DNA of 64,000 nt from a virus (taxonomy: Duplodnaviria > Heunggongvirae > Uroviricota > Caudoviricetes). Under the pieces are notes generated by a model that worked only from the letters and a program-made list of their open reading frames with translations, was not told the origin of the DNA and searched no databases. This document shows, piece after piece, positions 1 to 64,000 of the stretch (position 1 is the first letter of the stretch; the number at the start of each line of letters is the position of its first letter). Made by a program: the position numbers and the translations under genes. Location of the stretch: IMG/VR virus record IMGVR_UViG_3300047546_003009; one strand, 5' to 3'.

Positions 1-311
1 TCTGACTCATCAGTCATTAAAGCTAGCATTGCAAGAACGTCATTAGGATCAAAACCAATATCTGAGTCAATAAACATTAGATGTGTTGCATTTGACCGCA
101 TAAATTCATCAACACAGTAGTTACGAGCTCGGGTGATTAGCGATTCATTAAAGAGGAAGTATAGCTGAAGCTGGATTTGATACTTTGCACAAATGGCAGC
201 AAGATCAGCAATTGATCGTGTGTACATACCTGCACACTGTCCACCATACATTGGTGTGGCGACAAACAGCTTTCGTTTTTGTAGTTCAGAAAGTTCAACT
301 TTTAGTTCCAT
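1..311 (-). CDS. GT-A-fold glycosyltransferase-like protein, 5' part (runs off the left edge; absent from ORF track)
   Basis: Manual translation from ATG at 311: MELKVELSELQKRKLFVATPMYGGQC...LFNESLITRARNYCVDEFMRSNATHLMFIDSDIGF; ATPMYGG, ESLITRARN and FIDSD (DxD) motifs are typical of phage GT-A proteins. Confidence 0.75.
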   Translation of the reverse strand, partial: MELKVELSELQKRKLFVATPMYGGQCAGMYTRSIADLAAICAKYQIQLQLYFLFNESLITRARNYCVDEFMRSNATHLMFIDSDIGFDPNDVLAMLALMTDES

Positions 312-314
312 GTT

Positions 315-809
315 TTAGACTCCGTATTTTTTATCATGTTCTTTACCAATACCATATGAACCTTCATATGATGAAAGTGATTCGGCATCAAACGAAAGAT
401 ACTGACCAATTCTTGTTCCTCGTTTGATCTTCATTGGACCGATAGTAACATGCATGACACCGGCCATCACACCATGATATCCCGAATCATACAAACCAGA
501 TGTAAGGAAAACACCGTTGCGATTTAGTGTTGAGCGAGTGATAACCCAACCAGCCTCGCCCTCGCCAACGTGAATAATGTTCTCCATAACAACTTCATAG
601 CTTCCAACCTTCAGGTTAAAATAGCCTTCTTCATCTGGTTGAATCTCGAGCGTGCCACGATGCTTTTTAGTGTTTTCATCGATGAGAAAAAGTTCTTCTC
701 TAATGTAAAATACTTTACCCAGCCGCAGATCAACTGCGTTTGGTTGGCTATCACCATCCTGGACATTGGTTAGTTTAGATTTAGAGCTGGGCCCCAGAAT
801 ATGTTTCAT
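315..809 (-). CDS. Trimeric dUTPase / dCTP deaminase family protein, probably a dUTPase
   Basis: QPNAVDLRL, RSTLNRNG, GLYDSGYHG motifs; likely start MKHILG at 809 (ORF track 824). Confidence 0.75.
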   Translation of the reverse strand: MKHILGPSSKSKLTNVQDGDSQPNAVDLRLGKVFYIREELFLIDENTKKHRGTLEIQPDEEGYFNLKVGSYEVVMENIIHVGEGEAGWVITRSTLNRNGVFLTSGLYDSGYHGVMAGVMHVTIGPMKIKRGTRIGQYLSFDAESLSSYEGSYGIGKEHDKKYGV

Positions 810-1083
810 TTTGTTCCTTTTCATTAATGTAGATCATCAAAATAATGTAGTGAATGGCCTTAAGAAGGTCTTTCTTATTCTTACCTTCTTTTTTACCATA
901 TCTCATCAGATATTTTAGAGCCGTATCGCGCGCGGTTGTTTCAAGTGAACCACAAGCTTCCCAAATATCAATAACCTGCGAACCTTTAGACTCAGCTACG
1001 TAATGTTGGTTGTACGTAGAGTTAACATAATCGGTTATCTGCTTGAGGATGTTATCCTCGTCATAGTTGTATTTCATCTTCAC
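781..1083 (-). CDS. DUF3310 (SaV-like / T7 gp1.7-like nucleotide kinase domain) protein
   Basis: YNQHY...VID...ALKYLMRYGKKEG.NKKDLLKAIHY matches the DUF3310 pattern HY..ID..KY..R..KK..DL.KA..Y. Confidence 0.7.
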   Translation of the reverse strand: MKMKYNYDEDNILKQITDYVNSTYNQHYVAESKGSQVIDIWEACGSLETTARDTALKYLMRYGKKEGKNKKDLLKAIHYIILMIYINEKEQNETYSGAQL

Positions 1084-1084
1084 C

Positions 1085-1942
1085 TCATTCCTTTATCTTG
1101 GTGTTAATATAGTCGAGATTTCTCTGAATAATCTTTTTGTTATTATCCCCCGACTTGAAAGAGAAATCAACCTCTTTCTCAAATTTACCGTTAACTAACC
1201 CAGTAGGTGAATTATCAAACTGAATACCATTTAGACCACACCAAATTGCTGCACTAGAGTCCCATGAGAAGATGTTTTTACTGAATCGTTTAAGAAGGTC
1301 AATTTCATTGGGTCCATCTACCATACCAAGACAATGAAACTTCTTATAGGCTCTTGAATCCTTGAGGATACCAAGTCTTTCCATAGTATTGAATACTGTG
1401 AAGCGTGAAAGGAATCGTTGCAGCTTATACGTATCACTACGTGACTCAATACTTTGTTTCTCGTCAATACCCAAAGCAATAGGACATCCGAGAATTGACA
1501 ACCCAATTAGTTTAATTGGTTGGTCAAGTGCCCACTCAATACCCTGAAGATAACCATCAAAATCACCGAGCTTACTCTGAGGAACGAAGAATGCTTGAAA
1601 TCCAGCATCAATAATATCTGGAAGCATTTTATCGCCAGCTTCAACCGTCTTCGTCCAATCCTCGCGTGGATAGTCGGACATAACAATACAATCAGCCTTA
1701 CAGCGCTTACCCATCGCAATAAGTTTAGATGAATCGTACATTGGTCGACCCTGCTTAAACATTTCAAACGCAGAGTTATCCATAATCTTATACATGCCGT
1801 CATCTAAGTTAGCATAGAAGTCAGCATATTCAGGATCAGACTCGACAAGATGAGCGAGAATTAAATGAGCGTCGTTGTAGTCACTGTATTTGCTAAGATA
1901 TTTTGTCGGTGATATGTGACAAAATTTGATTGGGTAGTTCAT
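1085..1942 (-). CDS. dpdA: TGT-fold 7-deazaguanine DNA transglycosylase (DpdA family, divergent)
   Basis: MDNSAFE (cf. DSGxF), VMSDYP, HCLG and SWDSSA (catalytic Asp) in TGT/DpdA order; clustered with folE/queD/queE. Confidence 0.7.
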   Translation of the reverse strand: MNYPIKFCHISPTKYLSKYSDYNDAHLILAHLVESDPEYADFYANLDDGMYKIMDNSAFEMFKQGRPMYDSSKLIAMGKRCKADCIVMSDYPREDWTKTVEAGDKMLPDIIDAGFQAFFVPQSKLGDFDGYLQGIEWALDQPIKLIGLSILGCPIALGIDEKQSIESRSDTYKLQRFLSRFTVFNTMERLGILKDSRAYKKFHCLGMVDGPNEIDLLKRFSKNIFSWDSSAAIWCGLNGIQFDNSPTGLVNGKFEKEVDFSFKSGDNNKKIIQRNLDYINTKIKE

Positions 1943-2310
1943 TCACTCTCCTCATTAAAATAAATTCTACAGCCGTTCTCATTATCCTCCGATACCTCGA
2001 TAACACAAATCCGGTTTGGGTATTTGACTTTGATATACAGGTTGTACAAGTCGTTTGCAATCATTTCACAAGACTTGTTATTAAGAAAACCCATCATGCC
2101 ATCAATGTATTGCTCAAGCTCTCTTTTAAACATGATAAATTCTACATCACGATCATCATGAAATACCTCAAGCTCCACTCTAAAATGAAAGATGTGTCGA
2201 TGTGGATAGCCTAGAAAGCTGACTGATTGGAGTTTAGGATCAGTTAGTGCTGCAGGGTAGCAGTGGATCCCTTCACGTTGAAATGTTACCCAAATAAATG
2301 AATTAATCAT
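1939..2310 (-). CDS. dpdL: QueD-like T-fold protein, putative CDG decarboxylase DpdL
   Basis: LGYPHRHIF fits LxxxHRHxF; EFIMFKR, SCEMIA, EVSEDNENG; SD AAGGAA supports start MINSFIW at 2310. Confidence 0.7.
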   Translation of the reverse strand: MINSFIWVTFQREGIHCYPAALTDPKLQSVSFLGYPHRHIFHFRVELEVFHDDRDVEFIMFKRELEQYIDGMMGFLNNKSCEMIANDLYNLYIKVKYPNRICVIEVSEDNENGCRIYFNEESE

Positions 2311-2683
2311 ATAGTTCCTTCGCAAGTCTCTTTGCATTACTAAAAACTTTTCTCACATACTGCTCATTGTATCCCTTATCAAGTATAAACATTTCTGTGA
2401 TACCTGACAACTGGTCAAAATAACCAGTTGGTGTTTGAAAGTAATCCTCGAGTCTAAAATCCTTGTAAAACATACATTGTAGCCATTTTTCGATATGAGC
2501 TACCCGACTACGAGCAACACCAGGATCAGCATGCTGTATGTATATATCATCCAAGATGGTGATGTTGTCAAATTTTTCATACTGACTGTCAGCAAACCTT
2601 TTTTCAGCGATAAACCACTTTGTGTGACCAATTTTATAGGCCACTTTACCGTCTTTTTCAAACTTAGCGAGATATACTTTCAT
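2303..2683 (-). CDS. GIY-YIG / T5orf172-like small endonuclease
   Basis: VYLAK...YKIGHT...KRF...IEKWL resembles GIY-YIG superfamily core; no C-terminal DNA-binding tail. Confidence 0.55.
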   Translation of the reverse strand: MKVYLAKFEKDGKVAYKIGHTKWFIAEKRFADSQYEKFDNITILDDIYIQHADPGVARSRVAHIEKWLQCMFYKDFRLEDYFQTPTGYFDQLSGITEMFILDKGYNEQYVRKVFSNAKRLAKELYD

Positions 2684-2686
2684 GAT

Positions 2687-2712
2687 AAAAAAAGAGCCGC
2701 TTTCGCGGCTCT
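2687..2712 (-). terminator. Rho-independent terminator
   Basis: Minus strand AGAGCCGC-GAAA-GCGGCTCT followed by a T-run. Confidence 0.85.
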
Positions 2713-2732
2713 ATTCTAGTTTACCGTTTTAA

Positions 2733-2975
2733 TTAACGGCCACCAAAGACGTCCTGGCCGCCAATAGCGTATGCCAGGCGAACCATTTCACGCGAAGGCT
2801 GACCCAGTTTGTAATGGGTGCCTTTGCTGTTGCGGTTGGTGTAGATGCTGTAACCTTCAGCACGAAGCTCAGAAATACGAGCTGACAGATTAGTGATACC
2901 AAACGTACGAGCTTGCTTGGTGGTAAGTTTACGGCCAGACTCGAGAACTTTAAGAATAGTATTGTATTGCGTCAT
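2733..2975 (-). CDS. Winged helix-turn-helix DNA-binding protein (HTH_36-like)
   Basis: LESGRKLTTKQARTFGITNLSARISELRAEGYSI; SD AGGAG 7 nt before ATG at 2975. Confidence 0.65.
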   Translation of the reverse strand: MTQYNTILKVLESGRKLTTKQARTFGITNLSARISELRAEGYSIYTNRNSKGTHYKLGQPSREMVRLAYAIGGQDVFGGR

Positions 2976-3032
2976 TGTCAATCTCCTAAAAATATAACAT
3001 TATTAAAATACTGGATTACACCAGCAGACCAC

Positions 3033-3061
3033 ACTTTACTACATTTTTTTATTATTGTCAA
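3033..3061 (-). promoter_or_regulatory. sigma70-type early promoter
   Basis: TTGACA-17 nt-TAAAGT upstream of the HTH gene. Confidence 0.6.
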
Positions 3062-3251
3062 CAGCTTGTTTTAATTTTTTTAATGCACTCATAGCCATTT
3101 TAACGATCCTAGGATGATCTTTCATCCTCAAAACATAGAACGGCCGCCCCTCGATATCTTCAACATCAATCAAATATGCTTCAAAATACTCACCAGACAC
3201 ATTATTAACAAAACCTGTTAGTATAGGTTTTGGCTTTTGTCGTTTTTTCAC
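3039..3251 (-). CDS. Hypothetical protein (70 aa)
   Basis: Overlaps the folE stop and fills the operon gap; no motif recognised. Confidence 0.6.
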   Translation of the reverse strand: MKKRQKPKPILTGFVNNVSGEYFEAYLIDVEDIEGRPFYVLRMKDHPRIVKMAMSALKKLKQAVDNNKKM

Positions 3252-3934
3252 AGCACATCTCTCTGCATCTTAACGTTGTTGTAAAATTCTGCTTTAACAC
3301 TATCGTTATGGAACAAACCATGAACAACAGCTGTCTGCGTCAGACTAGAATGAACCTCAACACCACGATGTTCCATACATCCATGCGTTGCTTGTATATA
3401 CACAGCAACGTTTTCTGTATCCGTTGCCTTCATGATCTCTTTTGCAATTTGATTAACGAGATCTTCTTGAAGCTGGCCACGACGTGCACACCACTGCGCA
3501 ATTCGAACATACTTTGAAAGACCGATAACTCGGCCAGTTGGAATAAGACCAATGTAAGCCACACCCTTAACAGGCTGGTGATGGTGTGAACACATAGATG
3601 TGATCTCAGCTCTTACAACAAGCATACCCTCGAATCGATCTGAACCCTCATTAGGGAATGAAGTAGCCTGAGGTGCAGGCTCGTATCGACCAGCCATTAA
3701 CTCATAGATATACATCTTTGCAAGACGTTTAGCTGTGTCGTACGAGTTGGGGTCTTCTGCAGTGTCGATAACAAGGCTTTCAAGAACACTTTGAAACTTT
3801 TCTTGTAGTTCTGCTACAAGCAGTTCTTTTTCACCTTGCTTAATAAAATCCGAAATGTTATCGCTGGCATGATAACGCCGACCAGCAAGAACAATACGGT
3901 CTCTAATCTGCTCTGAAATGGGTTTATTATTCAT
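3248..3934 (-). CDS. folE: GTP cyclohydrolase I
   Basis: SMCSHHHQP, GLSKYVRI, RGQLQEDL, HGCMEHRG motifs; likely start MNNKP at 3934. Confidence 0.95.
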   Translation of the reverse strand: MNNKPISEQIRDRIVLAGRRYHASDNISDFIKQGEKELLVAELQEKFQSVLESLVIDTAEDPNSYDTAKRLAKMYIYELMAGRYEPAPQATSFPNEGSDRFEGMLVVRAEITSMCSHHHQPVKGVAYIGLIPTGRVIGLSKYVRIAQWCARRGQLQEDLVNQIAKEIMKATDTENVAVYIQATHGCMEHRGVEVHSSLTQTAVVHGLFHNDSVKAEFYNNVKMQRDVL

Positions 3935-4151
3935 ACTGCTCCTCATGTGAATATACACCGTGCATCATATCGTTGTGGTATGATGCAACGTCTTTTTTAG
4001 CTTCATCAATTACACTGCGTTGATATGGAACAAAAAACGGACCAAAAACTTTAGTGAGGGTCTGCTCAACCTGTTCGTCACTGTATCCAGCGAGAATATA
4101 ATTCATAGCAGTATTGAGCATATCAATATACGCTTCTTTCATCTTACTCAT
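3927..4151 (-). CDS. Hypothetical protein (approx. 74 aa)
   Basis: SD GAAGGA before ATG at 4151; overlaps both neighbours. Confidence 0.55.
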   Translation of the reverse strand: MSKMKEAYIDMLNTAMNYILAGYSDEQVEQTLTKVFGPFFVPYQRSVIDEAKKDVASYHNDMMHGVYSHEEQYE

Positions 4152-4539
4152 AACGATCATCCTTCACCAGGTTAATGTGCTTGCATTTTCCATGAAATTT
4201 AAAACCAGTGCAACTGCACGAATAGTGATTGTTGCTCTTGCTTACAATATACTTCTGTCCTTTAGAACCTATAACAGGAAACTCTTGAAAGCTTGAGCTA
4301 CGACCACTAATTACCTTTATGTCGTGAATACGTTTGAACGAAATCATTGAGACTGGATAGTTGGAATCACCAGTTTCAATTGAAACATAATCAGCCTCAA
4401 GCCACTTCTCGTTTTGAACGACCTTTCCAACAATCTTACGAAATACAAAAGGTTGTTCTTTTGCCGTGAAAATGTAGTGGTTGGGTTGCTTTGTCGTAAG
4501 TTCGACAACAGAACCAACAGCAGGGATAAGTGTTTTCAT
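4144..4539 (-). CDS. SWIM zinc-finger protein
   Basis: C-terminal YSCSCTGFKFHGKCKHI (CxC-x7-CxH); start probably 4539, since the ORF-track start 4578 overlaps the promoter. Confidence 0.75.
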   Translation of the reverse strand: MKTLIPAVGSVVELTTKQPNHYIFTAKEQPFVFRKIVGKVVQNEKWLEADYVSIETGDSNYPVSMISFKRIHDIKVISGRSSSFQEFPVIGSKGQKYIVSKSNNHYSCSCTGFKFHGKCKHINLVKDDRYE

Positions 4540-4546
4540 GAAGTCC

Positions 4547-4575
4547 ATTATACATAAAAACCTGTTGTCGGTCAA
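4547..4575 (-). promoter_or_regulatory. sigma70-type early promoter
   Basis: TTGACC-17 nt-TATAAT. Confidence 0.8.
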
Positions 4576-4594
4576 CATCCACTAACTTGTTGAT

Positions 4595-5107
4595 TTACGA
4601 GAAAAGATCCTCACCCCACTCACGGTGGCCTTCCCGAAACGCCATATTTGCTTGTGTTTCGCGAACTTCAACACGGTAGCACCACAGACGTTCTGCTTCA
4701 CCTGGACCCCAGTAGTCAGGAATGTACACGCCGTTGACGTACTTGTACAGCATGTCTGCAAGACCTTCACAGCCCAGACGTGGCAGAATTGTTAGTTTTG
4801 CTATCTTACGACGTTCCATCTCTTTATACAGCTCGAGCTCCGGATCGTCTTGAGCTACAAGAAGAGTGTGGTCAAACTGATCTTCAAGAACAGCTTTAAG
4901 TTCTTTGAGACCACCATAGTCGGCTGCCCAATTACGAGCATCTAGGTTATTTGTTCCAAAGAAGAACTTCATTGAAAAGCTGTAACCATGAATTAGGTTA
5001 CAGTGTGAATCTGCCTTGTATTGTCTATAAGCACAAGGAAATGCATCAACGTATTCTTTCGTTGATGTGTATTTGTAAGTAATCGGTTGCATCATTTCTC
5101 CCACCAA
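4595..5107 (-). CDS. queD: 6-carboxy-5,6,7,8-tetrahydropterin synthase
   Basis: SHCNLIHGYS, DYGGLKELK..LEDQFDHTLL, GCEGLA, VEVRET T-fold motifs; true start probably a few codons downstream (MQPITY). Confidence 0.9.
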   Translation of the reverse strand: MVGEMMQPITYKYTSTKEYVDAFPCAYRQYKADSHCNLIHGYSFSMKFFFGTNNLDARNWAADYGGLKELKAVLEDQFDHTLLVAQDDPELELYKEMERRKIAKLTILPRLGCEGLADMLYKYVNGVYIPDYWGPGEAERLWCYRVEVRETQANMAFREGHREWGEDLFS

Positions 5108-5541
5108 AAGTTAACCCACTCGTTCGTTTTATCACGATCAATTAAACGACCGTAAAAATCAACAATAAAATCTTGCTGTGTGATATTGTAAATTAATGTC
5201 GTGAACCTAGTGTTGTGGTCCCTCGAGAATCCAATTTCTTCCTCAATCTCTCTCAATGTAAGACCTGTATCACAAATATCATCAACAAATAATGTTGGAA
5301 GATCTGGTTCGATAATCTCGTTTAGCTTTTGTTTGTCTTTAAACTCACCATCCCTTGTAGCCCATTGAAGAGGAATAAACGGACATCCAAACGTATGAGA
5401 TAAACATACCCCAGGAATCAACCCACCTCTACTAATACCAACAACACGGTGAGGTTTAAAATTACTTGCCCGTATTGAATGTGATATCTTGTATAGATCA
5501 TCACACATCATTATGTAGCTATATTCCATTACGTCCCCCAC
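5092..5541 (-). CDS. Type I phosphoribosyltransferase (xanthine/guanine PRT-like)
   Basis: VVGISRGGLIPG and PRPP-binding LFVDDICDTGLTL. Confidence 0.85.
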   Translation of the reverse strand: MGDVMEYSYIMMCDDLYKISHSIRASNFKPHRVVGISRGGLIPGVCLSHTFGCPFIPLQWATRDGEFKDKQKLNEIIEPDLPTLFVDDICDTGLTLREIEEEIGFSRDHNTRFTTLIYNITQQDFIVDFYGRLIDRDKTNEWVNFWWEK

Positions 5542-6392
5542 TCATTCTTAAACAATGGAACTTGAAGTCTATCACTATAACGAAGTCCATGCTTCATTGC
5601 TAATTCAGCCACTTTGCGATTGTTTAGTGCATACACAGATTCAACACCACCAACAGGCATTAGATAAACAGGCCCCGAAAATCCTCCATCTTTATACATC
5701 TCAACAACCTCTAGTGCTTCTTTACAATCTTCTTCTGTTGCAATCACAAACTTGAGGTATGTATAACCAACCGCTTGATATTGTTTGATGATTTCAGGAC
5801 GGATTGCCTCTTCTCTCTTCTCACCCGAAACAGAAAGCTTGGGCGAAACAGAAAAAGTCAGTTTATCCCAATCTTGCCCGTTGCGTGTAACTTGACCCCA
5901 CAGATAATCATAGAACTTGTCTTCAATGGGTTGAGTACCGTTAGTTTCAAATGTAATCTCTTTAAGATGTAGCATGTAAGGATGGCTAAGAAGATCCGGA
6001 TATGCCCGCTGCCATCCAAGAAGAGGTTCACCACCGGTGATCACAAGATGTTCATCTCGCCAACCTTTGTGAGGTAGCATTTCTTTTATCTGAGCTGCAA
6101 TCTCATCCGTGTCTAAAACAGGACTTAGATTTTTAAATGCAGGATGCCAGCTGGCATAGCTATCGCAACCAGTGCTGACAAGTGGAAGCTCCTTGTATGA
6201 TTTCCACTGCTTTGAATTCTTCTGTGTAACAGCAAGCTGCTCTGCTTCTACACTAAGTTCACCTTTTGGCATACCAAATCCTGCACACTTAAAGTTGCAA
6301 CCAAATGTGCGAAGGAATACAGAAGGAACACCCATATAGCGTCCTTCACCCTGAATCGAATAAAACAGTTCTGCTACTTTAATCTTAGACAT
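5529..6392 (-). CDS. queE: 7-carboxy-7-deazaguanine synthase (radical SAM)
   Basis: ELFYSIQGEG.Y.GVPSVFLRTFGCNFKC, split CxxxC...CD motif, ITGGEPLL, FETNGT, VSPKL; start MSKIKV at 6392. Confidence 0.95.
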   Translation of the reverse strand: MSKIKVAELFYSIQGEGRYMGVPSVFLRTFGCNFKCAGFGMPKGELSVEAEQLAVTQKNSKQWKSYKELPLVSTGCDSYASWHPAFKNLSPVLDTDEIAAQIKEMLPHKGWRDEHLVITGGEPLLGWQRAYPDLLSHPYMLHLKEITFETNGTQPIEDKFYDYLWGQVTRNGQDWDKLTFSVSPKLSVSGEKREEAIRPEIIKQYQAVGYTYLKFVIATEEDCKEALEVVEMYKDGGFSGPVYLMPVGGVESVYALNNRKVAELAMKHGLRYSDRLQVPLFKNEWGT

Positions 6393-6903
6393 ACCGTTCC
6401 TCTTTAATCTTACCACGTTCAATCATTTTCTTGTACTTCATTGCTCTCTCAAGATGGTATCTGTTTGCCTTTGAGGTAAAAACTATCCCATTCAAGTGAT
6501 CAAGTTCATGCAGGAAACAGCGAGCTGTAATACCATCAAATTTCATTGTTTCTGTATCACCATTGGGTTTGGTGAACCTAACCTTGATTGTTCGTGGGCG
6601 CTTTATTTTCAAAAATAGGTTTGGAAATGAAAGACATCCTTCGTCCATGAGGATCACATTGCTATTCGTTTGATCTACTATTCTAGGATTGAAACAAACA
6701 TATACAGGATTACAGCTAATTGCAAATACTCTGTAACGAAGACCTACTTGATTTGCCGACAGGCCCAACCCATTATTAGCTAACATTGTTTCTGTTAAGT
6801 TTTTTGCAAGCTCAATAGGATCACAAGGAGGGTTTGCAAAATCAAACAGAGGCATTTCCTCGCGGAGAATAGGATCATCAGATTTAACAAGACTGAGAAT
6901 CAT
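6385..6903 (-). CDS. def: Peptide deformylase
   Basis: GLGLSANQVG, EGCLS, HELDH motifs. Confidence 0.95.
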   Translation of the reverse strand: MILSLVKSDDPILREEMPLFDFANPPCDPIELAKNLTETMLANNGLGLSANQVGLRYRVFAISCNPVYVCFNPRIVDQTNSNVILMDEGCLSFPNLFLKIKRPRTIKVRFTKPNGDTETMKFDGITARCFLHELDHLNGIVFTSKANRYHLERAMKYKKMIERGKIKEERYV

Positions 6904-7118
6904 GTTTTCTTCAACCACGTTTTACCACAAACAAGACAGCTCATATGTGTTGTAGTTGTATTGGGGTCTTTATTTAATGGATTACCATATTTGTCGAATG
7001 TAGGAATCCAACCCAGGGCAGTGGTCATACTCATGCCTTGCTGCACTACACAATCTGTACGATCACAGTCTGGTGTAATGGGCTGAGCCTTTCCCACTTC
7101 GATTAGGAATTGTTTCAT
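6900..7118 (-). CDS. Hypothetical protein with four Cys (possible zinc ribbon)
   Basis: CDRTDC ... CLVCGKTW; overlaps gp46 stop and def start. Confidence 0.55.
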   Translation of the reverse strand: MKQFLIEVGKAQPITPDCDRTDCVVQQGMSMTTALGWIPTFDKYGNPLNKDPNTTTTHMSCLVCGKTWLKKT

Positions 7119-8830
7119 TTTGATATCCTCGAAAAGTTTTTAACTTTCTCAAACTTGATTACATTGACAAATTTATCAAACAATTGATCGCCTTTGTGCG
7201 ATATTATAAACGTATTATTATCTTTTGTCAACTGGTTGAGAATCTTCATAAATTCTTCTGTTCCGTTGTTATCTAAAGAGCTGTCAAAGACCTCATCCAT
7301 GATAAGGAGATTAGTAGAAGCACTGTTACGTAGTTTTGCAATTGCTCGCCATGTGAAAAGCAAAGCAAGGTCAATTCGCATTTTTTCGCCTTCAGAGAAG
7401 CTAGCATATGTAAACTCGTCCCTAAATCTAGATTTAATCACTTCTTCAAAATTTTCATTTAACTCAAAATTAACAAAGAAGTCCATTGCTGCAAGATATT
7501 TGTTAATCAGTTTGTTCATAATCGGAACGTACTGTTTAATTATCTTTGTCTTGATCCCAGTATCCTTTAACAACAAGGCTGCGACATCCAACACTGCTTT
7601 TTGTTGCACCAACTTCTCTTTCTCTAGCTGGTGTTCTTCCAACTCTTTCTGCAAAGCACTGAGGTTATTTGTTTGGTTTTCTTCAGCTGTATTATCAGTC
7701 TGTAGCTGCTCAATTTCCTTCTCTAAACTCTGTATGAACTGTTTCCACGTTGATACTTCAACATTGTGGTTAGATATCTTTTGGTCTATCTCGCTAATCT
7801 GCTCTTCTATTTGTTCTATTTCAGATTCACGTTGTTTCAGCTGATCAATTCGTGCGTTCAATTCAATAATTGCTGCTGCAACAGTAACAACAGTGTCCTT
7901 TCCCTTACGCGTGATAACATCTTTGTGTTCTTGTGCTATTTGCTGTCTACACGTTGGACAATTGTCGTTACTTTCGAAAAAGTTAACATCGTGCTCGTGC
8001 TTGTTCTTCTTGCTTGTTAAATCATGTTTTAGTTGTTCGTGCTTTTTAATACTTTTTTGTATTTTGTTTTTATCAACAATTAAATCAAGAAGACTTTGTT
8101 TTTGAGTATTTAAACTATTAACAACTTCTGCTGTGTGAGAACATTTTGTTATGTAATCGTTAACTTTTATTTGCTTTTGATTAACAAGATCAGCGTTGTT
8201 TATTCTTAGTGACTCGAGATGCTCTTTGTGTATCTTAATTTTTTCTTCTGTAAGATTGATGCTGTAACCAACATCTGTAATATTTGTCTTATTGGTTGCA
8301 ATCTTGTCTTTCAACAAAACATTCATCTTCGAAAAGATCTCAATATCAAGCAAGTCCTCAATAATTTCTCTTCGGTTTGCAGCAGACAGTTGCATAAACG
8401 GAGTAAACGATGCTGAACCCAGTATCACAATTTGATTGAACGATTTGTGATTGAGCTTAAGTATCTGCTTTTCAAGCATCTCTTGATACTCTTTTGAATC
8501 TGCATCCTGATTCAAAAGCTGACCGTCAACAAGCACCTCAAAAATGTTTGGTTTGATTCCACGCTTGATTAGGTAGTTCTTTTTACCAATAGAAAACTCA
8601 ACTTGAACCTCGGCATTTTTTCTATTGATAGCATTAACAAGCTGTCCCTTATTAATGTTTCTAAATGGCTTGCCATAGAGTGCAAACGATAGAGCATCAA
8701 GAATAGTAGATTTGCCTGCACCATTCTCACCTACAATTAGAACGGCAGAATGGGAACTCAAATCAATCTCTGTGAAATGAGCTCCCGTCGATAAGAAGTT
8801 TTTCCATCTAATTTTTTTGAAAACAATCAT
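7115..8830 (-). CDS. gp46: Recombination endonuclease ATPase subunit (SbcC/Rad50-like)
   Basis: Walker A GENGAGKS, CPTC zinc hook, FSEGE signature, Walker B LIMDEVFD, ISHK. Confidence 0.97.
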   Translation of the reverse strand: MIVFKKIRWKNFLSTGAHFTEIDLSSHSAVLIVGENGAGKSTILDALSFALYGKPFRNINKGQLVNAINRKNAEVQVEFSIGKKNYLIKRGIKPNIFEVLVDGQLLNQDADSKEYQEMLEKQILKLNHKSFNQIVILGSASFTPFMQLSAANRREIIEDLLDIEIFSKMNVLLKDKIATNKTNITDVGYSINLTEEKIKIHKEHLESLRINNADLVNQKQIKVNDYITKCSHTAEVVNSLNTQKQSLLDLIVDKNKIQKSIKKHEQLKHDLTSKKNKHEHDVNFFESNDNCPTCRQQIAQEHKDVITRKGKDTVVTVAAAIIELNARIDQLKQRESEIEQIEEQISEIDQKISNHNVEVSTWKQFIQSLEKEIEQLQTDNTAEENQTNNLSALQKELEEHQLEKEKLVQQKAVLDVAALLLKDTGIKTKIIKQYVPIMNKLINKYLAAMDFFVNFELNENFEEVIKSRFRDEFTYASFSEGEKMRIDLALLFTWRAIAKLRNSASTNLLIMDEVFDSSLDNNGTEEFMKILNQLTKDNNTFIISHKGDQLFDKFVNVIKFEKVKNFSRISK

Positions 8831-9306
8831 AGGCTAAACCATTGTGGTGTTTCACGTTTTTTCCATGTAGCAAAGCTAGCCTTTGCACCCTTGTAATAAT
8901 TAATATACGATTGTACTGATGATCGTGTTTTGTAATCATCAGGCATGGCTGGTGGAGGCTCAGTAAACGAACCAGAAGGAATTGATTGTGGAAGCTTTTT
9001 CAATATATCGACCAGACCACTTGACTCACATTTGTGGGTCTTTTCATAGCGATACGTATACTCGCTGCACAATTCAACAAGAAGTGACCAAAGCCATGTG
9101 TAGTTACTGGATGTCTGACGACACCAGATAGCAGACGGGTGATTTTTATGTGTGGCTTTGTACACAGGAAGAGTAGTATCAACATCAAGAATTCTATGTG
9201 CTGTTGATAGAAGCTGTGCACTTTCAAGTATCATCTTAACAACGTGTTTATCGCAATGATACTGCGCACATTGCTGTGGGTCTTTGCTCAGATAGAAAAT
9301 GTTCAT
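8827..9306 (-). CDS. denV: Pyrimidine-dimer DNA glycosylase-like protein
   Basis: MNIFYLSKDP..CAQYHCDKHVVKMILESAQLLSTAH, YKATHKNHPS family motifs. Confidence 0.75.
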   Translation of the reverse strand: MNIFYLSKDPQQCAQYHCDKHVVKMILESAQLLSTAHRILDVDTTLPVYKATHKNHPSAIWCRQTSSNYTWLWSLLVELCSEYTYRYEKTHKCESSGLVDILKKLPQSIPSGSFTEPPPAMPDDYKTRSSVQSYINYYKGAKASFATWKKRETPQWFSL

Positions 9307-9308
9307 AA

Positions 9309-10367
9309 TTACTCGTTGGTTAAAGCTTCATTATATAATGATCTCATTAAAACTTCAAGTTTTTTCTTATCCGTTTGAATTTGCATTTGATGAATGTATT
9401 TGTTGAGAATTGTTAGCGTATCTTCAGCCTCGTTAACTATATCGCTATCATCCTCAATATCAGAGTGAAAGTGGTCATCTACAACCTGAATATCAACTGC
9501 GCCCGCTTTTTCTAGCTTATCGATCAGAGTATCAAACCAGAATGGATTTGTTTTATTCCTTACAACCACTTTCACAATTGTGTTCTTATAGTAACTAAAA
9601 TCGTCAAGAAGAACGTCTTCCATTGTCTTGTCTAGATCATCATAATGATGTTTCACAAACATATTAAATGGATTGTGTACGAAAGTTAGCTCTCTTGTCT
9701 CTGTATCGAGGATATGGAATCCTTTATCGTCTCCGTAATCCGACCACGTCATTTCATATGGGGTTCCACAATATGTAATGTTTCCTTTTGTGGATTTGTG
9801 GTGGTAATGACCAGATAGAACCAAATCAAACTTATTAAAAATGTTTTTATCTAGACCGTGATCAATAACCGTTCCCTTGTACATTTCAAAGCCTTGAATC
9901 TCAAAATGACCTACACAGATTTGTGCCTCTGTGTTTTGCATGGCCTCAAAACACATCTTTTCATTTTCCGGACATATCCAGGGAATAAACAATATAGGTA
10001 TGCCGTCTATAACAAGTGTTTCGGGATATACTATAGGAGTTATGTTGTTGTATTTTTCTAACAACAGACTCAACGAATTAACGTTATTTGTATTCTTGTA
10101 GAATGTGTCGTGGTTTCCTACAAGTACAATGCTTTTGTAGTTGTAATTTAACCTATCAAAAAAGTATGTTTTGACTGACTTAAGTGTATTAAAGTTTACG
10201 TACTTTCGTCTATCAAACACATCTCCAAGCTGGATTACATATTCAATATTATTCTTTTCAAGATAGGGAAAGAACACCTCGTCGTAGAAACGCTTGAAGT
10301 GTTCATTAAATATAGGACTGTCATTACGAGCCCCAAAGTGAGTATCACCAAGTACCGCAATTTTCAT
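9309..10367 (-). CDS. gp47: Recombination endonuclease nuclease subunit (SbcD/Mre11-like)
   Basis: GDTHFG, LGDVFDRR, GNHD, GHFE, SGHYH metallophosphoesterase motifs. Confidence 0.96.
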   Translation of the reverse strand: MKIAVLGDTHFGARNDSPIFNEHFKRFYDEVFFPYLEKNNIEYVIQLGDVFDRRKYVNFNTLKSVKTYFFDRLNYNYKSIVLVGNHDTFYKNTNNVNSLSLLLEKYNNITPIVYPETLVIDGIPILFIPWICPENEKMCFEAMQNTEAQICVGHFEIQGFEMYKGTVIDHGLDKNIFNKFDLVLSGHYHHKSTKGNITYCGTPYEMTWSDYGDDKGFHILDTETRELTFVHNPFNMFVKHHYDDLDKTMEDVLLDDFSYYKNTIVKVVVRNKTNPFWFDTLIDKLEKAGAVDIQVVDDHFHSDIEDDSDIVNEAEDTLTILNKYIHQMQIQTDKKKLEVLMRSLYNEALTNE

Positions 10368-10370
10368 TAT

Positions 10371-10907
10371 CTATTCATCCAAAAATATTTCGATTCCTTT
10401 CTTTTTCTTCTTTTTAGATTTCTTATCTTTCAGACTATCCTCAAAAGCTTTGATAAAGTCAACAGATTGTTGATCAACTTCTGTGTTAACAAACGTGTGA
10501 TCATCACCCTCCATTTGACTAATTAGATCATCAAACAACAGAGAGTTCTCTAATGATTTGTGCTTAACATACTGTTGCTTCTTCTCTTTAAGAATTCTTC
10601 TGAGAAATGCATAGTAAATGATCTGTGTGAAATAAGCGAAAGGATTAGTAGACTTTGCAGGGTCAAAATTGTCAAAATAGCTGATGCAATTTTCAATTCC
10701 ATCACTAATCATTTCATCTCTAAACGAATAGTTGATGAAGTTTGGCTTGTGCGATAATCGTTCTGCAATCATCATAATACACTCACCAACATAGTTTGGA
10801 ATAGGAGGCTTGTCAAGTTTCTTACGCTTTGCCTCTATACAATCATTTTTATATTGTACAATACATTCATATAACTGCTTATTATCTACATAATGATTAT
10901 CAGCCAT
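10371..10907 (-). CDS. gp55: Late-transcription sigma factor
   Basis: HYVDNK, YSFRDEMISDGIENC, NPFAYFTQIIYYAFLRRI.KEKKQ. Confidence 0.96.
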   Translation of the reverse strand: MADNHYVDNKQLYECIVQYKNDCIEAKRKKLDKPPIPNYVGECIMMIAERLSHKPNFINYSFRDEMISDGIENCISYFDNFDPAKSTNPFAYFTQIIYYAFLRRILKEKKQQYVKHKSLENSLLFDDLISQMEGDDHTFVNTEVDQQSVDFIKAFEDSLKDKKSKKKKKKGIEIFLDE

Positions 10908-10929
10908 CGTTTATTTCCTTCACAACGTT

Positions 10930-10957
10930 ATTATAATGTTAAAAAATAAAAAGTCAA
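10930..10957 (-). promoter_or_regulatory. sigma70-type promoter upstream of gp55
   Basis: TTGACT-16 nt-TATAAT. Confidence 0.6.
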
Positions 10958-11350
10958 CTAGTTCAATGTTTGGTTGGATGTAAGTCGTTCAAGTATAGCA
11001 AGGTATTGGTCGCTTTGTGTTTCTTCGGATTCAGATTTAACAACACGTTCAAGCTCTCTATGTACTATTTCATCAATTTCATTCTCAAAGTGTTCGATTG
11101 CCATCTGATAGTAAGCACACATTCCTTTAATTGGTTCAGCTACAGAAAAGATTTTAGATCTTTCAAACGTATGTTGCTTTGTTTTTGAGAATTGCATGTA
11201 TCTTGTAAGAGAAACTGAAGGTACAGAGGATTCAATGTTTTTGTAATTAATTTGAGCTGGGTTAGCAAGGGTTATTACTTTAGCATTATCATCAACGAGT
11301 GTGCCAATAACTTCTGTTCCATTTATCAGCTTTACTAATAAAATTATCAT
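10958..11350 (-). CDS. Conserved T4-like hypothetical protein (Sm-like fold possible)
   Basis: VKLINGTEVIG...LANP; sits in the usual slot between uvsW and gp55. Confidence 0.6.
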   Translation of the reverse strand: MIILLVKLINGTEVIGTLVDDNAKVITLANPAQINYKNIESSVPSVSLTRYMQFSKTKQHTFERSKIFSVAEPIKGMCAYYQMAIEHFENEIDEIVHRELERVVKSESEETQSDQYLAILERLTSNQTLN

Positions 11351-11352
11351 TG

Positions 11353-12810
11353 TTATCCTCCCAACTTGACGTTATATATTTTGTAGTCGAACTTTTGTTC
11401 GTCATACATCTCTATTCTTGCCATAAAGTGTTGGAGCGTCAAATTCTTTCTTGATTTCCACGTCATATCATCAGCAATGTCATACAAAGTTGCTAGCGTT
11501 TTATCATCAGCCTTACGGAGGGCTCGGCCAATAGACTGAAGAACTTTGATCTTGGATTTGAAAGGGCTAGCAAAAATAACATTGTGTATACGTGGAATAT
11601 TTATCCCTGTACTAAATGTTCCATACGATGCTACTATAATTGCATCGTTTTCTTGCTGAACAATATGTCGTACGTCCTCTCTAAATGTACTATCAACACC
11701 ACCATGGATGAAAAATACTTTTCTTTCACCACTTTTACTCTGTATATCGTTGTACAGAGGCTTTCCTTGCTTTTCAACAAACTGATATAGTATTAATGTG
11801 TTTCCTTCAAGGGAGAGGGCGAGATTTCGTATAAACTTGTTTCGTTTTGTATTTGAAACAAGAAACTCGATTTCTTGTCTGTAGTCAGATTTCTTTAGAA
11901 GATCGCAAACTGCATCGTTATGTTTAAGAACAATTGCTTTAATATTGAATTGGGATAGGTGTTGTTCTTGTATAAGAGTTGCAGTAGTTGTAACATCCTG
12001 TTTTGGACCAAATAGACCCTCAAGAACAAGTTGGTTTGTTTCAGTTCCATCTAGCGTACCAGTAAACCCAAATCGATATGGTGTGTTGGTCATCTTTGTC
12101 ATAATTGACACAAGACTCGTAGCTTTGAACTGGTGGGCCTCATCACCAATCACTACATCAAACTGCTGAAACCATTTCTCTGGAAGCTTGTAGATTGATT
12201 GCCAAGTGGTGATTGTAATTGGTTTATCCGTGTTTTTTTCCTGTCCAGAGAATACTTTATGTATCTCACCATTGTCAATTCCGTACACTTTAAAATCGGA
12301 TTCTAGCTGGTGTACAAGCGATGTTGTAGGGACAACAATCAATGTTTTACGGTTATGATACATTGTAATCAAGTAAATCATCAGAGACTTACCCGATGCT
12401 GTTGGAGAAACAAACAATGCGCGTTTGTTTCTTATAGCGTGAATGAACGTATCTTTCTGGTAGTATTTTGGTACAAATGGAAGGGAAAGAGTGGATATGA
12501 AGTTATCTGCTTCCACGACAGAAAATTCATCTGCAGTGAAATCACTCTCCTCCGTAACCTCGTAACCACGATCCTTTGCAAACTCATGAACGTAGTTTCT
12601 TAGACCAGCATATATTTTTTGTGTGTTGAGGTTAAACAATCTGATCTTTCCATCCCACAGCTTATTTTTAAAAGCTGGCATGTGTTTTGCACCGGGAACT
12701 TGGAAAGTAAAGTGTTCAGAAAGCTCCATAGCAACCGAGCGTTCACAAAACACTTTTATATAAACATCGTCTACCTGACGTATAGTTAGTTTTTCATATT
12801 CGGTTGTCAT
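11353..12810 (-). CDS. uvsW: UvsW RNA-DNA/DNA-DNA helicase
   Basis: WDGKIRLF, SPTASGKS, GDEAH, GFTGT, QSIGRALR. Confidence 0.96.
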   Translation of the reverse strand: MTTEYEKLTIRQVDDVYIKVFCERSVAMELSEHFTFQVPGAKHMPAFKNKLWDGKIRLFNLNTQKIYAGLRNYVHEFAKDRGYEVTEESDFTADEFSVVEADNFISTLSLPFVPKYYQKDTFIHAIRNKRALFVSPTASGKSLMIYLITMYHNRKTLIVVPTTSLVHQLESDFKVYGIDNGEIHKVFSGQEKNTDKPITITTWQSIYKLPEKWFQQFDVVIGDEAHQFKATSLVSIMTKMTNTPYRFGFTGTLDGTETNQLVLEGLFGPKQDVTTTATLIQEQHLSQFNIKAIVLKHNDAVCDLLKKSDYRQEIEFLVSNTKRNKFIRNLALSLEGNTLILYQFVEKQGKPLYNDIQSKSGERKVFFIHGGVDSTFREDVRHIVQQENDAIIVASYGTFSTGINIPRIHNVIFASPFKSKIKVLQSIGRALRKADDKTLATLYDIADDMTWKSRKNLTLQHFMARIEMYDEQKFDYKIYNVKLGG

Positions 12811-13241
12811 GCGCCTTGTGTAAACTTCATCCAGTCAATAGCATTTTTAATTTGGAAACCTCTGTTTGTTAGCGACTTAATTACAGAATCAAGAAAATCA
12901 AGCTTCTCTTGTTGAAGTTCAATTCTTTGTTTGATTTTGATTAGATCTGAGTCAGCTTCCATGTACAGTGGAATATCCGACTTTAACAACTTAAGCTGAA
13001 AAGGTTCCCATCCATTTTCATTCAATTCTTCTTCACTAATATTTCCATTAAAGTATTCATGTTTTTGTTTGTAGAGAATCTTATAATCGCTTTCCAGCTT
13101 TTTGAGCGTCAGGCGTTCACTACTATAGATTTTAAAATACTTTGAGTGGAGTTGAGGAATTCGAAGACTCTCCTCGCCTAACTCTGTTCTATCAATCTTA
13201 CAATCCAATTCCCACTGTGTTTGTATATCTTCAAGCTTCAT
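12807..13241 (-). CDS. uvsY: Recombination mediator UvsY
   Basis: W..DC.ID, IPQLHSKY, RGFQIKNAIDW.KF; adjacent to uvsW. Confidence 0.9.
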   Translation of the reverse strand: MKLEDIQTQWELDCKIDRTELGEESLRIPQLHSKYFKIYSSERLTLKKLESDYKILYKQKHEYFNGNISEEELNENGWEPFQLKLLKSDIPLYMEADSDLIKIKQRIELQQEKLDFLDSVIKSLTNRGFQIKNAIDWMKFTQGA

Positions 13242-13264
13242 AGTAACTCCATAACCAAAATTGT

Positions 13265-13293
13265 ATAATACCTCGGGTACGTTCCGAGGTCAA
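13265..13293 (-). promoter_or_regulatory. sigma70-type promoter with palindromic spacer (uvsY-uvsW)
   Basis: TTGACC-17 nt-TATTAT; inverted repeat ACCTCGG-7 nt-CCGAGGT at 13270-13290. Confidence 0.7.
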
Positions 13294-13297
13294 CAGC

Positions 13298-13846
13298 TTA
13301 AAGCGTGTTTATAGTAAATTTTCTATATGCAAACGACACTGTTGATGTTAAGTAGTTTACATCAGCGTCTGTGGTTGTGAATTCAAGTTCTGATATGCTT
13401 ACAGGATACATGTCTTCAAAAACAACTTCGTGGATAGGATTCATAGCACTAGAAAGTATTACAAGCGTTCCATCTGAATATGGACCTGCACCTGATAGTC
13501 TATCTATGTTACCAGTGTTCTTTCCGTTTCTACGAATCTCAACACTCTTGTACTGGTCAAAGTTGTCCGGAAAACCTAATCCAACTATCCAGTTGTATAT
13601 TTCGAGATAGTTTTTAAGGTCTTCATCAACCTTATACGTTAGAGTAAACTCTCCAAACTCAATGTGATCACCAGCATAAGGTATTTTAACAAAAGGTGAA
13701 GGTACATCAACTCTACCCAGTGTAACGCTTGGCATGCTACACGTTTGTACAAAGTAGTTGATATGAGGTGTTTTCTTAATAGTAAACTTAAATCCTAATG
13801 GGGATAAAAAGCTTTTATTTGTTGGCTGATTTGATATAGCTGTCAT
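13298..13846 (-). CDS. gp3: Tail completion / sheath stabiliser
   Basis: FLSPLGFKF, VDEDLKNYLEIYNWIVGLG, SDGTLVIL, FEDMYPVS; start MTAIS at 13846. Confidence 0.9.
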   Translation of the reverse strand: MTAISNQPTNKSFLSPLGFKFTIKKTPHINYFVQTCSMPSVTLGRVDVPSPFVKIPYAGDHIEFGEFTLTYKVDEDLKNYLEIYNWIVGLGFPDNFDQYKSVEIRRNGKNTGNIDRLSGAGPYSDGTLVILSSAMNPIHEVVFEDMYPVSISELEFTTTDADVNYLTSTVSFAYRKFTINTL

Positions 13847-13862
13847 ATTACCTCCGTTCAAC

Positions 13863-13870
13863 TATTTATC
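13863..13870 (-). promoter_or_regulatory. gp55-type late promoter variant (GATAAATA) for gp3
   Basis: Matches the T4 late TATAAATA core TAAATA, just upstream of the gp3 SD. Confidence 0.55.
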
Positions 13871-13876
13871 CAGACG

Positions 13877-13905
13877 AAAAAAAGGGGGATCCGCGAAGAT
13901 CCCCC
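13877..13905 (-). terminator. Rho-independent terminator after gp23
   Basis: Minus strand GGGGGATC-TTCGCG-GATCCCCC then T7. Confidence 0.9.
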
Positions 13906-13932
13906 AGTTTTACTACAATTATTATATTTTTA

Positions 13933-15288
13933 TTACAGGATATTGTCGACAAGAACGCGACGGTAGTACACGTTGCTATCCTTTGTGAGAGCGCCAGCAC
14001 CAGCTGTTGCACCTTCAGCAAATGGGTTTGCAACCATTCCGTAACGAGTCTTGAAGCCAATTTTTGGCTGGAAGCTATCCTGATCAACTGCACGAACCAT
14101 TTGGAGAGGAACGTATGGGCAGTAGAACAGACCAGCATCAAATGCAGAAGCACCCTTGTAACCAATAACCATGTAGTTACCAGTTGCATATGGATCGATG
14201 TAAACGCGCATACGGCCGTTCAGAACACCTGCGAATGTGTTGCCAGTGTCATCAACGTTCAGTGCGTTTGAGTTAAGAGCAGGAGCGTAGTCAAGAACAC
14301 CAGCCATCTGCAGAGCGGATGCTACATCGCTTGAGCAGATAACGATGTTACCTTTACCACGACGTGTGTTCTTAGCGATCTGGTTAGCTTCACGCTCAAC
14401 TTGGAACATCAGACCCTTGAACTTCTCAACAGACCAACGGCCGTTTGCATCAACGTCAAGGTCGAAACGACCAGCAGTTGTTGTACCGGTGTCGGCACCT
14501 TGCTGAGCTGTAACAGCGATTGTACGAACAACTTCGCGGTTGATTTCAGCAAGAATTTCTGATGTCAGAATGTTTGAAAGCTCGGTTTCTGCGTCAAGAC
14601 CGTGAATTGCTTTAAGGTCTTGTGCAAGTTCCATTGTGTATTCAGCTTTCAGAGCACGTGACTTAGCTGTTACAGAAACTTTCTCGATTGAGAAAGCCAT
14701 CTGTGGCATAGCGGTGTTGCTTGTTGTGCCAAGAGCTTCAGCCTGTGCTGTTGACATGCCTGAACCAAAGTTGTAGATACCAGTTTCAGCAAGGTTGGCT
14801 GTACCAGTTGTTGTGTTACCTGGATATCCACCAACGTGCTTCTGACCAAGAGTATTTGCACCAGAAACAACAGTCGAGAACGCAGTGTTAACTTCGTTGT
14901 AGAATGTTTCTGTGTGTGTCTGGTTTGCGTAACGAGCACGCATTGCAAAAATCAGACCTGTAGGACCAGTCATTGGCTGAACGCCGCAAATGTCATAAGC
15001 GATCAGATTTGGCATTGCACGACGAACCAGCGAAATCAGAACTGGATCAAACGTGTCAATGGCACCGTCAGCTGCAGTTGATGATGAAGCACCCATTGCG
15101 TTGACAGGGATTGAACCTTCTGACAGCAGTGATGCGCGTGTATACTGTTGACCTTCGCGAAGTGCACGCTCGGTGTTCTCAAGCAGAACAGCGGTTGTGC
15201 CGCGACGGTGTGCGTCCTTGATCTGAGGAAGATCCTCGTGCTCAAGAATTGGCTTCCACTTTTGTTGTAGTTCTTCAGCTAAAAACAT
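13933..15288 (-). CDS. gp23: Major capsid protein
   Basis: LISLVRRAMPNLIAYDICGVQPMTGPTGLIFAMR, FYCPYVPLQ, FQPKIGFKTRYG. Confidence 0.99.
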   Translation of the reverse strand: MFLAEELQQKWKPILEHEDLPQIKDAHRRGTTAVLLENTERALREGQQYTRASLLSEGSIPVNAMGASSSTAADGAIDTFDPVLISLVRRAMPNLIAYDICGVQPMTGPTGLIFAMRARYANQTHTETFYNEVNTAFSTVVSGANTLGQKHVGGYPGNTTTGTANLAETGIYNFGSGMSTAQAEALGTTSNTAMPQMAFSIEKVSVTAKSRALKAEYTMELAQDLKAIHGLDAETELSNILTSEILAEINREVVRTIAVTAQQGADTGTTTAGRFDLDVDANGRWSVEKFKGLMFQVEREANQIAKNTRRGKGNIVICSSDVASALQMAGVLDYAPALNSNALNVDDTGNTFAGVLNGRMRVYIDPYATGNYMVIGYKGASAFDAGLFYCPYVPLQMVRAVDQDSFQPKIGFKTRYGMVANPFAEGATAGAGALTKDSNVYYRRVLVDNIL

Positions 15289-15317
15289 ATTGATTCTCCT
15301 TGTTAAGGGTTTATTAC

Positions 15318-15325
15318 TATTTATA
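15318..15325 (-). promoter_or_regulatory. Late promoter TATAAATA (gp23)
   Basis: Exact T4 late consensus in the gp22-gp23 gap. Confidence 0.85.
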
Positions 15326-15330
15326 ACTAA

Positions 15331-16299
15331 TTACTTTTTGATTGTTCTTGAAAGTGCGTTAACGTAACGATTCATTGGGCCGGTCACAGGAGCTTTTGTT
15401 TCTTCCTGGACTTCTTCAACTTCTTCAGTCAACACACTTGAAACTTTCTTTTCAGTTGGGAAATAATTTTCCTTGATGATTTCGAGTTTCTTTTTGTATG
15501 TTTCGACGTCAGAAAATTCAACACCTTCTGAAAGAGCTTGGAGCTTTTCAACCTGTGTTGCAGCAAGACCTTCAGAAACTTGAGCAAAAATAACTTCTTT
15601 CTCAACTTCGTCAGTGATCTTTCTGAGTTCGATGTTTTCGTTGATCTGATCGTTCAGCTTGCCTTCGAGCTCTTCAACACGCTTTGCAAGCTCTTCAACA
15701 ACATCAACCTTTTCTTCTGGAATAGAAATATTATGCTCTTCAAACAGGCTCTTCAGACCAGCAATAAACTCTTCTGAAATTTCTGTACGAAGTGAGGACT
15801 CAACAGCAAGTTTGTTCTCTTCCATCCACTGCTCAACGACGTAATTGAGATATTCGTCAACTTTTGCAGCAACTTCTTCTTCAATTTCTTGCTTTGCAGC
15901 TTCAAATGTTGCGTCGTATTCTTCAACCAGAGCAGCCTTAGCTTCTTCAACCTTTGCGTTGACAGCAGCTTCAAACACAACAGTTGCTTTCTCTTTAAAT
16001 TCTTCAGAGAGATCTTGACCAACAAACATTGCTTCAACTTCTTCCTTCATAGAAACAGAAGCTTTGTTTTTAGCCGAGGTGTCAGCAGTTGCTGCAGTAT
16101 TGTTTTGTGGATCAGTTTCTTGCATTTCACCCTCGAGTTTTTGTGAAGCAAGATCACCTTGACGCTTTGATGCACCTGGTGCCTGCGCTTGTTTAACATT
16201 GGATGCATCAGGACCAATAGACTGACCGGTTTGACCACCACCGGTAGCTACTTTCTCCTGTAGATCCTCCTTGAATTTCTTTGCAATTTTGTCTGCCAT
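15331..16299 (-). CDS. gp22: Prohead core scaffold protein
   Basis: Acidic coiled coil; LSEEFKEKA..VFEAAV, YLNYVVEQW.EEN; between gp21 and gp23. Confidence 0.93.
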   Translation of the reverse strand: MADKIAKKFKEDLQEKVATGGGQTGQSIGPDASNVKQAQAPGASKRQGDLASQKLEGEMQETDPQNNTAATADTSAKNKASVSMKEEVEAMFVGQDLSEEFKEKATVVFEAAVNAKVEEAKAALVEEYDATFEAAKQEIEEEVAAKVDEYLNYVVEQWMEENKLAVESSLRTEISEEFIAGLKSLFEEHNISIPEEKVDVVEELAKRVEELEGKLNDQINENIELRKITDEVEKEVIFAQVSEGLAATQVEKLQALSEGVEFSDVETYKKKLEIIKENYFPTEKKVSSVLTEEVEEVQEETKAPVTGPMNRYVNALSRTIKK

Positions 16300-16333
16300 G
16301 AATTTCTCCTTAAGATGCTATTATTTAGTAAAA

Positions 16334-16990
16334 TTACTTTTTAGAGAGGGAGTTAACGAAGGATTCGAAAATCTTTAATTGATCTTTTTCAAGAGTCTTT
16401 CTTCTTGCTGACTCGTTGATTTGTTTTTTGTATTGTTCAAGCTCGTTGGCTTTGAGAACCCCATTATCCCAAATCCACTCAACACCTTCCATGATTCCTT
16501 GAACAAATGCGTTTGGAGCCGATGGGTCTGCAACAATGTCGCCAGCTGTTGCGAGGTGGAAATCGCTTTGCACTTCCATCACACCGTTTCTTTCTACGAG
16601 AGAACCCATACCTCTTGATGAAACACCAAGCGAAGCACCTTCTGCAATTAGATTTTTAACAATGTTACCCATTGGCGTTTCCATGATCTTTGCGCGACCA
16701 ATAACCTGTTTACCTTCAATCTGAAGGCTTTTGATCATATGAGAAACACGATCAAGGTTAATTGATGGGCCTTGTGGATGGCCTAATTCGCCGTACGCGC
16801 GGTTAGTTTTTACGCTTTCTTCAATGTAGCGTTCAATAACTGGCTTGGTCCAGTCAGATTTGTACACTCTATTGTTACGGTTCTTCGTGTCCATTTCCAT
16901 GAACACCCCCTCAATATAAAAGTCTTTTTTACCTTCTTTTTCTTCTACAAGGTATTTGACTTCTTCTGAAAGATCGCAGAATAGTTTCAT
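16334..16990 (-). CDS. gp21: Prohead core protease
   Basis: NRNNRVY, GELGHP, LGVSSRGMGSL, DIVADPSAPNAFV. Confidence 0.97.
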   Translation of the reverse strand: MKLFCDLSEEVKYLVEEKEGKKDFYIEGVFMEMDTKNRNNRVYKSDWTKPVIERYIEESVKTNRAYGELGHPQGPSINLDRVSHMIKSLQIEGKQVIGRAKIMETPMGNIVKNLIAEGASLGVSSRGMGSLVERNGVMEVQSDFHLATAGDIVADPSAPNAFVQGIMEGVEWIWDNGVLKANELEQYKKQINESARRKTLEKDQLKIFESFVNSLSKK

Positions 16991-16991
16991 G

Positions 16992-17267
16992 TTAATAGTA
17001 TCCTATTGCAGTTGCTTTGACAGTTGTACCTGTAGTATTGGATTCAATTGTATCGCTGGGTGACTTAATAACATATTCAACACCATAAGCTGAACCCGAT
17101 GGACCAAGTGTAAACGAACCAAGTGTAGCTGTTGTTGAATCTTTTACGGTAATCAGCACAAAATTAGAAGCTTCAGTGCTAATCACTCTAACGTACGTAG
17201 CGCTACTAATCGTATTTGGGGTAGAGTTAACTACCTGCTCCGCTGCTTGTACTTTTAGATCTGGCAT
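16992..17267 (-). CDS. Small beta-rich virion-associated hypothetical protein
   Basis: Tightly coupled ORF in the head operon. Confidence 0.55.
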   Translation of the reverse strand: MPDLKVQAAEQVVNSTPNTISSATYVRVISTEASNFVLITVKDSTTATLGSFTLGPSGSAYGVEYVIKSPSDTIESNTTGTTVKATAIGYY

Positions 17268-17269
17268 AG

Positions 17270-18511
17270 TTATTCCTTCACGTGCTTAACTTTAAGATAT
17301 CCATCATCCTGACCTTGTTCAAGCTCATCACTTGACACAGTTTCACCTTTTTTAAAGCGACTCGTATCAGAGCTTTTTACAACAACATGATGGCCTTTTT
17401 GATCTGGGTGTGGCTTAACATGAAGTGTAACCATTGCACCTTCCAAAAGCTGCTTGAGGGTCTTTGGAGAAGCCTCTTCAGCAACTTTCTTAGCCGTTGC
17501 TGTTGCAATTGCCATTTTCTTTCCCATAGGCATCTTTGGATTTTCACGTTCAATCGCACGTGCAACCTCTTCACGCTTTTTCATTTCAGCAGGAGTTAGC
17601 TTCTTTTCATCAAGAGCTTCCTCAGCCATGTATGGTTTTTCACCAGCTGCTTTAATCTTTGCACCAGCTCTCATGTAACCAGTTTTGCGCTTGGCCATAA
17701 CCTGCTTTTGCTTCTGTACTTCTTTAGCAGCTTGTTTTTGTTCTTCTGGAGAATCTGGATCTGCAATAAGAGGAGCATTTCTTGCACGAACTGCTGCTTT
17801 TTTATACGCATCAGAAGACTTAACTTGGTATGATTGTAGAGTTGATGTTTTCAGTTCATTAACCAGCTCTATCTCTTCCTTTGCAAGTTGTACTGGCTTG
17901 GAGTAATGAGCTTCAGCATGAATACCATCGTGAATATCTTGCAGTTGATTTGCAAACATATTCAGTTGTCTAACGTGGCCAAAATGTGGATTGTATCCAG
18001 CATTTTTCTTCATCTCATCAACACCTGCACCAATACCTTTGAGCAGATCTTTGATTCTTCCGTAGTGTTGTTTAAGAATTTTTGAAGCAGCGGAAGTAAC
18101 AACAGCTTCATCAAGAATTTCAACCTCTTCCTTCATATCTTCTTGATCTTCTTTTTGCTTTGAACCACCATAGGCCTTACCAGCAACAAAACGCTTAAGA
18201 GTTTTCTTTTGCTGAGGTTGTTTGATTGTTTTACCAGCAGCTGCGGCTTTTTCACGAGCTGCTTCCAGACGGTCCTCGATACCCTCTTCGATGGAAGTTT
18301 CTTCATACACCTTCTCATCGTTACCTGGATTATAACCGTGGGTTGGTTCGCGGTTTACAGTTTTAACATTCGTAGCCTGAAACAGCTGATCGTCTTCTGT
18401 TGACTTGCCAGCAAGATTCTTATGTTTTACAGCTACGTGTTTTTCTTTAAACTTTTTCTCATCACCAGGTTTTGGGTCATAAACCTCAAGCATCTGCTTC
18501 AGTGTTTTCAT
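17270..18511 (-). CDS. Prohead core / internal head (poly)protein in the gp68 position
   Basis: Lys/Glu-rich; N-terminal MKTLKQMLE resembles T4 capsid-targeting sequences; repeated (I/L/V)xE motifs. Confidence 0.55.
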   Translation of the reverse strand: MKTLKQMLEVYDPKPGDEKKFKEKHVAVKHKNLAGKSTEDDQLFQATNVKTVNREPTHGYNPGNDEKVYEETSIEEGIEDRLEAAREKAAAAGKTIKQPQQKKTLKRFVAGKAYGGSKQKEDQEDMKEEVEILDEAVVTSAASKILKQHYGRIKDLLKGIGAGVDEMKKNAGYNPHFGHVRQLNMFANQLQDIHDGIHAEAHYSKPVQLAKEEIELVNELKTSTLQSYQVKSSDAYKKAAVRARNAPLIADPDSPEEQKQAAKEVQKQKQVMAKRKTGYMRAGAKIKAAGEKPYMAEEALDEKKLTPAEMKKREEVARAIERENPKMPMGKKMAIATATAKKVAEEASPKTLKQLLEGAMVTLHVKPHPDQKGHHVVVKSSDTSRFKKGETVSSDELEQGQDDGYLKVKHVKE

Positions 18512-18767
18512 CTTCCGTGGCCTCGTCTTCGGTTTGTTCTAAATCTTCCTCAGCTTCGTTTGAAGTATCTTCAGATCCCTCATCGGAACCCTCATCTTCA
18601 TCAGCCAAGTCGTCAAACATTACTTGGGAAATTTCTTGTTTCTTTGCAGCAACTGCATCAACAATTTTAGGCATAATCAAGTTGTTGAACGTGTCACCAA
18701 CTTTTGTTGGATTGCCCTCAAGTGCATGGTTGATTAAATCTACTGCTGTTAGTGGTGTATCTGACAT
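18486..18767 (-). CDS. Acidic prohead core protein (gp67-like)
   Basis: Very acidic C-terminus; directly downstream of the portal gene. Confidence 0.65.
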   Translation of the reverse strand: MSDTPLTAVDLINHALEGNPTKVGDTFNNLIMPKIVDAVAAKKQEISQVMFDDLADEDEGSDEGSEDTSNEAEEDLEQTEDEATEDENTEADA

Positions 18768-18799
18768 AATTCCTCCATAGTTTTATTTATCAATCACCG

Positions 18800-20323
18800 T
18801 TATTGGCCCTGAGGACCTTGCTGCATTAAATTCTGCTGATATTGAAGCTGGGAACCGTCTTCCTGCATCTCTTGATCAATCTCTTCAATCTCTTCTTCGT
18901 TTTGGTGTAGAATATTTTTCTTTACATAGTTTATTGAAAAATACTTACCAACAAATGGATCAATTAGTTGTAACGCTCCCAATCTTTCTTTTTCAATCTC
19001 GAGGTCTTTTAACTCAGAGAAAAAGTTGTCTCGAGCATAGTTGTATTTGATACGATTTTCAATTGTCTTCCAATCATCGGATGTTATAATCCCCTTGAGA
19101 AGAAGCTGTTTCTCCAAAGCTTTTGTAAATACTTGGCTGAATCTGACTCTGAGGCGATCAATAAACTTAGCAAACTTAACTTCATCACGAGATATTTCTG
19201 ATGCACGACCGAGATTAAACGAGTTATCTGGTTGCATTCTTGAAACAGGAACATTCAGTGATCTAAACAGTTTGTCCTGGAAATATTTGATGTCTTCAAT
19301 CTCACCAAGATTCTGACCACCAGGAAGTGTTGTGATCTCTGTTCCTCTTCCACCCTCGCGGCGAGGAAGCCAGAAGTCTTCAAGCATCGTCATGAATTTA
19401 CGATCATCACGAACTTCACCAGTACCGATATCGTATACAAGCTTGTTCTTATGACGTGTCATCATGTCGCGGAGATACTGTTCAGCTTTCATTTTTGGTA
19501 GATTACCAACGTCAATGTAGAATATGCGGCGCTCTGGAGCACGTGAAATTCTATAGATCACAGACGCATCTTCGATAGTCTTAAGCTGGTTTAGAGGTTT
19601 GATTGCTTTGTGTAGATAAGAAAGAACCATTGTAGACTTAGCATCTACAAGACCGCTAGTCACGTGAATGATTGAATCTTTTGCTATTCTCAGACCACTT
19701 GTTTGTGTTGATGTTGTTGATGGTCCGTAAAAACCCTTTTCACTGTAGATGTAATACTCTCTTGATACATCTTTAGTATTGGCCATCGTGTTGTCTTGGG
19801 TTTTGAGTTTTTTGGTTTTGACTTCTTTGACCTTACGAATCTTGCGTGGGTCAATGTATCTCAACTCTTGAATTCCCAGACGTGGATTTGTTTTATCAAT
19901 AACGGCTTGGTAATACATTCTACCGTCAATATACCAGCGTCTAAAAATATCGTAACCTTGTTGATTGAAGTTTAATAGATCAGTAATGTAATCAAATTCT
20001 TCTTCAATCATTTTTTTGATGTTTGGCGAAACCGGAACACCGTCAAGAACAATCTCAATAATTTTATCAATCTCTGAATTGATAGCTTCATTAATAATAT
20101 CATCAACTGCAGCTTCACATTCGGGGTGAAGTGCCATTTCTCTGTATCTCGTAACAAGTTCTGCTTCTGTTTTTGCACTGCCTTCAATGTCGACATACAT
20201 GCCATAAGAACCACCAGCCGCAACAACTAGCGCACCATCATCTTGCAGATCTGGTGCAATTGCGTCTAGATTCTCTTTTGTCTCATCAGACTTGCGACGG
20301 ATTTCAAACCCGAAAAATTCCAT
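18800..20323 (-). CDS. gp20: Portal vertex protein
   Basis: YREMALHPE, RRWYIDGR, YRISRAPERRIFYIDVGNLPK.KAEQY, LPRREGGRGTEITTLPGG. Confidence 0.99.
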   Translation of the reverse strand: MEFFGFEIRRKSDETKENLDAIAPDLQDDGALVVAAGGSYGMYVDIEGSAKTEAELVTRYREMALHPECEAAVDDIINEAINSEIDKIIEIVLDGVPVSPNIKKMIEEEFDYITDLLNFNQQGYDIFRRWYIDGRMYYQAVIDKTNPRLGIQELRYIDPRKIRKVKEVKTKKLKTQDNTMANTKDVSREYYIYSEKGFYGPSTTSTQTSGLRIAKDSIIHVTSGLVDAKSTMVLSYLHKAIKPLNQLKTIEDASVIYRISRAPERRIFYIDVGNLPKMKAEQYLRDMMTRHKNKLVYDIGTGEVRDDRKFMTMLEDFWLPRREGGRGTEITTLPGGQNLGEIEDIKYFQDKLFRSLNVPVSRMQPDNSFNLGRASEISRDEVKFAKFIDRLRVRFSQVFTKALEKQLLLKGIITSDDWKTIENRIKYNYARDNFFSELKDLEIEKERLGALQLIDPFVGKYFSINYVKKNILHQNEEEIEEIDQEMQEDGSQLQYQQNLMQQGPQGQ

Positions 20324-20340
20324 AATATCTCCTAAAAGGT

Positions 20341-20360
20341 GGAGGGGGAAATCCCCCTCC
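20341..20360 (-). terminator. GC-rich hairpin after gp19 (terminator or processing site)
   Basis: GGAGGGGG-4 nt-CCCCCTCC stem; only a weak T-tract (ACCTTTT) follows. Confidence 0.55.
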
Positions 20361-20366
20361 TACTTA

Positions 20367-20918
20367 TTAGCTTCCGCCAGCGTTGCCAGTAATACCGCCA
20401 GAAACTTCCCACCAGTCGTACTGGAATGTAACAGCAAATTCTTCGATTTGATCTGTTGCGTTCCAATCCAAATCAATTGGAGAGACTGACGATGGGAAAA
20501 TACCATTGAACTGGTATGTTCTAATTGGTACGCCTGTTTTTGAATATTGAATAACTTGTGCGTTAGCTTTGTACAGAAGAGGTGATGCTGCACTAAACTG
20601 ACGCAGGTTACCCTGTAAAGAGTTAATCTTGTTAGACCACTCTTCCATTGCGTTTCTAATTAGAAAGTCCTCATCATTAATCACAGTAACGGTCCAGTCA
20701 CCAAAAACACGGTCACCGGCCATTTTTATTCTGCGGCCAAAGTAAGGAACTTCAATGATGCCCAGGTCAGATGAAGGAATCTGAGCTGCTCTCACCAAGA
20801 ATGGAACCTTAATATCAGCAACAGAGTTAGCTGGATTTTGAATCGTCACTTGGAAAAGCGACTGACGTGCTCCTCCAAGTGTTAGCTGACTTCTAATCTC
20901 GTTTACATTAAATGCCAT
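20367..20918 (-). CDS. gp19: Tail tube protein
   Basis: GGAR.SLFQV, VPYFGRRIKMAGDR.F..WTVTVINDEDF, IEEFAVTFQYDWW. Confidence 0.97.
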   Translation of the reverse strand: MAFNVNEIRSQLTLGGARQSLFQVTIQNPANSVADIKVPFLVRAAQIPSSDLGIIEVPYFGRRIKMAGDRVFGDWTVTVINDEDFLIRNAMEEWSNKINSLQGNLRQFSAASPLLYKANAQVIQYSKTGVPIRTYQFNGIFPSSVSPIDLDWNATDQIEEFAVTFQYDWWEVSGGITGNAGGS

Positions 20919-20948
20919 GTTTATTATCTCCTTTGTCGTTGATATTTA

Positions 20949-23225
20949 TTAGAACTGTCCAACCACTTCGGAGAATTCAACACCCGTTCTCACAGCAACA
21001 AAGTTCAGCTGAATGAAGTTGATTGAGCGAGCTGGTTTGATGTAGATATCACCAACAAACTCGTTACGATCAATTACTTCACCAGTGTTGTTTGTTTCGT
21101 CACACACAACCTTGAAGTCGTAAATACCGCGACGACCTTGCACATCACGCAGGAATGGCTCAACAAGGTTCTTGAACTGTGCGCGAGTAAACTCGTCGTT
21201 GAATTCAAACAGTGTGAATTTAGCAGCAGTTGCAATTGCTTTTTCAAGCACAATGAACAGACGACGAACATTGATACGATCAAAAGCCGATGGTTTTGAC
21301 AACATGGTCTTGTCACCAAACAGAACAGTGCCTTGACCTGGGAATGTTACAACAGGATTAACACCATTCTTGTACAAAATGTCGCGAGCTGCTTTGTTTG
21401 GATTAAATGCAAGCTTAATGATATTCTTTACCTGACCTCTATTGAAGCCAGCTGGTGAGAACCAAGGATCACGTGTCTCATCAGTACGTACTGCAAGACC
21501 AGCCATGTCACCATTCAATGGAACGTAACGGTAAACATCGTTGTATTTGTCGTACTGATACTTGTAACCTGAGTCGATAACAGCATAAGATGTTGAGTGG
21601 CATGAATTTCTAAATGTCACAACATCGTTTGCTTCACTACCAAGGTTTGAAACAACGTCGGCACGGTCAGGTGAAATAAATGCTACGCAGTCTTTTCTTG
21701 ACTCGCAAACATTATCGATAATATAGTTAGCAAGCTGTTCACCGTTTGTACCACCACGTGCTTTACCTTGAAGGATCAATGAAACATCAACCTCTTCAGC
21801 AGACGCAAACATGTCGTAAGCAGCTGTAAGAATGTTGATTGGGCAGTTTGTTTCGCCGTAACCATCTGTTCCACCAACAAACGAAACTGAAAGTGGTTTG
21901 GTGTTGGTTGACGAAGCAACTAACAGAGCAGTAGCTGATGCTGCGTTACCACGGTCGTTAGTAAACCAAATGTATTGTGAGTTTTGGTTGATAACGTCTT
22001 TGTAGTAAATCGTTGCACCGTCAGCTGATTTTGCATCTGTTGCACGAGAAAGACCTTCAAACACCTCAAGAATAGTACCTGGAACACCAGTAATCAGACC
22101 ATCTTCATCAGCAACAACAACATGAATCTCGTCGCTGGCAGCCGTGTTACCTTGTGAGGTTACAAATTCAGACGTGCCAATTGTTTTATCAACACTGTTA
22201 TAATATTCCCAGTTTCTTGTTACAGAGGTTGCTGAGAAGTTTGTTGACAGAGCGTACAGATCTTCAAGACCTAACTGAACATAAGAAACAGTTGCGTTTG
22301 TTGTTAGGGATCCAATTGATGTGATGTTCACGGTCTGCTTGCCAATTGAAGTGTTACCAAGGGTAACTACATCACCAACAGTCAAGCTGTTAATGATTGC
22401 TGTCACAGCAGCGTTAGAGGCTGCATTTGCACCAGTAACTGCAATCGTTAGTGTGTTAGAACCAACGCTAACTGAAATACCAGCATTTGCTGTAATGGTA
22501 GATTCAAAAGCTGATGAAGAATCACAAACAGATACCTTCAGCGAATTACCAATCAAACCAGGATACTTAGCAGCATACAATGTATCAGAATCAGCTGTTG
22601 AAAAATCACCAGCTGCATCTTTAGCATTGTAGCTATCTTCATTCTTGATAATGAATGAGTTGATGTGTGATGGCAGACCTGAAGAAGCAACAGCGTTTCT
22701 AGAAACGGTTGGATCTTCTGTGACAGCAGAAATAGTTGCTGTGTTTGAACCATCAGTCAGCATCAGACTTGTATTTGAACCAGTATAGGTTGTGAAGAAG
22801 CCTTGCATCGTGCTAACATTAACTGAAAGGGTTGTTGAGTTGGCAAGTACTACTGTGCCAATAGCAATGTTTGCACCACTTGCATCGCGCTGATAAACAG
22901 TGCTATTATTTGCAAATGTTGTTCCAGCTGCTGTAACTGTCAGGATTGTATTCTCATTACTTGTAGTGTTTGCTGCACGTGAAACATACAGTTTGTTGCC
23001 GTATGCTAGAAAATTTGCTGCGGTAAAGAATGTTTCGGCGTTAAATGTGGTTGGCTTACCAAAGCGTGCTGCTAATTCTTGTTCAGATGAAACCAGAACA
23101 CGCTCGCCAACAGGTCCCCATCTAAAAACGCCGCCAATCGCACCCTCGGTTGTCGATACTGCTGGAACAACCGTAGTTAGGTCGATTTCTGTTACGTTTA
23201 CACCAGGACTAACTTGAAATGGCAT
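20949..23225 (-). CDS. gp18: Tail sheath protein
   Basis: FQVSPGVNVTEID, PWFSPAG.NRG, FDRINVRRLF, IKPARSINFIQLNFVAVRTG; start MPFQV at 23225. Confidence 0.98.
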   Translation of the reverse strand: MPFQVSPGVNVTEIDLTTVVPAVSTTEGAIGGVFRWGPVGERVLVSSEQELAARFGKPTTFNAETFFTAANFLAYGNKLYVSRAANTTSNENTILTVTAAGTTFANNSTVYQRDASGANIAIGTVVLANSTTLSVNVSTMQGFFTTYTGSNTSLMLTDGSNTATISAVTEDPTVSRNAVASSGLPSHINSFIIKNEDSYNAKDAAGDFSTADSDTLYAAKYPGLIGNSLKVSVCDSSSAFESTITANAGISVSVGSNTLTIAVTGANAASNAAVTAIINSLTVGDVVTLGNTSIGKQTVNITSIGSLTTNATVSYVQLGLEDLYALSTNFSATSVTRNWEYYNSVDKTIGTSEFVTSQGNTAASDEIHVVVADEDGLITGVPGTILEVFEGLSRATDAKSADGATIYYKDVINQNSQYIWFTNDRGNAASATALLVASSTNTKPLSVSFVGGTDGYGETNCPINILTAAYDMFASAEEVDVSLILQGKARGGTNGEQLANYIIDNVCESRKDCVAFISPDRADVVSNLGSEANDVVTFRNSCHSTSYAVIDSGYKYQYDKYNDVYRYVPLNGDMAGLAVRTDETRDPWFSPAGFNRGQVKNIIKLAFNPNKAARDILYKNGVNPVVTFPGQGTVLFGDKTMLSKPSAFDRINVRRLFIVLEKAIATAAKFTLFEFNDEFTRAQFKNLVEPFLRDVQGRRGIYDFKVVCDETNNTGEVIDRNEFVGDIYIKPARSINFIQLNFVAVRTGVEFSEVVGQF

Positions 23226-23278
23226 GTCATTTCTCCTCAAAAAAGCGTTGTATTACTAGATTTTACTCAAGTTATACT

Positions 23279-23286
23279 TATTTATA
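23279..23286 (-). promoter_or_regulatory. Late promoter TATAAATA (gp18)
   Basis: Exact consensus in the gp17-gp18 gap. Confidence 0.85.
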
Positions 23287-23297
23287 AATTCACTATT

Positions 23298-24914
23298 TTA
23301 TGAAAACATCAGCCATTTGTCGTTGTTTACTGCGATAACTGTATCAGGTTCTTCAACAAAATCATTAGAAGAAAGGAAGAATGGAATTGTATCTTCTTCA
23401 ATTTGTTGCTGTTTTTCTTGCTGTAGGATCTTTCTGATATCTACACTTGTAATATCTTTAAAGTATTGTTGTTGAGTGATCCACGAGAAAATCACACAAC
23501 ACATCACTGTATCATCGTTTCCATCTTCTGCCTGATAAGAGTTCTTGACTGCTACAAATCTCATCAGCTCGTAAATGATTGTATCATCGTTTAGTATAAT
23601 CTTTTGGTTTTCTACTAATGATTTAAATATCGAACATCCAAACTTCTTTGTTTGTTTAGTGGTTCTCACACCAAGCTTTGTAGTACCACCAAATCCCGCT
23701 GAAATCATCTGCACACCAGAACGATCGTCTGTAGAAGTAGTTAACACATTTTCGTATTCAAGATCGTAGTGTAGAATGTCTGCAACCTGCTGACCGTTAT
23801 CGTTCGTCTCGACGGCAACATAACAGCTGTTGTATTTTAATGCGGCTGTCTGTATAATTGCTGGTAACAGCAGAGGAGATATATCATTGGATCTATAGAT
23901 AGCAGCTACCTTATAAGGCACTTCCGTGGCATCAAAGATCGTAAACACGGAGTAATCCTTACCAACACCCCTTGAAGGGTCAACCACCATGAAGTAGATA
24001 TGATCTTTTTGAGGTTCATGATATATCTTTATGTCACCGTGCATTTGCACAGGCGTTTCAGATATCAGCGTTCTCAAAATGTCTGGATGGATTAGTGTTG
24101 ATGATGAACCAACAAACTCTGTTTCAAACTCAACACGAAACTGTTCATAGCTCGTGTTTCTAATAGTTTCATCTTTCCACTTCTCATCCCGGCCTGGTGT
24201 GTCAGACCAATGAATTGATATTCTCTTATAATCGTTCCGACCAAGTTCAGACTCGCGCCACAGTTTGTAAAACAGGTTTAGACCGTTTGGCGTCGATGTG
24301 ATCAATACCTTGGTTGTTTGACCAGAAGAAATAACTGGATAAGTTGAACTAAAGAATTTCTCTTGGATATTGTTTGGGACGAATGCAAACTCGTCAAGAT
24401 AAACTAAGTTGAACGATCCACCACGAGCACCACTTGCTGTTGTTGATGAAGCAAGTATCTTAGAACCATTTTCCAACTCAACGTTACGCTTGTTCCACTC
24501 AACAATACCCTGTTGAAGCCATTTAGGTAAGCTTTCATACGCAAGTTGGATTCTTGACATAATTTCTTGAGCTTGACTCAACTTATGTGCAAGAATTGCA
24601 ATGGAATAATCTTCGTTGAATAAAGCATACCACAGCATCAAACCAACAATAGCAGTGGTTTTACCACACTGCCGAGGCATCTTACAGATAACAAAACGCT
24701 CAGCTACTGACGCTTCTATTATTCTTTTCTGGTATTCATACGGTTTGAAGTTGACAAGACCCTTATCTACGTTGACAATTTTAACGTAGTTTTCTATAAA
24801 GTAAATAGGATCTTTAGAACACTTGACAAATTCTTTGACTTCTTTTTGTGAAAACTGGATTGCTACATCGGTTTTCTTTAAGTGTCTATTACCGTGGTAA
24901 GCTTCACTACTCAT
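23298..24914 (-). CDS. gp17: Terminase large subunit
   Basis: PRQCGKTT, LDEFAF, TSTPNG, VDPSRG.GKDYS, DDTVM; no intein. Confidence 0.98.
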   Translation of the reverse strand: MSSEAYHGNRHLKKTDVAIQFSQKEVKEFVKCSKDPIYFIENYVKIVNVDKGLVNFKPYEYQKRIIEASVAERFVICKMPRQCGKTTAIVGLMLWYALFNEDYSIAILAHKLSQAQEIMSRIQLAYESLPKWLQQGIVEWNKRNVELENGSKILASSTTASGARGGSFNLVYLDEFAFVPNNIQEKFFSSTYPVISSGQTTKVLITSTPNGLNLFYKLWRESELGRNDYKRISIHWSDTPGRDEKWKDETIRNTSYEQFRVEFETEFVGSSSTLIHPDILRTLISETPVQMHGDIKIYHEPQKDHIYFMVVDPSRGVGKDYSVFTIFDATEVPYKVAAIYRSNDISPLLLPAIIQTAALKYNSCYVAVETNDNGQQVADILHYDLEYENVLTTSTDDRSGVQMISAGFGGTTKLGVRTTKQTKKFGCSIFKSLVENQKIILNDDTIIYELMRFVAVKNSYQAEDGNDDTVMCCVIFSWITQQQYFKDITSVDIRKILQQEKQQQIEEDTIPFFLSSNDFVEEPDTVIAVNNDKWLMFS

Positions 24915-25290
24915 TAGTTTGCTTTAGCATTTTTAATAATTCCGATGTACTACCAACAAAAAGATTATTGTTAACAGTTTTAGGTCCATCGGTTTTTTCA
25001 ATTTCTTTCTTTTGTTTTGAAAGCTCAAGGAGATCTTTATTTGTTTGTGCTATAGTTCTAATTAGATCAGAAACAACCTCAAAGCTTCTTGGTTGTTGTG
25101 ATTGCTGAGCGACACTCAATATATCGTTGAGTGCTTCTTGCCCCTTCTCGATAATATTTACCATGTTTGCCCGAGCAAAGTCAAAATCATCTTGAACGTT
25201 GCTAGATATAACTTCAGGAACAACCTCAACTGGCTGTTGTTCCATAGGCTCTAAATCAAGAGACTCCGCAATCTTATCATTATCCATCAT
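24907..25290 (-). CDS. gp16: Terminase small subunit
   Basis: DDFDFAR.N, PRSFEV, NNNLFVGSTSELLKML. Confidence 0.92.
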   Translation of the reverse strand: MMDNDKIAESLDLEPMEQQPVEVVPEVISSNVQDDFDFARANMVNIIEKGQEALNDILSVAQQSQQPRSFEVVSDLIRTIAQTNKDLLELSKQKKEIEKTDGPKTVNNNLFVGSTSELLKMLKQTNE

Positions 25291-26111
25291 GTTTTAGTAA
25301 CAATATATCCATAGTTATCATTAGCAGCAATCTCGTCTCTATCTATTGAGAGAGAACTATTTGATGTTGGCTGCCCGTTAGCAGTTAAACCAGGTGTAAT
25401 ATCAAAACCTTCTAAAAGCTCAGCATTACCGGGTGCAGTGTTAATATCATCATACAGCGTTGCATCATAGAAATTTGTATTTGCAAGAGTGATGATTCCA
25501 GTTTTTCTCACTGGACCAAAGATATAACCTTTGAGAAGAAAGTTCAATGTCCAGATTAAGCTTCTTCTATCCTCAAAATTGCCCTCATATGTATCCTGAG
25601 AAACAACATCCAAAAGAACAACTGGAATATCCATATGGAGGTTCATTTCAGGTATCAAGTTGATTGTTGGTGTCCACTCCGGAGTAAAGTATGGTAGGAT
25701 TTGTTCGAGAATTCTTGTTCCGTCCTCAGCATTCTTTACCATGATGCTAAGTGTAAACATAAAATCATAAGGAACTGGATTATATTGATACATTAAACTT
25801 TTAGACGTGTCAGGTGAAACATTCACATTTCTATTGATCGTCGGAAGCTTTCTTTCACTTGCGTAGTTTATGTTTGTTAGCTCAAAAGACATTCTTGGCA
25901 GTAAAACTGCGTACTTACGATTCAGATTTGGATCTTGATCTAGTCTAGCTAAAACTTTTTCTTTTGGTCCGTAAGAAATAGGAACCTTAATTGTTTGATA
26001 AACACTGTTGTTAGCTGCAACACGGTCAATTTCAATATCATTGAACAATGTACCAAACAGTGTAACATACTTACGAATAGATCCGTGATAAAACTTATTG
26101 CCAAACATCAA
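25287..26111 (-). CDS. gp15: Tail sheath stabiliser / tail terminator
   Basis: FGTLFN, IKVPISYGPKEK, LPRMSFE, EQILPYFTP. Confidence 0.95.
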   Translation of the reverse strand: MMFGNKFYHGSIRKYVTLFGTLFNDIEIDRVAANNSVYQTIKVPISYGPKEKVLARLDQDPNLNRKYAVLLPRMSFELTNINYASERKLPTINRNVNVSPDTSKSLMYQYNPVPYDFMFTLSIMVKNAEDGTRILEQILPYFTPEWTPTINLIPEMNLHMDIPVVLLDVVSQDTYEGNFEDRRSLIWTLNFLLKGYIFGPVRKTGIITLANTNFYDATLYDDINTAPGNAELLEGFDITPGLTANGQPTSNSSLSIDRDEIAANDNYGYIVTKT

Positions 26112-26848
26112 AATCTCCCAGCTTCACTAAACGGATTTGTTTCAGAAAAATCAAGGAAATTAGCAGCTTCATTTTGTATTGTTATGTTTTCAGCTGCAGG
26201 GTCAATATCCTCAATACTTGCCTCACCTTCTGTAACAAGAGTATCACCAGCTTCCGTTGTAATTGTGTTTTCGTATCTATCATCTGTAGCGAGAGGTTCG
26301 GATGCTGGTTTACCAAGGAAGTTGTTTTGATAGAGAGCGTCAATTTCTGAGTCACCGGTATCAAAAAACTCACCATTATACTCAAACAACTCACACTTAA
26401 GATCATACATCTGAAGTGCACCAAGCTGGTAGAATATTGATTCATGCTCTACAAATTTAATTTCAAATACTTTTTTATTTAATGGAAAATACACAAGATC
26501 GCCTTCGCGTGGACGATCTAGTGTCATTATACTCCCAACTTCATCACCAAATGTTCTTCTAGCTATTGTGAAGGTAATTTGGTCACGGATCTGCAGATTA
26601 AATTTGGATAAGAAATCCCCTTCACCTTGGAATCCTTCAACATTTTTGATATACATTTCTACTTCAATAGCGTTGATGTACTTTGAGGTCTGTTTATCCT
26701 CACCGTAAATTTTGTCCTTGTTTTGCACTATTCGTGGAATGTATTTTACATCATGTCCATAAATCTTAATGGACTCGATAACAAGGTTTTCAATCAGTAG
26801 TTGTTCCTGGCTTGATTGAAAGTTGTTGAAGTAGAAATTGGTAGCCAA
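26108..26848 (-). CDS. gp14: Neck protein (head closure), TTG start
   Basis: EQLLIENLVIESIKIYG, EMYIKNVEGF.G.GDFLSKF, PREGDL.YFPL, NPFSE. Confidence 0.95.
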   Translation of the reverse strand: MATNFYFNNFQSSQEQLLIENLVIESIKIYGHDVKYIPRIVQNKDKIYGEDKQTSKYINAIEVEMYIKNVEGFQGEGDFLSKFNLQIRDQITFTIARRTFGDEVGSIMTLDRPREGDLVYFPLNKKVFEIKFVEHESIFYQLGALQMYDLKCELFEYNGEFFDTGDSEIDALYQNNFLGKPASEPLATDDRYENTITTEAGDTLVTEGEASIEDIDPAAENITIQNEAANFLDFSETNPFSEAGRF

Positions 26849-27592
26849 TTAACCCACCATATCCATGACTGGTAATGAGAAGCTATCGATCATTTCTTTT
26901 TCCATCTCATCAAGTTTTGCTGTTGCATCGTCGTAAAGCTTCTGACCGTTAAATTGTACTCCACCAGGAAGCTGCATTCCTTCAAACTTAATTAAGTTTG
27001 AACCCCACTGCTGTTTAATAAGTTGTGTGCAGTAGTTTTGCAACCATCTATCGCCCCAAACATCAGTATAGGTTGTAGGGTCAACAATCTGATATGCTTG
27101 CACGACAATATAATCACCAACATTTACCTTTTCCCAATCCATATCAAGGTGGAGTGTGTTACGGTGACGATTGTAGCGGATAGGCTGCTTACCAACGAGC
27201 ATTTCCTGCAAGAACGCAATATGCTCCATGGCCATGTAGTATGGAATCATTGAAACACTGGTAAGCGTGTATAAATCGTTTAGAGCTATCTGATACCTAA
27301 TGTTAAACAGATCATCACTAGAAACTGCAGGATCACCAATAGGGAATAGGTGAACAGCACCAATCACATTATCGGGAAGTGTAATGTAGCGATCTGTTTT
27401 ATTTTGAGATGTTATTTGGTGTTTGTAATAAATCATCTCTGTGCCGTCAAAGTGGTAATCCCAGTAGTATTTTAACGCCTCGTCTATACGATCTTCAACC
27501 TGATCGTCATCAACGTTAATTTCAATAACTGGCTTACCAAGTTTTCTAAGGCAGTATTCTTTGAAGTCATTTCTTGTTGCAGGAACAGCCAT
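26849..27592 (-). CDS. gp13: Neck protein (head-tail adaptor)
   Basis: YCLRKLGKPVIEINV..DQVEDRIDEAL, QWGSNL.KF.GMQLPGG. Confidence 0.95.
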   Translation of the reverse strand: MAVPATRNDFKEYCLRKLGKPVIEINVDDDQVEDRIDEALKYYWDYHFDGTEMIYYKHQITSQNKTDRYITLPDNVIGAVHLFPIGDPAVSSDDLFNIRYQIALNDLYTLTSVSMIPYYMAMEHIAFLQEMLVGKQPIRYNRHRNTLHLDMDWEKVNVGDYIVVQAYQIVDPTTYTDVWGDRWLQNYCTQLIKQQWGSNLIKFEGMQLPGGVQFNGQKLYDDATAKLDEMEKEMIDSFSLPVMDMVG

Positions 27593-27620
27593 TTTCAGCT
27601 CCTAACCATTTCTCTCATGG

Positions 27621-27628
27621 TATTTATA
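27621..27628 (-). promoter_or_regulatory. Late promoter TATAAATA (gp13)
   Basis: Exact consensus upstream of gp13. Confidence 0.85.
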
Positions 27629-27644
27629 TACAACAAGAATACAC

Positions 27645-28349
27645 CTAATCCTCTAATTTATCGTTTCTTTTTGTAGTTCTACCATCAAATGGTCGGGCTT
27701 TTATCGTTGTATCCGTTTTATCAGACATTACATCATACGCATACAAACCCTGGTGTGTAATGTTGAATAGGTCAGCTCTCAGCATAATATCCAAAGGTGC
27801 ACATATACCCATTTTTATTACGTGGGAAATTAAATTTTTTGCCATGGCTGGGTCAATACTATATGCATGTGCTCTACAAATAAAGTGATAATTTGGTCCT
27901 TCAGAAGCGTGTGGTGGAATTGGATATATCTTCCAACCTTGTTGAGCCCACTCAGAACCACCAAGATAAACTATTGAATTGTAGCTTTGATGTTGCTCGA
28001 ATCTTTCAACCATAACAGTATCGTGCTCAAGAATTACAATTGGTTTATCAATCTTCGCACAGTGAACCCACAAACTAACGTGGCTCAGAGCACAAGCAAC
28101 CTCGCCCCTTGTTAAATAATGATCAGTAATTTTTAGCATGTTCATCACACTACAATCTTTACTGTGATCAGGAACAATTATTGGACTGTTTAAACCATTA
28201 TATGCATCCCACACTTTGTAAGGCATTCCAACACGTTTACACGATTCTTGACACTGTGCTGAATATTTTAGTGAATTATCGTTATTTTTTAGCGTTATAA
28301 TATACGCCGACTCAACGTTTATATCGTTACTTCTAAATAAGCTTAACAT
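27645..28349 (-). CDS. Glycosyltransferase, GT25-like
   Basis: AYIITLKN, GEVACALSH..LW..C, IVILEHD, AHAY.I, PLD. Confidence 0.8.
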   Translation of the reverse strand: MLSLFRSNDINVESAYIITLKNNDNSLKYSAQCQESCKRVGMPYKVWDAYNGLNSPIIVPDHSKDCSVMNMLKITDHYLTRGEVACALSHVSLWVHCAKIDKPIVILEHDTVMVERFEQHQSYNSIVYLGGSEWAQQGWKIYPIPPHASEGPNYHFICRAHAYSIDPAMAKNLISHVIKMGICAPLDIMLRADLFNITHQGLYAYDVMSDKTDTTIKARPFDGRTTKRNDKLED

Positions 28350-28951
28350 AGTTTCACAAATGCTGTTTGAAGCATGTCAGGTAACCAAATTGGTTTTACC
28401 TTATGCCAGTTACATTGAATAAAGTTCTCAATCGCAACACGTGGATTCATCTGGGCACTGTAAGTACCGTTATTATCTTTAAATCTCCACTCGGTTGCAT
28501 CATCACAGAGAATAACACCACCCACCTTCAACATTTTAAATGATAATACCAGGTCCATCAGAACGGCACTGGCAAAATGATCCCCATCAATGTATACAAA
28601 TTCGGGTTGAACATTCTGGTTGATAAGGTCAATTAACCCATCCTCAGATTTTTTCTTGATGTAGTGAATGTTTTTTGTCGAACATTGAGAAATGTTTTTT
28701 TGGAATCTTACCCCGGCCGCAGCCATGTCCTCATGAATATCTACACTATCACTGTGAGGATCAATTGCGTAAATGTCTAGATGGGGATTATACTGATGCA
28801 GAACATCACCCATCCAACACGTTGTGTAACCCTCATAGCATCCAATCTCAACAATGGTTGAGGGGATGCCAAACGTGTTTATGATGTGGGAAATGTTCTT
28901 TTGAGTGGATTCAGGATTAAATGCAACAGTAAACTCATAATTTTTGGTCAT
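28343..28951 (-). CDS. Class I SAM-dependent methyltransferase (Methyltransf_24-like)
   Basis: IVEIGCYEGYTT, YAIDP, FVYIDGDH, LKVGGVILCDD. Confidence 0.85.
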   Translation of the reverse strand: MTKNYEFTVAFNPESTQKNISHIINTFGIPSTIVEIGCYEGYTTCWMGDVLHQYNPHLDIYAIDPHSDSVDIHEDMAAAGVRFQKNISQCSTKNIHYIKKKSEDGLIDLINQNVQPEFVYIDGDHFASAVLMDLVLSFKMLKVGGVILCDDATEWRFKDNNGTYSAQMNPRVAIENFIQCNWHKVKPIWLPDMLQTAFVKLC

Positions 28952-30653
28952 TTAAAATTTTCTCAATTTCTTGCTCATACTCAGCTTTGCCATATCGGCC
29001 AGGTTTATGAACCTGGATCAACATAATCATACTTTGAGCAACATTATTAAAATGGTTAAGCGCGTACGTCAACTCTTCGTTTGTAATTTCTCCACGTTGA
29101 ATCTTGTGTTGCCACGGCGCTGTGTAAACAAACTGCGTATCACACACATTAATATCTATATCATGTTCAAAAGCAAGTGGTGAATCACTTTCTCCTGCTT
29201 GAATCCGTTGCATTGCTTTTTGCTGATCAAACAAATTAAATAATCCAAGTGTTATAAGATGTTTATGACCTGGATCATCTAAAGCAGTATCACATCTCCA
29301 GTGAGGAACTTGAATTTCCCAGATGGCACCATTTTCACTAACGCGATACATTTCTTTAATAGCATGAACTGGATCATCAAGATGTTCAAACACATCTTTA
29401 GCTACGATATGTGTGTAGGTGTTTTCATTCCAAGGCCAATCTTTATTGAGATCAACAACTTCATCTGGTTTGACTATTGGAGAAATATCAACGTTGTGAT
29501 AACCCTTAAACTTCTTTAATCCACAACCCAGATTGAGCTTTTTGGCTTCTTTATCTTCGTTAGGCATATCAATGTGTTCAAGATCATATGATTCTTCTAA
29601 GCACTCATATATTTCTTGAAATGGGTCATTCCACTTACCGTATGTTTTTTGCCTAAACAAAAGAGCTGATTCATAATACGGTGTTGTGGAAGATGAAGGA
29701 GCTTTAAACGTCCACGTATGGTATGGAAGACATGGAACAACAATCCATGTTGGTTTGCCCATCGCTGCCGAAAGATGTGCAATACTCGTGCAGCTTGTAA
29801 TAACAAGATCAAGGTTAGAAACTGCAGCAGCTGTATCTTCCCAGCTTAACAACATATGTTGCAAATCAATAATGCCTTCGGGAAGAGATACTGTGTTATG
29901 GTCTCTCTGCAAACTATAAAGCTGCAGTTCCTCGTACTTAACCAGATTTGTTATGAAGTTTGTTGGGAACCGTCTGAATTGCTGATGCTCAAACTTAGGA
30001 TTGCCTGCCCAACGGATACCCACCTTAATTTTATCTGAGTTAATTAAACTTTTCCAGATGTTGACAGATTCTTGTTTAGCAGAAATGTACGGTGCGCTGA
30101 TGAAATTTTCAAATGTGTGACCAGCAACCCACCCAGCACTAAAACCAGGTACCCAAAAATCATGTTCAACTGTGTGAGCTTGATTGCGAAGTATAACATC
30201 ATCAACACCAGGAACTCGCTTAAACAAGCTTACAAGCTCGGGGGCAGCTGCAAGATATACTTTAGAGGCACCTAGTGCTTTATAGCTTTGTGCAAATCTT
30301 GCGTGAATGATCTCATCACCAAAACCACCTTCAAGGCTGATGATAATGGATTTACCCTTTATATCATACTGAGCTGGATTGTATATTGGTGCTTTTGTTT
30401 TTAGTGGTGGACTACCATAGACGTTCAAAAACCTACCATTTTCTAAAAGCTGACATCCGTTCTGGTAGTCGCCATCCTGAATCATAAACCAGCCACGGTT
30501 AAAACAATGGCGCATCCAAATGTCTTCGGTGTTCTTACCAAATGGGTCTAGAACACCTTTAGGACCAAGTTTTTCGAGCTTGTCAGATATTGCTCTGGCT
30601 TGTTCGTGCTTGCCCTCAAGCTGCAACTGTAACATTAAATCTATATCATGCAT
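28935..30653 (-). CDS. Helical-repeat + GT-B (GT9-like) glycosyltransferase fused to a C-terminal SAM methyltransferase domain
   Basis: EGGFGDEI..ARF, VGIRWAGNP, SLQ, LDLVITSCTSIAHLSAAMGKP; then KLNLGCG, DISP, DVFEHL, W.IQVPH. Confidence 0.75.
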   Translation of the reverse strand: MHDIDLMLQLQLEGKHEQARAISDKLEKLGPKGVLDPFGKNTEDIWMRHCFNRGWFMIQDGDYQNGCQLLENGRFLNVYGSPPLKTKAPIYNPAQYDIKGKSIIISLEGGFGDEIIHARFAQSYKALGASKVYLAAAPELVSLFKRVPGVDDVILRNQAHTVEHDFWVPGFSAGWVAGHTFENFISAPYISAKQESVNIWKSLINSDKIKVGIRWAGNPKFEHQQFRRFPTNFITNLVKYEELQLYSLQRDHNTVSLPEGIIDLQHMLLSWEDTAAAVSNLDLVITSCTSIAHLSAAMGKPTWIVVPCLPYHTWTFKAPSSSTTPYYESALLFRQKTYGKWNDPFQEIYECLEESYDLEHIDMPNEDKEAKKLNLGCGLKKFKGYHNVDISPIVKPDEVVDLNKDWPWNENTYTHIVAKDVFEHLDDPVHAIKEMYRVSENGAIWEIQVPHWRCDTALDDPGHKHLITLGLFNLFDQQKAMQRIQAGESDSPLAFEHDIDINVCDTQFVYTAPWQHKIQRGEITNEELTYALNHFNNVAQSMIMLIQVHKPGRYGKAEYEQEIEKILNDQKL

Positions 30654-30678
30654 AATTGACCTCCTTCAAATCACCTAT

Positions 30679-30686
30679 TATTTATT
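30679..30686 (-). promoter_or_regulatory. Late promoter variant AATAAATA upstream of the GT/MTase cassette
   Basis: Core TAAATA overlapping the RCC1 stop, approx. 25 nt before the GT-B start; SD GGAGG follows. Confidence 0.55.
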
Positions 30687-33600
30687 ACTGTTTAATAGCT
30701 CCTGCAAATCCAGGACCAGCACTCACAGATATCCAGTTAGATGTTCCAACCTGCACTGGGCTTGAACGGTTAGATGTATCATTCAAACCAAGCTCACCAC
30801 TACTGTTCTGACCCCATGCATATAGTTTGTTTGTGTTGCTAATAGCATAAGAAGAGTTATTGGCTGCTGATATTTTTGTGTATGATAAAGCACCAACTTG
30901 TGCTGGACTGCTAAAAAGTACAGATGTATTTGCTGCAACACCAGCAGCCCAACCACCCCACCCCCACAGTGTTTGATCGGATTTTATTGCAAGCGAGTGA
31001 CTTTTTCCTGCAGACACCTGTGTCCAACTAGATGAATCGAGAAGAGTTGGTCTAGCTTTTATAATGTTAACAATTGAATTTGCACCAACCTGTACTGGAC
31101 TTGATCTTGTTACTGTGGAATTGTCACCTACCATACCACCTGCTCCAGAAAGTCCCCACAGATACATTTGGCCAGTAGTATCGATTGCCCCATTAACAAA
31201 AATGTGATTACCTGAAGAAATAAGATTTGACCAATTGCTTAGAGCTCCTATCTGCACAGGAGAAGACCTCAAACCATTAATTGCCCCATTAATACCCAAC
31301 TCTCCGTTTGGATTGGCACCCCAGGACCAGAGCGTGCCATCGGCTTTTACACCAACCATATTTGATTGAGCGACACTAACACTTGTCCAACTACTTGTTC
31401 CAACCTGAACAGGACTTGATCTATTAACTACTGTTCCACTACCCAACTGTCCACTACCATTAGAACCCCACGTAAACAGAGCTCCATCTGAGCGGATGGC
31501 AGCACTTGAATAGTTTGCATAAATTAAAGTCCAGCTTGACGTACCAATTTGTACTGGTGATGATTTGCTAGCAGCTGTATTGTCTCCCAACTCACCATTT
31601 ATGTTATAGCCCCATCCATATAGCTTGCTATTAACATCAAGAGCAAGAGCATGTTGATTGCCAGCTGAAACTTGACTCCAACTGCTTGTTCCAACTTGAA
31701 CAGGACTTGAGCGAAGAGTTGCATCATTTAATCCTAACTGGCCTTGATTGTTTTGTCCCCAAGCCCACAATCCTCCATCGCTCTTCACTGCCAGAGCAAA
31801 CGCACTACCAGCCGATATCTTTGTAAAACTAATACCGACCTGTACTGGACTTGATCTTGTTACTACATCACTCAGTCCCAACTGCCCATTACCATTCAAA
31901 CCCCAAGCAAAAAGAGCGCCGTCGTTTCGTATCGCGTACATGCTCGTATCGTATAGCGCAGCTTGTGTCCAACTAGCAATTCCTAGAGCTTGTGGAACGC
32001 TAACAGCTGTATTAATAGCAGCAATGGATACATCACCCAAAACACCATCGGTGTTATACCCCCACACAAATAGCTTACCATCGGAACGTATCGCTGCTGA
32101 GGACGATGCTCCAACTAATATCTGGCTCCAACTAAGTTCAGGTGATGTCAATAACCCAAGCTGAGCTGAAGGGTTTTTACCCCACACATAGAGCTTGCTT
32201 GTTGAATCAGTGGCAACAACATGGCTAGCGTTAACAGATACCTGATTCCATGATGATGGAATATTATTATTAAGCATTGACTGCTGGATTGCTGTTTGTA
32301 CAGGACCGTATTGATGTACCCCACCTGCAGAATTATCACCTAGTACATCCCCGTTTGTGTTTCTACCCCATCCATATAACCTACCAGAAGAGTCAACAGC
32401 AGCTGAATTATATTCAGCACCAGCAGCACTTGAATGTTTTGAATAGTCAACTAACGTCCAACTTGATGTTCCTATTTGAACTGGTGACGACTTTGTAATA
32501 ACAGTCCCATCACCCACTTCACCATACGCGTTGCTACCCCACGCCCACAGTGTACCATCCAGTTTTATACCAGCACCACTTAAATATCCTGCCGTTATGG
32601 AAGTCCAGCTAGATGTACCAACCTGTACAGGGCTTGAACGGTTGGTTACACCGTTCTGCCCAAGCCTGCCATTTGCACCAGCACCCCATGTAAATAAACC
32701 TCCATCACTACGAATTGCACCCATCCATACACCCAAGCCACCAATACTGACTTGTGTCCAGCTTGATGTTCCAATCTGAACAGGACTCGATCTAAAGCCA
32801 CCAACAGCTGTTGTTGTAAATTCACCAAGTGATCCAAAACCATTTGAACCCCAAGTAAACAGCCCTCCATCAGTTCTTATTGCAGCTGTTTGCGATGCGC
32901 CAGCAGCAACTGACGACCATGAAGAGGTTCCAATTTGAACAGGTGAGGATCTTGAAATAATTGATGAATCACCAACCTGACCCGATGTGTTTAATCCCCA
33001 ACCCCAAAGAGTACCGTCGCTTTTTACAGCTAGAGCATAGTTAGATCCAGCTGATATGCTGTTCCAAACACTGGTACCTATTTGTACAGGACTTGAGCGG
33101 TTTGTTGTCGATGCAAGATTTAAACCTAGCTGTCCGTTACCATTTGCACCCCACGACCACAGTGTACCATCGTAACGAATAGCCACAGTATAGCTCGCAC
33201 CACAACCAACATTTGTCCACGAATCTCCAACAGCTCCAACCTGCACAGGACTTGAACGAGAAACAGCCGTGCCATCGCCCAGCTGACCGGTTGTGTTAAA
33301 ACCCCACATAAACAAAGCACCGTCACTGCGAATTGCACCCGTAAACCCCCACCCCTTTGATATTTTTGTCCATGAAAGAGGCTTCACCTGGATAGGATAA
33401 CCTTTGGCCGATGACGTATAATCACCAAGCTGATTGTTAGTATTGTCACCCCACATAAATAACGTTTTCGTGGTAGTTATGGCAGCACTTGTGTTTCCCG
33501 AAGCACTTACAATAGTCCAGCTACTCGTTCCTATTTGACCCAAACTGTTTCTTTGAGGTAAAGGAGTTGTTAGCACAGGGGAGTTTCTTGCAGTTACTGT

Positions 33601-34998
33601 GTTGTCTGCTAACTGTCCATTACTGTTCAGCCCCCACATATACAAAGCAGTTCCAATCAAAGCCCCTGCACCGGCCCCCGTTGATTTTCCTCCAGAAACA
33701 CTTGTCCAACTTGATGTTCCTACTTGTGTGGGGCTTGATCTGGCTACAGTATCTCCCTGGCCAGGAGCTCCATTTGTACCGTTACCCCACGACCATAGTG
33801 TACCATCGCTGGTACGCCGAGCGTATATATTAGCACCGCCACAATCAACCTGAGACCAGCTTGATGTTCCAATCTGAACAGGGCTCGATCTGCTGGTAGT
33901 ATCGTTCTGTCCAAGCTGTCCAGAGCTATTAAATCCCCAAGCAAATAATCCACCATCAATCCGCAAAGCAGCAGAAAAAGATACACCTGCACTCACCTGT
34001 GTCCAACTGCTTGTTCCAAGTTGTGTTGGATTTGAAAGATTGGTCGCATTGTTGGTTCCCAAACCACCACCCGCTGCCTGACCCCAGACATATAACGCAC
34101 CAGTTGTTACTAAACCCAGGGAATGTGTTTGGCCAGTAGCTACCAGCGTCCAGCTTGATGTGCCTACTTGTACAGGACTTGACCTATTTGTTGACGAGTT
34201 ATCGCCCAGCTGACCAAGATCGTTTCGTCCCCAAGTAAATAAAGCACCAGTTGTTTTTATTGCTGCAGTGAATGATGAACTACAATAAACAGATGCCCAG
34301 TTTGTATCCGTACCTATTTGCACAGGACTTGAGCGAGAAACAACTGTACCATCACCCAGCTGACCAGTTGTGTTTAACCCCCAAGCCCACAGCGTGCCAT
34401 CACCGCGAATTGCTGCCACATGACCCCACCCAGCTGAAGCGTTTTTCCAGCTTGCAGTTCCAACCTGTACTGGTGAAGACCTTGTTATTGTAGCATCGTT
34501 AAGTCCTAACTCACCATTTGTGCTAGCACCCCACGTAAACATCACACCATCGGTTCTCAGAGCCACACTATGTGTGGTGCTTCTGCTCACTTGAGCCCAA
34601 TACTGATTGTATGTGGTAACTTCGCCCAGTTGTCCACCCGACCCAAGTCCTTGAGTCCACAATGTTCCGTCACTTTTCACAGCAAGCATGTGACTTGATC
34701 CAGCAGCCACAGCGTTCCATGAACCGCTTCCTAAAGAAACGGGGCTGCTTGAATAATAACTTGCTGGCAGCTGCCCCCATCCCCATAGCGTACCATCAGT
34801 TTTAATAGCCGCAGTAAAATTATCACCCGTAGCCAGTGCTGACCAACTAGAGGTTCCTACCTGGACGGGGCTTGATCTAGACGTTAACGTTGAGTCACCA
34901 AGTTGTCCTAGAGAGTTTGAACCCCACTGAAACAATGGACCAGTTGTTGGTCCTGCTGTGGTCTGTTGCTGTACTAAAGCGAGAAACTTAGCTAGCAT
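30685..34998 (-). CDS. RCC1/BLIP-II repeat beta-propeller protein (28 repeats), probable virion adhesin/receptor-binding protein
   Basis: 28 WG-centred repeats of approx. 50 aa (LxxWGxNxxGQLGxxxxxxRSSPVQIGTSSW), counted by hand. Confidence 0.9.
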   Translation of the reverse strand: MLAKFLALVQQQTTAGPTTGPLFQWGSNSLGQLGDSTLTSRSSPVQVGTSSWSALATGDNFTAAIKTDGTLWGWGQLPASYYSSSPVSLGSGSWNAVAAGSSHMLAVKSDGTLWTQGLGSGGQLGEVTTYNQYWAQVSRSTTHSVALRTDGVMFTWGASTNGELGLNDATITRSSPVQVGTASWKNASAGWGHVAAIRGDGTLWAWGLNTTGQLGDGTVVSRSSPVQIGTDTNWASVYCSSSFTAAIKTTGALFTWGRNDLGQLGDNSSTNRSSPVQVGTSSWTLVATGQTHSLGLVTTGALYVWGQAAGGGLGTNNATNLSNPTQLGTSSWTQVSAGVSFSAALRIDGGLFAWGFNSSGQLGQNDTTSRSSPVQIGTSSWSQVDCGGANIYARRTSDGTLWSWGNGTNGAPGQGDTVARSSPTQVGTSSWTSVSGGKSTGAGAGALIGTALYMWGLNSNGQLADNTVTARNSPVLTTPLPQRNSLGQIGTSSWTIVSASGNTSAAITTTKTLFMWGDNTNNQLGDYTSSAKGYPIQVKPLSWTKISKGWGFTGAIRSDGALFMWGFNTTGQLGDGTAVSRSSPVQVGAVGDSWTNVGCGASYTVAIRYDGTLWSWGANGNGQLGLNLASTTNRSSPVQIGTSVWNSISAGSNYALAVKSDGTLWGWGLNTSGQVGDSSIISRSSPVQIGTSSWSSVAAGASQTAAIRTDGGLFTWGSNGFGSLGEFTTTAVGGFRSSPVQIGTSSWTQVSIGGLGVWMGAIRSDGGLFTWGAGANGRLGQNGVTNRSSPVQVGTSSWTSITAGYLSGAGIKLDGTLWAWGSNAYGEVGDGTVITKSSPVQIGTSSWTLVDYSKHSSAAGAEYNSAAVDSSGRLYGWGRNTNGDVLGDNSAGGVHQYGPVQTAIQQSMLNNNIPSSWNQVSVNASHVVATDSTSKLYVWGKNPSAQLGLLTSPELSWSQILVGASSSAAIRSDGKLFVWGYNTDGVLGDVSIAAINTAVSVPQALGIASWTQAALYDTSMYAIRNDGALFAWGLNGNGQLGLSDVVTRSSPVQVGISFTKISAGSAFALAVKSDGGLWAWGQNNQGQLGLNDATLRSSPVQVGTSSWSQVSAGNQHALALDVNSKLYGWGYNINGELGDNTAASKSSPVQIGTSSWTLIYANYSSAAIRSDGALFTWGSNGSGQLGSGTVVNRSSPVQVGTSSWTSVSVAQSNMVGVKADGTLWSWGANPNGELGINGAINGLRSSPVQIGALSNWSNLISSGNHIFVNGAIDTTGQMYLWGLSGAGGMVGDNSTVTRSSPVQVGANSIVNIIKARPTLLDSSSWTQVSAGKSHSLAIKSDQTLWGWGGWAAGVAANTSVLFSSPAQVGALSYTKISAANNSSYAISNTNKLYAWGQNSSGELGLNDTSNRSSPVQVGTSNWISVSAGPGFAGAIKQ

Positions 34999-35503
34999 TT
35001 AGTTCTGGCCACGTGATATTGAATGGATCGGGTTGTTGAGTGATATCTGCAAGAGATTGCATATACAAATCAAGCTTTTGTATATCATCTGTTGGTGTTA
35101 ATCCTAAGCGGAGCTCACGATCATACCGTAGGTATCTCCAATCAGTATCTGCCATCATTGTATCTCTTTGATGGCGTACATAACTCCATTGATTTTCTAT
35201 GACAGCAGCTTGATCTGCAGCTATTTGTGCTTCTGTTCTTACTATTGCAGGTTGTTCAGGAATTGTTTCAACCTCAAAAGTTTCTCTAACACCATTACCA
35301 TCAAAAATATACTTCAGCTTACCCAGACGTTGGCCAGCACCATATTCTGGAACCTCTTGACGAATCTTATACCAACCAAGCGTGCTAAGATATGAATCTT
35401 CTGTAGAAAGGGTATAGAAGTTACTAATGTTTTTCCAGTTTTCTGGAAGCTGATCATAAACACCAACAATCTCACCATTTTCAATATATGCAAAATTAGC
35501 CAT
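34988..35503 (-). CDS. Tail fibre assembly chaperone-like protein
   Basis: C-terminal WSYVRHQRDTMMADTDWR...YMQSLADITQQ.DPFNITWP pattern of phage tail assembly proteins. Confidence 0.75.
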   Translation of the reverse strand: MANFAYIENGEIVGVYDQLPENWKNISNFYTLSTEDSYLSTLGWYKIRQEVPEYGAGQRLGKLKYIFDGNGVRETFEVETIPEQPAIVRTEAQIAADQAAVIENQWSYVRHQRDTMMADTDWRYLRYDRELRLGLTPTDDIQKLDLYMQSLADITQQPDPFNITWPELNAS

Positions 35504-35940
35504 TATAGATTCTGCCCTGCTGTAAATGCTTGCCAGTTAGTTCCACCATCGATGGTGAAAAATGCAAACACATCACGTTTATTGTTTGTTGATGTAAGTG
35601 TTGGTGCTGTTCCACTAGGCCATCTAAATGATGTTGGCCATGTAACAGAGCGAGCTGTCCCATCGGCCGTAAACATTAAAATGAAACTGGTAGATTGCCC
35701 AGCTCCAGATGGATAGCTGGAAAGCGTCAATGTAGTAACGGCACTATTGAGATTCACATTAAAGATCGAAGAGCTGCTAAGATTGATCGTTAATGTGCTT
35801 GCTGAGATAGCAACATTTGAATATTCCTCAGCATAGTTAGAAAGAAGGCTGAGAACACCAGTTACGGTTGCTGTGTTTGCTATAGTAGCGTTGCCAGAAA
35901 CAGTCAAGCCGTTTCTGACGATAAAGTCTTTGGTGGCCAA
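35503..35940 (-). CDS. Virion fibre adaptor-like protein, TTG start
   Basis: TKDFIVRNGL N-terminus; C-terminal RSVTWPTSFRWPSGTAPTLT...DVFAFFTIDGGTNW domain frequent in phage fibres. Confidence 0.6.
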   Translation of the reverse strand: MATKDFIVRNGLTVSGNATIANTATVTGVLSLLSNYAEEYSNVAISASTLTINLSSSSIFNVNLNSAVTTLTLSSYPSGAGQSTSFILMFTADGTARSVTWPTSFRWPSGTAPTLTSTNNKRDVFAFFTIDGGTNWQAFTAGQNL

Positions 35941-35967
35941 GGTTCACTATCCCCCTGTTGTTTTAGT

Positions 35968-35975
35968 TATTTATA
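35968..35975 (-). promoter_or_regulatory. Late promoter TATAAATA (adaptor-chaperone-RCC1 unit)
   Basis: Exact consensus; SD GGGGA downstream. Confidence 0.8.
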
Positions 35976-36542
35976 CTATCTCCACTTGGGACCATCAAAC
36001 CAAACAGCTAACGATCTTCTTAATCCTCGAGTCACAGGAAGCGCTGCGTGTGGTATAAACGAAGGGAAGAAAATAACAGTCCCTCGTTGTCGCAGTGCTT
36101 CTGGTATTGGTGGGGAAAGAGATAATTCATACAACTCTAAATCACCACCATCATACTCTGAAGGGTCCGACAACTGAACCACACAAGTAAGCTTTCTGTG
36201 ATAATATGGGTCGTTATTAATCCAAAAAACATCGTGGTGTTTTTTATATTCGCCCTGATCATCAGCTGAATATTCTGCTAGCTGAATATAATTCAGCTTT
36301 TGAATATGAAAACCAAACCACTCATCATTAGCCTGCAATGCCATCTTCCACAAGCTATCAAACAAATAGGTAAAAGTGCTATCTGTTTTTTGGATGAATC
36401 TGACTTTGCTTCGTCGATGTTGGTGATTGATGTTGCCTCCTGTTGTTCCATCCTGCACAGGAAGCTCCAACCCTTTTTCTATAATATAATCGCATTGCTC
36501 TGGTGTAAACGCAGAGCTAAAATAACACCACTCACCTCTCAT
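35976..36542 (-). CDS. 2OG-Fe(II) oxygenase (prolyl 4-hydroxylase-like)
   Basis: YKKHHD (HxD), RKLTCVVQLS, YDGGDL, FPSFIPH, VTRGLRRSLAVW. Confidence 0.9.
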   Translation of the reverse strand: MRGEWCYFSSAFTPEQCDYIIEKGLELPVQDGTTGGNINHQHRRSKVRFIQKTDSTFTYLFDSLWKMALQANDEWFGFHIQKLNYIQLAEYSADDQGEYKKHHDVFWINNDPYYHRKLTCVVQLSDPSEYDGGDLELYELSLSPPIPEALRQRGTVIFFPSFIPHAALPVTRGLRRSLAVWFDGPKWR

Positions 36543-36550
36543 GATGTTAT

Positions 36551-36703
36551 TTACTCAGATTTATCTTCTGCTTTGATTTGTGGCTGAACCTGAATTTCTA
36601 TTTCTCGGATTACCTGAAACACGGTTTCATAGGGCATTTTACCCATTGATGCCATAATAACGTTGAGTTGATCGAGAGTCAGTTCAAGTTTTAAATTATT
36701 CAT
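36551..36703 (-). CDS. Small helical protein (50 aa; below the ORF-track cutoff)
   Basis: Manual translation MNNLKLELTLDQLNVIMASMGKMPYETVFQVIREIEIQVQPQIKAEDKSE; SD GGAG upstream; fills the gap exactly. Confidence 0.75.
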   Translation of the reverse strand: MNNLKLELTLDQLNVIMASMGKMPYETVFQVIREIEIQVQPQIKAEDKSE

Positions 36704-36723
36704 AATTTACTCCATTAAGTTAA

Positions 36724-37029
36724 TTACCAAGGAAGACCTGAAGCAACTTTTGGTGCTTTTTGATCTTCAATTTGAGCAGCAAGACCAGCTTCAAGATTAG
36801 TAATATATTCTTCACCTAGCTTGTCCTTCACCCACTGTACAACCACCTCTTCTGTAAGATCTTCATAAGGAACAAAATCTTCTTTTGAAGAATCCGGTTC
36901 AAAACTTACACAACCGTAGGCGCTTGCGTTATATTTATCTTCTATTGCAACAACTTGCCAATGTGCATCAATAACACCACCGTCTGATGTGTTTCTCTGC
37001 AGCTGACGAATACTATATTTAATTTCCAT
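36724..37029 (-). CDS. Fibre-associated hypothetical protein
   Basis: FVPYEDLTEEVVVQWVK...AAQIEDQKAP...GLPW, a type commonly found downstream of S74 fibres. Confidence 0.65.
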   Translation of the reverse strand: MEIKYSIRQLQRNTSDGGVIDAHWQVVAIEDKYNASAYGCVSFEPDSSKEDFVPYEDLTEEVVVQWVKDKLGEEYITNLEAGLAAQIEDQKAPKVASGLPW

Positions 37030-37052
37030 TTTAAAAACTCCATTAAAAATAT

Positions 37053-38672
37053 TTATTGTTTAATATTACGTAGTTCAGCAACTTTATTAGTAAGGTCAAT
37101 AACCTGCGCATTAAGTTCTTGAATACACCTCATTAACGCATACTGAAGATCAGTCTGATATACAGATAGTCGCATTTTTGGATTATCATAGCTACCCCAG
37201 TTGTTTTCAACCACAAGTTCCGGAGCTACCTGTTGAACGTCTTGAGCAACAACACCAAGAGTCAGACCAGGGTCATCTTCCATGTTTTGATCAATGTAAT
37301 TGAACGTCTGTACTGGAATTGCACAAATTTTTTGTAGATAACTACCAGCAGGAGCAAAATTTGTTTTTTCGCGACGGTCTGATAAATTGCTGTTATTTCC
37401 CTGATAATTAGCAAGACCACCGTTAGAATTAAAATATGCCCTTCTCGCTGAAACATCCTCCATTATAAGAAACTCTTGTCCACTCGCGTTAGGTGCCTGT
37501 CCCGAGTAATAAATCTGCACCCCATATGTTGATGACGTACTTGCATTAACTAGCTTTCCAATCAATTTTCCTGTAGCACTACCCTCAATCTGTAGTCTTT
37601 GTACATTACCAGAAATAGTTGTTGTTCCTATAAGTAAATCACCTGTTGTTGTAAACGTTGCAGTTGGTGTACCATTTGTAACACTAATCTGCAGTCCGCG
37701 GTACGCTCCTGTAAAACGATAAGATGTAGATAATGTAAAATAGCTTCCATCATACCCAATACCAAGCACTGATTGATCAGCGGAAGCTTCTAACTGTATC
37801 CCAGCAAAAGCTGATGCACTCAATCCTTTAATCGAAAGAGGAGCGCGTGAAAATGAGCCGGAAGTAGAGTCAGTTGTTGTGTTTATTAACCACTCGCCAC
37901 TAGCAGTGAGTCTGACTTTTTCTGAAAATGTACCAGCGTTGTTGGTCCAAAATTGTAAGTTGCCTTTAACGCTAGAAGTTGCTGAAGCTTCTAACCCCGA
38001 AACAATAAAAGCTGATCGCTTTTCTCCTGCTCCACTACCAGCCGATGCAAAACCTACAGTTCCAAGAACAGCCCCACTGATCGTTTGGCCACTTGCCATA
38101 TACATTTCTGGTGTGCCAGTTGCATGATAAACATTGAAAAAAGGACCAGTAGCACCGCTACCATAACCTCCAGGAGAGGAGGTATTAATGCCCAAATTAC
38201 CAGAGCTGTCGAGACGCATCCGCTCTGTCGTTCCACCAGAATAGAACCGTAGTGCACCACTTCCGTTTGTTGCTCCAATGCTCAGTCCACCAGTACCATC
38301 GTGATACACATATGCTTGACCAGCAACTTTCAGTCCGGATGTAGTAAAGCCGGTGCTTGGCAAACCAACGAACAGGGTGGTAGCAGAGTTTTGAACGTAT
38401 AGATAAGAATCTGCTGCGGCACCTGTACTATCATTAGCAACACGCAAATAGCTAGTACCATTTGTGTTTCTATATTGCTCGGTCCCAGCACCGGTAAACG
38501 TCACGGCTCCTGTCGCACTCAACGTCCCAGCAACAGTCAAAGCCGACCCCGGTGCCGTATTTCCTATGCCAACTCGACCATTGACAGCATCGATGAAAAG
38601 TGTTCCACCATCAAACGATGCGTTTGCTGACTGTTCGCTGAGAAAAGATGAGAGTGTTCTGTTAATTGTCAT
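37053..38672 (-). CDS. Tail fibre with C-terminal Peptidase_S74 intramolecular chaperone
   Basis: Repeated GRVGIG/ERMRLDSSGNLGI units; SDRREKTN cleavage motif, LGVVAQDV, C-terminal coiled coil. Confidence 0.85.
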   Translation of the reverse strand: MTINRTLSSFLSEQSANASFDGGTLFIDAVNGRVGIGNTAPGSALTVAGTLSATGAVTFTGAGTEQYRNTNGTSYLRVANDSTGAAADSYLYVQNSATTLFVGLPSTGFTTSGLKVAGQAYVYHDGTGGLSIGATNGSGALRFYSGGTTERMRLDSSGNLGINTSSPGGYGSGATGPFFNVYHATGTPEMYMASGQTISGAVLGTVGFASAGSGAGEKRSAFIVSGLEASATSSVKGNLQFWTNNAGTFSEKVRLTASGEWLINTTTDSTSGSFSRAPLSIKGLSASAFAGIQLEASADQSVLGIGYDGSYFTLSTSYRFTGAYRGLQISVTNGTPTATFTTTGDLLIGTTTISGNVQRLQIEGSATGKLIGKLVNASTSSTYGVQIYYSGQAPNASGQEFLIMEDVSARRAYFNSNGGLANYQGNNSNLSDRREKTNFAPAGSYLQKICAIPVQTFNYIDQNMEDDPGLTLGVVAQDVQQVAPELVVENNWGSYDNPKMRLSVYQTDLQYALMRCIQELNAQVIDLTNKVAELRNIKQ

Positions 38673-39502
38673 TTAGTAGCCTCCAGTGCGGCGACTTTGG
38701 CGTTGAGTTCTTTGATTGAAGCCACGAGCAGCGGGATCACATCGGTGTATGCAAGGCCGAGCGTGCCATCAGCATCGTCTGCAACGTCTACTGCTTCAGG
38801 AAGAACCTGTTGCACTTCTTGAGCGATTAAAAATGCCCGCCGTTTCTCGTCCCAAACATATCTTCCGGTAACAGCGCTCAGGCTTGAAACCTTAACAAGC
38901 GCGTCCGTAATCGGAACGAGGTCAGTCTTTTGCCGTTTGTCCGAAATAGCTGTCCACGACGTAGCGCCATCGGAAAGATACACGCCACCCGACGCACCAC
39001 ACCGGACTTGAGCTTGGGAAACGGTCGTAATGTGACCAAAAAATGCGCCTTTTGCGCCTGCCGCAGACGAATCGCACAGCAGCGTTGCCCCGTTGGGTGA
39101 ATCCGCTGCGATAAGAATATTTGCATTCGCGCCGCCAACTTTTAGAGCGTAACCAGCGGTGCTGCTCGTCGTCCCCACTAACAAGCCGGTGCTGCTGGTG
39201 GTTGTAACCGTTACACCGTTAACTTGCTTGTAATGATTCTGACCAGTTGCAACGTTATGATATATATGACCTTGATCGGTACTACCAAACGTCAATACGT
39301 TTCCAGCATCAATACTAAGAAGATTAAGGTCGACGGTGTTTACCGAATTACGATACTTGATACTCTGACCAACTTTAAGACGAAGTTCGCCGGCCGATGC
39401 AACAGCAGATCCGATGGACAACGATGTAGTTAGCGAAGCACTAGTAAAACTAAGATTGGCTGCCGTGTCTATATTGGATGCTTTGACTAGAGTAAATGCC
39501 AT
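38669..39502 (-). CDS. Short fibre/spike with C-terminal Peptidase_S74 chaperone
   Basis: SDKRQKT, FLIAQEVQQVLPEAV, YTDVIPLLVASIKEL. Confidence 0.85.
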   Translation of the reverse strand: MAFTLVKASNIDTAANLSFTSASLTTSLSIGSAVASAGELRLKVGQSIKYRNSVNTVDLNLLSIDAGNVLTFGSTDQGHIYHNVATGQNHYKQVNGVTVTTTSSTGLLVGTTSSTAGYALKVGGANANILIAADSPNGATLLCDSSAAGAKGAFFGHITTVSQAQVRCGASGGVYLSDGATSWTAISDKRQKTDLVPITDALVKVSSLSAVTGRYVWDEKRRAFLIAQEVQQVLPEAVDVADDADGTLGLAYTDVIPLLVASIKELNAKVAALEATK

Positions 39503-42500
39503 TATACGTTCACCACTGTTCTAATTGTTTTAATTGTAGAATTAGCAGCTGTTGGTGAGATGAGAAGTCTTACGTTACCACCACTCACGTCCACATCAAA
39601 ACTCGCTAACGATGAGTTTGAATACACTTCACCGTAGGTCGAAATAAATGCCGCCGATCCATTATGTACAACAGTAGCTTCTGCCGCGTAGTACTGACTG
39701 TTTGTGTTGTCAGTTACCTGTATAAAATATTTAGCGGATCTGTAGGTTGTTGCTGAGAACTGATCACAAACCTGCTGCGATGTGTTTGATGTTGTTGCTG
39801 TGTTTGATTTAGCGTTACCATGAGTGAACGAAACATCACCCTCAGTTATGTAGAACTTGCCAAACGATTGGATTTCAACAATATCATTATTAGCTGCTGC
39901 CACTGCTAGAACAACAGTGTTACCTGTTGTTGCGGTATAATCAGCATTAGCAAGCTTAACACCGTTTACGTAAACTACTTCATAAGCCGGTGTGTAAGAC
40001 AGTGTGTTATTATAAGCATCAGCACCACTAAACGTTGTTTGATTGTTTGAAGCTGTATACTGAAAACGTCTATACTCAGCAACTGTACCTTGAGTTGACG
40101 AGATTGCTTGATATCGAACCTCAATCAAATCGTTGTTTGCTGGTGCAGAAGTAAACGTCAGTGTTGAGCTAGAAACAGAATAAACAGTGGTTGGCTGCTG
40201 GACAACACCATTAATTGTAACAATTGCACTATTGGTAGATGTTGACTGGCTTAGTGTATATACCGTGTTTGAACCATTGCCTGTATACTGATTATAGTAG
40301 TCGTAAAGAGTTACGACTGTACCGTTGGCCCAGTATATCGCAGATCCATTTGAAACAAGTATTTGACCGTTTGAACCAACACTACCGTTTGCAGAAATTG
40401 CAGAAACGGTCAGTGTGTTAGCAATCGTTACATTGTTTGTTGTTTTGTTAAACACGAACCCAGCGGTACCACCTATTGCACCAGAGTCATTAAACTGAAT
40501 GTTGGTGTTTGAACCACCAGGCGATGCGACAACTGATCCCCAATATGCATTTGTGCTAGCCCCACCAGAAACAAGAGCATAGCCAGCTGTTCCTGTTGAT
40601 CCATTAGCTGAAACAATACCACCAAGCGTTAGCTGTGTTGATGTTATTGTTGTATTACCAATAGCATGTGCTGTTGCATTAACTAGTGAATTTGCTCCAA
40701 CATACACGCCCAACGTGTTTGCTGTAGTAGTTGCTGTAGAATTAGCAACCACAAACGAGGTTGCTGTGTGGGTAGCATTAACTGTGGAGTTACCAACGTT
40801 AATCGTTGTTGTGCTAAGGTTTACATTGGCACCAACATTAACAGCCGTTGTTATGTTAGCCGTAGCTGGTAGACGAGCAGTGTTAAGAGTACCAGAATTA
40901 ATGTTTGTTGCATTGGTATAATAAGAACCAATCTCACCGTTGAAGTAATTTGCATTGTTTGCTGTCAACGTTGCAACATTAGCAGCTAATCCAGCTGTTG
41001 TTTGATAGTTGGCTAGATTATTGGTAAGGTTTGTCGATGTAACATAATTTGCTAAGTTAGATGATAGCTGTGCGTTTGATACAACGTTAACGGCAGAAAC
41101 ACTTCCTACAAACAATGTGTTGTTAGATGTTCCTGTATAATTTGTAGCGTTTACTGTAGCAGTTCCAATAGTCAGCACAGTAGATGAAAGCGCAGAATTA
41201 ACACTATCGTTACCAACAGAGACAAGAGATGAAACTGCAAGTGTGTTGGAAGTTAAACTCTCACCCACGACAGCACTATTTTGAACACTGAAATTACCAC
41301 CAATAGATATGTAATTTGGTGCTATAGTTGTACTTGATATTTCATTGAGTAAAGATAATGACGATGAGTTAATTGTTATGTTGGCTAACTGATCACCAAA
41401 TTCTATAGAACCTGTGCGAACAGATGACGGTGTTAAGTATGTGAATACCGAACTGTTACCAAGTGACATAAACGTAGCGTTTGCAAACATATTGTTTGCA
41501 TCAGCCATAATTAAAGCATCAAAACCTTCCAACTCAGAAATATACAGACCGTTACCACTTAGCTGCGTTTCTAAGAAGCTACCTTGCTTACGAAGCTTCA
41601 CACCTCTAGGCTCTATAATACAACTGTCCGTTCTATTTCCACCAACAAACACATAACCCGGTGTTATTGTCGTTTCTGTTTTTGAATTTGCAACAGAAAT
41701 TTTTGTTGGTATTGAATATGAAATGTTTGCAGATGCAGGACTTGTTGTTACAACTGCTGGGCGTACAACCCTGCTGTTTCCTGTTAGAGTAATATCAAAA
41801 CTAGTACCAAGCGTAAGATTAACTGTGGCCGCAGAGGACATATTTACAAAGCTGGACGACGACCCCACAGCAGAAACAGCAGTTTTAATATTCTGATTCC
41901 ACAATTCTATCTTTATTGTGTTTGAATCAACAAACGAAACAATTCTAAACGTTCCATTGAGAGACGTTACTGGTCCCGTACCACCAGGTTGCCATGATGC
42001 ATATGTACCTTGCACGCCAGATATTGTTATTGAGTTACCTGGTTGGCCAAACGCGTCTTTAATCTGCTGCTGAAAGCTTGGTGTAAGTCCTGTAAGTCTT
42101 ATATTTGCATAGTAAGACTTGGGAGTAGAAGTGCTGCTCGCACCTATTGCTTCAGTGTAAAATGTTGGGTTTCGATTTGTTAAGTTAAGTTTGGGACGTG
42201 TTACTGTAAATTGTGTTGAAGATGGTTTTGCAGATACCGTATAAGTGCCGTTAAAACGTGCGTCACTACACAACTGTACAAGTGCTGTATCTCCAACCTC
42301 AAGACCGTGTACAGCTGCTGATGTAAAAGTGCAAGTACCACTAGTTGTGTTTACTGAAGCAGAAGTAAGACCCACTGTCATGGTGCTTATAGCAAACTTG
42401 ATTTGATTTGCCGTTGGTAATTCGGTTACATTAAAAGTAAGATCATCAATGTAATCTTTGCCCGTACCAGTAACAGTTACAACCGTACCTGAAGGAGGTA

Positions 42501-43344
42501 CATATCGAGGTGTTCCACTTCCAAGATCAACTATTGGTATATTATGATCTGTTGATGTTTGTAGGGTTACCACACCAACACTTGATACGTTATATGTGGC
42601 AATTCCTTTTGTTGACACTGTTGGTGTGAGCACAACAACAGCATTTACCGTCGAGTTACCCACAAAAATAGAGTTTGCTGTTATTGCCGAATTACCACTG
42701 GAGTTACCAACAAAAAGTAATCCAGGATTAATTGTTGAGTTACTCGTTGAGTTAGAAACAGATATTGATGTAGGATTTAAAACGCTGTTAACTGTAGAGT
42801 TAGCAACAGAAATTGACAACGGTGTAATTGTCGAGTTACCTTGAGTATTAGCAACAACAATTACTGTTGTGTTAACGGTAGCGTTAGTTGATCCGTTACC
42901 CGAAAAGATAGCTGTAGCATTAATACTTGTGTTAACTGTCGAATTACCAACACTAATACCCTGGTTAATTGTAATAGAGTTAGCTTCAAACGTATTCGAA
43001 GAAATATTATTTGAACTAATTGTATTAGCAAAAAGAGACTCTACGTCAAAGTTTGTAGCAGCAGCGTTACCAGACCAGTAAACATTACCACCTGATCCTG
43101 CAGATGTTAAAATTTGTCCGGCAGTACCTTGGCCACCATTTGCGGTGATTGTTGTAGCAACCTGCAAACTTGTAAGGTTAGAACCAATCTCAAACGAAGA
43201 GGTGCCGTTAGACGAAAATAATTTTCTGTCTGTGAGATTAAGTGCTAGTTCACCCGTATCGATGAATGCACCGTTACCAGAATTGGTAGTATTTGGCGTA
43301 CGACCAGAAACGGCTGTACGCTTTATTTGAAATTTATTTGCCAT
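39502..43344 (-). CDS. Long tail fibre-like virion protein (1280 aa)
   Basis: QIKR..GELALN N-terminus, VGNSTVN beta repeats, HGLxxGD barrel repeats, C-terminal TYRSAKYFIQV domain. Confidence 0.75.
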   Translation of the reverse strand: MANKFQIKRTAVSGRTPNTTNSGNGAFIDTGELALNLTDRKLFSSNGTSSFEIGSNLTSLQVATTITANGGQGTAGQILTSAGSGGNVYWSGNAAATNFDVESLFANTISSNNISSNTFEANSITINQGISVGNSTVNTSINATAIFSGNGSTNATVNTTVIVVANTQGNSTITPLSISVANSTVNSVLNPTSISVSNSTSNSTINPGLLFVGNSSGNSAITANSIFVGNSTVNAVVVLTPTVSTKGIATYNVSSVGVVTLQTSTDHNIPIVDLGSGTPRYVPPSGTVVTVTGTGKDYIDDLTFNVTELPTANQIKFAISTMTVGLTSASVNTTSGTCTFTSAAVHGLEVGDTALVQLCSDARFNGTYTVSAKPSSTQFTVTRPKLNLTNRNPTFYTEAIGASSTSTPKSYYANIRLTGLTPSFQQQIKDAFGQPGNSITISGVQGTYASWQPGGTGPVTSLNGTFRIVSFVDSNTIKIELWNQNIKTAVSAVGSSSSFVNMSSAATVNLTLGTSFDITLTGNSRVVRPAVVTTSPASANISYSIPTKISVANSKTETTITPGYVFVGGNRTDSCIIEPRGVKLRKQGSFLETQLSGNGLYISELEGFDALIMADANNMFANATFMSLGNSSVFTYLTPSSVRTGSIEFGDQLANITINSSSLSLLNEISSTTIAPNYISIGGNFSVQNSAVVGESLTSNTLAVSSLVSVGNDSVNSALSSTVLTIGTATVNATNYTGTSNNTLFVGSVSAVNVVSNAQLSSNLANYVTSTNLTNNLANYQTTAGLAANVATLTANNANYFNGEIGSYYTNATNINSGTLNTARLPATANITTAVNVGANVNLSTTTINVGNSTVNATHTATSFVVANSTATTTANTLGVYVGANSLVNATAHAIGNTTITSTQLTLGGIVSANGSTGTAGYALVSGGASTNAYWGSVVASPGGSNTNIQFNDSGAIGGTAGFVFNKTTNNVTIANTLTVSAISANGSVGSNGQILVSNGSAIYWANGTVVTLYDYYNQYTGNGSNTVYTLSQSTSTNSAIVTINGVVQQPTTVYSVSSSTLTFTSAPANNDLIEVRYQAISSTQGTVAEYRRFQYTASNNQTTFSGADAYNNTLSYTPAYEVVYVNGVKLANADYTATTGNTVVLAVAAANNDIVEIQSFGKFYITEGDVSFTHGNAKSNTATTSNTSQQVCDQFSATTYRSAKYFIQVTDNTNSQYYAAEATVVHNGSAAFISTYGEVYSNSSLASFDVDVSGGNVRLLISPTAANSTIKTIRTVVNV

Positions 43345-43368
43345 ATGGCCCCTCTACTCTAGTATATA

Positions 43369-43569
43369 CTAGAAGGTTTCTTGTTGTGGTTCTTTCTTCT
43401 TACTTTTTGCAAACTTTGACTGCAAATCTTCAAGCTCAGTTTTCATTCTCTCATATTGCCTTTGAAGAAATTCGTGCTGAGCTTGAAGTAGTATTTTAGT
43501 CTTTTGCAACTCACTCATTTCCAAAATCAACTTTTCTACATAGATATTAATCATTTCAGGATTTGACAT
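43369..43569 (-). CDS. Small coiled-coil protein (possible fibre chaperone)
   Basis: Heptad pattern; between two fibre genes. Confidence 0.6.
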   Translation of the reverse strand: MSNPEMINIYVEKLILEMSELQKTKILLQAQHEFLQRQYERMKTELEDLQSKFAKSKKKEPQQETF

Positions 43570-43572
43570 AAT

Positions 43573-45621
43573 TTAGAACGTGCCTCCATCAAGTGTGCCA
43601 TAAGCAACAACACCACCACTTACTTGCAGCACGTACCCTTCAGAACCAACAGCTAGCTTTCTAAATCCGTTGGATGAGTTAGCAACAAGGATGTCTTCAG
43701 CTGTATACGATGAGTAACCAGTACCACCACTTGTTCCACCAAGTGCTGAGCTCAATGTCAGTGTGTTTGCAACAATCGCAACATTAACTGTTGAATTTGC
43801 TGTAATAGCAACAACAGATGAGTTTGTTGCAAGACCACCAGAACGTAAATATGTGTATGTTGTTGCTAGCTGGAACGAAGCATCATTGATATCGATGACG
43901 TTTGTTGTTGGTTCTTCATCATAATTCTTGAAGATGTAGAAGCTGTCATCAGCAGCGTGACGAATAACACCAGCGTGACGATTTGTTGCACCATCATAGT
44001 AGTTACCAACAAAACCAATATCAACAAGATCGCTGGAATAGTTATTCCCAGCAAGATATATCATCGGATCAGAAATTGTAACGCTATTAACGTTTGTCGT
44101 TGTTACGTTGCCTGTAACAACAAGATCGCCCGCAACTTGAACACTACCTTCAAAATAACCAGTTACTGAGTGAACATTAGAAACATGAATCTGGTTCCAT
44201 CTGACAGTATTGTTACCAATGCCGTATGTTACATTGGCAGAAGGCATCAGATCACTGTTGATCTGTGCATTAAATGTCACACGGTCACTTGCATTATCAC
44301 CAAGAGTTGTGTTTGCGTTTACAACAAGGTTGTTGTTTACTGTTGCTTGACCATTGATAACAACTGTATTTGAGAACGTGGCTGTATTAAGTACGGCTAA
44401 CGTACCATCTGTATCAATACCTGTTCCTGTAATTACAGTGTTAACAGACGAATTACCAACTCTAATATCACTCGTAGAAAGATTTACGTTTGCACCAACA
44501 TTCAACACACTTGAAACGTTTGCAGTTCCAGTTACGTTGAGGTTATTATTGGCAGTTGTAAGACCGTTAATTACAACACTGTTAGAAAATAACGATGCTG
44601 TGTTAACCTGGATGCCACCGGAAACAAGAAGATCACCTGAAGAAGTTGAGAGTACAGTATTACCAATTGTTAACGTCGTACCACTCAAGAACAAATCTTT
44701 GAATCTATTGGTAGTGTTACCCAAACTATAGGTAACGTTAGCACTTGGAATTATATCGCCAGTTATGTTAACGTTGTTACCAAGAGTTGTAACACCTGAT
44801 ACGTTCAACGTACCATTGACACTTGCTGAACTGCCCGTTATAATCGTGTTAACTGTTGAATTGCCAACTCTGATTTCTGTTGTCGACAACTTTACATTAG
44901 CACCAACATTTACTGCAGTTGCAACGTTAACTGTGGCAGGAAGTCTTGCAGTGTCCAGTGTTCCTGATGTAATATTTGTTGCGTTTGTGTAGTAAGATGC
45001 TGGCTGGCCATCAAAATACGTAGCGTTGTTAGCGCTGGTGGCACTATTTGCATTTCCACTAAATGCCGTCGAATTTAGTGTTCCCGAACCAACTGTAATT
45101 GTATTAGCAACAAAAAGCGTGTTGGTTGCTTTATCAAACGTAAAACCAGCTGTAGCACCAAGACTGCCTGAATCATTAAACTGTATCTGTGTATTAGAGC
45201 CAGATACGGTTACTGCCGCTGTCGTGTTTGCCCAATAAACTATTGTGCCGTTTGATGTTAAAACCTGGCCACTGGTTCCAACTGAACCGTTTGCACTAAT
45301 ACCACCAGTCAACGTTAGATTATTTGTTGACAGTGATGTCGAGTTAATAACAGTATTGACAGTTGTATTACCAAACTTCAATACGTCAATAAAATTACCA
45401 CTATCTGTAATAATAACAGCATTAGCAGAAACTGTTCCGGGTGTAGCTGAATGAACGTGTCCGTATTTTGCACCACCAATTCGTGTTACTGCACCACCGT
45501 TTGGGTTACCAATGAACAACGAATCTGATTGTGTATTACCAGAATAAGCTAGTTCACCATTTGCTAATGATCCTGGTTGTGTTGCTGTTATGGCTCTTTT
45601 TATCTGAATTAAATTGGCCAT
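43573..45621 (-). CDS. Tail fibre-like virion protein (682 aa)
   Basis: IQIKR..GELAY N-terminus, N/S/T-rich beta repeats, ends LDGGTF. Confidence 0.75.
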   Translation of the reverse strand: MANLIQIKRAITATQPGSLANGELAYSGNTQSDSLFIGNPNGGAVTRIGGAKYGHVHSATPGTVSANAVIITDSGNFIDVLKFGNTTVNTVINSTSLSTNNLTLTGGISANGSVGTSGQVLTSNGTIVYWANTTAAVTVSGSNTQIQFNDSGSLGATAGFTFDKATNTLFVANTITVGSGTLNSTAFSGNANSATSANNATYFDGQPASYYTNATNITSGTLDTARLPATVNVATAVNVGANVKLSTTEIRVGNSTVNTIITGSSASVNGTLNVSGVTTLGNNVNITGDIIPSANVTYSLGNTTNRFKDLFLSGTTLTIGNTVLSTSSGDLLVSGGIQVNTASLFSNSVVINGLTTANNNLNVTGTANVSSVLNVGANVNLSTSDIRVGNSSVNTVITGTGIDTDGTLAVLNTATFSNTVVINGQATVNNNLVVNANTTLGDNASDRVTFNAQINSDLMPSANVTYGIGNNTVRWNQIHVSNVHSVTGYFEGSVQVAGDLVVTGNVTTTNVNSVTISDPMIYLAGNNYSSDLVDIGFVGNYYDGATNRHAGVIRHAADDSFYIFKNYDEEPTTNVIDINDASFQLATTYTYLRSGGLATNSSVVAITANSTVNVAIVANTLTLSSALGGTSGGTGYSSYTAEDILVANSSNGFRKLAVGSEGYVLQVSGGVVAYGTLDGGTF

Positions 45622-45882
45622 TTAAAATGATCCCCCGTCTAAGTTTACTGCCAGTTGTGTCAAATCTAAAGGTTGCACAACATATTTATCATTTGTACTG
45701 TTGTATACTAGAATAGAACCATTTGCTTCGTTTGTAGCATCAACATCTAGACACTGATCGAGACGAGTTATGACGGTTGTGTTACGTAGCGTAACAGGCT
45801 CATTTGATTGCAGTGAACCAGCATCTGTAAGCTTTGTTACGACGCGAGGTCCTGTTCTTCCTACAACTGCTTTTAAAGCCAT
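45622..45882 (-). CDS. Small virion-associated protein
   Basis: RLDQCLDVD...NGSILVYN...LDGGSF. Confidence 0.6.
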   Translation of the reverse strand: MALKAVVGRTGPRVVTKLTDAGSLQSNEPVTLRNTTVITRLDQCLDVDATNEANGSILVYNSTNDKYVVQPLDLTQLAVNLDGGSF

Positions 45883-45884
45883 TT

Positions 45885-46214
45885 TTATCTCGTTACATTA
45901 GGTGTTACAGTTACGATACCCTCTAAAATCCTTGAAACGACATTAGAGCTTGATGTGATTTCTACATCATATACATAGCGTCCAGCTGTTAGATTTGCTG
46001 TCTGTCCTGCTGTTAGTGCTAATGTTACCACACCTGCATTTGCATCTAAAGAAACACTGAACGATGTAGCATTGGATGATGTATAGTGCTTTCTCATCTG
46101 AGCAGCACCGGTATGACCAGTTAAATCATAGATGTTGTCGTTATCATCGGTTATAGTAACAGAGGTTGAGTATGTCGCTCCCTGATCTATTACTAAATTA
46201 GCTTTTGTTGCCAT
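45885..46214 (-). CDS. Conserved T4-like virion structural protein (Ig-like)
   Basis: IDQGATY, DLTGHT..AQMRK, GRYVYDVEI, RILEGIVTVTP.VT. Confidence 0.75.
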   Translation of the reverse strand: MATKANLVIDQGATYSTSVTITDDNDNIYDLTGHTGAAQMRKHYTSSNATSFSVSLDANAGVVTLALTAGQTANLTAGRYVYDVEITSSSNVVSRILEGIVTVTPNVTR

Positions 46215-46225
46215 ATCCTTCCTAT

Positions 46226-46480
46226 TTAGGTATTAGCTGTTGCCGTGTTGGATACAGATGTGTTTGCTGGTGGAGGTGGAATGAACTCCGTAAGCTCACC
46301 AGAATAGTTACCCACAAGAATCTGCTGATATACATATTGGCCGGTAGCTGCTCTGTCACTTGCCCGCGCGACAAATTTTACAGTTTCAGTAACGCCATCT
46401 ACTGCAAGGTCAATGTCACAAATATATGCTGTTGGTGTTTCATTTGTAAAATACTGTACATTTCTAATATTGCTTATCAT
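46226..46480 (-). CDS. Hypothetical protein (possible fibre chaperone)
   Basis: Directly downstream of the collagen fibre gene. Confidence 0.55.
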   Translation of the reverse strand: MISNIRNVQYFTNETPTAYICDIDLAVDGVTETVKFVARASDRAATGQYVYQQILVGNYSGELTEFIPPPPANTSVSNTATANT

Positions 46481-46490
46481 AAGAACTCCA

Positions 46491-48077
46491 CTATGCTACA
46501 CGTTGAATTAAGTGAACCCAGAATGGGTTACTACCCTCACCAATACCAGGAGCATAACCACTGAAACCGCGAAGTCTCCAGGTTCCCGATAATGCTGACC
46601 CTCCACTACCAGCCGCGTAGCTTGTAGCCATATAAGAACCCCCAATATTTGCGGGATAATAATTACTTGAACCCACATAAGGAGTTACTGTACCTGTAAG
46701 ATCTCCAGCACTTGTATTTTCTCGCCACAATGTCAGGTATGTCCCCACAGCATAATCGGTTGTACTTGATGAAGAACTATTATCTATTGCGACCGTTCCC
46801 GTAGGTCCTGTTGGGCCTGTTGGCCCTGGAGGACCACTTGGTCCTGTTGCACCAGTAGGTCCGGTTGGCCCTGGAGGACCACTTGGTCCTGTAGGGCCTG
46901 TTGCACCAGTTGGTCCTGTAGGTCCAGGTGCACCAGTTGGTCCTGTGGGCCCGGTTGGTCCCGTTGGTCCCGTTGGTCCTGCTGCTAGTGCGATTGATGT
47001 TGCACTTGTTACACGACCAGTTGTATCAATAGCAAACTGAGCGTGATGTGTATTATTTCCATATGTTGCTGCAGAAACACCTGAAGCTGGCAGCCTTGAT
47101 GAACTCAATGTACCAGTTGAAATGTTTGTAGCATTTGATGCATATGTAACAGCATTTGAGTACGCGCTTGTTGCAGCGGATTGTGCTGATGCTGCTCTTG
47201 TGTTTGCATCAACCGCGACATCGTATGCAGTTTTGACAGCGTTTGGTGTTGCTGCGTAAATAGACGTGCTAGTGTTTGACACCGAGTCGAGCAGTATTAC
47301 AGCACCATTTGCTGTTGTGTTTGACTGCGGTAATCTTGCAGGGCTTACCGTTCCCGATGAAAGGTTTGTCGCGTTAGTATAGTAAGAAGCAGGCTGTCCA
47401 CCAAGGTTTGTTGTATTGTTAGCTGTATATGATTGACCAGTAAAGACTGTTGAATTTATCGTATTACCACCAACACTAACGGTTGTTGTATTAATTGATA
47501 TCGATGCACCAACAGAAACAACATTGGAAGCCTTGAGATCGTAAGCACTAACAGACTGCCATCTATTTGTGGTATTTCCCAACAAGTATAAGTTGTCTGT
47601 AACAGGAATATAATCACCGTTAGCAGAACCAGAAATAGAGAAGTTGCCAACAACTATAAGATCATTTGCAACGCGGATGTTTGTGACGTTAGCCGTTCCA
47701 GAAATTACAGCTCCATTGCCAGTAAACAGACCTGTTACTGATAGAGTATTTGCAATAGTTACGGCACCATTGACTGTAACTGTGTTACCAAGCGTCGTTG
47801 TGCTTAAAACACTTAGTGTGCCGTTTGTTGTAATACCACTACCAGAAACTGTGGTGTTTGATGTCGAGTTACCAATTGTAACTGAGCTGATAGTAATAAC
47901 AGCATTCTGTGTTGAATTACCAACAAACAAAGACGAGGTGTTTAGAGAAACATTAGCGCCAACATTAACAGCAGAAGAAATATTTGCTGTTCCTGTGACT
48001 TGTAAATTGCCAGATGCTACATTTGCACCATTGATAACCTCTAAACCATTTTCTACCTTGAATACTGAATTAGCCAT
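46491..48077 (-). CDS. Collagen-like tail fibre
   Basis: N/S/T-rich N-terminal half, 20 G-X-Y triplets, short C-terminal globular tip (GTWRLRG). Confidence 0.8.
46800..46979 (-). repeat. Collagen G-X-Y repeat (13 GPT, 2 GAT, 2 GPS, 2 GPP, 1 GAP)
   Basis: Read from the translation; includes an exact 29-bp direct repeat at 46819-46847 and 46864-46892. Confidence 0.95.
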
Positions 48078-48088
48078 TCTTTTCTACT

Positions 48089-48883
48089 CTACTTTATAAG
48101 GTTAGCAACAACTTTAACAGATTGATTCTGCGATGCTTGAGTGTACCCAACAATCACATGCGTTGCATTTGTGGTAGCGCTAAAGGAACCTAAGTTAATT
48201 GTTGAAGGAGCTCTAACAACACCATACACCGTAAGTTGGGCTGTGTTTGTTGTGGTATCATGCGCAACTAATATTTCACTAATGCTTGTGTTTGTTCCCT
48301 TCTTAGCCTGTGCTGTTAGTTTTCCAGAAGAAAAACCCGACTTACTAAACGAGAGCACTTCTAGAGCTGAGGATGTGTCTGTTCCCAGATCCGTATTTGA
48401 TATTACAATAACGCTTAAATCCGTTTTAATGGTAAGATTGCTATTGATGTTAACACCATCAAACGTAATAGTATTAGCTGTTACTGTAACTGTGTTAGCT
48501 GGAATTGATAAAGTATTACCTGTTAATGTTATATTAGTAGCATTGGTAAAACTGTTAGCACCCTGCACATGAACATTTGTATTTAAATAAACTGATGTGG
48601 CTAGAGAATTTACAGTAAACGTGTTGCCTACAACAACATTTGAGGTTATACTTAGTGTGTTAGACGATTGAACATTGCCACCTCTGAGTTGACCTGGTGC
48701 ACAAATTGTGTTTGAGCCAAAGATGCCGATGACAAAACCATTACCTGTTGTCAGCGATCCATTTGCTTGTGTGTTTGCTGTTACAATCTCATTAGTCAGA
48801 GCATCCAGGAGGATATTGGTTTTAGTAACCCATCCGTTGAATGTATCTGTTGCTATGTTTACATTAGCTACCGACTTTGCCAT
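48089..48883 (-). CDS. Virion fibre/baseplate-associated protein (264 aa)
   Basis: DTFNGWVTKTN N-terminus; C-terminal domain resembles the C-terminus of the 1280-aa fibre. Confidence 0.65.
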   Translation of the reverse strand: MAKSVANVNIATDTFNGWVTKTNILLDALTNEIVTANTQANGSLTTGNGFVIGIFGSNTICAPGQLRGGNVQSSNTLSITSNVVVGNTFTVNSLATSVYLNTNVHVQGANSFTNATNITLTGNTLSIPANTVTVTANTITFDGVNINSNLTIKTDLSVIVISNTDLGTDTSSALEVLSFSKSGFSSGKLTAQAKKGTNTSISEILVAHDTTTNTAQLTVYGVVRAPSTINLGSFSATTNATHVIVGYTQASQNQSVKVVANLIK

Positions 48884-48886
48884 GTA

Positions 48887-49096
48887 TTAACCCTGTTTTT
48901 CTAAGACCCTATTAAGTAGGTCCTTAAGTTGATTTAAATCTTGTTTGAGAGAATCGACCTCGTTTGTAAGCTTTTGCACCTTGAGCTTCTCTTCTCTCAT
49001 TAACTTGTAATTCTTAAACGATTCTATATCCGTATTTATCACAGCCATAGAATCAGTATCCCGGACATATCCGGGATTTTCTGTTTTAACAAACAT
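48887..49096 (-). CDS. Conserved small coiled-coil hypothetical protein
   Basis: YVRD..SMAVINTD...Y...R...EVDSLKQDL..LK.LL, typical downstream of DUF4815 genes. Confidence 0.7.
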   Translation of the reverse strand: MFVKTENPGYVRDTDSMAVINTDIESFKNYKLMREEKLKVQKLTNEVDSLKQDLNQLKDLLNRVLEKQG

Positions 49097-51162
49097 TATG
49101 CTGAAACTGCAATTGCTCTAACATCTTTGACGAGTGGCGCGCGCCACGTGTTCTCGGAAAGCAGAACAATTTTAATTAAAAACTGGTTGTACGTATCGAG
49201 CGGTGACATATCAGCCGTGTAGTATCTAACCACGTTACGATTTTGTGGGTTAATAAATGCTGAATTTTTATTTGTTTCAGAAACCAACTCAATCTTAACA
49301 GCACCATTAAATGACGTATTTGATACCGTATCTGCTACGGTAATCGATGAGGAATTTGCAGCAGTTACCAACGACACAAAGAAATTATTTGGTGAACCTT
49401 CTTGGTAAACTCTCACCAAAGATGAACTAGCTGTCACATTACCAGACAAATCGCTAGTTGTTCTAATAATTGTGTTTGGTGTTGTAATAGAGCCATAACC
49501 ACTCAATGCTGTGCCATCATTATGATAAAATGGAATGCGGAACTCTTTCTCAACCGTATCATTTTTGTTTACTGATGAGCTAGTGTAGGTAATTGGATTA
49601 ACTTCTTCGAGCGGAGTCCAATTTTTCTGGTCTGCTGTCTCGTAATCTTGAGCGCTAATTAATTTGCCATAAAGTTTTATTGATGTTCCTGTTGGCTGAT
49701 ATACATTCACATAAACGCGAAGATCTTCTGCCTCTTGCTCATTTCCCAATGTAACCTTCTTGGAAATATAACGCGATGAAGCATTACCACTACCTTTTTC
49801 CTCATCAGTAGCATCGTTGTTAATAATGTAGCGATAAACAAGAATATCCAGGTCAGATTCTTCAATGTAGGGTGACGTATATTTGTTTGTCGTGGTGAAC
49901 GACAGTGCACCATTGACGCTCACGTTACCAGAGAACAGATTTGTTGTGGTGTTTGCTGCAATCAGTGATTTTGAACCAATGATAGCATCATATGCATCTA
50001 CAAACTGTCTTTTTGCAATAGGAATGTTTACATACGATGAACCAGAAATATCATACAAGCTATTCGCAAACATTATCTGCGTGTTTGTCGATGTAAAACC
50101 AGGTTCAACAACATTAAACTGGGATGTAACACGGCCAAGGTCAAAATTCTTCATTGACTCAATCTTGGCTTGCACACCTGAGTCTTCACCCTTTACAAAA
50201 TCATTATTTGCAAAGTAATATGTCGAGTTTGCGTTGGAATCAGAAAGAATCAGATGGTCTGACTTCTTGTCAAACATATAGACTTTAGCAACAGCTGTTT
50301 TATAGTGTGCAATACCTGTTGCATTGGTGATTGGTGGCAGCTCATCAATCACCATCGACGTTGAATTGGTGACAGAAGATACAACGCGAATAAACGTATT
50401 ACCAGTTGTTCCATCAGAAAATACTACATAATCACCAGCAGCGTAAACAGAGTTGTAGGATGTTCCACTACCTGTTACTGTTAATGAAGAACTATTAACT
50501 ATAGCATTGCCAGTCTGCGGAGACGTGTTTTTGTAAACATATTCACCGGTTTTAAAATTACCGGTAATGGAATTTGCAAAATACTTGAACAGCTCATATG
50601 GCTTTTCATCAAATACAAATGAGCTTGATAGTGATGAAAACTTAGCTATATTAACTTTGAATTTTAAATCGGCCGATGCAGTTTTTGTCAGCACATTACC
50701 ATTAGTGATTTGGTAAAAATTACCATCGTTGTAGCCAGAATTTAGTGATGCAGAAACGTTAGTGTTGACATAGTTGTCTCCACTCTGCCCCCACCACATT
50801 TTGAAATCGTTATCACTACCATCAATTGAAACTAAGAAGGCATACTGAGCATCTGTTGCAATAAGTACAGGCCGCGTAAACGTGAACTTCGTTGATGTAG
50901 ATGCATCCTCACTTTCAACTATTGAATCCCATTCGACGCGAGCTCTTGAAGTTGTAATTACCTTATCAACATCAGGCTGCTCATTTTTCATCGGGCAGAG
51001 ATATACAGAAACACCTGGTTTGTAAATTCCCGTCTTGCTTGCCCCAGCATCTGGTTTTTGCAAAAAGTAGAGATCAATACTTGTTATATGTATTGCGGCC
51101 GCACCGTCGACAGCGTTTTTGTCAACGTAGAATGATTGTGCAAAATCAAATTGTGTTACCAT
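49096..51162 (-). CDS. Virion structural protein (C-terminal part of DUF4815/VrlC-like family)
   Basis: FAQSFYV..ITSIDLYF, YISKKVTL...AEDLRVYV, F.IKIVLLS...P.VKDVRAIAV. Confidence 0.7.
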   Translation of the reverse strand: MVTQFDFAQSFYVDKNAVDGAAAIHITSIDLYFLQKPDAGASKTGIYKPGVSVYLCPMKNEQPDVDKVITTSRARVEWDSIVESEDASTSTKFTFTRPVLIATDAQYAFLVSIDGSDNDFKMWWGQSGDNYVNTNVSASLNSGYNDGNFYQITNGNVLTKTASADLKFKVNIAKFSSLSSSFVFDEKPYELFKYFANSITGNFKTGEYVYKNTSPQTGNAIVNSSSLTVTGSGTSYNSVYAAGDYVVFSDGTTGNTFIRVVSSVTNSTSMVIDELPPITNATGIAHYKTAVAKVYMFDKKSDHLILSDSNANSTYYFANNDFVKGEDSGVQAKIESMKNFDLGRVTSQFNVVEPGFTSTNTQIMFANSLYDISGSSYVNIPIAKRQFVDAYDAIIGSKSLIAANTTTNLFSGNVSVNGALSFTTTNKYTSPYIEESDLDILVYRYIINNDATDEEKGSGNASSRYISKKVTLGNEQEAEDLRVYVNVYQPTGTSIKLYGKLISAQDYETADQKNWTPLEEVNPITYTSSSVNKNDTVEKEFRIPFYHNDGTALSGYGSITTPNTIIRTTSDLSGNVTASSSLVRVYQEGSPNNFFVSLVTAANSSSITVADTVSNTSFNGAVKIELVSETNKNSAFINPQNRNVVRYYTADMSPLDTYNQFLIKIVLLSENTWRAPLVKDVRAIAVSA

Positions 51163-51176
51163 TTAATCCCTCTTGG

Positions 51177-51767
51177 CTAATCTGAATCACCACCGCCACC
51201 ACGGCGACGGTAGTAAGAATTATCATCATCACTGTAGTTCCACGTTGAATCTCTTTCTCCCGAAATTTCAACAGCATTTGGTGGGTATGCAAAAGAGTAG
51301 TTGGTTTTGACCGGCAGCTCACTTATCTTCGTGGTTTTAAACACTATGTTTTTTCTACCATATGAAGTGTATGCTTCTTCGTAATTATCAGGAAGCTGAT
51401 CATCTGTTGAATTTACAACAGCCAGTTCTTTATTGCCACCAACACGCTGTGCTATTTCATTGTAACGATCTGCTGAAGAAGTTGCTATAACATCTGACTG
51501 GTAATAAAACGTAAACTGTGCTTGGCCATTAATGTCAGTATACAGCGTATCACCTGCTTTACCGCCAACTGGTTTGATGTTTGTGCTTGGTACCTTCTTT
51601 CCCTCAAAGTACACCGAGTGGAGGGAAGATGGCATCAATCCATTAATGGTTACGGTAAATGCGCTTTGTTTAGCAACAAAAATGTAGTTGACATCTGGCG
51701 ACGTCGACTGACTTGCAACGCTGTAACCACCAGGTATTTCTGGAGAAGGTGTATTATTAACAGCCAT
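51177..51767 (-). CDS. Virion structural protein (middle part of DUF4815/VrlC-like family)
   Basis: FTVTINGLMPSSLHSVYFEG..V...LYTDINGQ resembles the GLKPNT.FY.FFDG segment of full-length homologues. Confidence 0.5.
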   Translation of the reverse strand: MAVNNTPSPEIPGGYSVASQSTSPDVNYIFVAKQSAFTVTINGLMPSSLHSVYFEGKKVPSTNIKPVGGKAGDTLYTDINGQAQFTFYYQSDVIATSSADRYNEIAQRVGGNKELAVVNSTDDQLPDNYEEAYTSYGRKNIVFKTTKISELPVKTNYSFAYPPNAVEISGERDSTWNYSDDDNSYYRRRGGGGDSD

Positions 51768-51769
51768 TT

Positions 51770-54700
51770 TTATATTTCCTTATCTTTTAAACCGGCCATT
51801 ACATAGAATGCTGCAAAAACACCACACATGGCTAAACCGATAAATGTGTTCTTTGTTTTTGATTGTTGCTTGTCTTTAAACAGCTTACCAATAAGTCGCG
51901 AAACTGCAAGGCCAGATTTCATGATCAGACGTCCAGCACGATTGTCCTTTTCATGCGCACCCATTATATATGCCATGTGGTAAGCCCATGGTAGCGCGAT
52001 TCTACGTGTCCAACGAATTGCCAATTCCTGCTGAGCTTCTGCACGCTTTTGTGGATCTCTAATCCAGAACATAAATTGAGGACCTTTCTGGTTCATCCAG
52101 TCAACAACAATTGATGCCCATTTAATGTAACCGTAATATGCGTCAGGATCAGTTGCTCTTAACATAGCACCAAACTTTTCATCGGCATCGTAAATATGTT
52201 GCGGCATTAAACCAAGCTCATACAGCTTTGTACAGATAATTGATCTACCACAGCTACCGTAGTTCGATGTTGGTTGGGCATGTTCAAGATTGAATACAAT
52301 GGACTGCTCGAGCATTGCTTCAACCTCAAATGCTGCAGGTTCTACAACCACTTCACCAACAAACTGACTTCTGATTCCATCGGAATATACTGCTCCAGTT
52401 GCTTTTGGCTGAGACACCAGCGTATATTCTGTATAAGGTAACATCAGAACATTGTTAGCAACTATTGCATTGTTGGTTGTTGCATCGGCACGCTTAAACC
52501 GAAGCTGCATGTTGATATGCATCTCCTCAGGATGCAATTCACCACGTTCAAAATCAATATAGCTTGCAAACTCTTTATGCGACTCGTCAACCTTAACATT
52601 GTCAATGAAGCTATCAACAAAGAAACCATTCTTGAATCGATTTAACGTAGCGTCAAGGCTGCTTGGAATGTTAATCTTGTTGATCTCGTTTTCTAGTGAG
52701 TTAAATGAAGTCTGGTACTCAAGAGCTTTAATTCTATTTTCAAGATTTACAATATCACGCATTGAATACTGCATTGGTTGCATATTCTTTGCTGGTGTTG
52801 TAGTATCTGTTTGAATGATGTGCTTGACGTTTCTCTTGTTTGTTACACCAGAATCATTACCCACAAGGCGAGTCATGATTTGTGTTATTGTGTTAGAGGT
52901 AACAGCACCAATTGAAGGATATGGTGGAACATTCAGCACGCCAAGCGACATAGTTTCAAATGGCGCTGCTGGTGCTTTCAATGCATTTGTTCCTGAAAGA
53001 CCATTAATCACTTTAAACTGGCCATTACGATCGACAACAACTCTATCACGTCTTGCAAGATAATACTCGGTGTTGTATTCAAATACACTATCAACAACAG
53101 GGAAGTATTTTGTTGTAGTATCAAACGAGTTAGTATCTGATGGGTTTACTGTAGCTGAAGCTGCAGCGTTAGTAACTGTTGCAGTTGCAGTAACCACTGG
53201 TCTAAAGTCAATAGCATTTCTCAGATCAATTTCATTATACTCAGGAATTTCAAGAGTGTTAATAGTATTAACTGAATTTGCTAATGTTTTAGAATCATCA
53301 ATGTTAAATGAACTTACAGTTTTATATCCACCAGCTGCAGAGTGTTGCAATACATCAAACTTAACAAGCAGGTAATCCGAGCTTTGCAAGGCAAGCGAGG
53401 AATCATTTTGCTTAACCAGACGAGAAAGCTTATAGCTGTCATCTGTTTGACCGTTATGGATGTAGAAGTTCTTTGTAACTTCTGGGTATGTTGCATCAAC
53501 ACTTGAGTTACCAAGATACACGTTTTTCAGTCTGATAGCATCAGGAACACCTAGAGACCATGGTCCAACAGTGTTTGCTGCATTGTTTGCTAATCTAAGT
53601 TTGACAAAACAGTCGCGATATACGCTACGTGTTACTTGTGGGGCAGTACTTCTTACAGTATATGTTGCCAACATCGTTGTACCAGAACCTGTAATGCTTG
53701 TTGCCAGGTTTGCGTACATTACTGTTGAATTGGCAGAAATATTAATGTAGCGAGAATCACGTGAGATGAAATTCAGTGGGCGGAATGCTGGGAAGAACAA
53801 CATAACATTAGCTGTTATAGTGTTCATCGTCGTAGCATTTGAGCTCAGTGTTGCAAGTGTGTTGTTGGAGATTGAAGAGATTCTAAACACTTGGTTAGCT
53901 GTTGTATTTGCTACCTTGATATAATCCCCAACACGTAGATCATTAATGAAGGAAGTGCTCGTACCAACAACTGAGTTATTTGTTACAACAACACTACCAC
54001 TAAGATTTGCCGAGGCCTGAAGGTTTGCTGTTGGAACAACGATAACGTCTTCTTCCTGGCTTGCTGATAAGTTAGCCGATGGTGTGTAAGGGAACGATTC
54101 ACCAGATGTTGAAAGCGAAATAGTAACAGCACCATTCGAATCAATTGTCAATGATTCACTTGTTGATCTATATGTGAAGCTTGCACTGTTGACAACTTTA
54201 AGAGCTGAGAAGCTGGTTGGGAATACTAGCTTCTTGTCTGTTGCCTGTTTGAGTACTGCTACATTACTATTGAGCGTAGCATCAAGCTCGAGATTGCAAT
54301 CTGCAACAGCATCGGCACTGCCGGCACCATTGTAGTAAATTGACTTGACATCACGGAAGTTTTTACCTGCATTCATTGAAATGTCAAACAGGTAAAGCTC
54401 GTAGAGAGCCTCAGCAGAACCTACTACACCCGAGTTATACTGGATAGATCTAATTCTTGCTGTACCAATCTCAGCGCCTGGTGCTGAAATAGTAAACGAA
54501 GACAAGCTAGTAACAGCTTGAGCTGCAGTATCACGGAGAGAAACTGTTCCACCTGAAGCAGCGTTAAATGACCCCACAAGTTCTTTGATTAGAACGTAAG
54601 ATCCATAGCTGGCCGTAACAATCTGATCTTCTCTGATACGTGTTTCTGTAGCTTTGGGTACATTAATGATAGTGTTGCGAAGTGTCTCAACACGTGAACC

Positions 54701-56215
54701 CGATACATAACCAACACCAGGATCAACAACAACCTGGAAGTGCGTAGTATTTGGTGAAGTGTTTGATGAAGAGATTAACATCTCTCGTGACGAAACGCTG
54801 AATGGGTCAACAACATAGTCACCAGCAGATTCGTGTGTACGACGTTCAAACTCTTTAGCTAACGTGTTATAAACTGTTACACGGTTTTCTTTATATGGAT
54901 TTCCTTCAACAAACTCAACGAGAGGAAGGAATGAATTATTAGCCTCTGCCTCCTGTTTTGTGAGAACAACAAGAGCTGGATCAAGCTTGAGTCTATTTGC
55001 ACCAGGTGCTGCATAATTAGGCGCGCCAGTTGCATTGTCAAGCAGGCTTGTGTCTGAAATACTTGTAATAACTGATTCTGCCGTATCAAAACCAACTACA
55101 GCATTATTTGGTGCACTCGAGTACTTGTCAACCACAACAATTTGTGGGTTAACTTTTAAGAAATGACCTTTTTGATAAATTAGACCACCAGTAACACCAA
55201 AAGCGTAGCCGTTGCCAACAGGTGCAGTAACAGAGCTATTTGCAACTGTAATCGTTGTCAGATAGTTTTGCGAATCGAGGTTGAGCGTGTTGACAGCTGC
55301 AGTATTTGAAACCGGTTTAATCGTTGTATAAGGTGGTACAACATAGTTTGAACCACCAGATGTAACCTCAACAGATTGGACAATACCTTGGCTGTCGGTA
55401 ATAATTTCACCAACAGCACCACTACCAACTAAACTTACAACATTTGCTACAGCACCAGATGTTCCACCTGTGATATTGTAGCCAGATGTAAACGTCCATT
55501 CAGCTGAATTTGCTGATGTGTTTGACAGATCGACAGAAAGAGGTTTAATCTTTAGAACGAGTGTATTAGCAATAGCTGTTGCATTAACTTGCACAATCTG
55601 TGCTTGCGCACCAGTTGTTGATTGAGTAACTGTTTCTGCGTTTTGGAATGTTCCAGAGCTGACATTAACTGACAGAGCACTCAGAAACACCACGGAGTCA
55701 GAATTAGAAAAGTTTGAACCACCATTATTGACATTTACAGAGAATACAGGATAATCAACACTGAAAACAGTCAACGCTTCACTATTTGCAAACTTCGTCG
55801 CAGTCTTTGTTGAGCCACCGTTAAGGTAGCGCAAGTACAGTGTGTTTAAATCTGGATCACGTGACTCAACACCTGTTTTATAATTAATAACCTTAGCAAT
55901 CAGGTTTGATGAGTTCTTAACCCAGTAATTTGAGTAAGTAGCAAGATCAACAGGCTGGTTGGATGTATTAACATCCTTGATCTTGACGTAAGGATAAAAT
56001 GTCAGGTATTCAAAGTTACAACCACTTACGATTGTACCATTTTTGAATACGTGGTTGCCAAAACGCTCAATTTGGTTTTGGAGAATAGTCTGAAGCTGAT
56101 TCAGTTCACGAGTTTGAACGGCAACACCAGGTCTGAAAAGAACCTGATAAAATTGCTTTTCCTCATCGAAATCATCAAAATATGGTGATACGTTGAAATT
56201 TGTTTCAAGTGACAT
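51770..56215 (-). CDS. DUF4815/VrlC-like large virion protein with an extra C-terminal helical domain
   Basis: ETNFNVSPYFDDFD...VLFRPG.AVQTRELNQLQ, RT..ESGDYVV, RFKNGFFVDSF. Confidence 0.85.
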   Translation of the reverse strand: MSLETNFNVSPYFDDFDEEKQFYQVLFRPGVAVQTRELNQLQTILQNQIERFGNHVFKNGTIVSGCNFEYLTFYPYVKIKDVNTSNQPVDLATYSNYWVKNSSNLIAKVINYKTGVESRDPDLNTLYLRYLNGGSTKTATKFANSEALTVFSVDYPVFSVNVNNGGSNFSNSDSVVFLSALSVNVSSGTFQNAETVTQSTTGAQAQIVQVNATAIANTLVLKIKPLSVDLSNTSANSAEWTFTSGYNITGGTSGAVANVVSLVGSGAVGEIITDSQGIVQSVEVTSGGSNYVVPPYTTIKPVSNTAAVNTLNLDSQNYLTTITVANSSVTAPVGNGYAFGVTGGLIYQKGHFLKVNPQIVVVDKYSSAPNNAVVGFDTAESVITSISDTSLLDNATGAPNYAAPGANRLKLDPALVVLTKQEAEANNSFLPLVEFVEGNPYKENRVTVYNTLAKEFERRTHESAGDYVVDPFSVSSREMLISSSNTSPNTTHFQVVVDPGVGYVSGSRVETLRNTIINVPKATETRIREDQIVTASYGSYVLIKELVGSFNAASGGTVSLRDTAAQAVTSLSSFTISAPGAEIGTARIRSIQYNSGVVGSAEALYELYLFDISMNAGKNFRDVKSIYYNGAGSADAVADCNLELDATLNSNVAVLKQATDKKLVFPTSFSALKVVNSASFTYRSTSESLTIDSNGAVTISLSTSGESFPYTPSANLSASQEEDVIVVPTANLQASANLSGSVVVTNNSVVGTSTSFINDLRVGDYIKVANTTANQVFRISSISNNTLATLSSNATTMNTITANVMLFFPAFRPLNFISRDSRYINISANSTVMYANLATSITGSGTTMLATYTVRSTAPQVTRSVYRDCFVKLRLANNAANTVGPWSLGVPDAIRLKNVYLGNSSVDATYPEVTKNFYIHNGQTDDSYKLSRLVKQNDSSLALQSSDYLLVKFDVLQHSAAGGYKTVSSFNIDDSKTLANSVNTINTLEIPEYNEIDLRNAIDFRPVVTATATVTNAAASATVNPSDTNSFDTTTKYFPVVDSVFEYNTEYYLARRDRVVVDRNGQFKVINGLSGTNALKAPAAPFETMSLGVLNVPPYPSIGAVTSNTITQIMTRLVGNDSGVTNKRNVKHIIQTDTTTPAKNMQPMQYSMRDIVNLENRIKALEYQTSFNSLENEINKINIPSSLDATLNRFKNGFFVDSFIDNVKVDESHKEFASYIDFERGELHPEEMHINMQLRFKRADATTNNAIVANNVLMLPYTEYTLVSQPKATGAVYSDGIRSQFVGEVVVEPAAFEVEAMLEQSIVFNLEHAQPTSNYGSCGRSIICTKLYELGLMPQHIYDADEKFGAMLRATDPDAYYGYIKWASIVVDWMNQKGPQFMFWIRDPQKRAEAQQELAIRWTRRIALPWAYHMAYIMGAHEKDNRAGRLIMKSGLAVSRLIGKLFKDKQQSKTKNTFIGLAMCGVFAAFYVMAGLKDKEI

Positions 56216-56224
56216 ATATTCCTC

Positions 56225-57985
56225 TTAGAACTTCAGTACTATCTTTATCTGTTCTGATTGTGTGTTGGATCTTGTTACCGGATCAATATTCTCCAGATAC
56301 AACACATCTCCTGTATATTTAACCAAGTCTGGAATCACCCTACCTTGCACATTTGCAATGGCACCAGAGGTTACACCCACGACTGTTTCACCGGCATTAA
56401 TTGTGCCGCGTACTTTTGTCAGCCCAACAAAAGTGCTATTACCGCTGTGGTACACACCATTTGCAAGAACGATGTTATTCTGATACACCGCCTCATCAGC
56501 TTCAAACGTGCCAGAAATGGTTGTAACATTATATCTAAACCGCTGATCAAACGTTGTAAAATCCTTAGACTGTGTATTTATCTCGTAAAGATATACATTT
56601 GCTGTTGCAGTATTCGCTGTAGAATTACTTTGATAAACAACCTTTCCAGTAACAAACTGACCAGCAACGTTAGTTAATTGTAGGGTAGAACCAGCAAATG
56701 ATGTCACAACGCCAGTGGCGAGTGTGTTTGCTTGTGTGACTGTCCCACCTACTGTAAACGTACCTGAAACAGAAGCTGCATTAAGAGAAAGCTGCACATT
56801 AGCAAAAAGTGGATCTCTTAAAAGACCAATTGTTCTAAAATCATTCTGCGTTGGGATCAAACCGCCTTCAGTATTGGCAAATGTAACACCAATGCCAATA
56901 GCAGTTGCTCCAAGTTCTAACGCAGCATTTGAACCGTGACCGCCCTGTGGAGAAACAATAGGAATAAGAACAGCTGCATTTGAAACACCGCTCGTATTAC
57001 CACCTACATCTAATGTAGCATAAGAATAATTGGTGCCTCTATTAATAACTTCAACTTTGAATACTGCATTGCTAGCTGCAGTATTCACAAGACATCGAGC
57101 AACCGCACCCGTCCCATCACCGTCAATATCAACGACTGGAGTTATTTCAAATGTGCTTGTATTTGAAAGAGCAGTGCTAAATGCTGAATTAACTGTTATT
57201 CTTTTATATGCACCATTGTAGTCTGTTATTTTCTTAAGCTGGCCAGCACCAGAGCCAGACGTGATGTAGATACAACTATCAGTGTAAAAATCATTATTGG
57301 AACTTGCTGTTGATGGAAGCTCAAACAGCAATGGATTACCACCAATCTGAAGTTGCGATGCTGTAAACTGACCATTCAAAGTTGCATTGTAATTTGACCC
57401 GCCAGTTTGTATTCTAATCACCTCTATTGAACCTGGTGATGCATTACCTGAAACCTGCGTGTTTGACCCAACGGGCATAAAGAAGTCTGTTGTAAACTTA
57501 TCCCACACAGTGTTTGAAACGCTGTACATATACTTCCAAACATAACCATCTGATGTGCTATAAAATTCATCATCTGGCGCTGTTTGCGTTAGATCTGGGG
57601 CAACAGTTGAAGATGCGCCGTTATTATTATCAAGAACTTTAAAAATATCGTACTGTGAAGTACCACTCACTGCCACATAAAAATTATTACCATAAACAGC
57701 TGTGTTTGAGTCGTATGCCGCATATACAGTATCTGCCTCCCACTCCACCTTTGGTATCAGCAGCATCACATCACTATCTGCAATTCTTTTACCAAACACC
57801 ATATTATCATACGCATCATAAAGCGTGGTTTGCACATTATCTACTGGTGTTGGTATTGCACCATTTGCATAGGAAACATGTCTACCAGCAAAAACGTAGT
57901 ATGCGTTGTTTGACGTTTCGGTTATTGACTCTTTCAGCTGGGTGGCAAGATGAGTCTTGAGATGTGTAGTAACTAAAGCGGTCAT
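56225..57985 (-). CDS. gp8: Baseplate wedge subunit (gp8-like)
   Basis: YDIFKVLDNN, SDGYVWKYMY, PQGGHG, NDFRTIGLLRDP, GDVLYLEN..P.TRS..Q.E.IKIVLKF. Confidence 0.8.
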   Translation of the reverse strand: MTALVTTHLKTHLATQLKESITETSNNAYYVFAGRHVSYANGAIPTPVDNVQTTLYDAYDNMVFGKRIADSDVMLLIPKVEWEADTVYAAYDSNTAVYGNNFYVAVSGTSQYDIFKVLDNNNGASSTVAPDLTQTAPDDEFYSTSDGYVWKYMYSVSNTVWDKFTTDFFMPVGSNTQVSGNASPGSIEVIRIQTGGSNYNATLNGQFTASQLQIGGNPLLFELPSTASSNNDFYTDSCIYITSGSGAGQLKKITDYNGAYKRITVNSAFSTALSNTSTFEITPVVDIDGDGTGAVARCLVNTAASNAVFKVEVINRGTNYSYATLDVGGNTSGVSNAAVLIPIVSPQGGHGSNAALELGATAIGIGVTFANTEGGLIPTQNDFRTIGLLRDPLFANVQLSLNAASVSGTFTVGGTVTQANTLATGVVTSFAGSTLQLTNVAGQFVTGKVVYQSNSTANTATANVYLYEINTQSKDFTTFDQRFRYNVTTISGTFEADEAVYQNNIVLANGVYHSGNSTFVGLTKVRGTINAGETVVGVTSGAIANVQGRVIPDLVKYTGDVLYLENIDPVTRSNTQSEQIKIVLKF

Positions 57986-60513
57986 GGCAATTCCGTAATT
58001 TGTGCGTTATTAGCTGTTAGCGTTACATCAACATCTGTCTGGTTAACATATGTTCCAAACAGCTTTGTTCCAGCAACGTGAATGACTTGTTTAAGAATGT
58101 CTTTATATTTATCAAATGGTATTGACACCTTAACATCATAGGAAAAGTCTTGGTAGTAATAACCGTCATGAAGTTTTTTCAGTCCACTTGGCTCGCTTCC
58201 AATTTCTTTGTAATATCCTTGCCCAACACCTTGCGTCTGTGCTTGTGTTTTGACACTAATGGCAGATGATTCGTCACCAACCTTAACTGCTGTAACAACC
58301 TCATCATCAATATAGCCAAAACCAGAATCATAAACATCAACAGAAGTGATAGTGCCGTTGGCGACAATCACGTTTGCAGATATGATACTGTTGTTGCCCA
58401 TGTTAAGCGTACTTGTGTCTTCGGTCACAGCTGATATTGTTGCTGTTGCACCTGTATCAATACCAACAATTGTGTTACCAGCACCAAACGTGTCAAAAAA
58501 CGTTAGACGTCTTAAATACATTAATGTAGTGTTAGAACCTGCCTTTACCAAGCCTTTTCCAGTAATGTTAATTGTATCCGTATTAGCTGTGATTACAACA
58601 GCATTTGCAGCAGTTGTTAGAGTTGCTACCTGGTAAGATGTGTTGAATGTTCCAGTAGTATCAACGAGTGTTATTGATCCAGCCGAGTTAGCAATAGAAT
58701 AAGAGTAAACATAACCAGTGGCCACATTTGCCGTTCCATTACTCTGATAAACATACTCACCAACTTCAATAGATGCTGTGTTACCTGATACGCTGTTTAC
58801 CGTGAGGACGACAGCTGGCTTTACCGAGGTTTGTTCAACAATCTCGCCATCAGCAAAGTTTGTTGTAGCTCCGGTTAAGTTGAGTATCAGATCTCGTTTA
58901 TTATAACCAGCAGTTTTTCTTTCATACACACGAACAAATGGTATCTTTGTGTAGTCTTGACCACCATCCACACTCACCAACGAGGCAATTGTGCCAATGA
59001 CGTAATCATCAATTTCAAAACACTTAAGTAATATAGTGTCCTTGTCTCCACCAGGATATTTTATAAAACCATAACCACTGCCAGTGTTGGCGTTTGATGC
59101 ATCAAGCCGAACAGACATAAGAGCCACATTACCTGTGTTTCTATCGGACAGAAACGTGCTATCCAACCGAACATCTTCAGGGTTTGCTAAATTACCAATC
59201 TGAAACGTAGCTCCCGTTCCCAGTCCAATTTCTTGAATGCTTGTTTGATACCCAGAGTAGTCACCAATAATATAATTATTATTTGATGAAACAAATGTAC
59301 CACTAATGTTAACAACACCAATTGATGTGGTATTCGAAGCCATCACATTACCCGTTGCTGTTACATTAACATACGTGTTAACAACAGCCTGAATTGTATT
59401 GCCATTCTTATAAAAAACACCCGATGCTCCATTACCAACATTACCTGAAACGGTTGAAATTAAGATGGTACCGTTGGCACCGGTTTCTGTATTAAAATCT
59501 GTTGAAAGAATCACACCATTGCCAGCTTGTACTCCATTTGAGTAGTAGCTGACAACAACGTCACCGTTTGCAAGTACACCATTTGCTGAAAGAAAATTAA
59601 TGTTAGCTAGTGGTTGGCGAACTGTTTCAAATAAGGTGAACGATTGGCCATTCCCACTAACATCCATAACTTTTTGAGAGACCAAAACAGAAGATGTGTT
59701 TGTAAAACCAAAACCACCATCAACTAACTCAAAAGAAACAATACCAGTTTCTGTTGAAATTCCTGTAACACGTAGAACACCTTTTCGGCCAGAGCCGGTA
59801 GTAATGTTTAACAGGTCGCCGACTTCAAAATTTTCACCACCTGTAATTACATCTACTGAAGATAGTGATCCAAGAACACGTGGGAAACCCTCAATAAGAG
59901 GGTTGGATACTAGCGTTATAACCTCTCCTGCCTGAAATGTTCCTTCAACATTGCTGAGATAGATAACGTTGACATACTTACCAGCAACACGATTCGTTAT
60001 TATCCCCTCAACAAAAGCTGTAGCTTGAGAAACTGAACCAATTACTTGCTTTTGAACAAGAGTCGTAAGGTTTATTGCACCAGGTATCACCTCGAGATAT
60101 ACTGGTTTAAACCATTTACCGTCCGAGAGCTTAAAGACGTCTTGCTTTGGGTAATAGATTGTAGGTGTTGCGTTATAAACAGATCTGAAAAATATTTCAT
60201 AGCTTCTCTCCGATCCTTTTGATCGGTAAAAATCCATAATATGCTTAACAAGAAATCTTGTATCATCAACAGCCAGCTCATACGGAAAATACTTAAGATA
60301 TTTTTCTTTGAAGTGGATTATAAAATCGTCAATTGTTGAATCAACATCACGGTATTCTAAAAGGTTTCTAGAATAAAACAAAGCATTGTTTGTCTGCTGA
60401 AGATAGTTATAGTACTCCTTAACAAACTCTACAAAATTTGACCCCTCGTCCCTATAAAAAGACGGAAAATGACTTTGTACAAGCGACGAAATATTATCTT
60501 CTATGGTTCTCAT
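57982..60513 (-). CDS. Baseplate wedge initiator (gp7-like)
   Basis: DFYRSKGSERSY..FFR, LSDGKW, LHDGYYYQDFSY, HVAGTKLFG; between gp6 and gp8. Confidence 0.7.
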   Translation of the reverse strand: MRTIEDNISSLVQSHFPSFYRDEGSNFVEFVKEYYNYLQQTNNALFYSRNLLEYRDVDSTIDDFIIHFKEKYLKYFPYELAVDDTRFLVKHIMDFYRSKGSERSYEIFFRSVYNATPTIYYPKQDVFKLSDGKWFKPVYLEVIPGAINLTTLVQKQVIGSVSQATAFVEGIITNRVAGKYVNVIYLSNVEGTFQAGEVITLVSNPLIEGFPRVLGSLSSVDVITGGENFEVGDLLNITTGSGRKGVLRVTGISTETGIVSFELVDGGFGFTNTSSVLVSQKVMDVSGNGQSFTLFETVRQPLANINFLSANGVLANGDVVVSYYSNGVQAGNGVILSTDFNTETGANGTILISTVSGNVGNGASGVFYKNGNTIQAVVNTYVNVTATGNVMASNTTSIGVVNISGTFVSSNNNYIIGDYSGYQTSIQEIGLGTGATFQIGNLANPEDVRLDSTFLSDRNTGNVALMSVRLDASNANTGSGYGFIKYPGGDKDTILLKCFEIDDYVIGTIASLVSVDGGQDYTKIPFVRVYERKTAGYNKRDLILNLTGATTNFADGEIVEQTSVKPAVVLTVNSVSGNTASIEVGEYVYQSNGTANVATGYVYSYSIANSAGSITLVDTTGTFNTSYQVATLTTAANAVVITANTDTINITGKGLVKAGSNTTLMYLRRLTFFDTFGAGNTIVGIDTGATATISAVTEDTSTLNMGNNSIISANVIVANGTITSVDVYDSGFGYIDDEVVTAVKVGDESSAISVKTQAQTQGVGQGYYKEIGSEPSGLKKLHDGYYYQDFSYDVKVSIPFDKYKDILKQVIHVAGTKLFGTYVNQTDVDVTLTANNAQITELP

Positions 60514-62303
60514 TACACACGAACTCTCTCAACCTGAATATTAATATCTTGTTCTAATATTCTAAGAACGATATTCTTTCTACTGAAAATATCCTTGCTA
60601 GCCGGGACAGCATATATCTTAATAATTCCACCTGGCACATCTGTAGGAGCAAAGTTAGTCAACGTTACTCTACCAGTATCATAGTCAACACTACCAACTG
60701 ATTTAACAACAGTTGTTTGATTATCGACATCCTTGACGATATTCAAAATACCAGCGTTATCTTTGATGTAGCAAATATTACCATTGAAGACGAACGAGCT
60801 TGTTACTATTGTATGCTTTGCGTTTCTACTAAACGTCGTTTCGGTAACGTAAAATTCACGTGAAAGTGGCAGGTCAAAGCTAATACTATAGTTCTTTGAT
60901 ACGCCTGGTTGAAGTGTTGGTGTGGTTAGTTGTTTAATTGCCCGCACTTCTGTTTCATTGCTAACAATAGACTTATCAGCCTCGTCTATTGCTTTGACAA
61001 GCTGACTATAACGCAACGTCGCTTCAAAATCATCCAAATAAACATCACTAAATTGATTAATTGCTGATTGAACCGCTGTTTGTATCTCTTCTGGAGTCTT
61101 TTGTGTTACACCAATATTGTACCGAACTGTTGTATTAACATCAACGTATGTAAAATCTGGATTAACAATTTCTGGTGTTATTGTAAGTGGTGTTTTCGTT
61201 TTAATGTAATCAATATAAATGTTTTTGTTTGCATCGGGTACACCATCCGACCCCACTACGTCTACAGAAATAAATACCTTACCATACTGAGGTGGATCTT
61301 CATCCTCACCACCGTACACATTTATTGATTGAATTTCAGGAAACTGCACTTGTAAAAGTGTTTTGTAATCATCAGCTGTAACAGCACGCTCCTGTGTTGC
61401 TACAGCACGAGGTGCGTTAAAACGAATGGATTCAATTGACTCGCTGATGCTACCACTTGTTGCTGCGGAAACAGTTGTGACTGATACATTTGTATGGCCA
61501 TCTATTGGGCCATCACTAATAAATCTATCAATCCCATTTGGTAGTTCACCGTTACAGGTAATATATGAAGCGACAACAACAGCACCTTCTTTTGGTGTAC
61601 GACCAAATGTGTTATCGCCAAATTTTATTTCATACTGACCATTAACTGTTGGCTGTACAAAAAACACTTTTGACGTGGAATCAATACCAAAAAGAGAAAA
61701 TGCGCGGGTATAAATCAGCTGCGTTTGTCCATTGTCTTCAATAACAGCAACAGATAGGCTTGCGAGATCGATTGTAGGGTTTGAAAGGACAAAGTTTTGC
61801 GATGTCGCACCGTAAACAAACGAATCGGTGGTGTAAACACCTTCGTAGATTGGCATGTCAGTAATTGTGTACACGCCATCGACAGCTGTATTGAGAACAA
61901 ACGATCGATCCGTTACAAAGGTAAACAATCTACCATCTCGTTTTCCGGAAAATGATGTTCCTTTTTTAATCAATACAGAAGATACTGGTGTGGCAGGTGT
62001 TATCTGCACATCAACGACTGCTTGGGCACTTGAAAAAGATCTCGGCGTGTAGTTCAGCTCCTTGGCATGAGATACAATACTGTCTCTCAACTGCGCGCTA
62101 TCGAGAAACATTTCTGAAGCGACCATGTTAACATAATACGAATTCAAATACGTATTGTAAGCTAAAACTTCCATAAGCATGTTGATGTTTGATGATTCAT
62201 AATCAACATCTTTGAATGCTGTATTGTTTTTGAAGTATTCTTTTAGATTTTGTTTTATTGTATCAAAATCTAAACCAATAAGATTAATTGAGGAATTTGC
62301 CAT
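60513..62303 (-). CDS. gp6: Baseplate wedge subunit
   Basis: LDFDTIKQNL, DSAQLRDSIVSHAKELNYTPRS, QERAVTADDY, YGKVFIS. Confidence 0.95.
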   Translation of the reverse strand: MANSSINLIGLDFDTIKQNLKEYFKNNTAFKDVDYESSNINMLMEVLAYNTYLNSYYVNMVASEMFLDSAQLRDSIVSHAKELNYTPRSFSSAQAVVDVQITPATPVSSVLIKKGTSFSGKRDGRLFTFVTDRSFVLNTAVDGVYTITDMPIYEGVYTTDSFVYGATSQNFVLSNPTIDLASLSVAVIEDNGQTQLIYTRAFSLFGIDSTSKVFFVQPTVNGQYEIKFGDNTFGRTPKEGAVVVASYITCNGELPNGIDRFISDGPIDGHTNVSVTTVSAATSGSISESIESIRFNAPRAVATQERAVTADDYKTLLQVQFPEIQSINVYGGEDEDPPQYGKVFISVDVVGSDGVPDANKNIYIDYIKTKTPLTITPEIVNPDFTYVDVNTTVRYNIGVTQKTPEEIQTAVQSAINQFSDVYLDDFEATLRYSQLVKAIDEADKSIVSNETEVRAIKQLTTPTLQPGVSKNYSISFDLPLSREFYVTETTFSRNAKHTIVTSSFVFNGNICYIKDNAGILNIVKDVDNQTTVVKSVGSVDYDTGRVTLTNFAPTDVPGGIIKIYAVPASKDIFSRKNIVLRILEQDINIQVERVRV

Positions 62304-62722
62304 TAGCGTACTCTATTAAGTATTAAATCCAACGATTGCGGACTTTGATTATTTATTGTTCTAAAAACCAATGTAACTATCAGCGCTTGATTATCTGGTA
62401 ACGCCCCAACTTTCACATCGATAATTTCTACTCTTGGCTCAAATGCTTTAATTGACTCCTCAATTATGTTACGTAGCGTGCTTTCAACTGCTGGTGAAAA
62501 ATTTTCAAACAGCAGCCCACGTATATTACATCCATATGAAGGATTAAACACCCTCTCACCAGGGTTTGTTAGTAACAAATTTTTAAGAGACTGTATTACA
62601 GAGTCGTCGTTAGTGACTCTGTAAAGATCGCCAGCATGAGCGGAAAAATTACTAGTGAAATCCGAGTACCTTACTATACTTGGACGAGGAGTGAAAAGAT
62701 CTCTTTTTAAAACAACAGCCAT
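62303..62722 (-). CDS. gp25: Baseplate wedge subunit / sheath initiator
   Basis: SLKNLLLTNPGERVFNPSYG..I..LLFE, FEPRV. Confidence 0.95.
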   Translation of the reverse strand: MAVVLKRDLFTPRPSIVRYSDFTSNFSAHAGDLYRVTNDDSVIQSLKNLLLTNPGERVFNPSYGCNIRGLLFENFSPAVESTLRNIIEESIKAFEPRVEIIDVKVGALPDNQALIVTLVFRTINNQSPQSLDLILNRVR

Positions 62723-62733
62723 TTATTTTCCTA

Positions 62734-63528
62734 TTATTGTGGTATACCGGTTGTTCCACCTTGCGGATCTGAATGTGTATGTTGATTGTATTCAACACCA
62801 TTGCCAATAATCTCTCCAATAACGTTTAGCTTACCATTGAGCTGGACATTACCATTTATTTCCATGCCCCCAGGAGCATTTATTGTTGCTACACCATTCA
62901 CATCAATTGTTACATTACCACTGACAAAAACTTTTTTGTCCTTTACAACTATTTCGTAATCGTCCCCTACTATTTTTTGTACTCTATTGCCTTCAGGGCC
63001 TATTTCTGTATAAGTTCCTGCTCGGTGATATGTGTGTATTCTTTCTCTATTTGGTGTATCATCTACCTCAAATACGTGGCCTGATTCCGATGTAAAGACT
63101 TTGTTGAAAGGATACCTCGCACCATAAGCTGAAGCTGGTTCAGGGCCCATCTGCTGTTTATTTATCGTGTTGATTTCACGAGCAAGACCTGGAACATCAT
63201 TTTGAGCTAGAACACCGTCAGGTATACCTGGCAGTGTACCGATTACAAGAGGAATCTGCGCGCTGTTTCCGTCAGCAAAAAAACCAACAACCGTAGAACC
63301 AACAACAGCACCCACAGGTGCTAGACCCACTTGCTGAAAGCTTGCACTAAAGATTGGATTTATAGGAATTGCCCATGGAAGTTCCGTTGTCTGCACCTTG
63401 ATCTTGCTTTCAGAATGCATGTTAAAAATACGAACCCGTAAACGTCCTATTTTTAATGGATCATCTCTATCCTCAACAGTTCCAACAAACCACTTAAAAC
63501 CTTCACTACCCATCGACCTCGTCGTCAT
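62734..63528 (-). CDS. gp5: Baseplate central spike (gp5-like, no lysozyme domain)
   Basis: OB fold WFVG.VEDRDDP...GR.RVR, YPFNKV..SESGH..E.DDTP..ERI, C-terminal HTH. Confidence 0.9.
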   Translation of the reverse strand: MTTRSMGSEGFKWFVGTVEDRDDPLKIGRLRVRIFNMHSESKIKVQTTELPWAIPINPIFSASFQQVGLAPVGAVVGSTVVGFFADGNSAQIPLVIGTLPGIPDGVLAQNDVPGLAREINTINKQQMGPEPASAYGARYPFNKVFTSESGHVFEVDDTPNRERIHTYHRAGTYTEIGPEGNRVQKIVGDDYEIVVKDKKVFVSGNVTIDVNGVATINAPGGMEINGNVQLNGKLNVIGEIIGNGVEYNQHTHSDPQGGTTGIPQ

Positions 63529-64000
63529 AAACTTGCTCCTATTTTCACCAATTCAACCGACATAGTATAATTAAAATTAACACGGTTGCTAATAATGTGC
63601 CGTAACTTTGAAACAATAAAATTACCAGTTATATTTTTTTCCGGCTCACGAGGTTTATTTTTTTGGGCGCGAGCATCAGTTGCTGGGTAAATTTCAGGTG
63701 TCCTCAGCTCACACTTAATCATATCACCAACTTTTATGGTAGAGTCTCCGTAAATATGAGCCACTACTGTCATCTCACCAAGCAGTGATGAAAACATATG
63801 TCTTGGGCCAACAGCCTCATGAACAAAACTACCAATATTGTCTGCAGTTTTTGGTAGATATATTAGATTAGGAACAACGCGCTCATTCAAGACGTCACCT
63901 ATCTGCTTTCTCGTGTTCTGCAATCTACTTTGCTGGTCTGTTGTCTTAAAATTAAGCTTATCAATTGTATACGTTGTCACATCATATTGTTTTGAAACAA
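63525..64000 (-). CDS. Baseplate hub protein (gp27-like), 3' part; frame is open to the right edge
   Basis: GDSTIKVGD...ITGNFIVSKLRHII..Y.MSVELVK; no stop between 63980 and 64000; directly upstream of gp5. Confidence 0.55.
   Translation of the reverse strand, partial: VSKQYDVTTYTIDKLNFKTTDQQSRLQNTRKQIGDVLNERVVPNLIYLPKTADNIGSFVHEAVGPRHMFSSLLGEMTVVAHIYGDSTIKVGDMIKCELRTPEIYPATDARAQKNKPREPEKNITGNFIVSKLRHIISNRVNFNYTMSVELVKIGASL

Follow-up and report, generated by a model that had tools for sequence, protein, structure and literature searches.

The 64,000-nucleotide stretch of viral DNA analysed here (the window) very probably carries a DpdA3/DpdL module that places dDG, or a close derivative of it, in the DNA of its phage. 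To the whole statement, that this is a phiST-type dDG module of an uncultured T4-like phage and that it works by a nucleotide-level route, we give an even chance. A phiST-type dDG module is of a known kind (Cui 2023, PMC10516641). What is new is a strict pattern of kinase-slot occupancy next to a dUTPase-fold gene, DUF3310 fusions, and kinase-like neighbours in other DpdA3 phages.

The genes concerned lie on the minus strand between positions 315 and 6422, in the order queE, PRTase, queD, folE, DpdL-type, TGT-fold, DUF3310 and dUTPase/DCD-fold (Table 1). The first-pass annotation had named folE, queD, queE, a second T-fold gene and the TGT-fold, PRTase, DUF3310 and dUTPase genes, and all were found, all on the minus strand. 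Its assignment to a T4-like genome was borne out by gp23, gp20, gp19, gp15, gp5, gp25, gp46/47, UvsW, UvsY and TerL, identified in the window. Uncultured T4-like phages that form a large clade have the module at a fixed site, between gp46/PDF and gp45; the T4-like phage HTVC008M, which lacks the module, has none of these module genes at the corresponding site. The annotation had further proposed that accessory genes extend the pathway. This stood for the PRTase, DUF3310 and dUTPase-fold genes, which are linked to the module by conserved position, fusions and phyletic pattern, but not for the GT-A gene, which is common in T4-like phages without the module and was rejected as a component. Three small proteins of the cluster also recur in related loci: the 144-aa SWIM-like protein (equivalent position in ~12), the 82-aa HTH_39 protein (~15) and the 126-aa protein (~14), the last without a match in Pfam, PHROG and NCBIfam searches.

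Table 1. Predicted genes of the module and its surroundings, with positions in the window
Feature	Position	Strand	Basis
GT-A-like gene, 5' end	3-311	-	weak GT2 match, E 0.014, on full-length homologue
dUTPase/DCD-fold nucleotidohydrolase	315..824	-	PF22769 5e-13; PF00692 5e-5
DUF3310 protein, 'kinase slot'	781..1083	-	PF11753 1e-6; phrog_480 3e-27
DpdA3-family TGT-fold transglycosylase, 285 aa, without Zn subdomain	1085..1942	-	fold and profile homology
DpdL-type QueD paralogue, proposed CDG decarboxylase	1939..2337	-	LGYPHRHIF = LxxxHRHxF
126-aa protein	2303..2683	-	immediately upstream of DpdL-like gene
82-aa winged-helix (HTH_39) protein	2733..2981	-	PF14090 9e-11; inside cluster
FolE, GTP cyclohydrolase I	3248..3958	-	PF01227 2e-41; NF006824 1.5e-41
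144-aa protein	4144..4578	-	weak SWIM zinc-finger match, PF04434 E 0.0018, below cut-off
QueD-like CPH4 synthase	4595..5107	-	PF01242 1.8e-13; phrog_2389 1e-34
Gpt-like 6-oxopurine phosphoribosyltransferase (PRTase)	5092..5541	-	PF00156; phrog_8995; between queE and queD
QueE-like radical-SAM CDG synthase	5529..6422	-	phrog_2076 E 1e-55; partial TIGR QueE matches

By sequence comparison, the TGT-fold protein is assigned to the DpdA3 family. The family goes undetected with the Pfam TGT model; its own profile matches immuto gp206 (1e-11) and CP220 CPT_0056 (1.5e-5) and aligns with phiST CGPG_00065 in hhalign (96.4%, E 1.3e-9). The AF2 model (pLDDT 93) resembles Z. mobilis TGT (VIA Z 17.9, rmsd 3.0 over 240 residues), Foldseek returned DpdA 7ui4 among the matches, and the second-best BFVD match was an uncharacterised 259-aa phiST protein (TM 0.78/0.85) with the length of CGPG_00065. 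Residues D55, D90 and D228 are invariant in the DpdA3-like protein. The three phages whose DpdA3 is picked up by this profile, phiST, immuto 2-6A and CP220, are those with complete replacement of G (PMC10516641), and the locus is therefore best read as a phiST-type dDG module. The stop codon of the DpdL-like gene overlaps the start of the TGT-fold gene (ATGA). Its product is 33% identical to phiST CGPG_00067 (DpdL; BLASTP E 3e-20) and more closely related to its ACP17 homologue (51% identity by alignment, 54.5% by tblastn); it matches phrog_17812 (1e-32), and the top PDB match of its AF2 model (pLDDT 90) is E. coli QueD (TM 0.67/0.73). For DpdL proteins in general, decarboxylase activity is putative.

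The CDG genes agree with this picture. QueD carries the CxxxHGY variant common to phiST and ACP17 QueD (alignment), and QueE, whose gene probably starts at the ATG at 6392, retains QGEG and Cys42/46/86, invariant against the phiST, ACP17, PA5oct and BUCT-ZZ01 enzymes. The reported absence of queC and queF was confirmed for the window: no SGGxDS PP-loop occurs in its six frames, tblastn of the window with three phage QueC/Gat-QueC sequences gave no match, and neither did the QueC/QueF Pfam models among the 56 window ORFs scanned. Among five complete relatives, QueC was not found in four, and QueF and canonical TGT were found in none. Without QueC the pathway would end at CDG. By family membership, FolE, QueD and QueE would convert GTP to 7-carboxy-7-deazaguanine (CDG); by the phiST precedent, the DpdL-type paralogue would decarboxylate CDG to 7-deazaguanine (DG), for which the DpdA3-family enzyme would then exchange guanine. 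As phiST (FolE, QueD, QueE, DpdL, DpdA3), the sole characterised precedent, has dDG, this is also the best prediction here.

In phiST DNA dDG replaces all dG, and the phage encodes FolE, QueD, QueE, DpdL, DpdA3 and MazG (PMC10516641). The two systems share the five core functions and the absence of QueC, the DpdL motif LxxxHRHxF, a QueD with CxxxHGY, and a Zn-less TIM-barrel DpdA3 of ~260-285 aa with aligned DN(S/G)A, PQ(S/G), H(C/F)LG and (W/T)DS motifs. In phiST, too, genes for a dNTP pyrophosphatase and for a small P-loop protein adjoin DpdL and DpdA3 (order MazG, DpdL, AAA_18 P-loop, DpdA3), and the genome also encodes a Gpt-like PRTase. They differ in that the transglycosylases are only ~25% identical, with no tblastn-level similarity, and the DpdL proteins 33%; the hydrolase is MazG there but of dUTPase/DCD fold here, AAA_18 there corresponds to DUF3310 or gp1-type DNMK in the kinase slot, the PRTase lies ~18 kb away there but inside the operon here, and the present phage is a T4-like myovirus with its module at the fixed gp46-gp45 site. 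The DpdA3 proteins of CP220 (Campylobacter, dADG) and immuto 2-6A (Flavobacterium, fdPreQ1), detected by the family profile, likewise have kinase-like genes and phosphohydrolase genes as neighbours, and immuto has a PRTase within its cluster. Their end products are different, however, and neither has DpdL; immuto encodes QueC, QueF and DpdN, and in CP220 the hydrolase combines HD and P-loop domains in a single protein. DpdA1, DpdA2 and bacterial DpdA (phage 9g, Salmonella Dpd, 7ui4) share the TGT fold and the pairing with FolE, QueD and QueE, but are larger, insert preQ0 or G+ at 30% of G or less, and are accompanied by QueC or Gat-QueC.

In 79 related loci with room for a following gene, the slot that follows the DpdA3-like gene is occupied by a PF21448 T4 gp1-type dNMP kinase (47/79) or by DUF3310 (32/79), never both and never neither, and a dUTPase-fold gene follows the slot in all 79. 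Because members of a single phage clade inherit their gene order, these loci are not independent; only about six lineages can be regarded as such. In the window, which contains no gp1-type kinase, the slot is taken by DUF3310. This domain (PF11753) is the sole Pfam domain of T7 gp1.7 (residues 122-184, 4.5e-23), and the slot alignment matches gp1.7 residues 123-184 in hhalign (E 2e-4). T7 gp1.7 is a nucleotide kinase that phosphorylates dTMP and dGMP (PMC7693777); the window protein spans only its C-terminal third, and its kinase role is putative. Five DpdA3-like::DUF3310 fusions were found, in RHph_I1_18 and in four separate metagenomic 50%-identity clusters. The dUTPase-fold protein, which probably starts at Met6, has the 'probable dUTPase' 9w59 as best PDB match (1.7e-8), and its homologues among 50,697 phage records belong to exactly four phages, those carrying the DpdA3-like gene.

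In other DpdA3 lineages these roles are filled by unrelated proteins. A kinase-like gene adjoins DpdA3 in phiST, immuto (hydrolase, DpdA3, DpdN, 'thymidylate kinase'), CP220 (HD+P-loop, DpdA3, P-loop, an isolated three-gene islet within tail genes) and Bacillus phage BSTP10 ('thymidylate kinase', DpdA3-like, PolI), the BSTP10 and phiST kinase calls being based on weak P-loop matches. The first three also have a (d)NTP hydrolase, and none was seen in the BSTP10 neighbourhood. The metagenomic phage L089 clusters a PF18909 dATP/dGTP diphosphohydrolase N-domain (5e-30) with QueD, QueE, DpdL and DpdA3-like genes; no kinase was recognised in that cluster. Neither a kinase gene nor a dNTPase gene adjoins DpdA1 in phage 9g.

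Since kinase-type and hydrolase genes stand beside the DpdA3-like gene and fusions occur, we consider it, on balance, more likely that modification is pre-replicative and at the nucleotide level than that it is post-replicative, as published. Here we infer that the base swap takes place on the free deoxynucleotide. The dUTPase-fold hydrolase would convert dGTP to dGMP, which both purges dGTP and provides substrate; the DpdA3-like enzyme would turn dGMP and DG into dDGMP and guanine; and the kinase-slot protein (DUF3310 here, a T4 gp1-type dNMP kinase in most relatives) would aid dDGMP phosphorylation, after which the phage polymerase could make fully substituted DNA. Optionally, the Gpt-like PRTase may return released guanine via GMP to GTP and thus supply FolE. 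As dUTPase-fold pockets normally fit pyrimidines, the dGTP hydrolysis step is speculative. The T4 hmC pathway has gp56 dCTPase, gp42 and gp1 dNMP kinase, and Z-genome phages have MazZ/DatZ and PurZ. The proposed route would share with these a dNTP hydrolase yielding dNMP, a dNMP-converting enzyme and a phage dNMP kinase, and relatives use a gp1-type kinase (PF21448) and a MazZ-type N-domain (PF18909). It would differ in its converter, a TGT-fold base exchanger with no precedent for a mononucleotide substrate.

In the published model, DG is made as a free base and the DpdA3-like enzyme swaps guanine for it in replicated DNA. The kinase-type, dUTPase-fold and PRTase genes would then serve ordinary nucleotide supply and share the early or replication region by chance, with the PRTase at most salvaging released guanine. 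We consider this a serious contender, if with a somewhat less than even chance. DpdA and TGT, homologues of the DpdA3-like protein, work on polymers; to our knowledge all characterised relatives act on tRNA or DNA and none on a mononucleotide. For the DpdA3 subfamily itself, guanine exchange in DNA is a putative activity. Phage replication modules often contain kinases and dUTPases, and in four further distant DpdA3-like contexts Pfam revealed no kinase (with a DCD gene within 4 kb in 2/4). Cui 2023 argued that modification is post-replicative because every 7-deazaguanine phage encodes a DpdA (PMC10516641). The model nevertheless leaves unexplained the either/or slot filling in 79/79 loci, the five fusions, the isolated CP220 islet and the restriction of the dUTPase-fold subfamily to DpdA3-like phages; the lack of these genes at the HTVC008M site also speaks against it. 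Nor does the model explain why only DpdA3 gives complete replacement, seen in all tested DpdA3 phages as against 30% or less with other DpdA types, or why reconstitution of DpdA3 and DpdL in E. coli failed (PMC10516641). That reconstitution was done without the kinase-type, hydrolase and PRTase partners, which we count in favour of the nucleotide route.

Much less probable is a route modelled on tubercidin and toyocamycin biosynthesis, in which the PRTase couples PRPP with CDG or DG, the product is taken on to dDGTP by kinases and ribonucleotide reductase, and the TGT-fold protein is merely auxiliary, for instance mopping up residual G. The PRTase (PRPP motif VDDICDTG) does belong to the CDG operon, where it comes right after queE, kinases adjoin the module, and PRTase homologues among the 50,697 phages are confined to phiST-like and immuto-like phages (DpdA3, 100% replacement) and to the DpdL-bearing PA5oct-like phages and BUCT-ZZ01. 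But it directly follows queE in only 16/43 related loci and is absent from 27/43, with no homologue at E 1e-3 in CP220, BSTP10, RHph_I1_18 and Ahp1. The PRTase thus cannot be the obligatory entry step, whereas the DpdA3-like gene is present throughout; the nearest solved relatives of the PRTase (P. horikoshii 1vdm, 2e-8, S. solfataricus GpT-2 and E. coli XGPRT) are ordinary 6-oxopurine PRTases. That the TGT-fold protein modifies tRNA, or that the cluster boosts host queuosine precursors, is very improbable, even though TGT is a tRNA enzyme and folE, queD and queE are known auxiliary genes in marine phages: no tRNA gene was found in the window, preQ0/preQ1 for queuosine cannot be made without QueC, the protein lacks the Zn subdomain and groups with DpdA3 of three phages with fully modified DNA, and its DpdL partner is known only from DNA-modifying phages. 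If the favoured nucleotide-level route is true, G would be replaced on free nucleotides before replication, and not on finished DNA.

The genes within window positions 1-10,400 are closely spaced and all encoded on the minus strand, and the 7-deazaguanine genes that the first-pass annotation had listed (folE, queD, queE, a T-fold gene with LxxxHRHxF, a TGT-fold gene, PRTase, DUF3310 and dUTPase) were all found as described. The deformylase gene is adjacent to queE in most relatives as well. Interspersed in the module are the 126-aa, HTH_39 and weak-SWIM genes, which are present in only a subset of relatives and may be regulatory or mobile. The remainder of the window consists of T4-type recombination and virion-structure genes (gp23, gp20, gp19, gp15, gp5, gp25, UvsW, UvsY and TerL), and no close cultured phage was found at the DNA level, with all matches at ≤80% identity and covering <10% of the 8-kb query.

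Genes of the module, its flanks and other features of the window
Feature	Window position	Strand	Remarks
gp47	9309-10367	-	
DenV-type pyrimidine-dimer glycosylase	8827-9306	-	flanks gp46
gp46	7115-8830	-	followed by a 72-aa ORF in transcription order
Peptide deformylase (PDF)	6385-6918	-	flanks gp46
QueE	5529-6422	-	
Gpt-like PRTase	5092-5541	-	between QueE and QueD
QueD	4595-5107	-	
Protein with weak SWIM match	4144-4578	-	followed by a 77-aa ORF
FolE	3248-3958	-	followed by a 70-aa ORF
HTH_39 winged-helix protein	2733-2981	-	
126-aa protein	2303-2683	-	family not recognised
DpdL-type protein	1939-2337	-	132 aa
DpdA3-like protein	1085-1942	-	285 aa
DUF3310 protein	781-1083	-	
DCD/dUTPase-fold protein	315-824	-	
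GT-A-like gene, 5' part	3-311	-	runs past window start; phrog_1574; GT2 E 0.014 (full-length homologue)
GT25 glycosyltransferase, class I methyltransferase (Methyltransf_24), 2OG-Fe(II) oxygenase	27648-28951 and 35979-36554	-	among neck, tail and fibre genes
Fibre protein	46494-48083	-	collagen triple-helix repeats and phage tail-fibre repeat

The AlphaFold2 model of the 285-aa protein (pLDDT 93) is a TGT-type TIM barrel that superimposes on the TGT of Z. mobilis with a VIA Z of 17.9 (rmsd 3.0 over 240 residues). The top 42 Foldseek matches in the PDB were all TGT or ArcTGT, the DNA preQ0 insertase DpdA (7ui4) was also matched, and among the viral structures in BFVD the second-best match was an uncharacterised 259-aa protein of the Cellulophaga phage phiST (TM 0.78/0.85), the same length as its DpdA3, CGPG_00065. 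In profile comparisons, the 285-aa family matched CGPG_00065 (hhalign 96.4%, E 1.3e-9; hmmsearch 3.7e-8), immuto 2-6A gp206 (1.1e-11) and CP220 CPT_0056 (1.5e-5). The Pfam TGT model misses the whole family, with no Pfam match at all for the window protein, and the family profile showed no sequence link to any solved TGT or DpdA in the PDB, so that the connection to TGT and DpdA runs by fold and via phiST DpdA3 only. Three aspartates, D55 (DNSAFE), D90 (SDYP) and D228 (WDSS), are shared by all 36 sequences compared; D55 and D228 align to Asp in phiST DpdA3, and the three may correspond to TGT Asp102, Asp156 and Asp280, as judged by motif order only. Because of the fold and the profile matches to these three phage proteins, we conclude that the protein is a member of the DpdA3 family, though it has only ∼25% identity to phiST DpdA3. 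Its predicted function is the exchange of guanine for 7-deazaguanine with complete replacement of dG. The idea that DpdA3-like proteins are too acidic to bind DNA (median pI 5.4) was dropped because DpdA1 of phage 9g, which acts on DNA, has a pI of 5.6.

The second defining component is the 132-aa protein, which was likewise modeled as a T-fold (pLDDT 90) with E. coli QueD (4ntk) as its best PDB match. Since QueD proper is encoded separately, this protein is an extra paralogue. DpdL proteins carry the signature LxxxHRHxF where QueD has CxxxHGH (Cui 2023, PMC10516641), and the LGYPHRHIF of the window protein aligns with LSLNHRHLF in phiST and LGSPHRHLF in ACP17; H46, R47, H48 and F50 are invariant across 21 relatives. 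Together with 33% identity to phiST DpdL (E 3e-20), this bears out the DpdL-like identity suggested at first reading. Identity to the ACP17 homologue is higher, at 51% in our alignment (A2) and 54.5% by tblastn. The activity proposed for the protein is decarboxylation of 7-carboxy-7-deazaguanine (CDG).

The absence of queC and queF from the window also held. No SGGxDS PP-loop motif occurs in any frame of the 64 kb, tblastn with three phage QueC sequences gave no match, and neither QueC nor QueF was found by Pfam among the 56 ORFs scanned. Among five complete relatives, QueC is missing in four, and QueF and a canonical TGT are missing in all five; the window and four of these five relatives combine a DpdL-type protein with a DpdA-family protein, FolE, QueD and QueE and lack QueC. 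In the relative G001 (L084, ∼182 kb), a 245-aa ORF ∼165 kb from the module has a QueC match confined to the C-terminal half of the model and lacks SGGxDS. Weak QueF matches in relatives were rejected as below cut-off, the one in Ahp1 lying inside the annotated folE, consistent with cross-matches between T-folds. The DNA of phiST contains 302,000 2'-deoxy-7-deazaguanosine (dDG) per million nucleotides and no dG (Cui 2023, PMC10516641). Since no QueC was found, and with phiST as precedent, dDG is the predicted product here. As far as homology goes, the core of the proposed pathway, in which CDG synthesis, DpdL and DpdA3-family exchange would lead to dDG in DNA, is well supported. In three phages with DpdL, ACP17 (L087), PA5oct (L086) and BUCT-ZZ01 (L088), the family profile search gave no DpdA3 match; these carry one or two large unannotated genes directly upstream of dpdL, one of which in ACP17 weakly matches GT1/GT4 glycosyltransferases.

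We found the gene order gp47, gp46, PDF, QueE, (PRTase), QueD, FolE, DpdL, DpdA3-like, a variable gene X, DCD, GT and gp45 to be common to 80 loci; at the same site, the T4-like phage HTVC008M, which lacks the module, carries unrelated genes. The interpretation in the first-pass annotation was largely right. The part that did not stand is the inclusion of the GT-A gene, which has homologues in 62 phage records, including the module-less DLP_6, Cr30, phiM12 and many cyanophages; given how widespread it is in T4-like phages that infect proteobacteria and cyanobacteria and have no such module, it probably has no connection with the module.

The PRTase is an optional component, present in 16 of 43 related loci and invariably directly after queE. 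With 149 aa, a PF00156 match (4.5e-7), the PRPP motif VDDICDTG, and PDB matches to 1vdm, GpT-2 and E. coli XGPRT, it has the type I PRTase fold and a Gpt-like length, and on sequence grounds it belongs to the Gpt class of 6-oxopurine PRTases; a specific substrate was not assigned because its scores fall far below the NCBIfam equivalog cut-offs. Homologues among 50,697 phage records were confined to phiST-like, immuto-like and PA5oct-like jumbo phages and BUCT-ZZ01, the first two groups having DpdA3 and 100% replacement, and PA5oct-like phages and BUCT-ZZ01 having DpdL. The simplest role for the PRTase would be to return guanine released by base exchange to GTP for FolE. Ribosylation of 7-deazaguanine (DG) or CDG is possible, and it cannot be a universal entry step.

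Directly after gene X, all 79 loci examined carry the DCD-fold gene, whose homologues occur in exactly four phage records, the same four that carry the DpdA3-like gene. Its product (PF22769 5e-13, PF00692 5e-5) aligns to PDB 9w59 across GLYDSGYHG, a GxxDxGYxG motif, which places it by sequence in the trimeric dUTPase/dCTP deaminase (DCD) superfamily. At the position of the deaminase catalytic Glu, ∼10 residues past the motif Asp, it has Val as judged by eye, which would mean a hydrolase and not a deaminase.

Gene X itself is a T4 gp1-type dNMP kinase (PF21448, phrog_139) in 47 loci and a DUF3310 gene in 32, with neither or both in none of the 79. The window is of the second type and has no gp1-type kinase anywhere in its 64 kb. 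Its DUF3310 protein matches PF11753 (1e-6) and, by hhalign, T7 gp1.7 (E 2e-4), in which PF11753 is the sole Pfam domain (4.5e-23). T7 gp1.7 is a dTMP and dGMP kinase (PMC7693777; PMC10700055). The full-length gp1.7 architecture (∼196 aa, including the N-terminal two thirds) was not found in the window protein, which has 100 aa and aligns to gp1.7 residues 123-184 only. Because it is short and covers only the last third, we did not assign it as a gp1.7 kinase and read it as a carrier of the one conserved domain of gp1.7. In RHph_I1_18 and in four separate metagenomic clusters, the DpdA3-like protein carries DUF3310 as a C-terminal fusion. Complex prediction for the DpdA3-like and DUF3310 proteins scored 0.00, below the mark, and counts neither for nor against binding.

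Comparable neighbors surround DpdA3 in other phages. In phiST the order is a MazG-like pyrophosphatase, DpdL, CGPG_00066 and DpdA3, where CGPG_00066 (L002:9320-9799) is a P-loop kinase-like AAA_18 protein (PF13238 9.4e-7, just above cut-off) that was set aside earlier for want of homologues in other phages (Cui 2023, PMC10516641). Immuto 2-6A has the PRTase within its cluster, together with a 'hydrolase', DpdA3, DpdN, a 'thymidylate kinase' and QueF. In CP220 a three-gene islet amid tail genes (CPT_0055 to CPT_0057; L102:4543-7036) consists of an HD phosphohydrolase fused to a P-loop domain, DpdA3 and a 180-aa P-loop protein. Bacillus phage BSTP10, in which Gat-QueC is present, shows a 'thymidylate kinase' (weak P-loop/dNK match), DpdA3-like and PolI, and a metagenomic PolA phage (L089) has the N-domain of a dATP/dGTP diphosphohydrolase (PF18909, 5e-30), QueD, QueE, DpdL and DpdA3-like. 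In a related T4-like lineage with QueC (L091), DUF3310 lies two genes upstream of the DpdA3-like gene and DCD adjoins it; this locus (L091:3590-6798) also encodes another, more weakly matching TGT-like paralogue (E 1.3e-5), and the combination suggests that a different 7-deazaguanine end product is made on this chassis. Four additional distant DpdA3-like contexts had no recognisable kinase, and two of the four had a DCD gene within 4 kb. In contrast to the arrangements in phiST and the phages listed with it, DpdA1 of phage 9g has no hydrolase or kinase neighbors.

Hydrolase, DpdA3 and kinase recur side by side, through non-homologous proteins in different lineages, and this recurrence together with the fusions is what one would expect of an exchange that acts on dGMP and is followed by phosphorylation of its product for the polymerase. 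On the basis of gene context we lean slightly towards base exchange at the level of free nucleotides, before replication. In this scheme, the DpdA3-like enzyme would convert dGMP and a 7-deazaguanine derivative into the modified dNMP and guanine, and the modified dNMP would then be phosphorylated for the polymerase. The same pre-replicative logic underlies T4 hmC and the Z-genomes. The published model, in which DpdA3 exchanges the base on DNA, is assumed in the literature and remains a serious contender, to which we give somewhat less than an even chance. Attempts to reconstitute DpdA3 with DpdL failed, and 100% replacement is reached by DpdA3 phages only (Cui 2023, PMC10516641). That the whole DpdA3 family, including phiST, CP220 and immuto 2-6A, would consist of deoxynucleotide base exchangers and not DNA transglycosylases, each forming a cassette of three enzymes together with a hydrolase that removes dGTP and a dNMP kinase, is a broader version of nucleotide-level exchange that we hold tentatively, at just under an even chance. 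No proposal of a pre-replicative or dGMP-level 7-deazaguanine pathway was found in the literature searched.

The system is of the known phiST-type kind, and what is new here is an abundant T4-like variant. The DpdA3-like family was found in 473 IMG/VR loci and comprises 1,755 clusters at 90% identity, with 1,074 representatives at 50% identity. Because it is so common in environmental viromes, complete replacement of G by 7-deazaguanine may be a widespread genome feature of aquatic T4-like phages, which would affect how they withstand restriction enzymes and other defences, as well as virome sequencing and base-calling. The main value of the system lies in the testable hypothesis that DpdA3 acts before replication, with the hydrolase-DpdA3-kinase cassette offering a concrete and cheap way to test what lets DpdA3 phages attain 100% replacement and why reconstitution failed. 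Should the nucleotide-level route hold, it would represent a new enzymatic activity for the TGT superfamily and give enzymatic access to 7-deaza-dGTP analogues, which are in use for PCR and sequencing. If the family-wide version is true, the failed reconstitution from DpdA3 and DpdL alone would be explained, and every genome with complete replacement of G by 7-deazaguanine would be built pre-replicatively by the polymerase.

Follow-up and report, generated by a model that had tools for sequence, protein, structure and literature searches.

What does a set of glycosyltransferase and methyltransferase genes do inside the virion operon of a phage, and which molecule do its products modify? In tailed phages, virion glycosylation has been documented mainly for the capsids and tail tubes of mycobacteriophages. 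We analysed a T4-like phage (IMG/VR record IMGVR_UViG_3300047546_003009) over a stretch of 64,000 nucleotides, here called the window, which belongs to a parent contig of 151.6 kb. The region 27645-30653 consists of exactly three minus-strand ORFs with mutual overlaps of 17 and 7 bp, which encode a fused core enzyme of 572 aa (28935-30653; TPR-like helices, a GT9-fold GT-B domain and a class I SAM methyltransferase), a Methyltransf_24 O-methyltransferase-like protein of 202 aa (28343-28951) and a GT25-family GT-A glycosyltransferase of 234 aa (27645-28349). The cassette starts 31 bp past a minus-strand gene for an RCC1-repeat protein (30685-34998; 1437 aa, ~27 blades, 21 SSP motifs) and ends 52 bp short of gp13 (26849-27592). 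Upstream of the RCC1 gene, on the same strand, are the genes for a tail fibre assembly chaperone (Phage_tail_APC; 34988-35503) and for a short tail-fibre-like protein (phrog_9017; 35503-35940) that opens the fibre-chaperone-RCC1-glycosyltransferase run. The folE, queD and queE-like genes for 7-deazaguanine DNA modification (3248-6422) are separated from the cassette by more than 21 kb. Coordinates and domains agree with an earlier note on this DNA, which had described three overlapping genes, among them a GT-B/methyltransferase fusion, between the RCC1/fibre block and gp13 and far from the DNA-modification genes. The RCC1 protein, which we propose as the acceptor, served in that note as a landmark only.

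A late-type promoter before the cassette had also been claimed, and a near-consensus site is present in this genome. A NATAAATA late-type site precedes the cassette: the late-promoter-like sequence AATAAATA (30679-30686, minus strand), one mismatch away from TATAAATA, overlaps with the stop codon of RCC1, and a GGAGG ribosome site (30660-30664, minus strand) stands before the core enzyme gene. Two perfect TATAAATA sites were found on the minus strand. One (35968-35975) precedes the run from fibre and chaperone to RCC1 and cassette; the other (27621-27628), between the cassette and gp13, serves gp13 and not the cassette. Within the window, the minus strand holds ATAAATA 17 times and the plus strand 2 times. 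Because 10 of the 17 minus-strand copies precede a gene start by no more than 70 bp (expected 6%, p ~1e-8), we regard this motif class as real. A gp55-like gene, recognised by sequence and position, is located at 10371-10907, so that the genome combines (T/N)ATAAATA upstream of the genes with gp55, as expected for T4-like late genes. The cassette is predicted to be under a late-type promoter in this phage genome. Not all relatives share the late control, and some have sigma70-like sites upstream; sigma70 and terminator scans gave chance-level results.

The structure model and profiles divide the core enzyme into TPR-like helices (~residues 3-75), a GT-B part (about 94-358) and a class I methyltransferase (369-550). 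The two-Rossmann GT-B fold of GT9 (PF01075) was found in the model, and the top four VIA-align matches of about residues 84-358 were all GT9-type (GT9, WaaF, WaaC and TibC; Z 16.0-18.4). PF01075 itself did not match the 572-aa protein; among homologues it gave weak matches to 7 of the 60 close ones and 13 of the 30 wider ones. PDB sequence searches returned no glycosyltransferase relative of the core enzyme; fold comparison alone gave matches. The glycosyltransferase motifs EGGxGD113, GNPKFEHQQ, T289 and H293 are invariant in the family, and C288 is the only Cys conserved across the domain. Judged by motif and position rather than by residue-level overlay, D113 may be the equivalent of TibC D110. 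The methyltransferase domain contains LNLGCG and D389 and is of the generic class I type; it matched nothing sugar-specific. The family profile of residues 5-87 matches TPR structures, which gives the TPR plus GT-B layout of FlmG-type enzymes, and the Atlas clusters nearest to the core enzyme include TPR-GT9 proteins. No clear transmembrane segment was found in the core enzyme. Codon differences from the homologue in L037 (53 synonymous, 3 non-synonymous) show that the gene is under purifying selection.

TibC is a proven adhesin O-heptosyltransferase that is encoded beside its own substrate (PMC4358343). With TibC/AAH, which act on TibA/AIDA-I (PDB 4RAP), the core enzyme shares a GT9-like GT-B fold (Z 16.0, rmsd 2.9, 245 aligned), a gene that adjoins that of a repetitive Ser-rich putative adhesin, and, following the first strand, a conserved Asp that could act as base. 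We rejected an assignment to the BAHT family (TibC/AAH), as the N-terminus of the phage enzyme is helical and TPR-like rather than a beta-barrel, and the four-cysteine iron finger and an autotransporter neighbour are lacking; the enzyme also carries a fused methyltransferase, its partner is an RCC1 propeller, and its donor is putative. FlmG, the flagellin O-glycosyltransferase of Caulobacter (PMC7591256), is likened to the core enzyme by domain layout, both being cytoplasmic, with a TPR N-terminus, a GT-B domain and acceptor Ser/Thr residues proposed on a surface protein that is co-regulated. Unlike FlmG, the phage enzyme has a TPR part of ~75 rather than 313 residues, an extra methyltransferase and no nearby flagellin/nonulosonate pathway; neither flagellin nor Pse/Leg pathway genes were recognised among the common neighbours. 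The LPS heptosyltransferases WaaC and WaaF (GT9; PDB 2H1F and 1PSW) have the same fold (Z 16.0 and 17.3), and the ADP-heptose genes HldE/HldD occur in 15 of 52 relative groups, but identity is 12-15%, far below the family cut-off, and the phage enzyme adds TPR, methyltransferase and virion-gene context. As WaaC heptosyltransferase I (TIGR02193) it was rejected at 12.3 bits against a cut-off of 185.3.

The two smaller proteins were assigned by profile. The 202-aa protein scored 66 bits for Methyltransf_24 (PF13578; cut-off 26.3) and was rejected as a rhamnosyl O-methyltransferase (NF045824) at 16.1 bits against a cut-off of 400. The 234-aa protein, which has LEHD where LEDD is usual, scored 59.3 bits for GT25 (PF01755; cut-off 24), and its model adopts a GT-A fold that matches R655, a beta-1,4-galactosyltransferase and ColGalT1. 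Mimivirus R655 and human ColGalT1 (GT25; PDB 9CRZ and 8ZGC) were its best and fourth-best fold matches (Z 15.6 and 10.6), but at 15-16% identity and with a phage collagen that lacks the hydroxylysine substrate. None of the three cassette enzymes matched any N-glycosyltransferase family. Among the 52 relative groups GT25 was present in 40, Methyltransf_24 in 17 and the whole trio in 17; the three genes do not form a fixed unit. The other accessory genes of relatives belong to sugar pathways (heptose, Galf, sulfotransferase). The complete genomes of BUCT-ZZ01 and S-SRM01 yielded no HldE, and Synechococcus LPS has been reported to be without heptose (PMC4377996). The core of the module is RCC1 plus GT9, while GT25, the second methyltransferase and the heptose genes are accessory.

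The linkage between the core enzyme and RCC1 was observed in both directions. In 47 of 50 informative phage groups the gene directly upstream of that for the GT9-like enzyme encodes RCC1; the exceptions include one with RCC1 within the locus and one with RCC1 30 kb off. When loci were selected by RCC1 instead (n=22), 16 contained an enzyme homologue, 4 were cut off and 1 had a non-orthologous GT8-GT9 directly behind, so that nearly all intact loci contain the enzyme. An unbiased set anchored on gp13, labelled by domain-only HMMs that exclude non-RCC1 domains of chimeric proteins and GT2-methyltransferase fusions, comprised 3 phages with both genes, 20 with neither, 0 with RCC1 alone and 2 with the enzyme alone (cut upstream). 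In the phage record collection the enzyme was present in 4 of 4 records with this RCC1 subtype and matched in 0 of 20 more distant RCC1 records, and a complete genome with the enzyme has RCC1 genes 2-7 kb upstream, matching the prediction. T4-like and non-T4 contexts are interleaved in the enzyme tree (FastTree; several weak nodes), with RCC1 retained. Counter-cases are the close relative L046/L047, in which the upstream protein is a different, Thr-rich one and no RCC1 occurs in the 61 kb covered, and a podovirus with a distant homologue behind the capsid gene and no RCC1 nearby. Literature searches that covered few subscription papers turned up no publication on the RCC1-GT9 pairing.

The pair also occurs in bacteria. 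A close enzyme clade in Bdellovibrionota keeps it in 8 of 9 genomes, and the RCC1 genes there have twin-arginine-like (Tat) leaders, which imply cytoplasmic folding. The methyltransferase is missing or split off in most of these copies, but the glycosyltransferase is kept. Within the linked RCC1 proteins, SS-P stands at the blade-loop end in 76% of 1069 loops. In Bdellovibrionota SS-P loops numbered 49 of 84 in enzyme-bearing genomes and 9 of 171 in others, a contrast that is confounded, because RCC1s in genomes without the enzyme belong mostly to another, Cys-rich subfamily, and that may reflect one inherited event.

We consider it likely that the serine-rich RCC1 propellers are O-glycosylated in the cytoplasm before assembly, by a logic like that of TibC and FlmG. 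As judged from sequence, the core enzyme probably sugar-coats the RCC1 attachment protein, a probable fibre-tip adhesin that would be part of the virion and appears the better acceptor candidate than fibres or collagen. The 572-aa protein would act as a soluble GT9-fold protein O-glycosyltransferase that, late in infection, binds the fresh RCC1 propeller, probably via its TPR-like N-terminus, and, with Asp113 as base, transfers the first sugar onto serines, most plausibly in the (R/K)-S-S-P loop that recurs from blade to blade. As donor the enzyme would use a nucleotide sugar, made by the host or by accessory phage genes, and ADP-heptose where HldE/HldD occur. GT25 may then lengthen the sugar, to which both methyltransferases, fused and free, may add O-methyl groups before the modified propellers join the tail fibre; there the glycan could stabilise the adhesin or tune its binding. 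When a complex of one RCC1 propeller with the GT domain and ADP was predicted, without control runs, the score was 0.00, and we give this no weight as evidence.

The cassette might instead remodel the host envelope (LPS core or another glycan), for example by masking the receptor of the RCC1 adhesin against debris binding or superinfection, in which case the linkage would be that of lock and key. GT9 and GT25 are classically LPS enzymes, the LPS heptosyltransferases tie with TibC on fold (Z 17.3 and 16.0 versus 16.0), the heptose, Galf and sulfotransferase genes of relatives resemble LPS clusters, similar phage genes have been interpreted as host-surface modifiers (PMC12801897), and sigma70-like sites precede the genes in some relatives. 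We nevertheless hold this unlikely. The WaaC score is low, the N-terminus is TPR-like, no clear transmembrane segment is present, the site ahead of the cassette in this genome is late-type, a phage whose recorded host is Synechococcus has the minimal module, and Bdellovibrionota chromosomes hold the same pair beside Tat-leader RCC1s. Slightly less likely still is the glycosylation of other virion proteins, be it GPT collagen, Asn/Ser/Thr-rich fibres, capsid or tail tube. In mycobacteriophages (Che8 and relatives; Freeman et al. 2023, as related in PMC11256854 and PMC12619734) phage-encoded glycosyltransferases are proposed to decorate the particle, with capsid and tail tube as the acceptors named there, whereas here a GT9-fold enzyme common to large aquatic-type myoviruses and predatory bacteria is tied to a putative tail adhesin. 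The collagen gene (46491-48077) encodes 21 triplets with zero Lys, so that ColGalT-type hydroxylysine glycosylation cannot apply and collagen was rejected as such an acceptor, even though the GT25 fold is nearest to R655, whose collagen glycosyltransferase activity is itself putative (PMC9546862). The two largest fibres do have a numerical excess of N-x-S/T, but the reversed S/T-x-N control is equally enriched (59 versus 56 and 30 versus 29), and we rejected these sequons as acceptors. Co-occurrence with collagen was not borne out, G-x-x repeats being found in 11 of 52 relative groups versus RCC1 in 48 of 52, and in two collagen-bearing phages picked by gp13 the enzyme was absent from the region covered. 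The Ser/Thr richness of the fibres, the podovirus homologue behind the capsid gene and the Thr-rich protein of L047 speak for such acceptors. Virion glycosylation by the phage, as the earlier note had suggested, is still the best reading, but the acceptors proposed there fail and RCC1 co-segregates instead.

It is improbable that the RCC1 link is real but the chemistry different, with the protein being methylated or the GT9-fold protein serving as a folding factor or maker of a free ligand. Methylation of a tail protein by the host enzyme MepM has been reported to be needed for adsorption (PMC13445384), and the fused methyltransferase is of a generic class; against this, the glycosyltransferase active-site motifs are invariant, most Bdellovibrionota copies dispense with a fused methyltransferase, and the accessory genes belong to sugar pathways. 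Hypermodification of phage DNA is very improbable: the cassette sits among virion genes, remote from the 7-deazaguanine genes, tracks RCC1 and not replication genes, and has its enzyme beside exported proteins in bacterial chromosomes, although phage GT-B and GT-A enzymes are known to glycosylate DNA bases and PHROG labels weakly point to a DNA methyltransferase for the 202-aa protein.

If RCC1 glycosylation holds, many large myoviruses would have a receptor-binding-type glycoprotein whose sugars are added by an enzyme dedicated to it, and GT9-fold protein glycosyltransferases would gain a new class of acceptor. This would matter for host range, for how Bdellovibrionota recognise prey and for the question why such phages carry 'LPS-like' clusters, usually explained as host-surface remodelling. 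More tentatively, and with somewhat less than an even chance, TPR-GT9-fold enzymes may form a widespread and portable protein O-glycosylation system that recognises the SS-P loops of Cys-poor RCC1 propellers, with swappable tailoring genes (GT25, methyl- and sulfotransferases, heptose pathway), for myovirus adhesins and Tat-exported Bdellovibrionota surface proteins. This would give a function to part of a large and uncharacterised enzyme group (~19,800 clusters at E<=1e-10). The isolated phage BUCT-ZZ01 (ON615601; RCC1 protein UTS52180) has the minimal module, which makes the question directly testable; psbA was not found in this phage, and its recorded host is taken as provisional. Other bacterial relatives of the enzyme adjoin a giant Ig-like protein or a filamentous haemagglutinin.

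The window is a portion of a T4-like myovirus (parent contig 151.6 kb) with all of its genes on the minus strand. The major capsid protein is nearest to those of phages of differing hosts (best match Stenotrophomonas phage DLP6, 72%; next Sinorhizobium and Methylophilales phages, 64%). The overlapping enzyme genes that the earlier note placed between the RCC1 gene and gp13 were borne out, since 27645-30653 is filled by three ORFs with overlaps of 17 and 7 bp. In transcription order the block comprises a short fibre (35503-35940), a fibre chaperone (34988-35503), the RCC1 protein (30685-34998), a 572-aa fusion (28935-30653), a 202-aa methyltransferase (28343-28951), a 234-aa GT25 protein (27645-28349) and gp13. 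Immediately upstream of the fibre run lies a 2OG-Fe(II) oxygenase gene (35976-36542); relatives often have such genes ahead of gp13, and their products could act as collagen proline hydroxylases. The phage also encodes a peptide deformylase (6385-6918).

Overlapping the stop codon of RCC1, the site before the fusion reads AATAAATA, and perfect TATAAATA sites precede the short fibre and gp13. Because ATAAATA is strand-biased in the window (17 vs 2) and 10 of the 17 sites lie at most 70 bp from a gene start (p ~1e-8), late-type control of the cassette is credible in this genome, in agreement with the late-type promoter claimed earlier. Relatives supplied 52 distinct upstream regions, of which 18 contain ATAAATA, several contain ATAAGTA and several look sigma70-like. 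ATAAGTA is conserved upstream of the enzyme in eight compared loci (L004, L005, L007, L012, L020, L021, L042 and L077), at the position of the others' ATAAATA, and is possibly a variant late promoter.

In the predicted structure of the fusion (pLDDT 90.8), residues 3-75 are helical and are followed by a GT-B and then a class I methyltransferase domain, and the N-terminus of the wider family profile matches TPR structures. In this model the GT-B fold matches a Veillonella GT9 protein (Z 18.4), WaaF (17.3), WaaC (16.0) and TibC (16.0); identity with WaaC was rejected by a WaaC profile test. EGGxGD113, K220, R227, T289 and H293 are invariant across 60 homologues, in which the methyltransferase glycine motif and D389 are nearly so, and of the codon changes relative to a near-identical phage, 53 are synonymous and 3 non-synonymous. 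The 202-aa protein belongs to Methyltransf_24, with weak matches to O-methyltransferases, and the fold of the GT25 protein is closest to mimivirus R655 (Z 15.6), beta-1,4-galactosyltransferase (13.7) and ColGalT1 (10.6). No clear membrane segment was seen in any of the three proteins.

We collapsed 80 viral loci, the window included, into 52 groups at 95% identity. RCC1 lies directly upstream of the core enzyme in 47 of the 50 informative groups, with a chaperone intervening in one; the exceptions have RCC1 within the locus, RCC1 30 kb away, or a Thr-rich protein of another kind without RCC1 anywhere in 61 kb. Among the 52 groups, GT25 occurs in 40, the free methyltransferase in 17, HldE/HldD in 15 and G-x-x repeats in 11. 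A search from the RCC1 side (22 loci) recovered a homologue in 16; four were cut off, one is unexplained, and in one RCC1 is followed immediately by an unrelated GT8-GT9 fusion. The latter (L092:13237-14835), not orthologous to the window enzyme, follows an RCC1 with loops ending T-P, not SS-P, and is possibly an independent pairing.

To avoid selecting on RCC1 or the enzyme, we also selected phages by gp13 only, reading the region before it: three had both genes, 20 neither, none RCC1 alone, and two, both truncated upstream, only the enzyme. Therefore, in these small numbers and in the region before gp13, the pair is an accessory insert that is gained and lost as a unit. One complete genome of the 'neither' class has the enzyme ~8 kb further upstream and, as predicted, RCC1 genes 2-7 kb before it. 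In the enzyme tree (FastTree), T4-like and non-T4 neighbourhoods, assigned from local neighbours only, are intermixed in several supported clades with RCC1 retained. Another recurrent enzyme of ~420 aa, with a GT2-like start and a methyltransferase-like part, lies just before gp13 in close relatives (L194-L196, L244, L247, L260), occupying the cassette slot next to 2OG oxygenases and without an adjacent RCC1.

In the phage record collection this RCC1 subtype occurs in four records (BUCT-ZZ01, S-SRM01 twice, AG-345-E08), all with the enzyme; 20 more distant RCC1 records yielded no enzyme match. The isolated phage BUCT-ZZ01 combines fibre, chaperone, RCC1 and fusion genes in a genome that yielded no GT25 or HldE, and these four genes define the minimal core. 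A close enzyme clade (40-46% identity) is present in 9 of 251 Bdellovibrionota genomes; RCC1 genes adjoin it in eight, the methyltransferase is a separate overlapping gene in two of these, and in the ninth genome a GT25 with 58% identity to phage versions lies behind the enzyme. HldE is present in all five enzyme-bearing genomes tested. The adjoining RCC1s have twin-arginine-like leaders. Since Tat export handles proteins that are already folded, these RCC1s would fold in the cytoplasm and be accessible there to a soluble enzyme. On these chromosomes (L134-L141), where a genome can have as many as 15 RCC1 matches, large fibre-like genes often flank the RCC1-GT9-like pair.

More distant plasmid TPR-GT9 proteins were viewed in three records, in two of which the neighbouring gene encodes a giant Ig-like protein or a filamentous haemagglutinin. 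In NZ_CP084273 (L109:7375-9828), the final third of a ShlB/FhaC-annotated gene behind a filamentous haemagglutinin gives a TPR-GT9-like match, either a misannotation or a fusion. In podovirus MW202512 (L108:9422-12855), the major capsid gene is soon followed by TPR-GT9, FkbM methyltransferase and galT-like genes, a candidate capsid glycosylation set; the part viewed shows no RCC1. Three 'cyanophage' records with differing stated hosts (ON073792, PP438404, PP438434) have the same length of 42,586 bp. The part of the first (L112) that was viewed carries bacterial-looking genes (polysaccharide export, dockerin), possibly misassigned DNA.

In the window RCC1, each of the 14 blade loops defined by regex terminates in SS-P. 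The same ending is seen in 76% of 1069 loops from linked loci vs 0 of 10 loops from four records of unrelated phages. In Bdellovibrionota it occurs in 49 of 84 loops from enzyme-bearing genomes vs 9 of 171 from others; because RCC1s of the latter are mostly of a Cys-rich subfamily, this contrast may be a single inherited event and counts as a lead, not as proof. The SS-P loop is a candidate glycosylation site.

We consider the fusion to be probably a cytoplasmic O-glycosyltransferase for RCC1 propellers, with GT25 and the methyltransferases extending and then capping the sugar. TibC, which uses Asp as base, heptosylates the adhesin encoded next door (PMC4358343), and in FlmG a TPR domain chooses the substrate (PMC7591256); the logic proposed here is akin to both. 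Unlike BAHT members, the fusion lacks the BAHT beta-barrel and iron finger. Heptose genes are common neighbours of the core enzyme, yet absent from two phages whose recorded host is Synechococcus, the LPS of which is reported to lack heptose (PMC4377996), so that an ADP-heptose-type donor is only one candidate. According to citations in PMC11256854 and PMC12619734, virion glycosylation is already known in mycobacteriophages. Adhesin glycosylation by an adjoining GT9-fold enzyme is known in bacteria; our literature search found no publication on an RCC1-GT9 pairing.

Remodelling of the host surface by the cassette appears unlikely, and its action on virion acceptors other than RCC1 is a slim prospect. 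The earlier note had proposed N-x-S/T-rich fibres and GPT collagen as such acceptors. Three fibres have more N-x-S/T than shuffled sequences do. In the two largest (39502-45621), however, the reversed S/T-x-N is equally enriched (59 vs 56; 30 vs 29), so that beta-strand periodicity is the likely source, and we rejected these sequons. In the collagen-bearing fibre (46491-48077) the gap is wider, albeit in small numbers (23 vs 18). The collagen itself is present (21 triplets, 13 GPT); a Lys-dependent acceptor role failed because Lys is absent, and a Thr-linked sugar is still conceivable.

A protein methylation or non-glycan role (compare PMC13445384) is improbable, and modification of DNA by the cassette would be very surprising. 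The 7-deazaguanine genes lie >21 kb away, confirming the separation described earlier; folE (3248-3958), queD (4595-5107), a queE-like radical SAM gene (5529-6422) and a phosphoribosyltransferase gene, all within 1085-6422, probably serve DNA modification. In one relative (L193) a GT1-like gene directly follows queD.

What the first reader, a model, noticed from the sequence alone, without database searches (positions are those of the whole stretch)
30685..34998. Nested RCC1 architecture: a hub propeller with three complete 7-blade propellers inserted into its loops
Seen: 28 WG repeats. Repeats 4-10 (approx. 34599-33565), 12-18 (approx. 33372-32293) and 20-26 (approx. 32130-31078) are uninterrupted sevens. 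Irregular junctions occur only around them (EVTTYNQY / PLPQRNSLGQIG; QVKPLS / AIQQSMLNNNIPSS; LLTSPELS / SIVNIIKARPTLLDSSS). The leftover repeats 1, 2, 3, 11, 19, 27, 28 total exactly seven, and the C-terminal strands close blade 1. Inference: a branched trefoil multivalent adhesin rather than four beads on a string.
Basis: partly seen in the sequence, partly recalled or inferred. Interest (0 to 1): 0.75.

Follow-up and report, generated by a model that had tools for sequence, protein, structure and literature searches.

The report
Phage protein with propellers inside propeller
This 1,437-residue protein of an uncultured T4-like phage is very probably one seven-bladed ring whose chain leaves three times to build a complete extra ring and returns; related phages add, swap and further nest such rings, probably as a variable binding head on the tail fibre.

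Summary
Confirmed: 28 RCC1 repeats, with the junctions where reported. The nested reading is well supported. Two sites lack the outer strand, which reappears exactly seven blades later. Across 208 de-duplicated homologues such open-close spans are 7, 14, 21 or 28 blades in 43% of cases (shuffles 6.5%). Two 35-repeat orthologues carry a fourth 7-blade cassette inside hub blade 27. Hub blades are better conserved (61% vs 43%), and two cassettes diverge as whole blocks. An ESMFold2 three-piece model closes the hub as predicted (0.76 vs control 0.39; cuts and alignment presupposed the parse). An AlphaFold2 fragment model did not reproduce the nesting. Corrections: cassette 2 sits between two hub blades, not inside one, and the inserts occupy adjacent blades, so a symmetric trefoil is not shown. 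The adhesin role rests on context only: fibre-end domain, tail-fibre chaperone, RCC1 gene, glycosyltransferase. Propeller-in-propeller is known (WD40 Trm734); I found no description for RCC1 or phages. This scan found the same grammar before on other DNA (e1-5438190, e1-5438191).

The parts
34936..34998 (-). N-terminal 21-residue hydrophobic peptide plus linker; candidate docking peptide (inferred)
   Evidence: similar short hydrophobic N-termini in 26 RCC1 genes that follow the fibre-end domain
34600..34935 (-). Hub part 1: C-D half of blade 1, blade 2, A-B-C of blade 3 (res 22-133)
   Evidence: strand C1 pairs with the C-terminal strand in the ESMFold2 model
33568..34599 (-). Satellite propeller 1, repeats 4-10 (res 134-477), inserted in the C-D loop of hub blade 3
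   Evidence: D strand missing at the opening and doubled at the return; no confident contact with the C-terminal piece
33373..33567 (-). Hub part 2: return strand D3 and hub blade 4 (repeat 11, res 478-542)
   Evidence: 64-67% identical to P0005/P0007 and 91% to P0242, against 23-37% for the preceding blade
32284..33372 (-). Satellite propeller 2, repeats 12-18 (res 543-905), inserted in the linker between hub blades 4 and 5
   Evidence: atypical KPLS/W entry, long return linker; blade 12 has the highest first-of-cassette score in P0001, a weak classifier; least sharp of the three junctions
32131..32283 (-). Hub part 3: return linker and A-B-C of hub blade 5 (repeat 19, res 906-956)
   Evidence: packs on blade 27
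31075..32130 (-). Satellite propeller 3, repeats 20-26 (res 957-1308), inserted in the C-D loop of hub blade 5
   Evidence: the equivalent block diverges as a unit between P0005 and P0007
30685..31074 (-). Hub part 4: return strand D19, hub blades 6 and 7 (repeats 27, 28) and the closing A-B strands (res 1309-1437); blade 27 is the empty site that holds a fourth cassette in P0005/P0007
34988..35503 (-). Tail-fibre assembly chaperone-like gene (171 aa), overlapping the RCC1 start
   Evidence: Pfam PF16778 above its cut-off; PHROG tail fibre assembly
35503..35940 (-). Fibre-end ('socket') domain protein, 145 aa; in relatives often the C-terminus of a long fibre
   Evidence: PHROG tail fibre hits; upstream of the RCC1 gene in 31 of 86 fetched loci, some redundant
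28935..30653 (-). Helical/TPR-like + GT9-like glycosyltransferase fused to a methyltransferase (572 aa), the near-constant downstream neighbour
   Evidence: 70 homologous ORFs in 86 loci; Atlas feature hits to GT9/TPR clusters, a lead only; weak Pfam methyltransferase hit

Best explanation
The protein folds into four 7-bladed RCC1-type beta-propellers. A hub is made from four separate chain segments (repeats 1,2,3,11,19,27,28) and closed by pairing the N-terminal C-D strands with the C-terminal A-B strands. Three satellites, each a contiguous A-to-D ring, hang from permissive loops of the hub by two linkers (architecture about 0.88; sequence pattern shown, fold predicted, not solved). Because each insert is a complete ring with both ends at one loop, satellites can be gained, lost, exchanged or nested again without disturbing the hub, and relatives show all of these (gain/loss and block divergence shown; recombination as the cause inferred). 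The protein is most likely docked by its short N-terminal peptide onto the fibre-end domain encoded upstream, with the PF16778 chaperone assisting, and presents several propeller faces as a variable, multivalent surface-binding head, possibly glycosylated by the neighbouring transferase (function about 0.6; all inferred from context).
For: (1) Geometry: C-to-next-A distance is trimodal, about 20-23 / 30-32 / 44. 361 of 386 short segments lack a D motif; bracket openings leave 3-12 residues after the GxLG loop against 14-25 in normal blades. (2) Statistics: innermost open-to-close span is exactly 7 in 46 cases among 83 de-duplicated proteins, shuffles mean 3.8, max 11. In 208 representatives spans are 7 (67), 14 (14), 21 (8), 28 (3): 43% multiples of 7 against 6.5%, max 15%. 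P0055 and P0111 nest 7/14/21/28. (3) Natural indel: P0005/P0007 have the same three cassettes plus seven blades between C and D of hub blade 27, both flanks kept. L007 has three cassettes at hub blades 3, 5, 6. (4) Conservation: hub blades 60.7% vs cassette blades 43.3%, permutation p=0.0004; 6 of 7 hub blades but 1 of 21 cassette blades find their positional orthologue as best match. P0005 vs P0007 DNA: blades 20-26 57-73% and 28-34 64-77%, flanked by hub blades at 88, 92 and 97%. (5) ESMFold2 on pieces 15-545, 906-956, 1309-1437: score 0.76, best of 3 controls 0.39 (mark reached by 58 of 80 solved complexes, 2 of 110 mismatched pairs; counts hold only roughly here), runs agree in at least 95% of contacts, partner pLDDT at least 84. 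The C-terminal piece touches chain 1 only at res 17-62 and 500-538, none in 134-477. The pass itself may come from likeness to solved RCC1 rings; the informative part is which blades are neighbours. (6) Context: T4-like virion module; socket, chaperone, RCC1, GT order conserved, also in cultured phage BUCT-ZZ01. RCC1-type proteins were found in virion proteomes of W70 (PMC11370258) and GAP32 (PMC5259590).
Against: AlphaFold2 on res 494-1437 (pLDDT 84, pTM 0.52) closed rings roughly at blades 11-17/18 and 18/19-25, not 12-18 and 20-26. The ESMFold2 test used cuts and an alignment chosen by the nested parse, did not contain satellites 2 and 3, and does not tell whether blade 3 or blade 10 fills the third hub position. 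The full-length protein could not be folded (limit 1200 aa). More than half of matched brackets are not multiples of 7 (parser noise, false openings such as blade 2). Homologues are related, so the counts are not independent events. Most 14-repeat homologues show no brackets. No ligand, host or virion location is known.
Confidence: 0.65

Rival explanations
1. Four sequential propellers (beads on a string); the short and long repeats are tolerated irregularities.
For: Repeat count is 28 either way. AlphaFold2 on the fragment built rings from consecutive blades across the junctions. Bracket-free homologues with 14-49 repeats exist.
Against: No linkers at 7/8, 14/15 or 21/22. It does not explain why a missing D strand is repaid exactly 7, 14, 21 or 28 blades later, nor the conserved hub islands between divergent 7-blade blocks. 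ESMFold2 paired the C-terminus with C1, not C8.
Confidence: 0.1
2. Nested architecture is right, but the protein is a structural or shielding appendage (a bulky, possibly glycosylated decoration that changes drag, non-specific sticking or protection) and not a receptor-binding adhesin.
For: Ser+Thr 24%, 26 N-x-S/T motifs; glycosyltransferase-like neighbour in most loci; size varies from 7 to at least 85 repeats; separate S74-type fibres in the window could be the true receptor binders.
Against: Block-wise diversification of satellites around a conserved hub is what host-recognition modules usually show (general knowledge); position directly after a fibre-end domain and chaperone.
Confidence: 0.2
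3. Internal head protein or host-directed factor, as suggested for RCC1-like proteins of phAPEC6 and W70 (DNA ordering in the capsid).
For: Suggested without test in PMC7247149 and PMC11370258; eukaryotic RCC1 binds chromatin.
Against: Near-neutral composition (K+R 4.6%, D+E 4.1%); large four-ring protein; gene sits in the fibre block with a tail-fibre chaperone, apart from the head genes.
Confidence: 0.05

Closest known systems
Yeast Trm734 (WD40 triple propeller; PMC6847430)
   Same: A complete 7-blade propeller (BPB) is inserted between strands c7 and d7 of another (BPA), and the chain starts with a strand of the third ring: the same c-d insertion principle.
   Different: WD40, not RCC1; three rings nested in series and fixed in number, against a hub with three side branches here and a variable number, position and depth in relatives; tRNA methyltransferase partner, not a phage protein.
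DDB1 / CPSF-160 propeller clusters
   Same: Three propellers in a trefoil pattern (10.1101/209809). From my own knowledge BPA and BPB are insertions into loops of BPC; not verified in the library.
   Different: WD40-type, eukaryotic scaffolds, hub with two inserts, diverged repeats, no known cassette gain or loss.
Single RCC1-type propellers: UVR8 (6XZL, 4DNW), RCC1 (1A12), HERC1/2 RLDs, RPGR
   Same: Same repeat and fold: best PDB sequence hits; VIA Z about 35, rmsd 3.2-3.5 A over about 345 residues for one predicted ring.
   Different: All solved chains hit are one ring; none is a nested multi-ring RCC1 protein.
Phage RCC1-like virion proteins (W70_237-239, GAP32 gp1, phAPEC6; PHROG 4219, 7220, 16766) and BUCT-ZZ01 UTS52180.1
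   Same: RCC1 repeats in myophages; BUCT-ZZ01 has the same fibre-end, chaperone, RCC1, GT cassette at 46% identity.
   Different: W70 proteins are 40-43 kDa (one-ring size); the BUCT-ZZ01 protein has 14 regular repeats with no brackets; no function or location shown for any.
T2/S16-type gp38 adhesin (from my own knowledge)
   Same: A separate protein encoded right after the fibre end, variable, thought of as the tip module.
   Different: gp38 uses a glycine-rich polyglycine sandwich; no such family was hit. A resemblance in role only.

Membership tests
RCC1/BLIP-II repeat propellers | About 50-residue RCC1 repeats | tested here: met
   PF00415 E 2e-182, PF25390 E 2e-232, above cut-offs; 28 repeats
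RCC1/BLIP-II repeat propellers | Seven-bladed ring fold | tested here: met
   Predicted fragment matches UVR8 at Z 35, rmsd 3.5 A, 348 aligned; prediction, not experiment
RCC1/BLIP-II repeat propellers | Ring closed by N-terminal C-D with C-terminal A-B strands | tested here: met
   Termini by sequence; res 21-27 pair with the last strand; applies to the hub only
Eukaryotic RCC1 (Ran GEF) | Ran nucleotide exchange and nucleosome binding | not testable with these tools
   No Ran in a bacterial host (general knowledge); only the fold is shared
Nested multi-propellers of Trm734/DDB1 type | Complete propeller inserted into a loop of another propeller | tested here: met
   Sequence grammar, indel and conservation; models split: for, not
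Nested multi-propellers of Trm734/DDB1 type | WD40-type repeats | tested here: not met
   Only RCC1-type Pfam families hit, all 28 repeats parse as RCC1: works like, not a member
Phage tail-fibre tip adhesin | Gene directly after fibre end and chaperone in the tail module | tested here: met
Phage tail-fibre tip adhesin | Physically docked on the fibre tip | not tested
Phage tail-fibre tip adhesin | Binds a host surface receptor and sets host range | not testable with these tools
   Uncultured phage, host unknown

The most novel reading that the evidence does not exclude
These phages run a combinatorial 'protein tree' system: whole RCC1 propellers are inserted into, and exchanged at, permissive loops of other propellers by recombination in conserved hub segments, giving branched and recursively nested multivalent fibre heads (four levels deep, up to at least 85 repeats) that tune host recognition one ring at a time.
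Probability: 0.4. Interest if true: 0.75.

Novelty: new variant of a known kind. Interest (0 to 1): 0.57.

Why it matters
It is a natural example of building very large branched single-chain proteins from one self-similar module by repeated domain insertion, with visible gain, loss and block exchange of whole rings. That bears on how multi-propeller proteins such as Trm734 or DDB1 could arise, identifies permissive loops for designing multivalent propeller scaffolds, and re-reads a common class of phage genes now annotated as 'regulator of chromosome condensation' as probable fibre-tip modules. It also warns that repeat order is not domain order: a confident AlphaFold2 model of a fragment put the rings in another register.

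Tried and rejected
AlphaFold2 on P0063 without alignment: pLDDT 45, matched beta-helix proteins, an artefact, discarded. Repeat-similarity lags 7, 8 and 9 were equal (6.9, 6.1, 8.4), so no discrimination. First/last-blade classifier was weak: it also scored blades 19, 21 and 22 positive. No clean 14-repeat homologue with a central insert among 120 shorter hits. The socket-domain profile found no PDB sequence; NCBIfam named neither the socket, the chaperone, the GT nor the RCC1 protein. Paper searches found no description of nested RCC1 or phage propellers (limited library) and no passage confirming the DDB1 topology. The exact P0001 sequence is not in the protein collection.
Full report
Observation. 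The ORF at 30685-34998 (-) encodes 1437 aa with 28 RCC1 C-strand motifs and only RCC1-type Pfam hits. Parsed into A-B-C-D strands, the chain begins at C1 and ends with an A-B pair. Repeat 3 ends after the glycine loop without a D strand (21 residues from C to the next A, against about 30), and repeat 10 is followed by a second D-like strand (PLPQRNSLGQIGTSS). The same holds for repeats 19 and 26. Repeat 11 keeps its D strand but enters repeat 12 through an atypical KPLS/W linker, and repeat 18 returns through a long linker. Repeats 2 and 27 are also short-looped but keep D.

Setting. The window is the virion module of a T4-like myophage: baseplate, fibres, this gene, neck, terminase, sheath, tube, portal, major head protein (most names by my reading of the translations). 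Upstream lie a 145-aa fibre-end domain (PHROG tail fibre) and a PF16778 tail-fibre chaperone; downstream lies a helical + GT9-like transferase fused to a methyltransferase. The fibre-end domain precedes the RCC1 gene in 31 of 86 fetched loci, 17 of them with the chaperone between, and 70 GT homologues occur in the 86 loci (some loci are redundant). Cultured Synechococcus phage BUCT-ZZ01 has the same four-gene cassette with a regular 14-repeat protein.

Family grammar. I parsed the homologues with a Viterbi chain of A and B-C motifs. The C-to-A distance is trimodal. Treating short segments as open brackets and long ones as close brackets, the innermost span is exactly seven blades in 62 cases (46 after de-duplication to 83 proteins), against shuffle means of 4.7 and 3.8 and maxima of 13 and 11. 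With a D-motif criterion on 208 representatives, spans are 7 (67), 14 (14), 21 (8) and 28 (3): 43% multiples of seven against 6.5% in shuffles. Short segments lack D in 361 of 386 cases, and openings leave 3-12 residues after the GxLG loop where normal blades use 14-25; I infer this is too short to supply D and reach the next blade of the same ring. Blade counts are multiples of seven in 33 of 50 cleanly parsed proteins. P0055 and P0111 nest four deep (7, 14, 21, 28), P0016 mixes branching and nesting, and L007 is another hub with three inserts, at hub blades 3, 5 and 6. The homologues are related, so these counts are not independent events, and over half of matched brackets are off-seven, which I attribute mostly to parser noise.

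Orthologue tests. P0005 and P0007 (35 repeats, 45-48% identical) share all three cassettes and carry seven more blades between C and D of hub blade 27, with both flanks preserved. Hub blades are 60.7% identical to these orthologues against 43.3% for cassette blades (p=0.0004), and 6 of 7 hub blades but 1 of 21 cassette blades pick their positional orthologue. Between P0005 and P0007 the DNA of blades 20-26 and 28-34 is 57-77% identical while hub blades 19, 27 and 35 are 88-97%, with the changes at the junctions. Whole satellites therefore diverge or are exchanged as units; recombination is the inferred cause. Part of cassette 1 (blades 6-7) also differs, so exchange is not only ring-wise.

Structure predictions. 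A single-sequence AlphaFold2 run on P0063 failed. A run on res 494-1437 with 100 mixed-register rows was confident (pLDDT 84.4, pTM 0.52) with dips at the junctions, but structural alignment placed its rings at about blades 11-17/18 and 18/19-25. It does not support the claim. ESMFold2 on three pieces (15-545, 906-956, 1309-1437) with bracket-matched alignments scored 0.76 against a best control of 0.39 (mark reached by 58 of 80 solved complexes and 2 of 110 mismatched pairs, counts only roughly valid here; runs agree in at least 95% of contacts; partner pLDDT at least 84). The C-terminal piece touched chain 1 only at res 17-62 and 500-538 and packed blade 27 on blade 19: ring order 1, 2, one more blade, 11, 19, 27, 28, with seven blades excluded. 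The pass may reflect likeness to solved RCC1 rings, and the design presupposed the parse; what it adds is that C1, not C8, was chosen. Overall I put the architecture at about 0.88.

Mechanism. Shown: repeat pattern, bracket grammar, cassette indel, block divergence, gene context. Predicted: four rings, hub closure. Inferred: docking of the hydrophobic N-terminal peptide on the fibre-end domain, chaperone help, multivalent surface binding, glycosylation by the neighbour. RCC1-type proteins occur in virion proteomes of W70 (PMC11370258) and GAP32 (PMC5259590), where a DNA-ordering role was only suspected; near-neutral composition and context argue against that here. The inserts sit on adjacent hub positions, so a one-sided fan is as likely as a trefoil.

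Comparison and novelty. Propeller-in-propeller has precedent in WD40 Trm734, where BPB lies between c7 and d7 of BPA (PMC6847430), and, from memory, in DDB1. This protein works like those topologically but is not a member. All solved RCC1 relatives hit are single rings. I found no paper on nested RCC1 or phage propellers in the held library. The scan noted the same grammar in two other phage proteins; that is not independent evidence. Verdict: real feature, new variant of a known kind, interest 0.57.

Noticed in passing
L019:1821-7766/7767-15581, L029:45-4532/4533-8429, L054:1-5007/5004-12440, L057:1-4998/4998-15977, L040, L026: In several phages the giant RCC1 array is split into abutting ORFs; the first ends after a C strand and the second starts with the D strand (in L026 with an A strand), i.e. 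in the same loop that takes the inserts. Suggests blades completed in trans by two polypeptides.
   Followed up: no
L027/L028:1-13580, L008:3-11552: RCC1 ORFs of at least 85 and 74 repeats (over 4500 and 3800 aa, cut at the locus edge).
   Followed up: no
P0024, P0052, P0064, L015:3095-10549: Bracket-free arrays of 35, 42 and 49 regular repeats with no visible linkers; how their rings are registered is unexplained.
   Followed up: no
L001, L052, L062-L065, L069-L086: A second layout: several single-ring (7-repeat) RCC1 genes in tandem around the same GT-like gene, mostly without socket or chaperone in the fetched stretch.
   Followed up: partly
window 28935-30653, 28343-28951, 27645-28349: GT9-like/methyltransferase fusion followed by two further modifying-enzyme-like genes; the GT homologue follows RCC1 genes in most loci, a candidate modifier of the Ser/Thr-rich propellers.
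   Followed up: partly
P0242 (ENA contig, 1291 aa): Close relative of this protein whose first 64 residues look like the N-terminus of a secreted bacterial protein, joined inside cassette 1; probably an assembly chimera.
   Followed up: no
window res 713-746 vs P0005/P0007 blade 8: A distinctive loop (GEFTTTAV..G.RSSP) lies in cassette 2 here but in cassette 1 of the orthologues, and again in cassette 4 of P0007: single blades also move between cassettes.
   Followed up: no
window 35976-36542: 2OG-Fe(II) oxygenase gene in the fibre block; a close homologue near the RCC1 cassette in L004.
   Followed up: no
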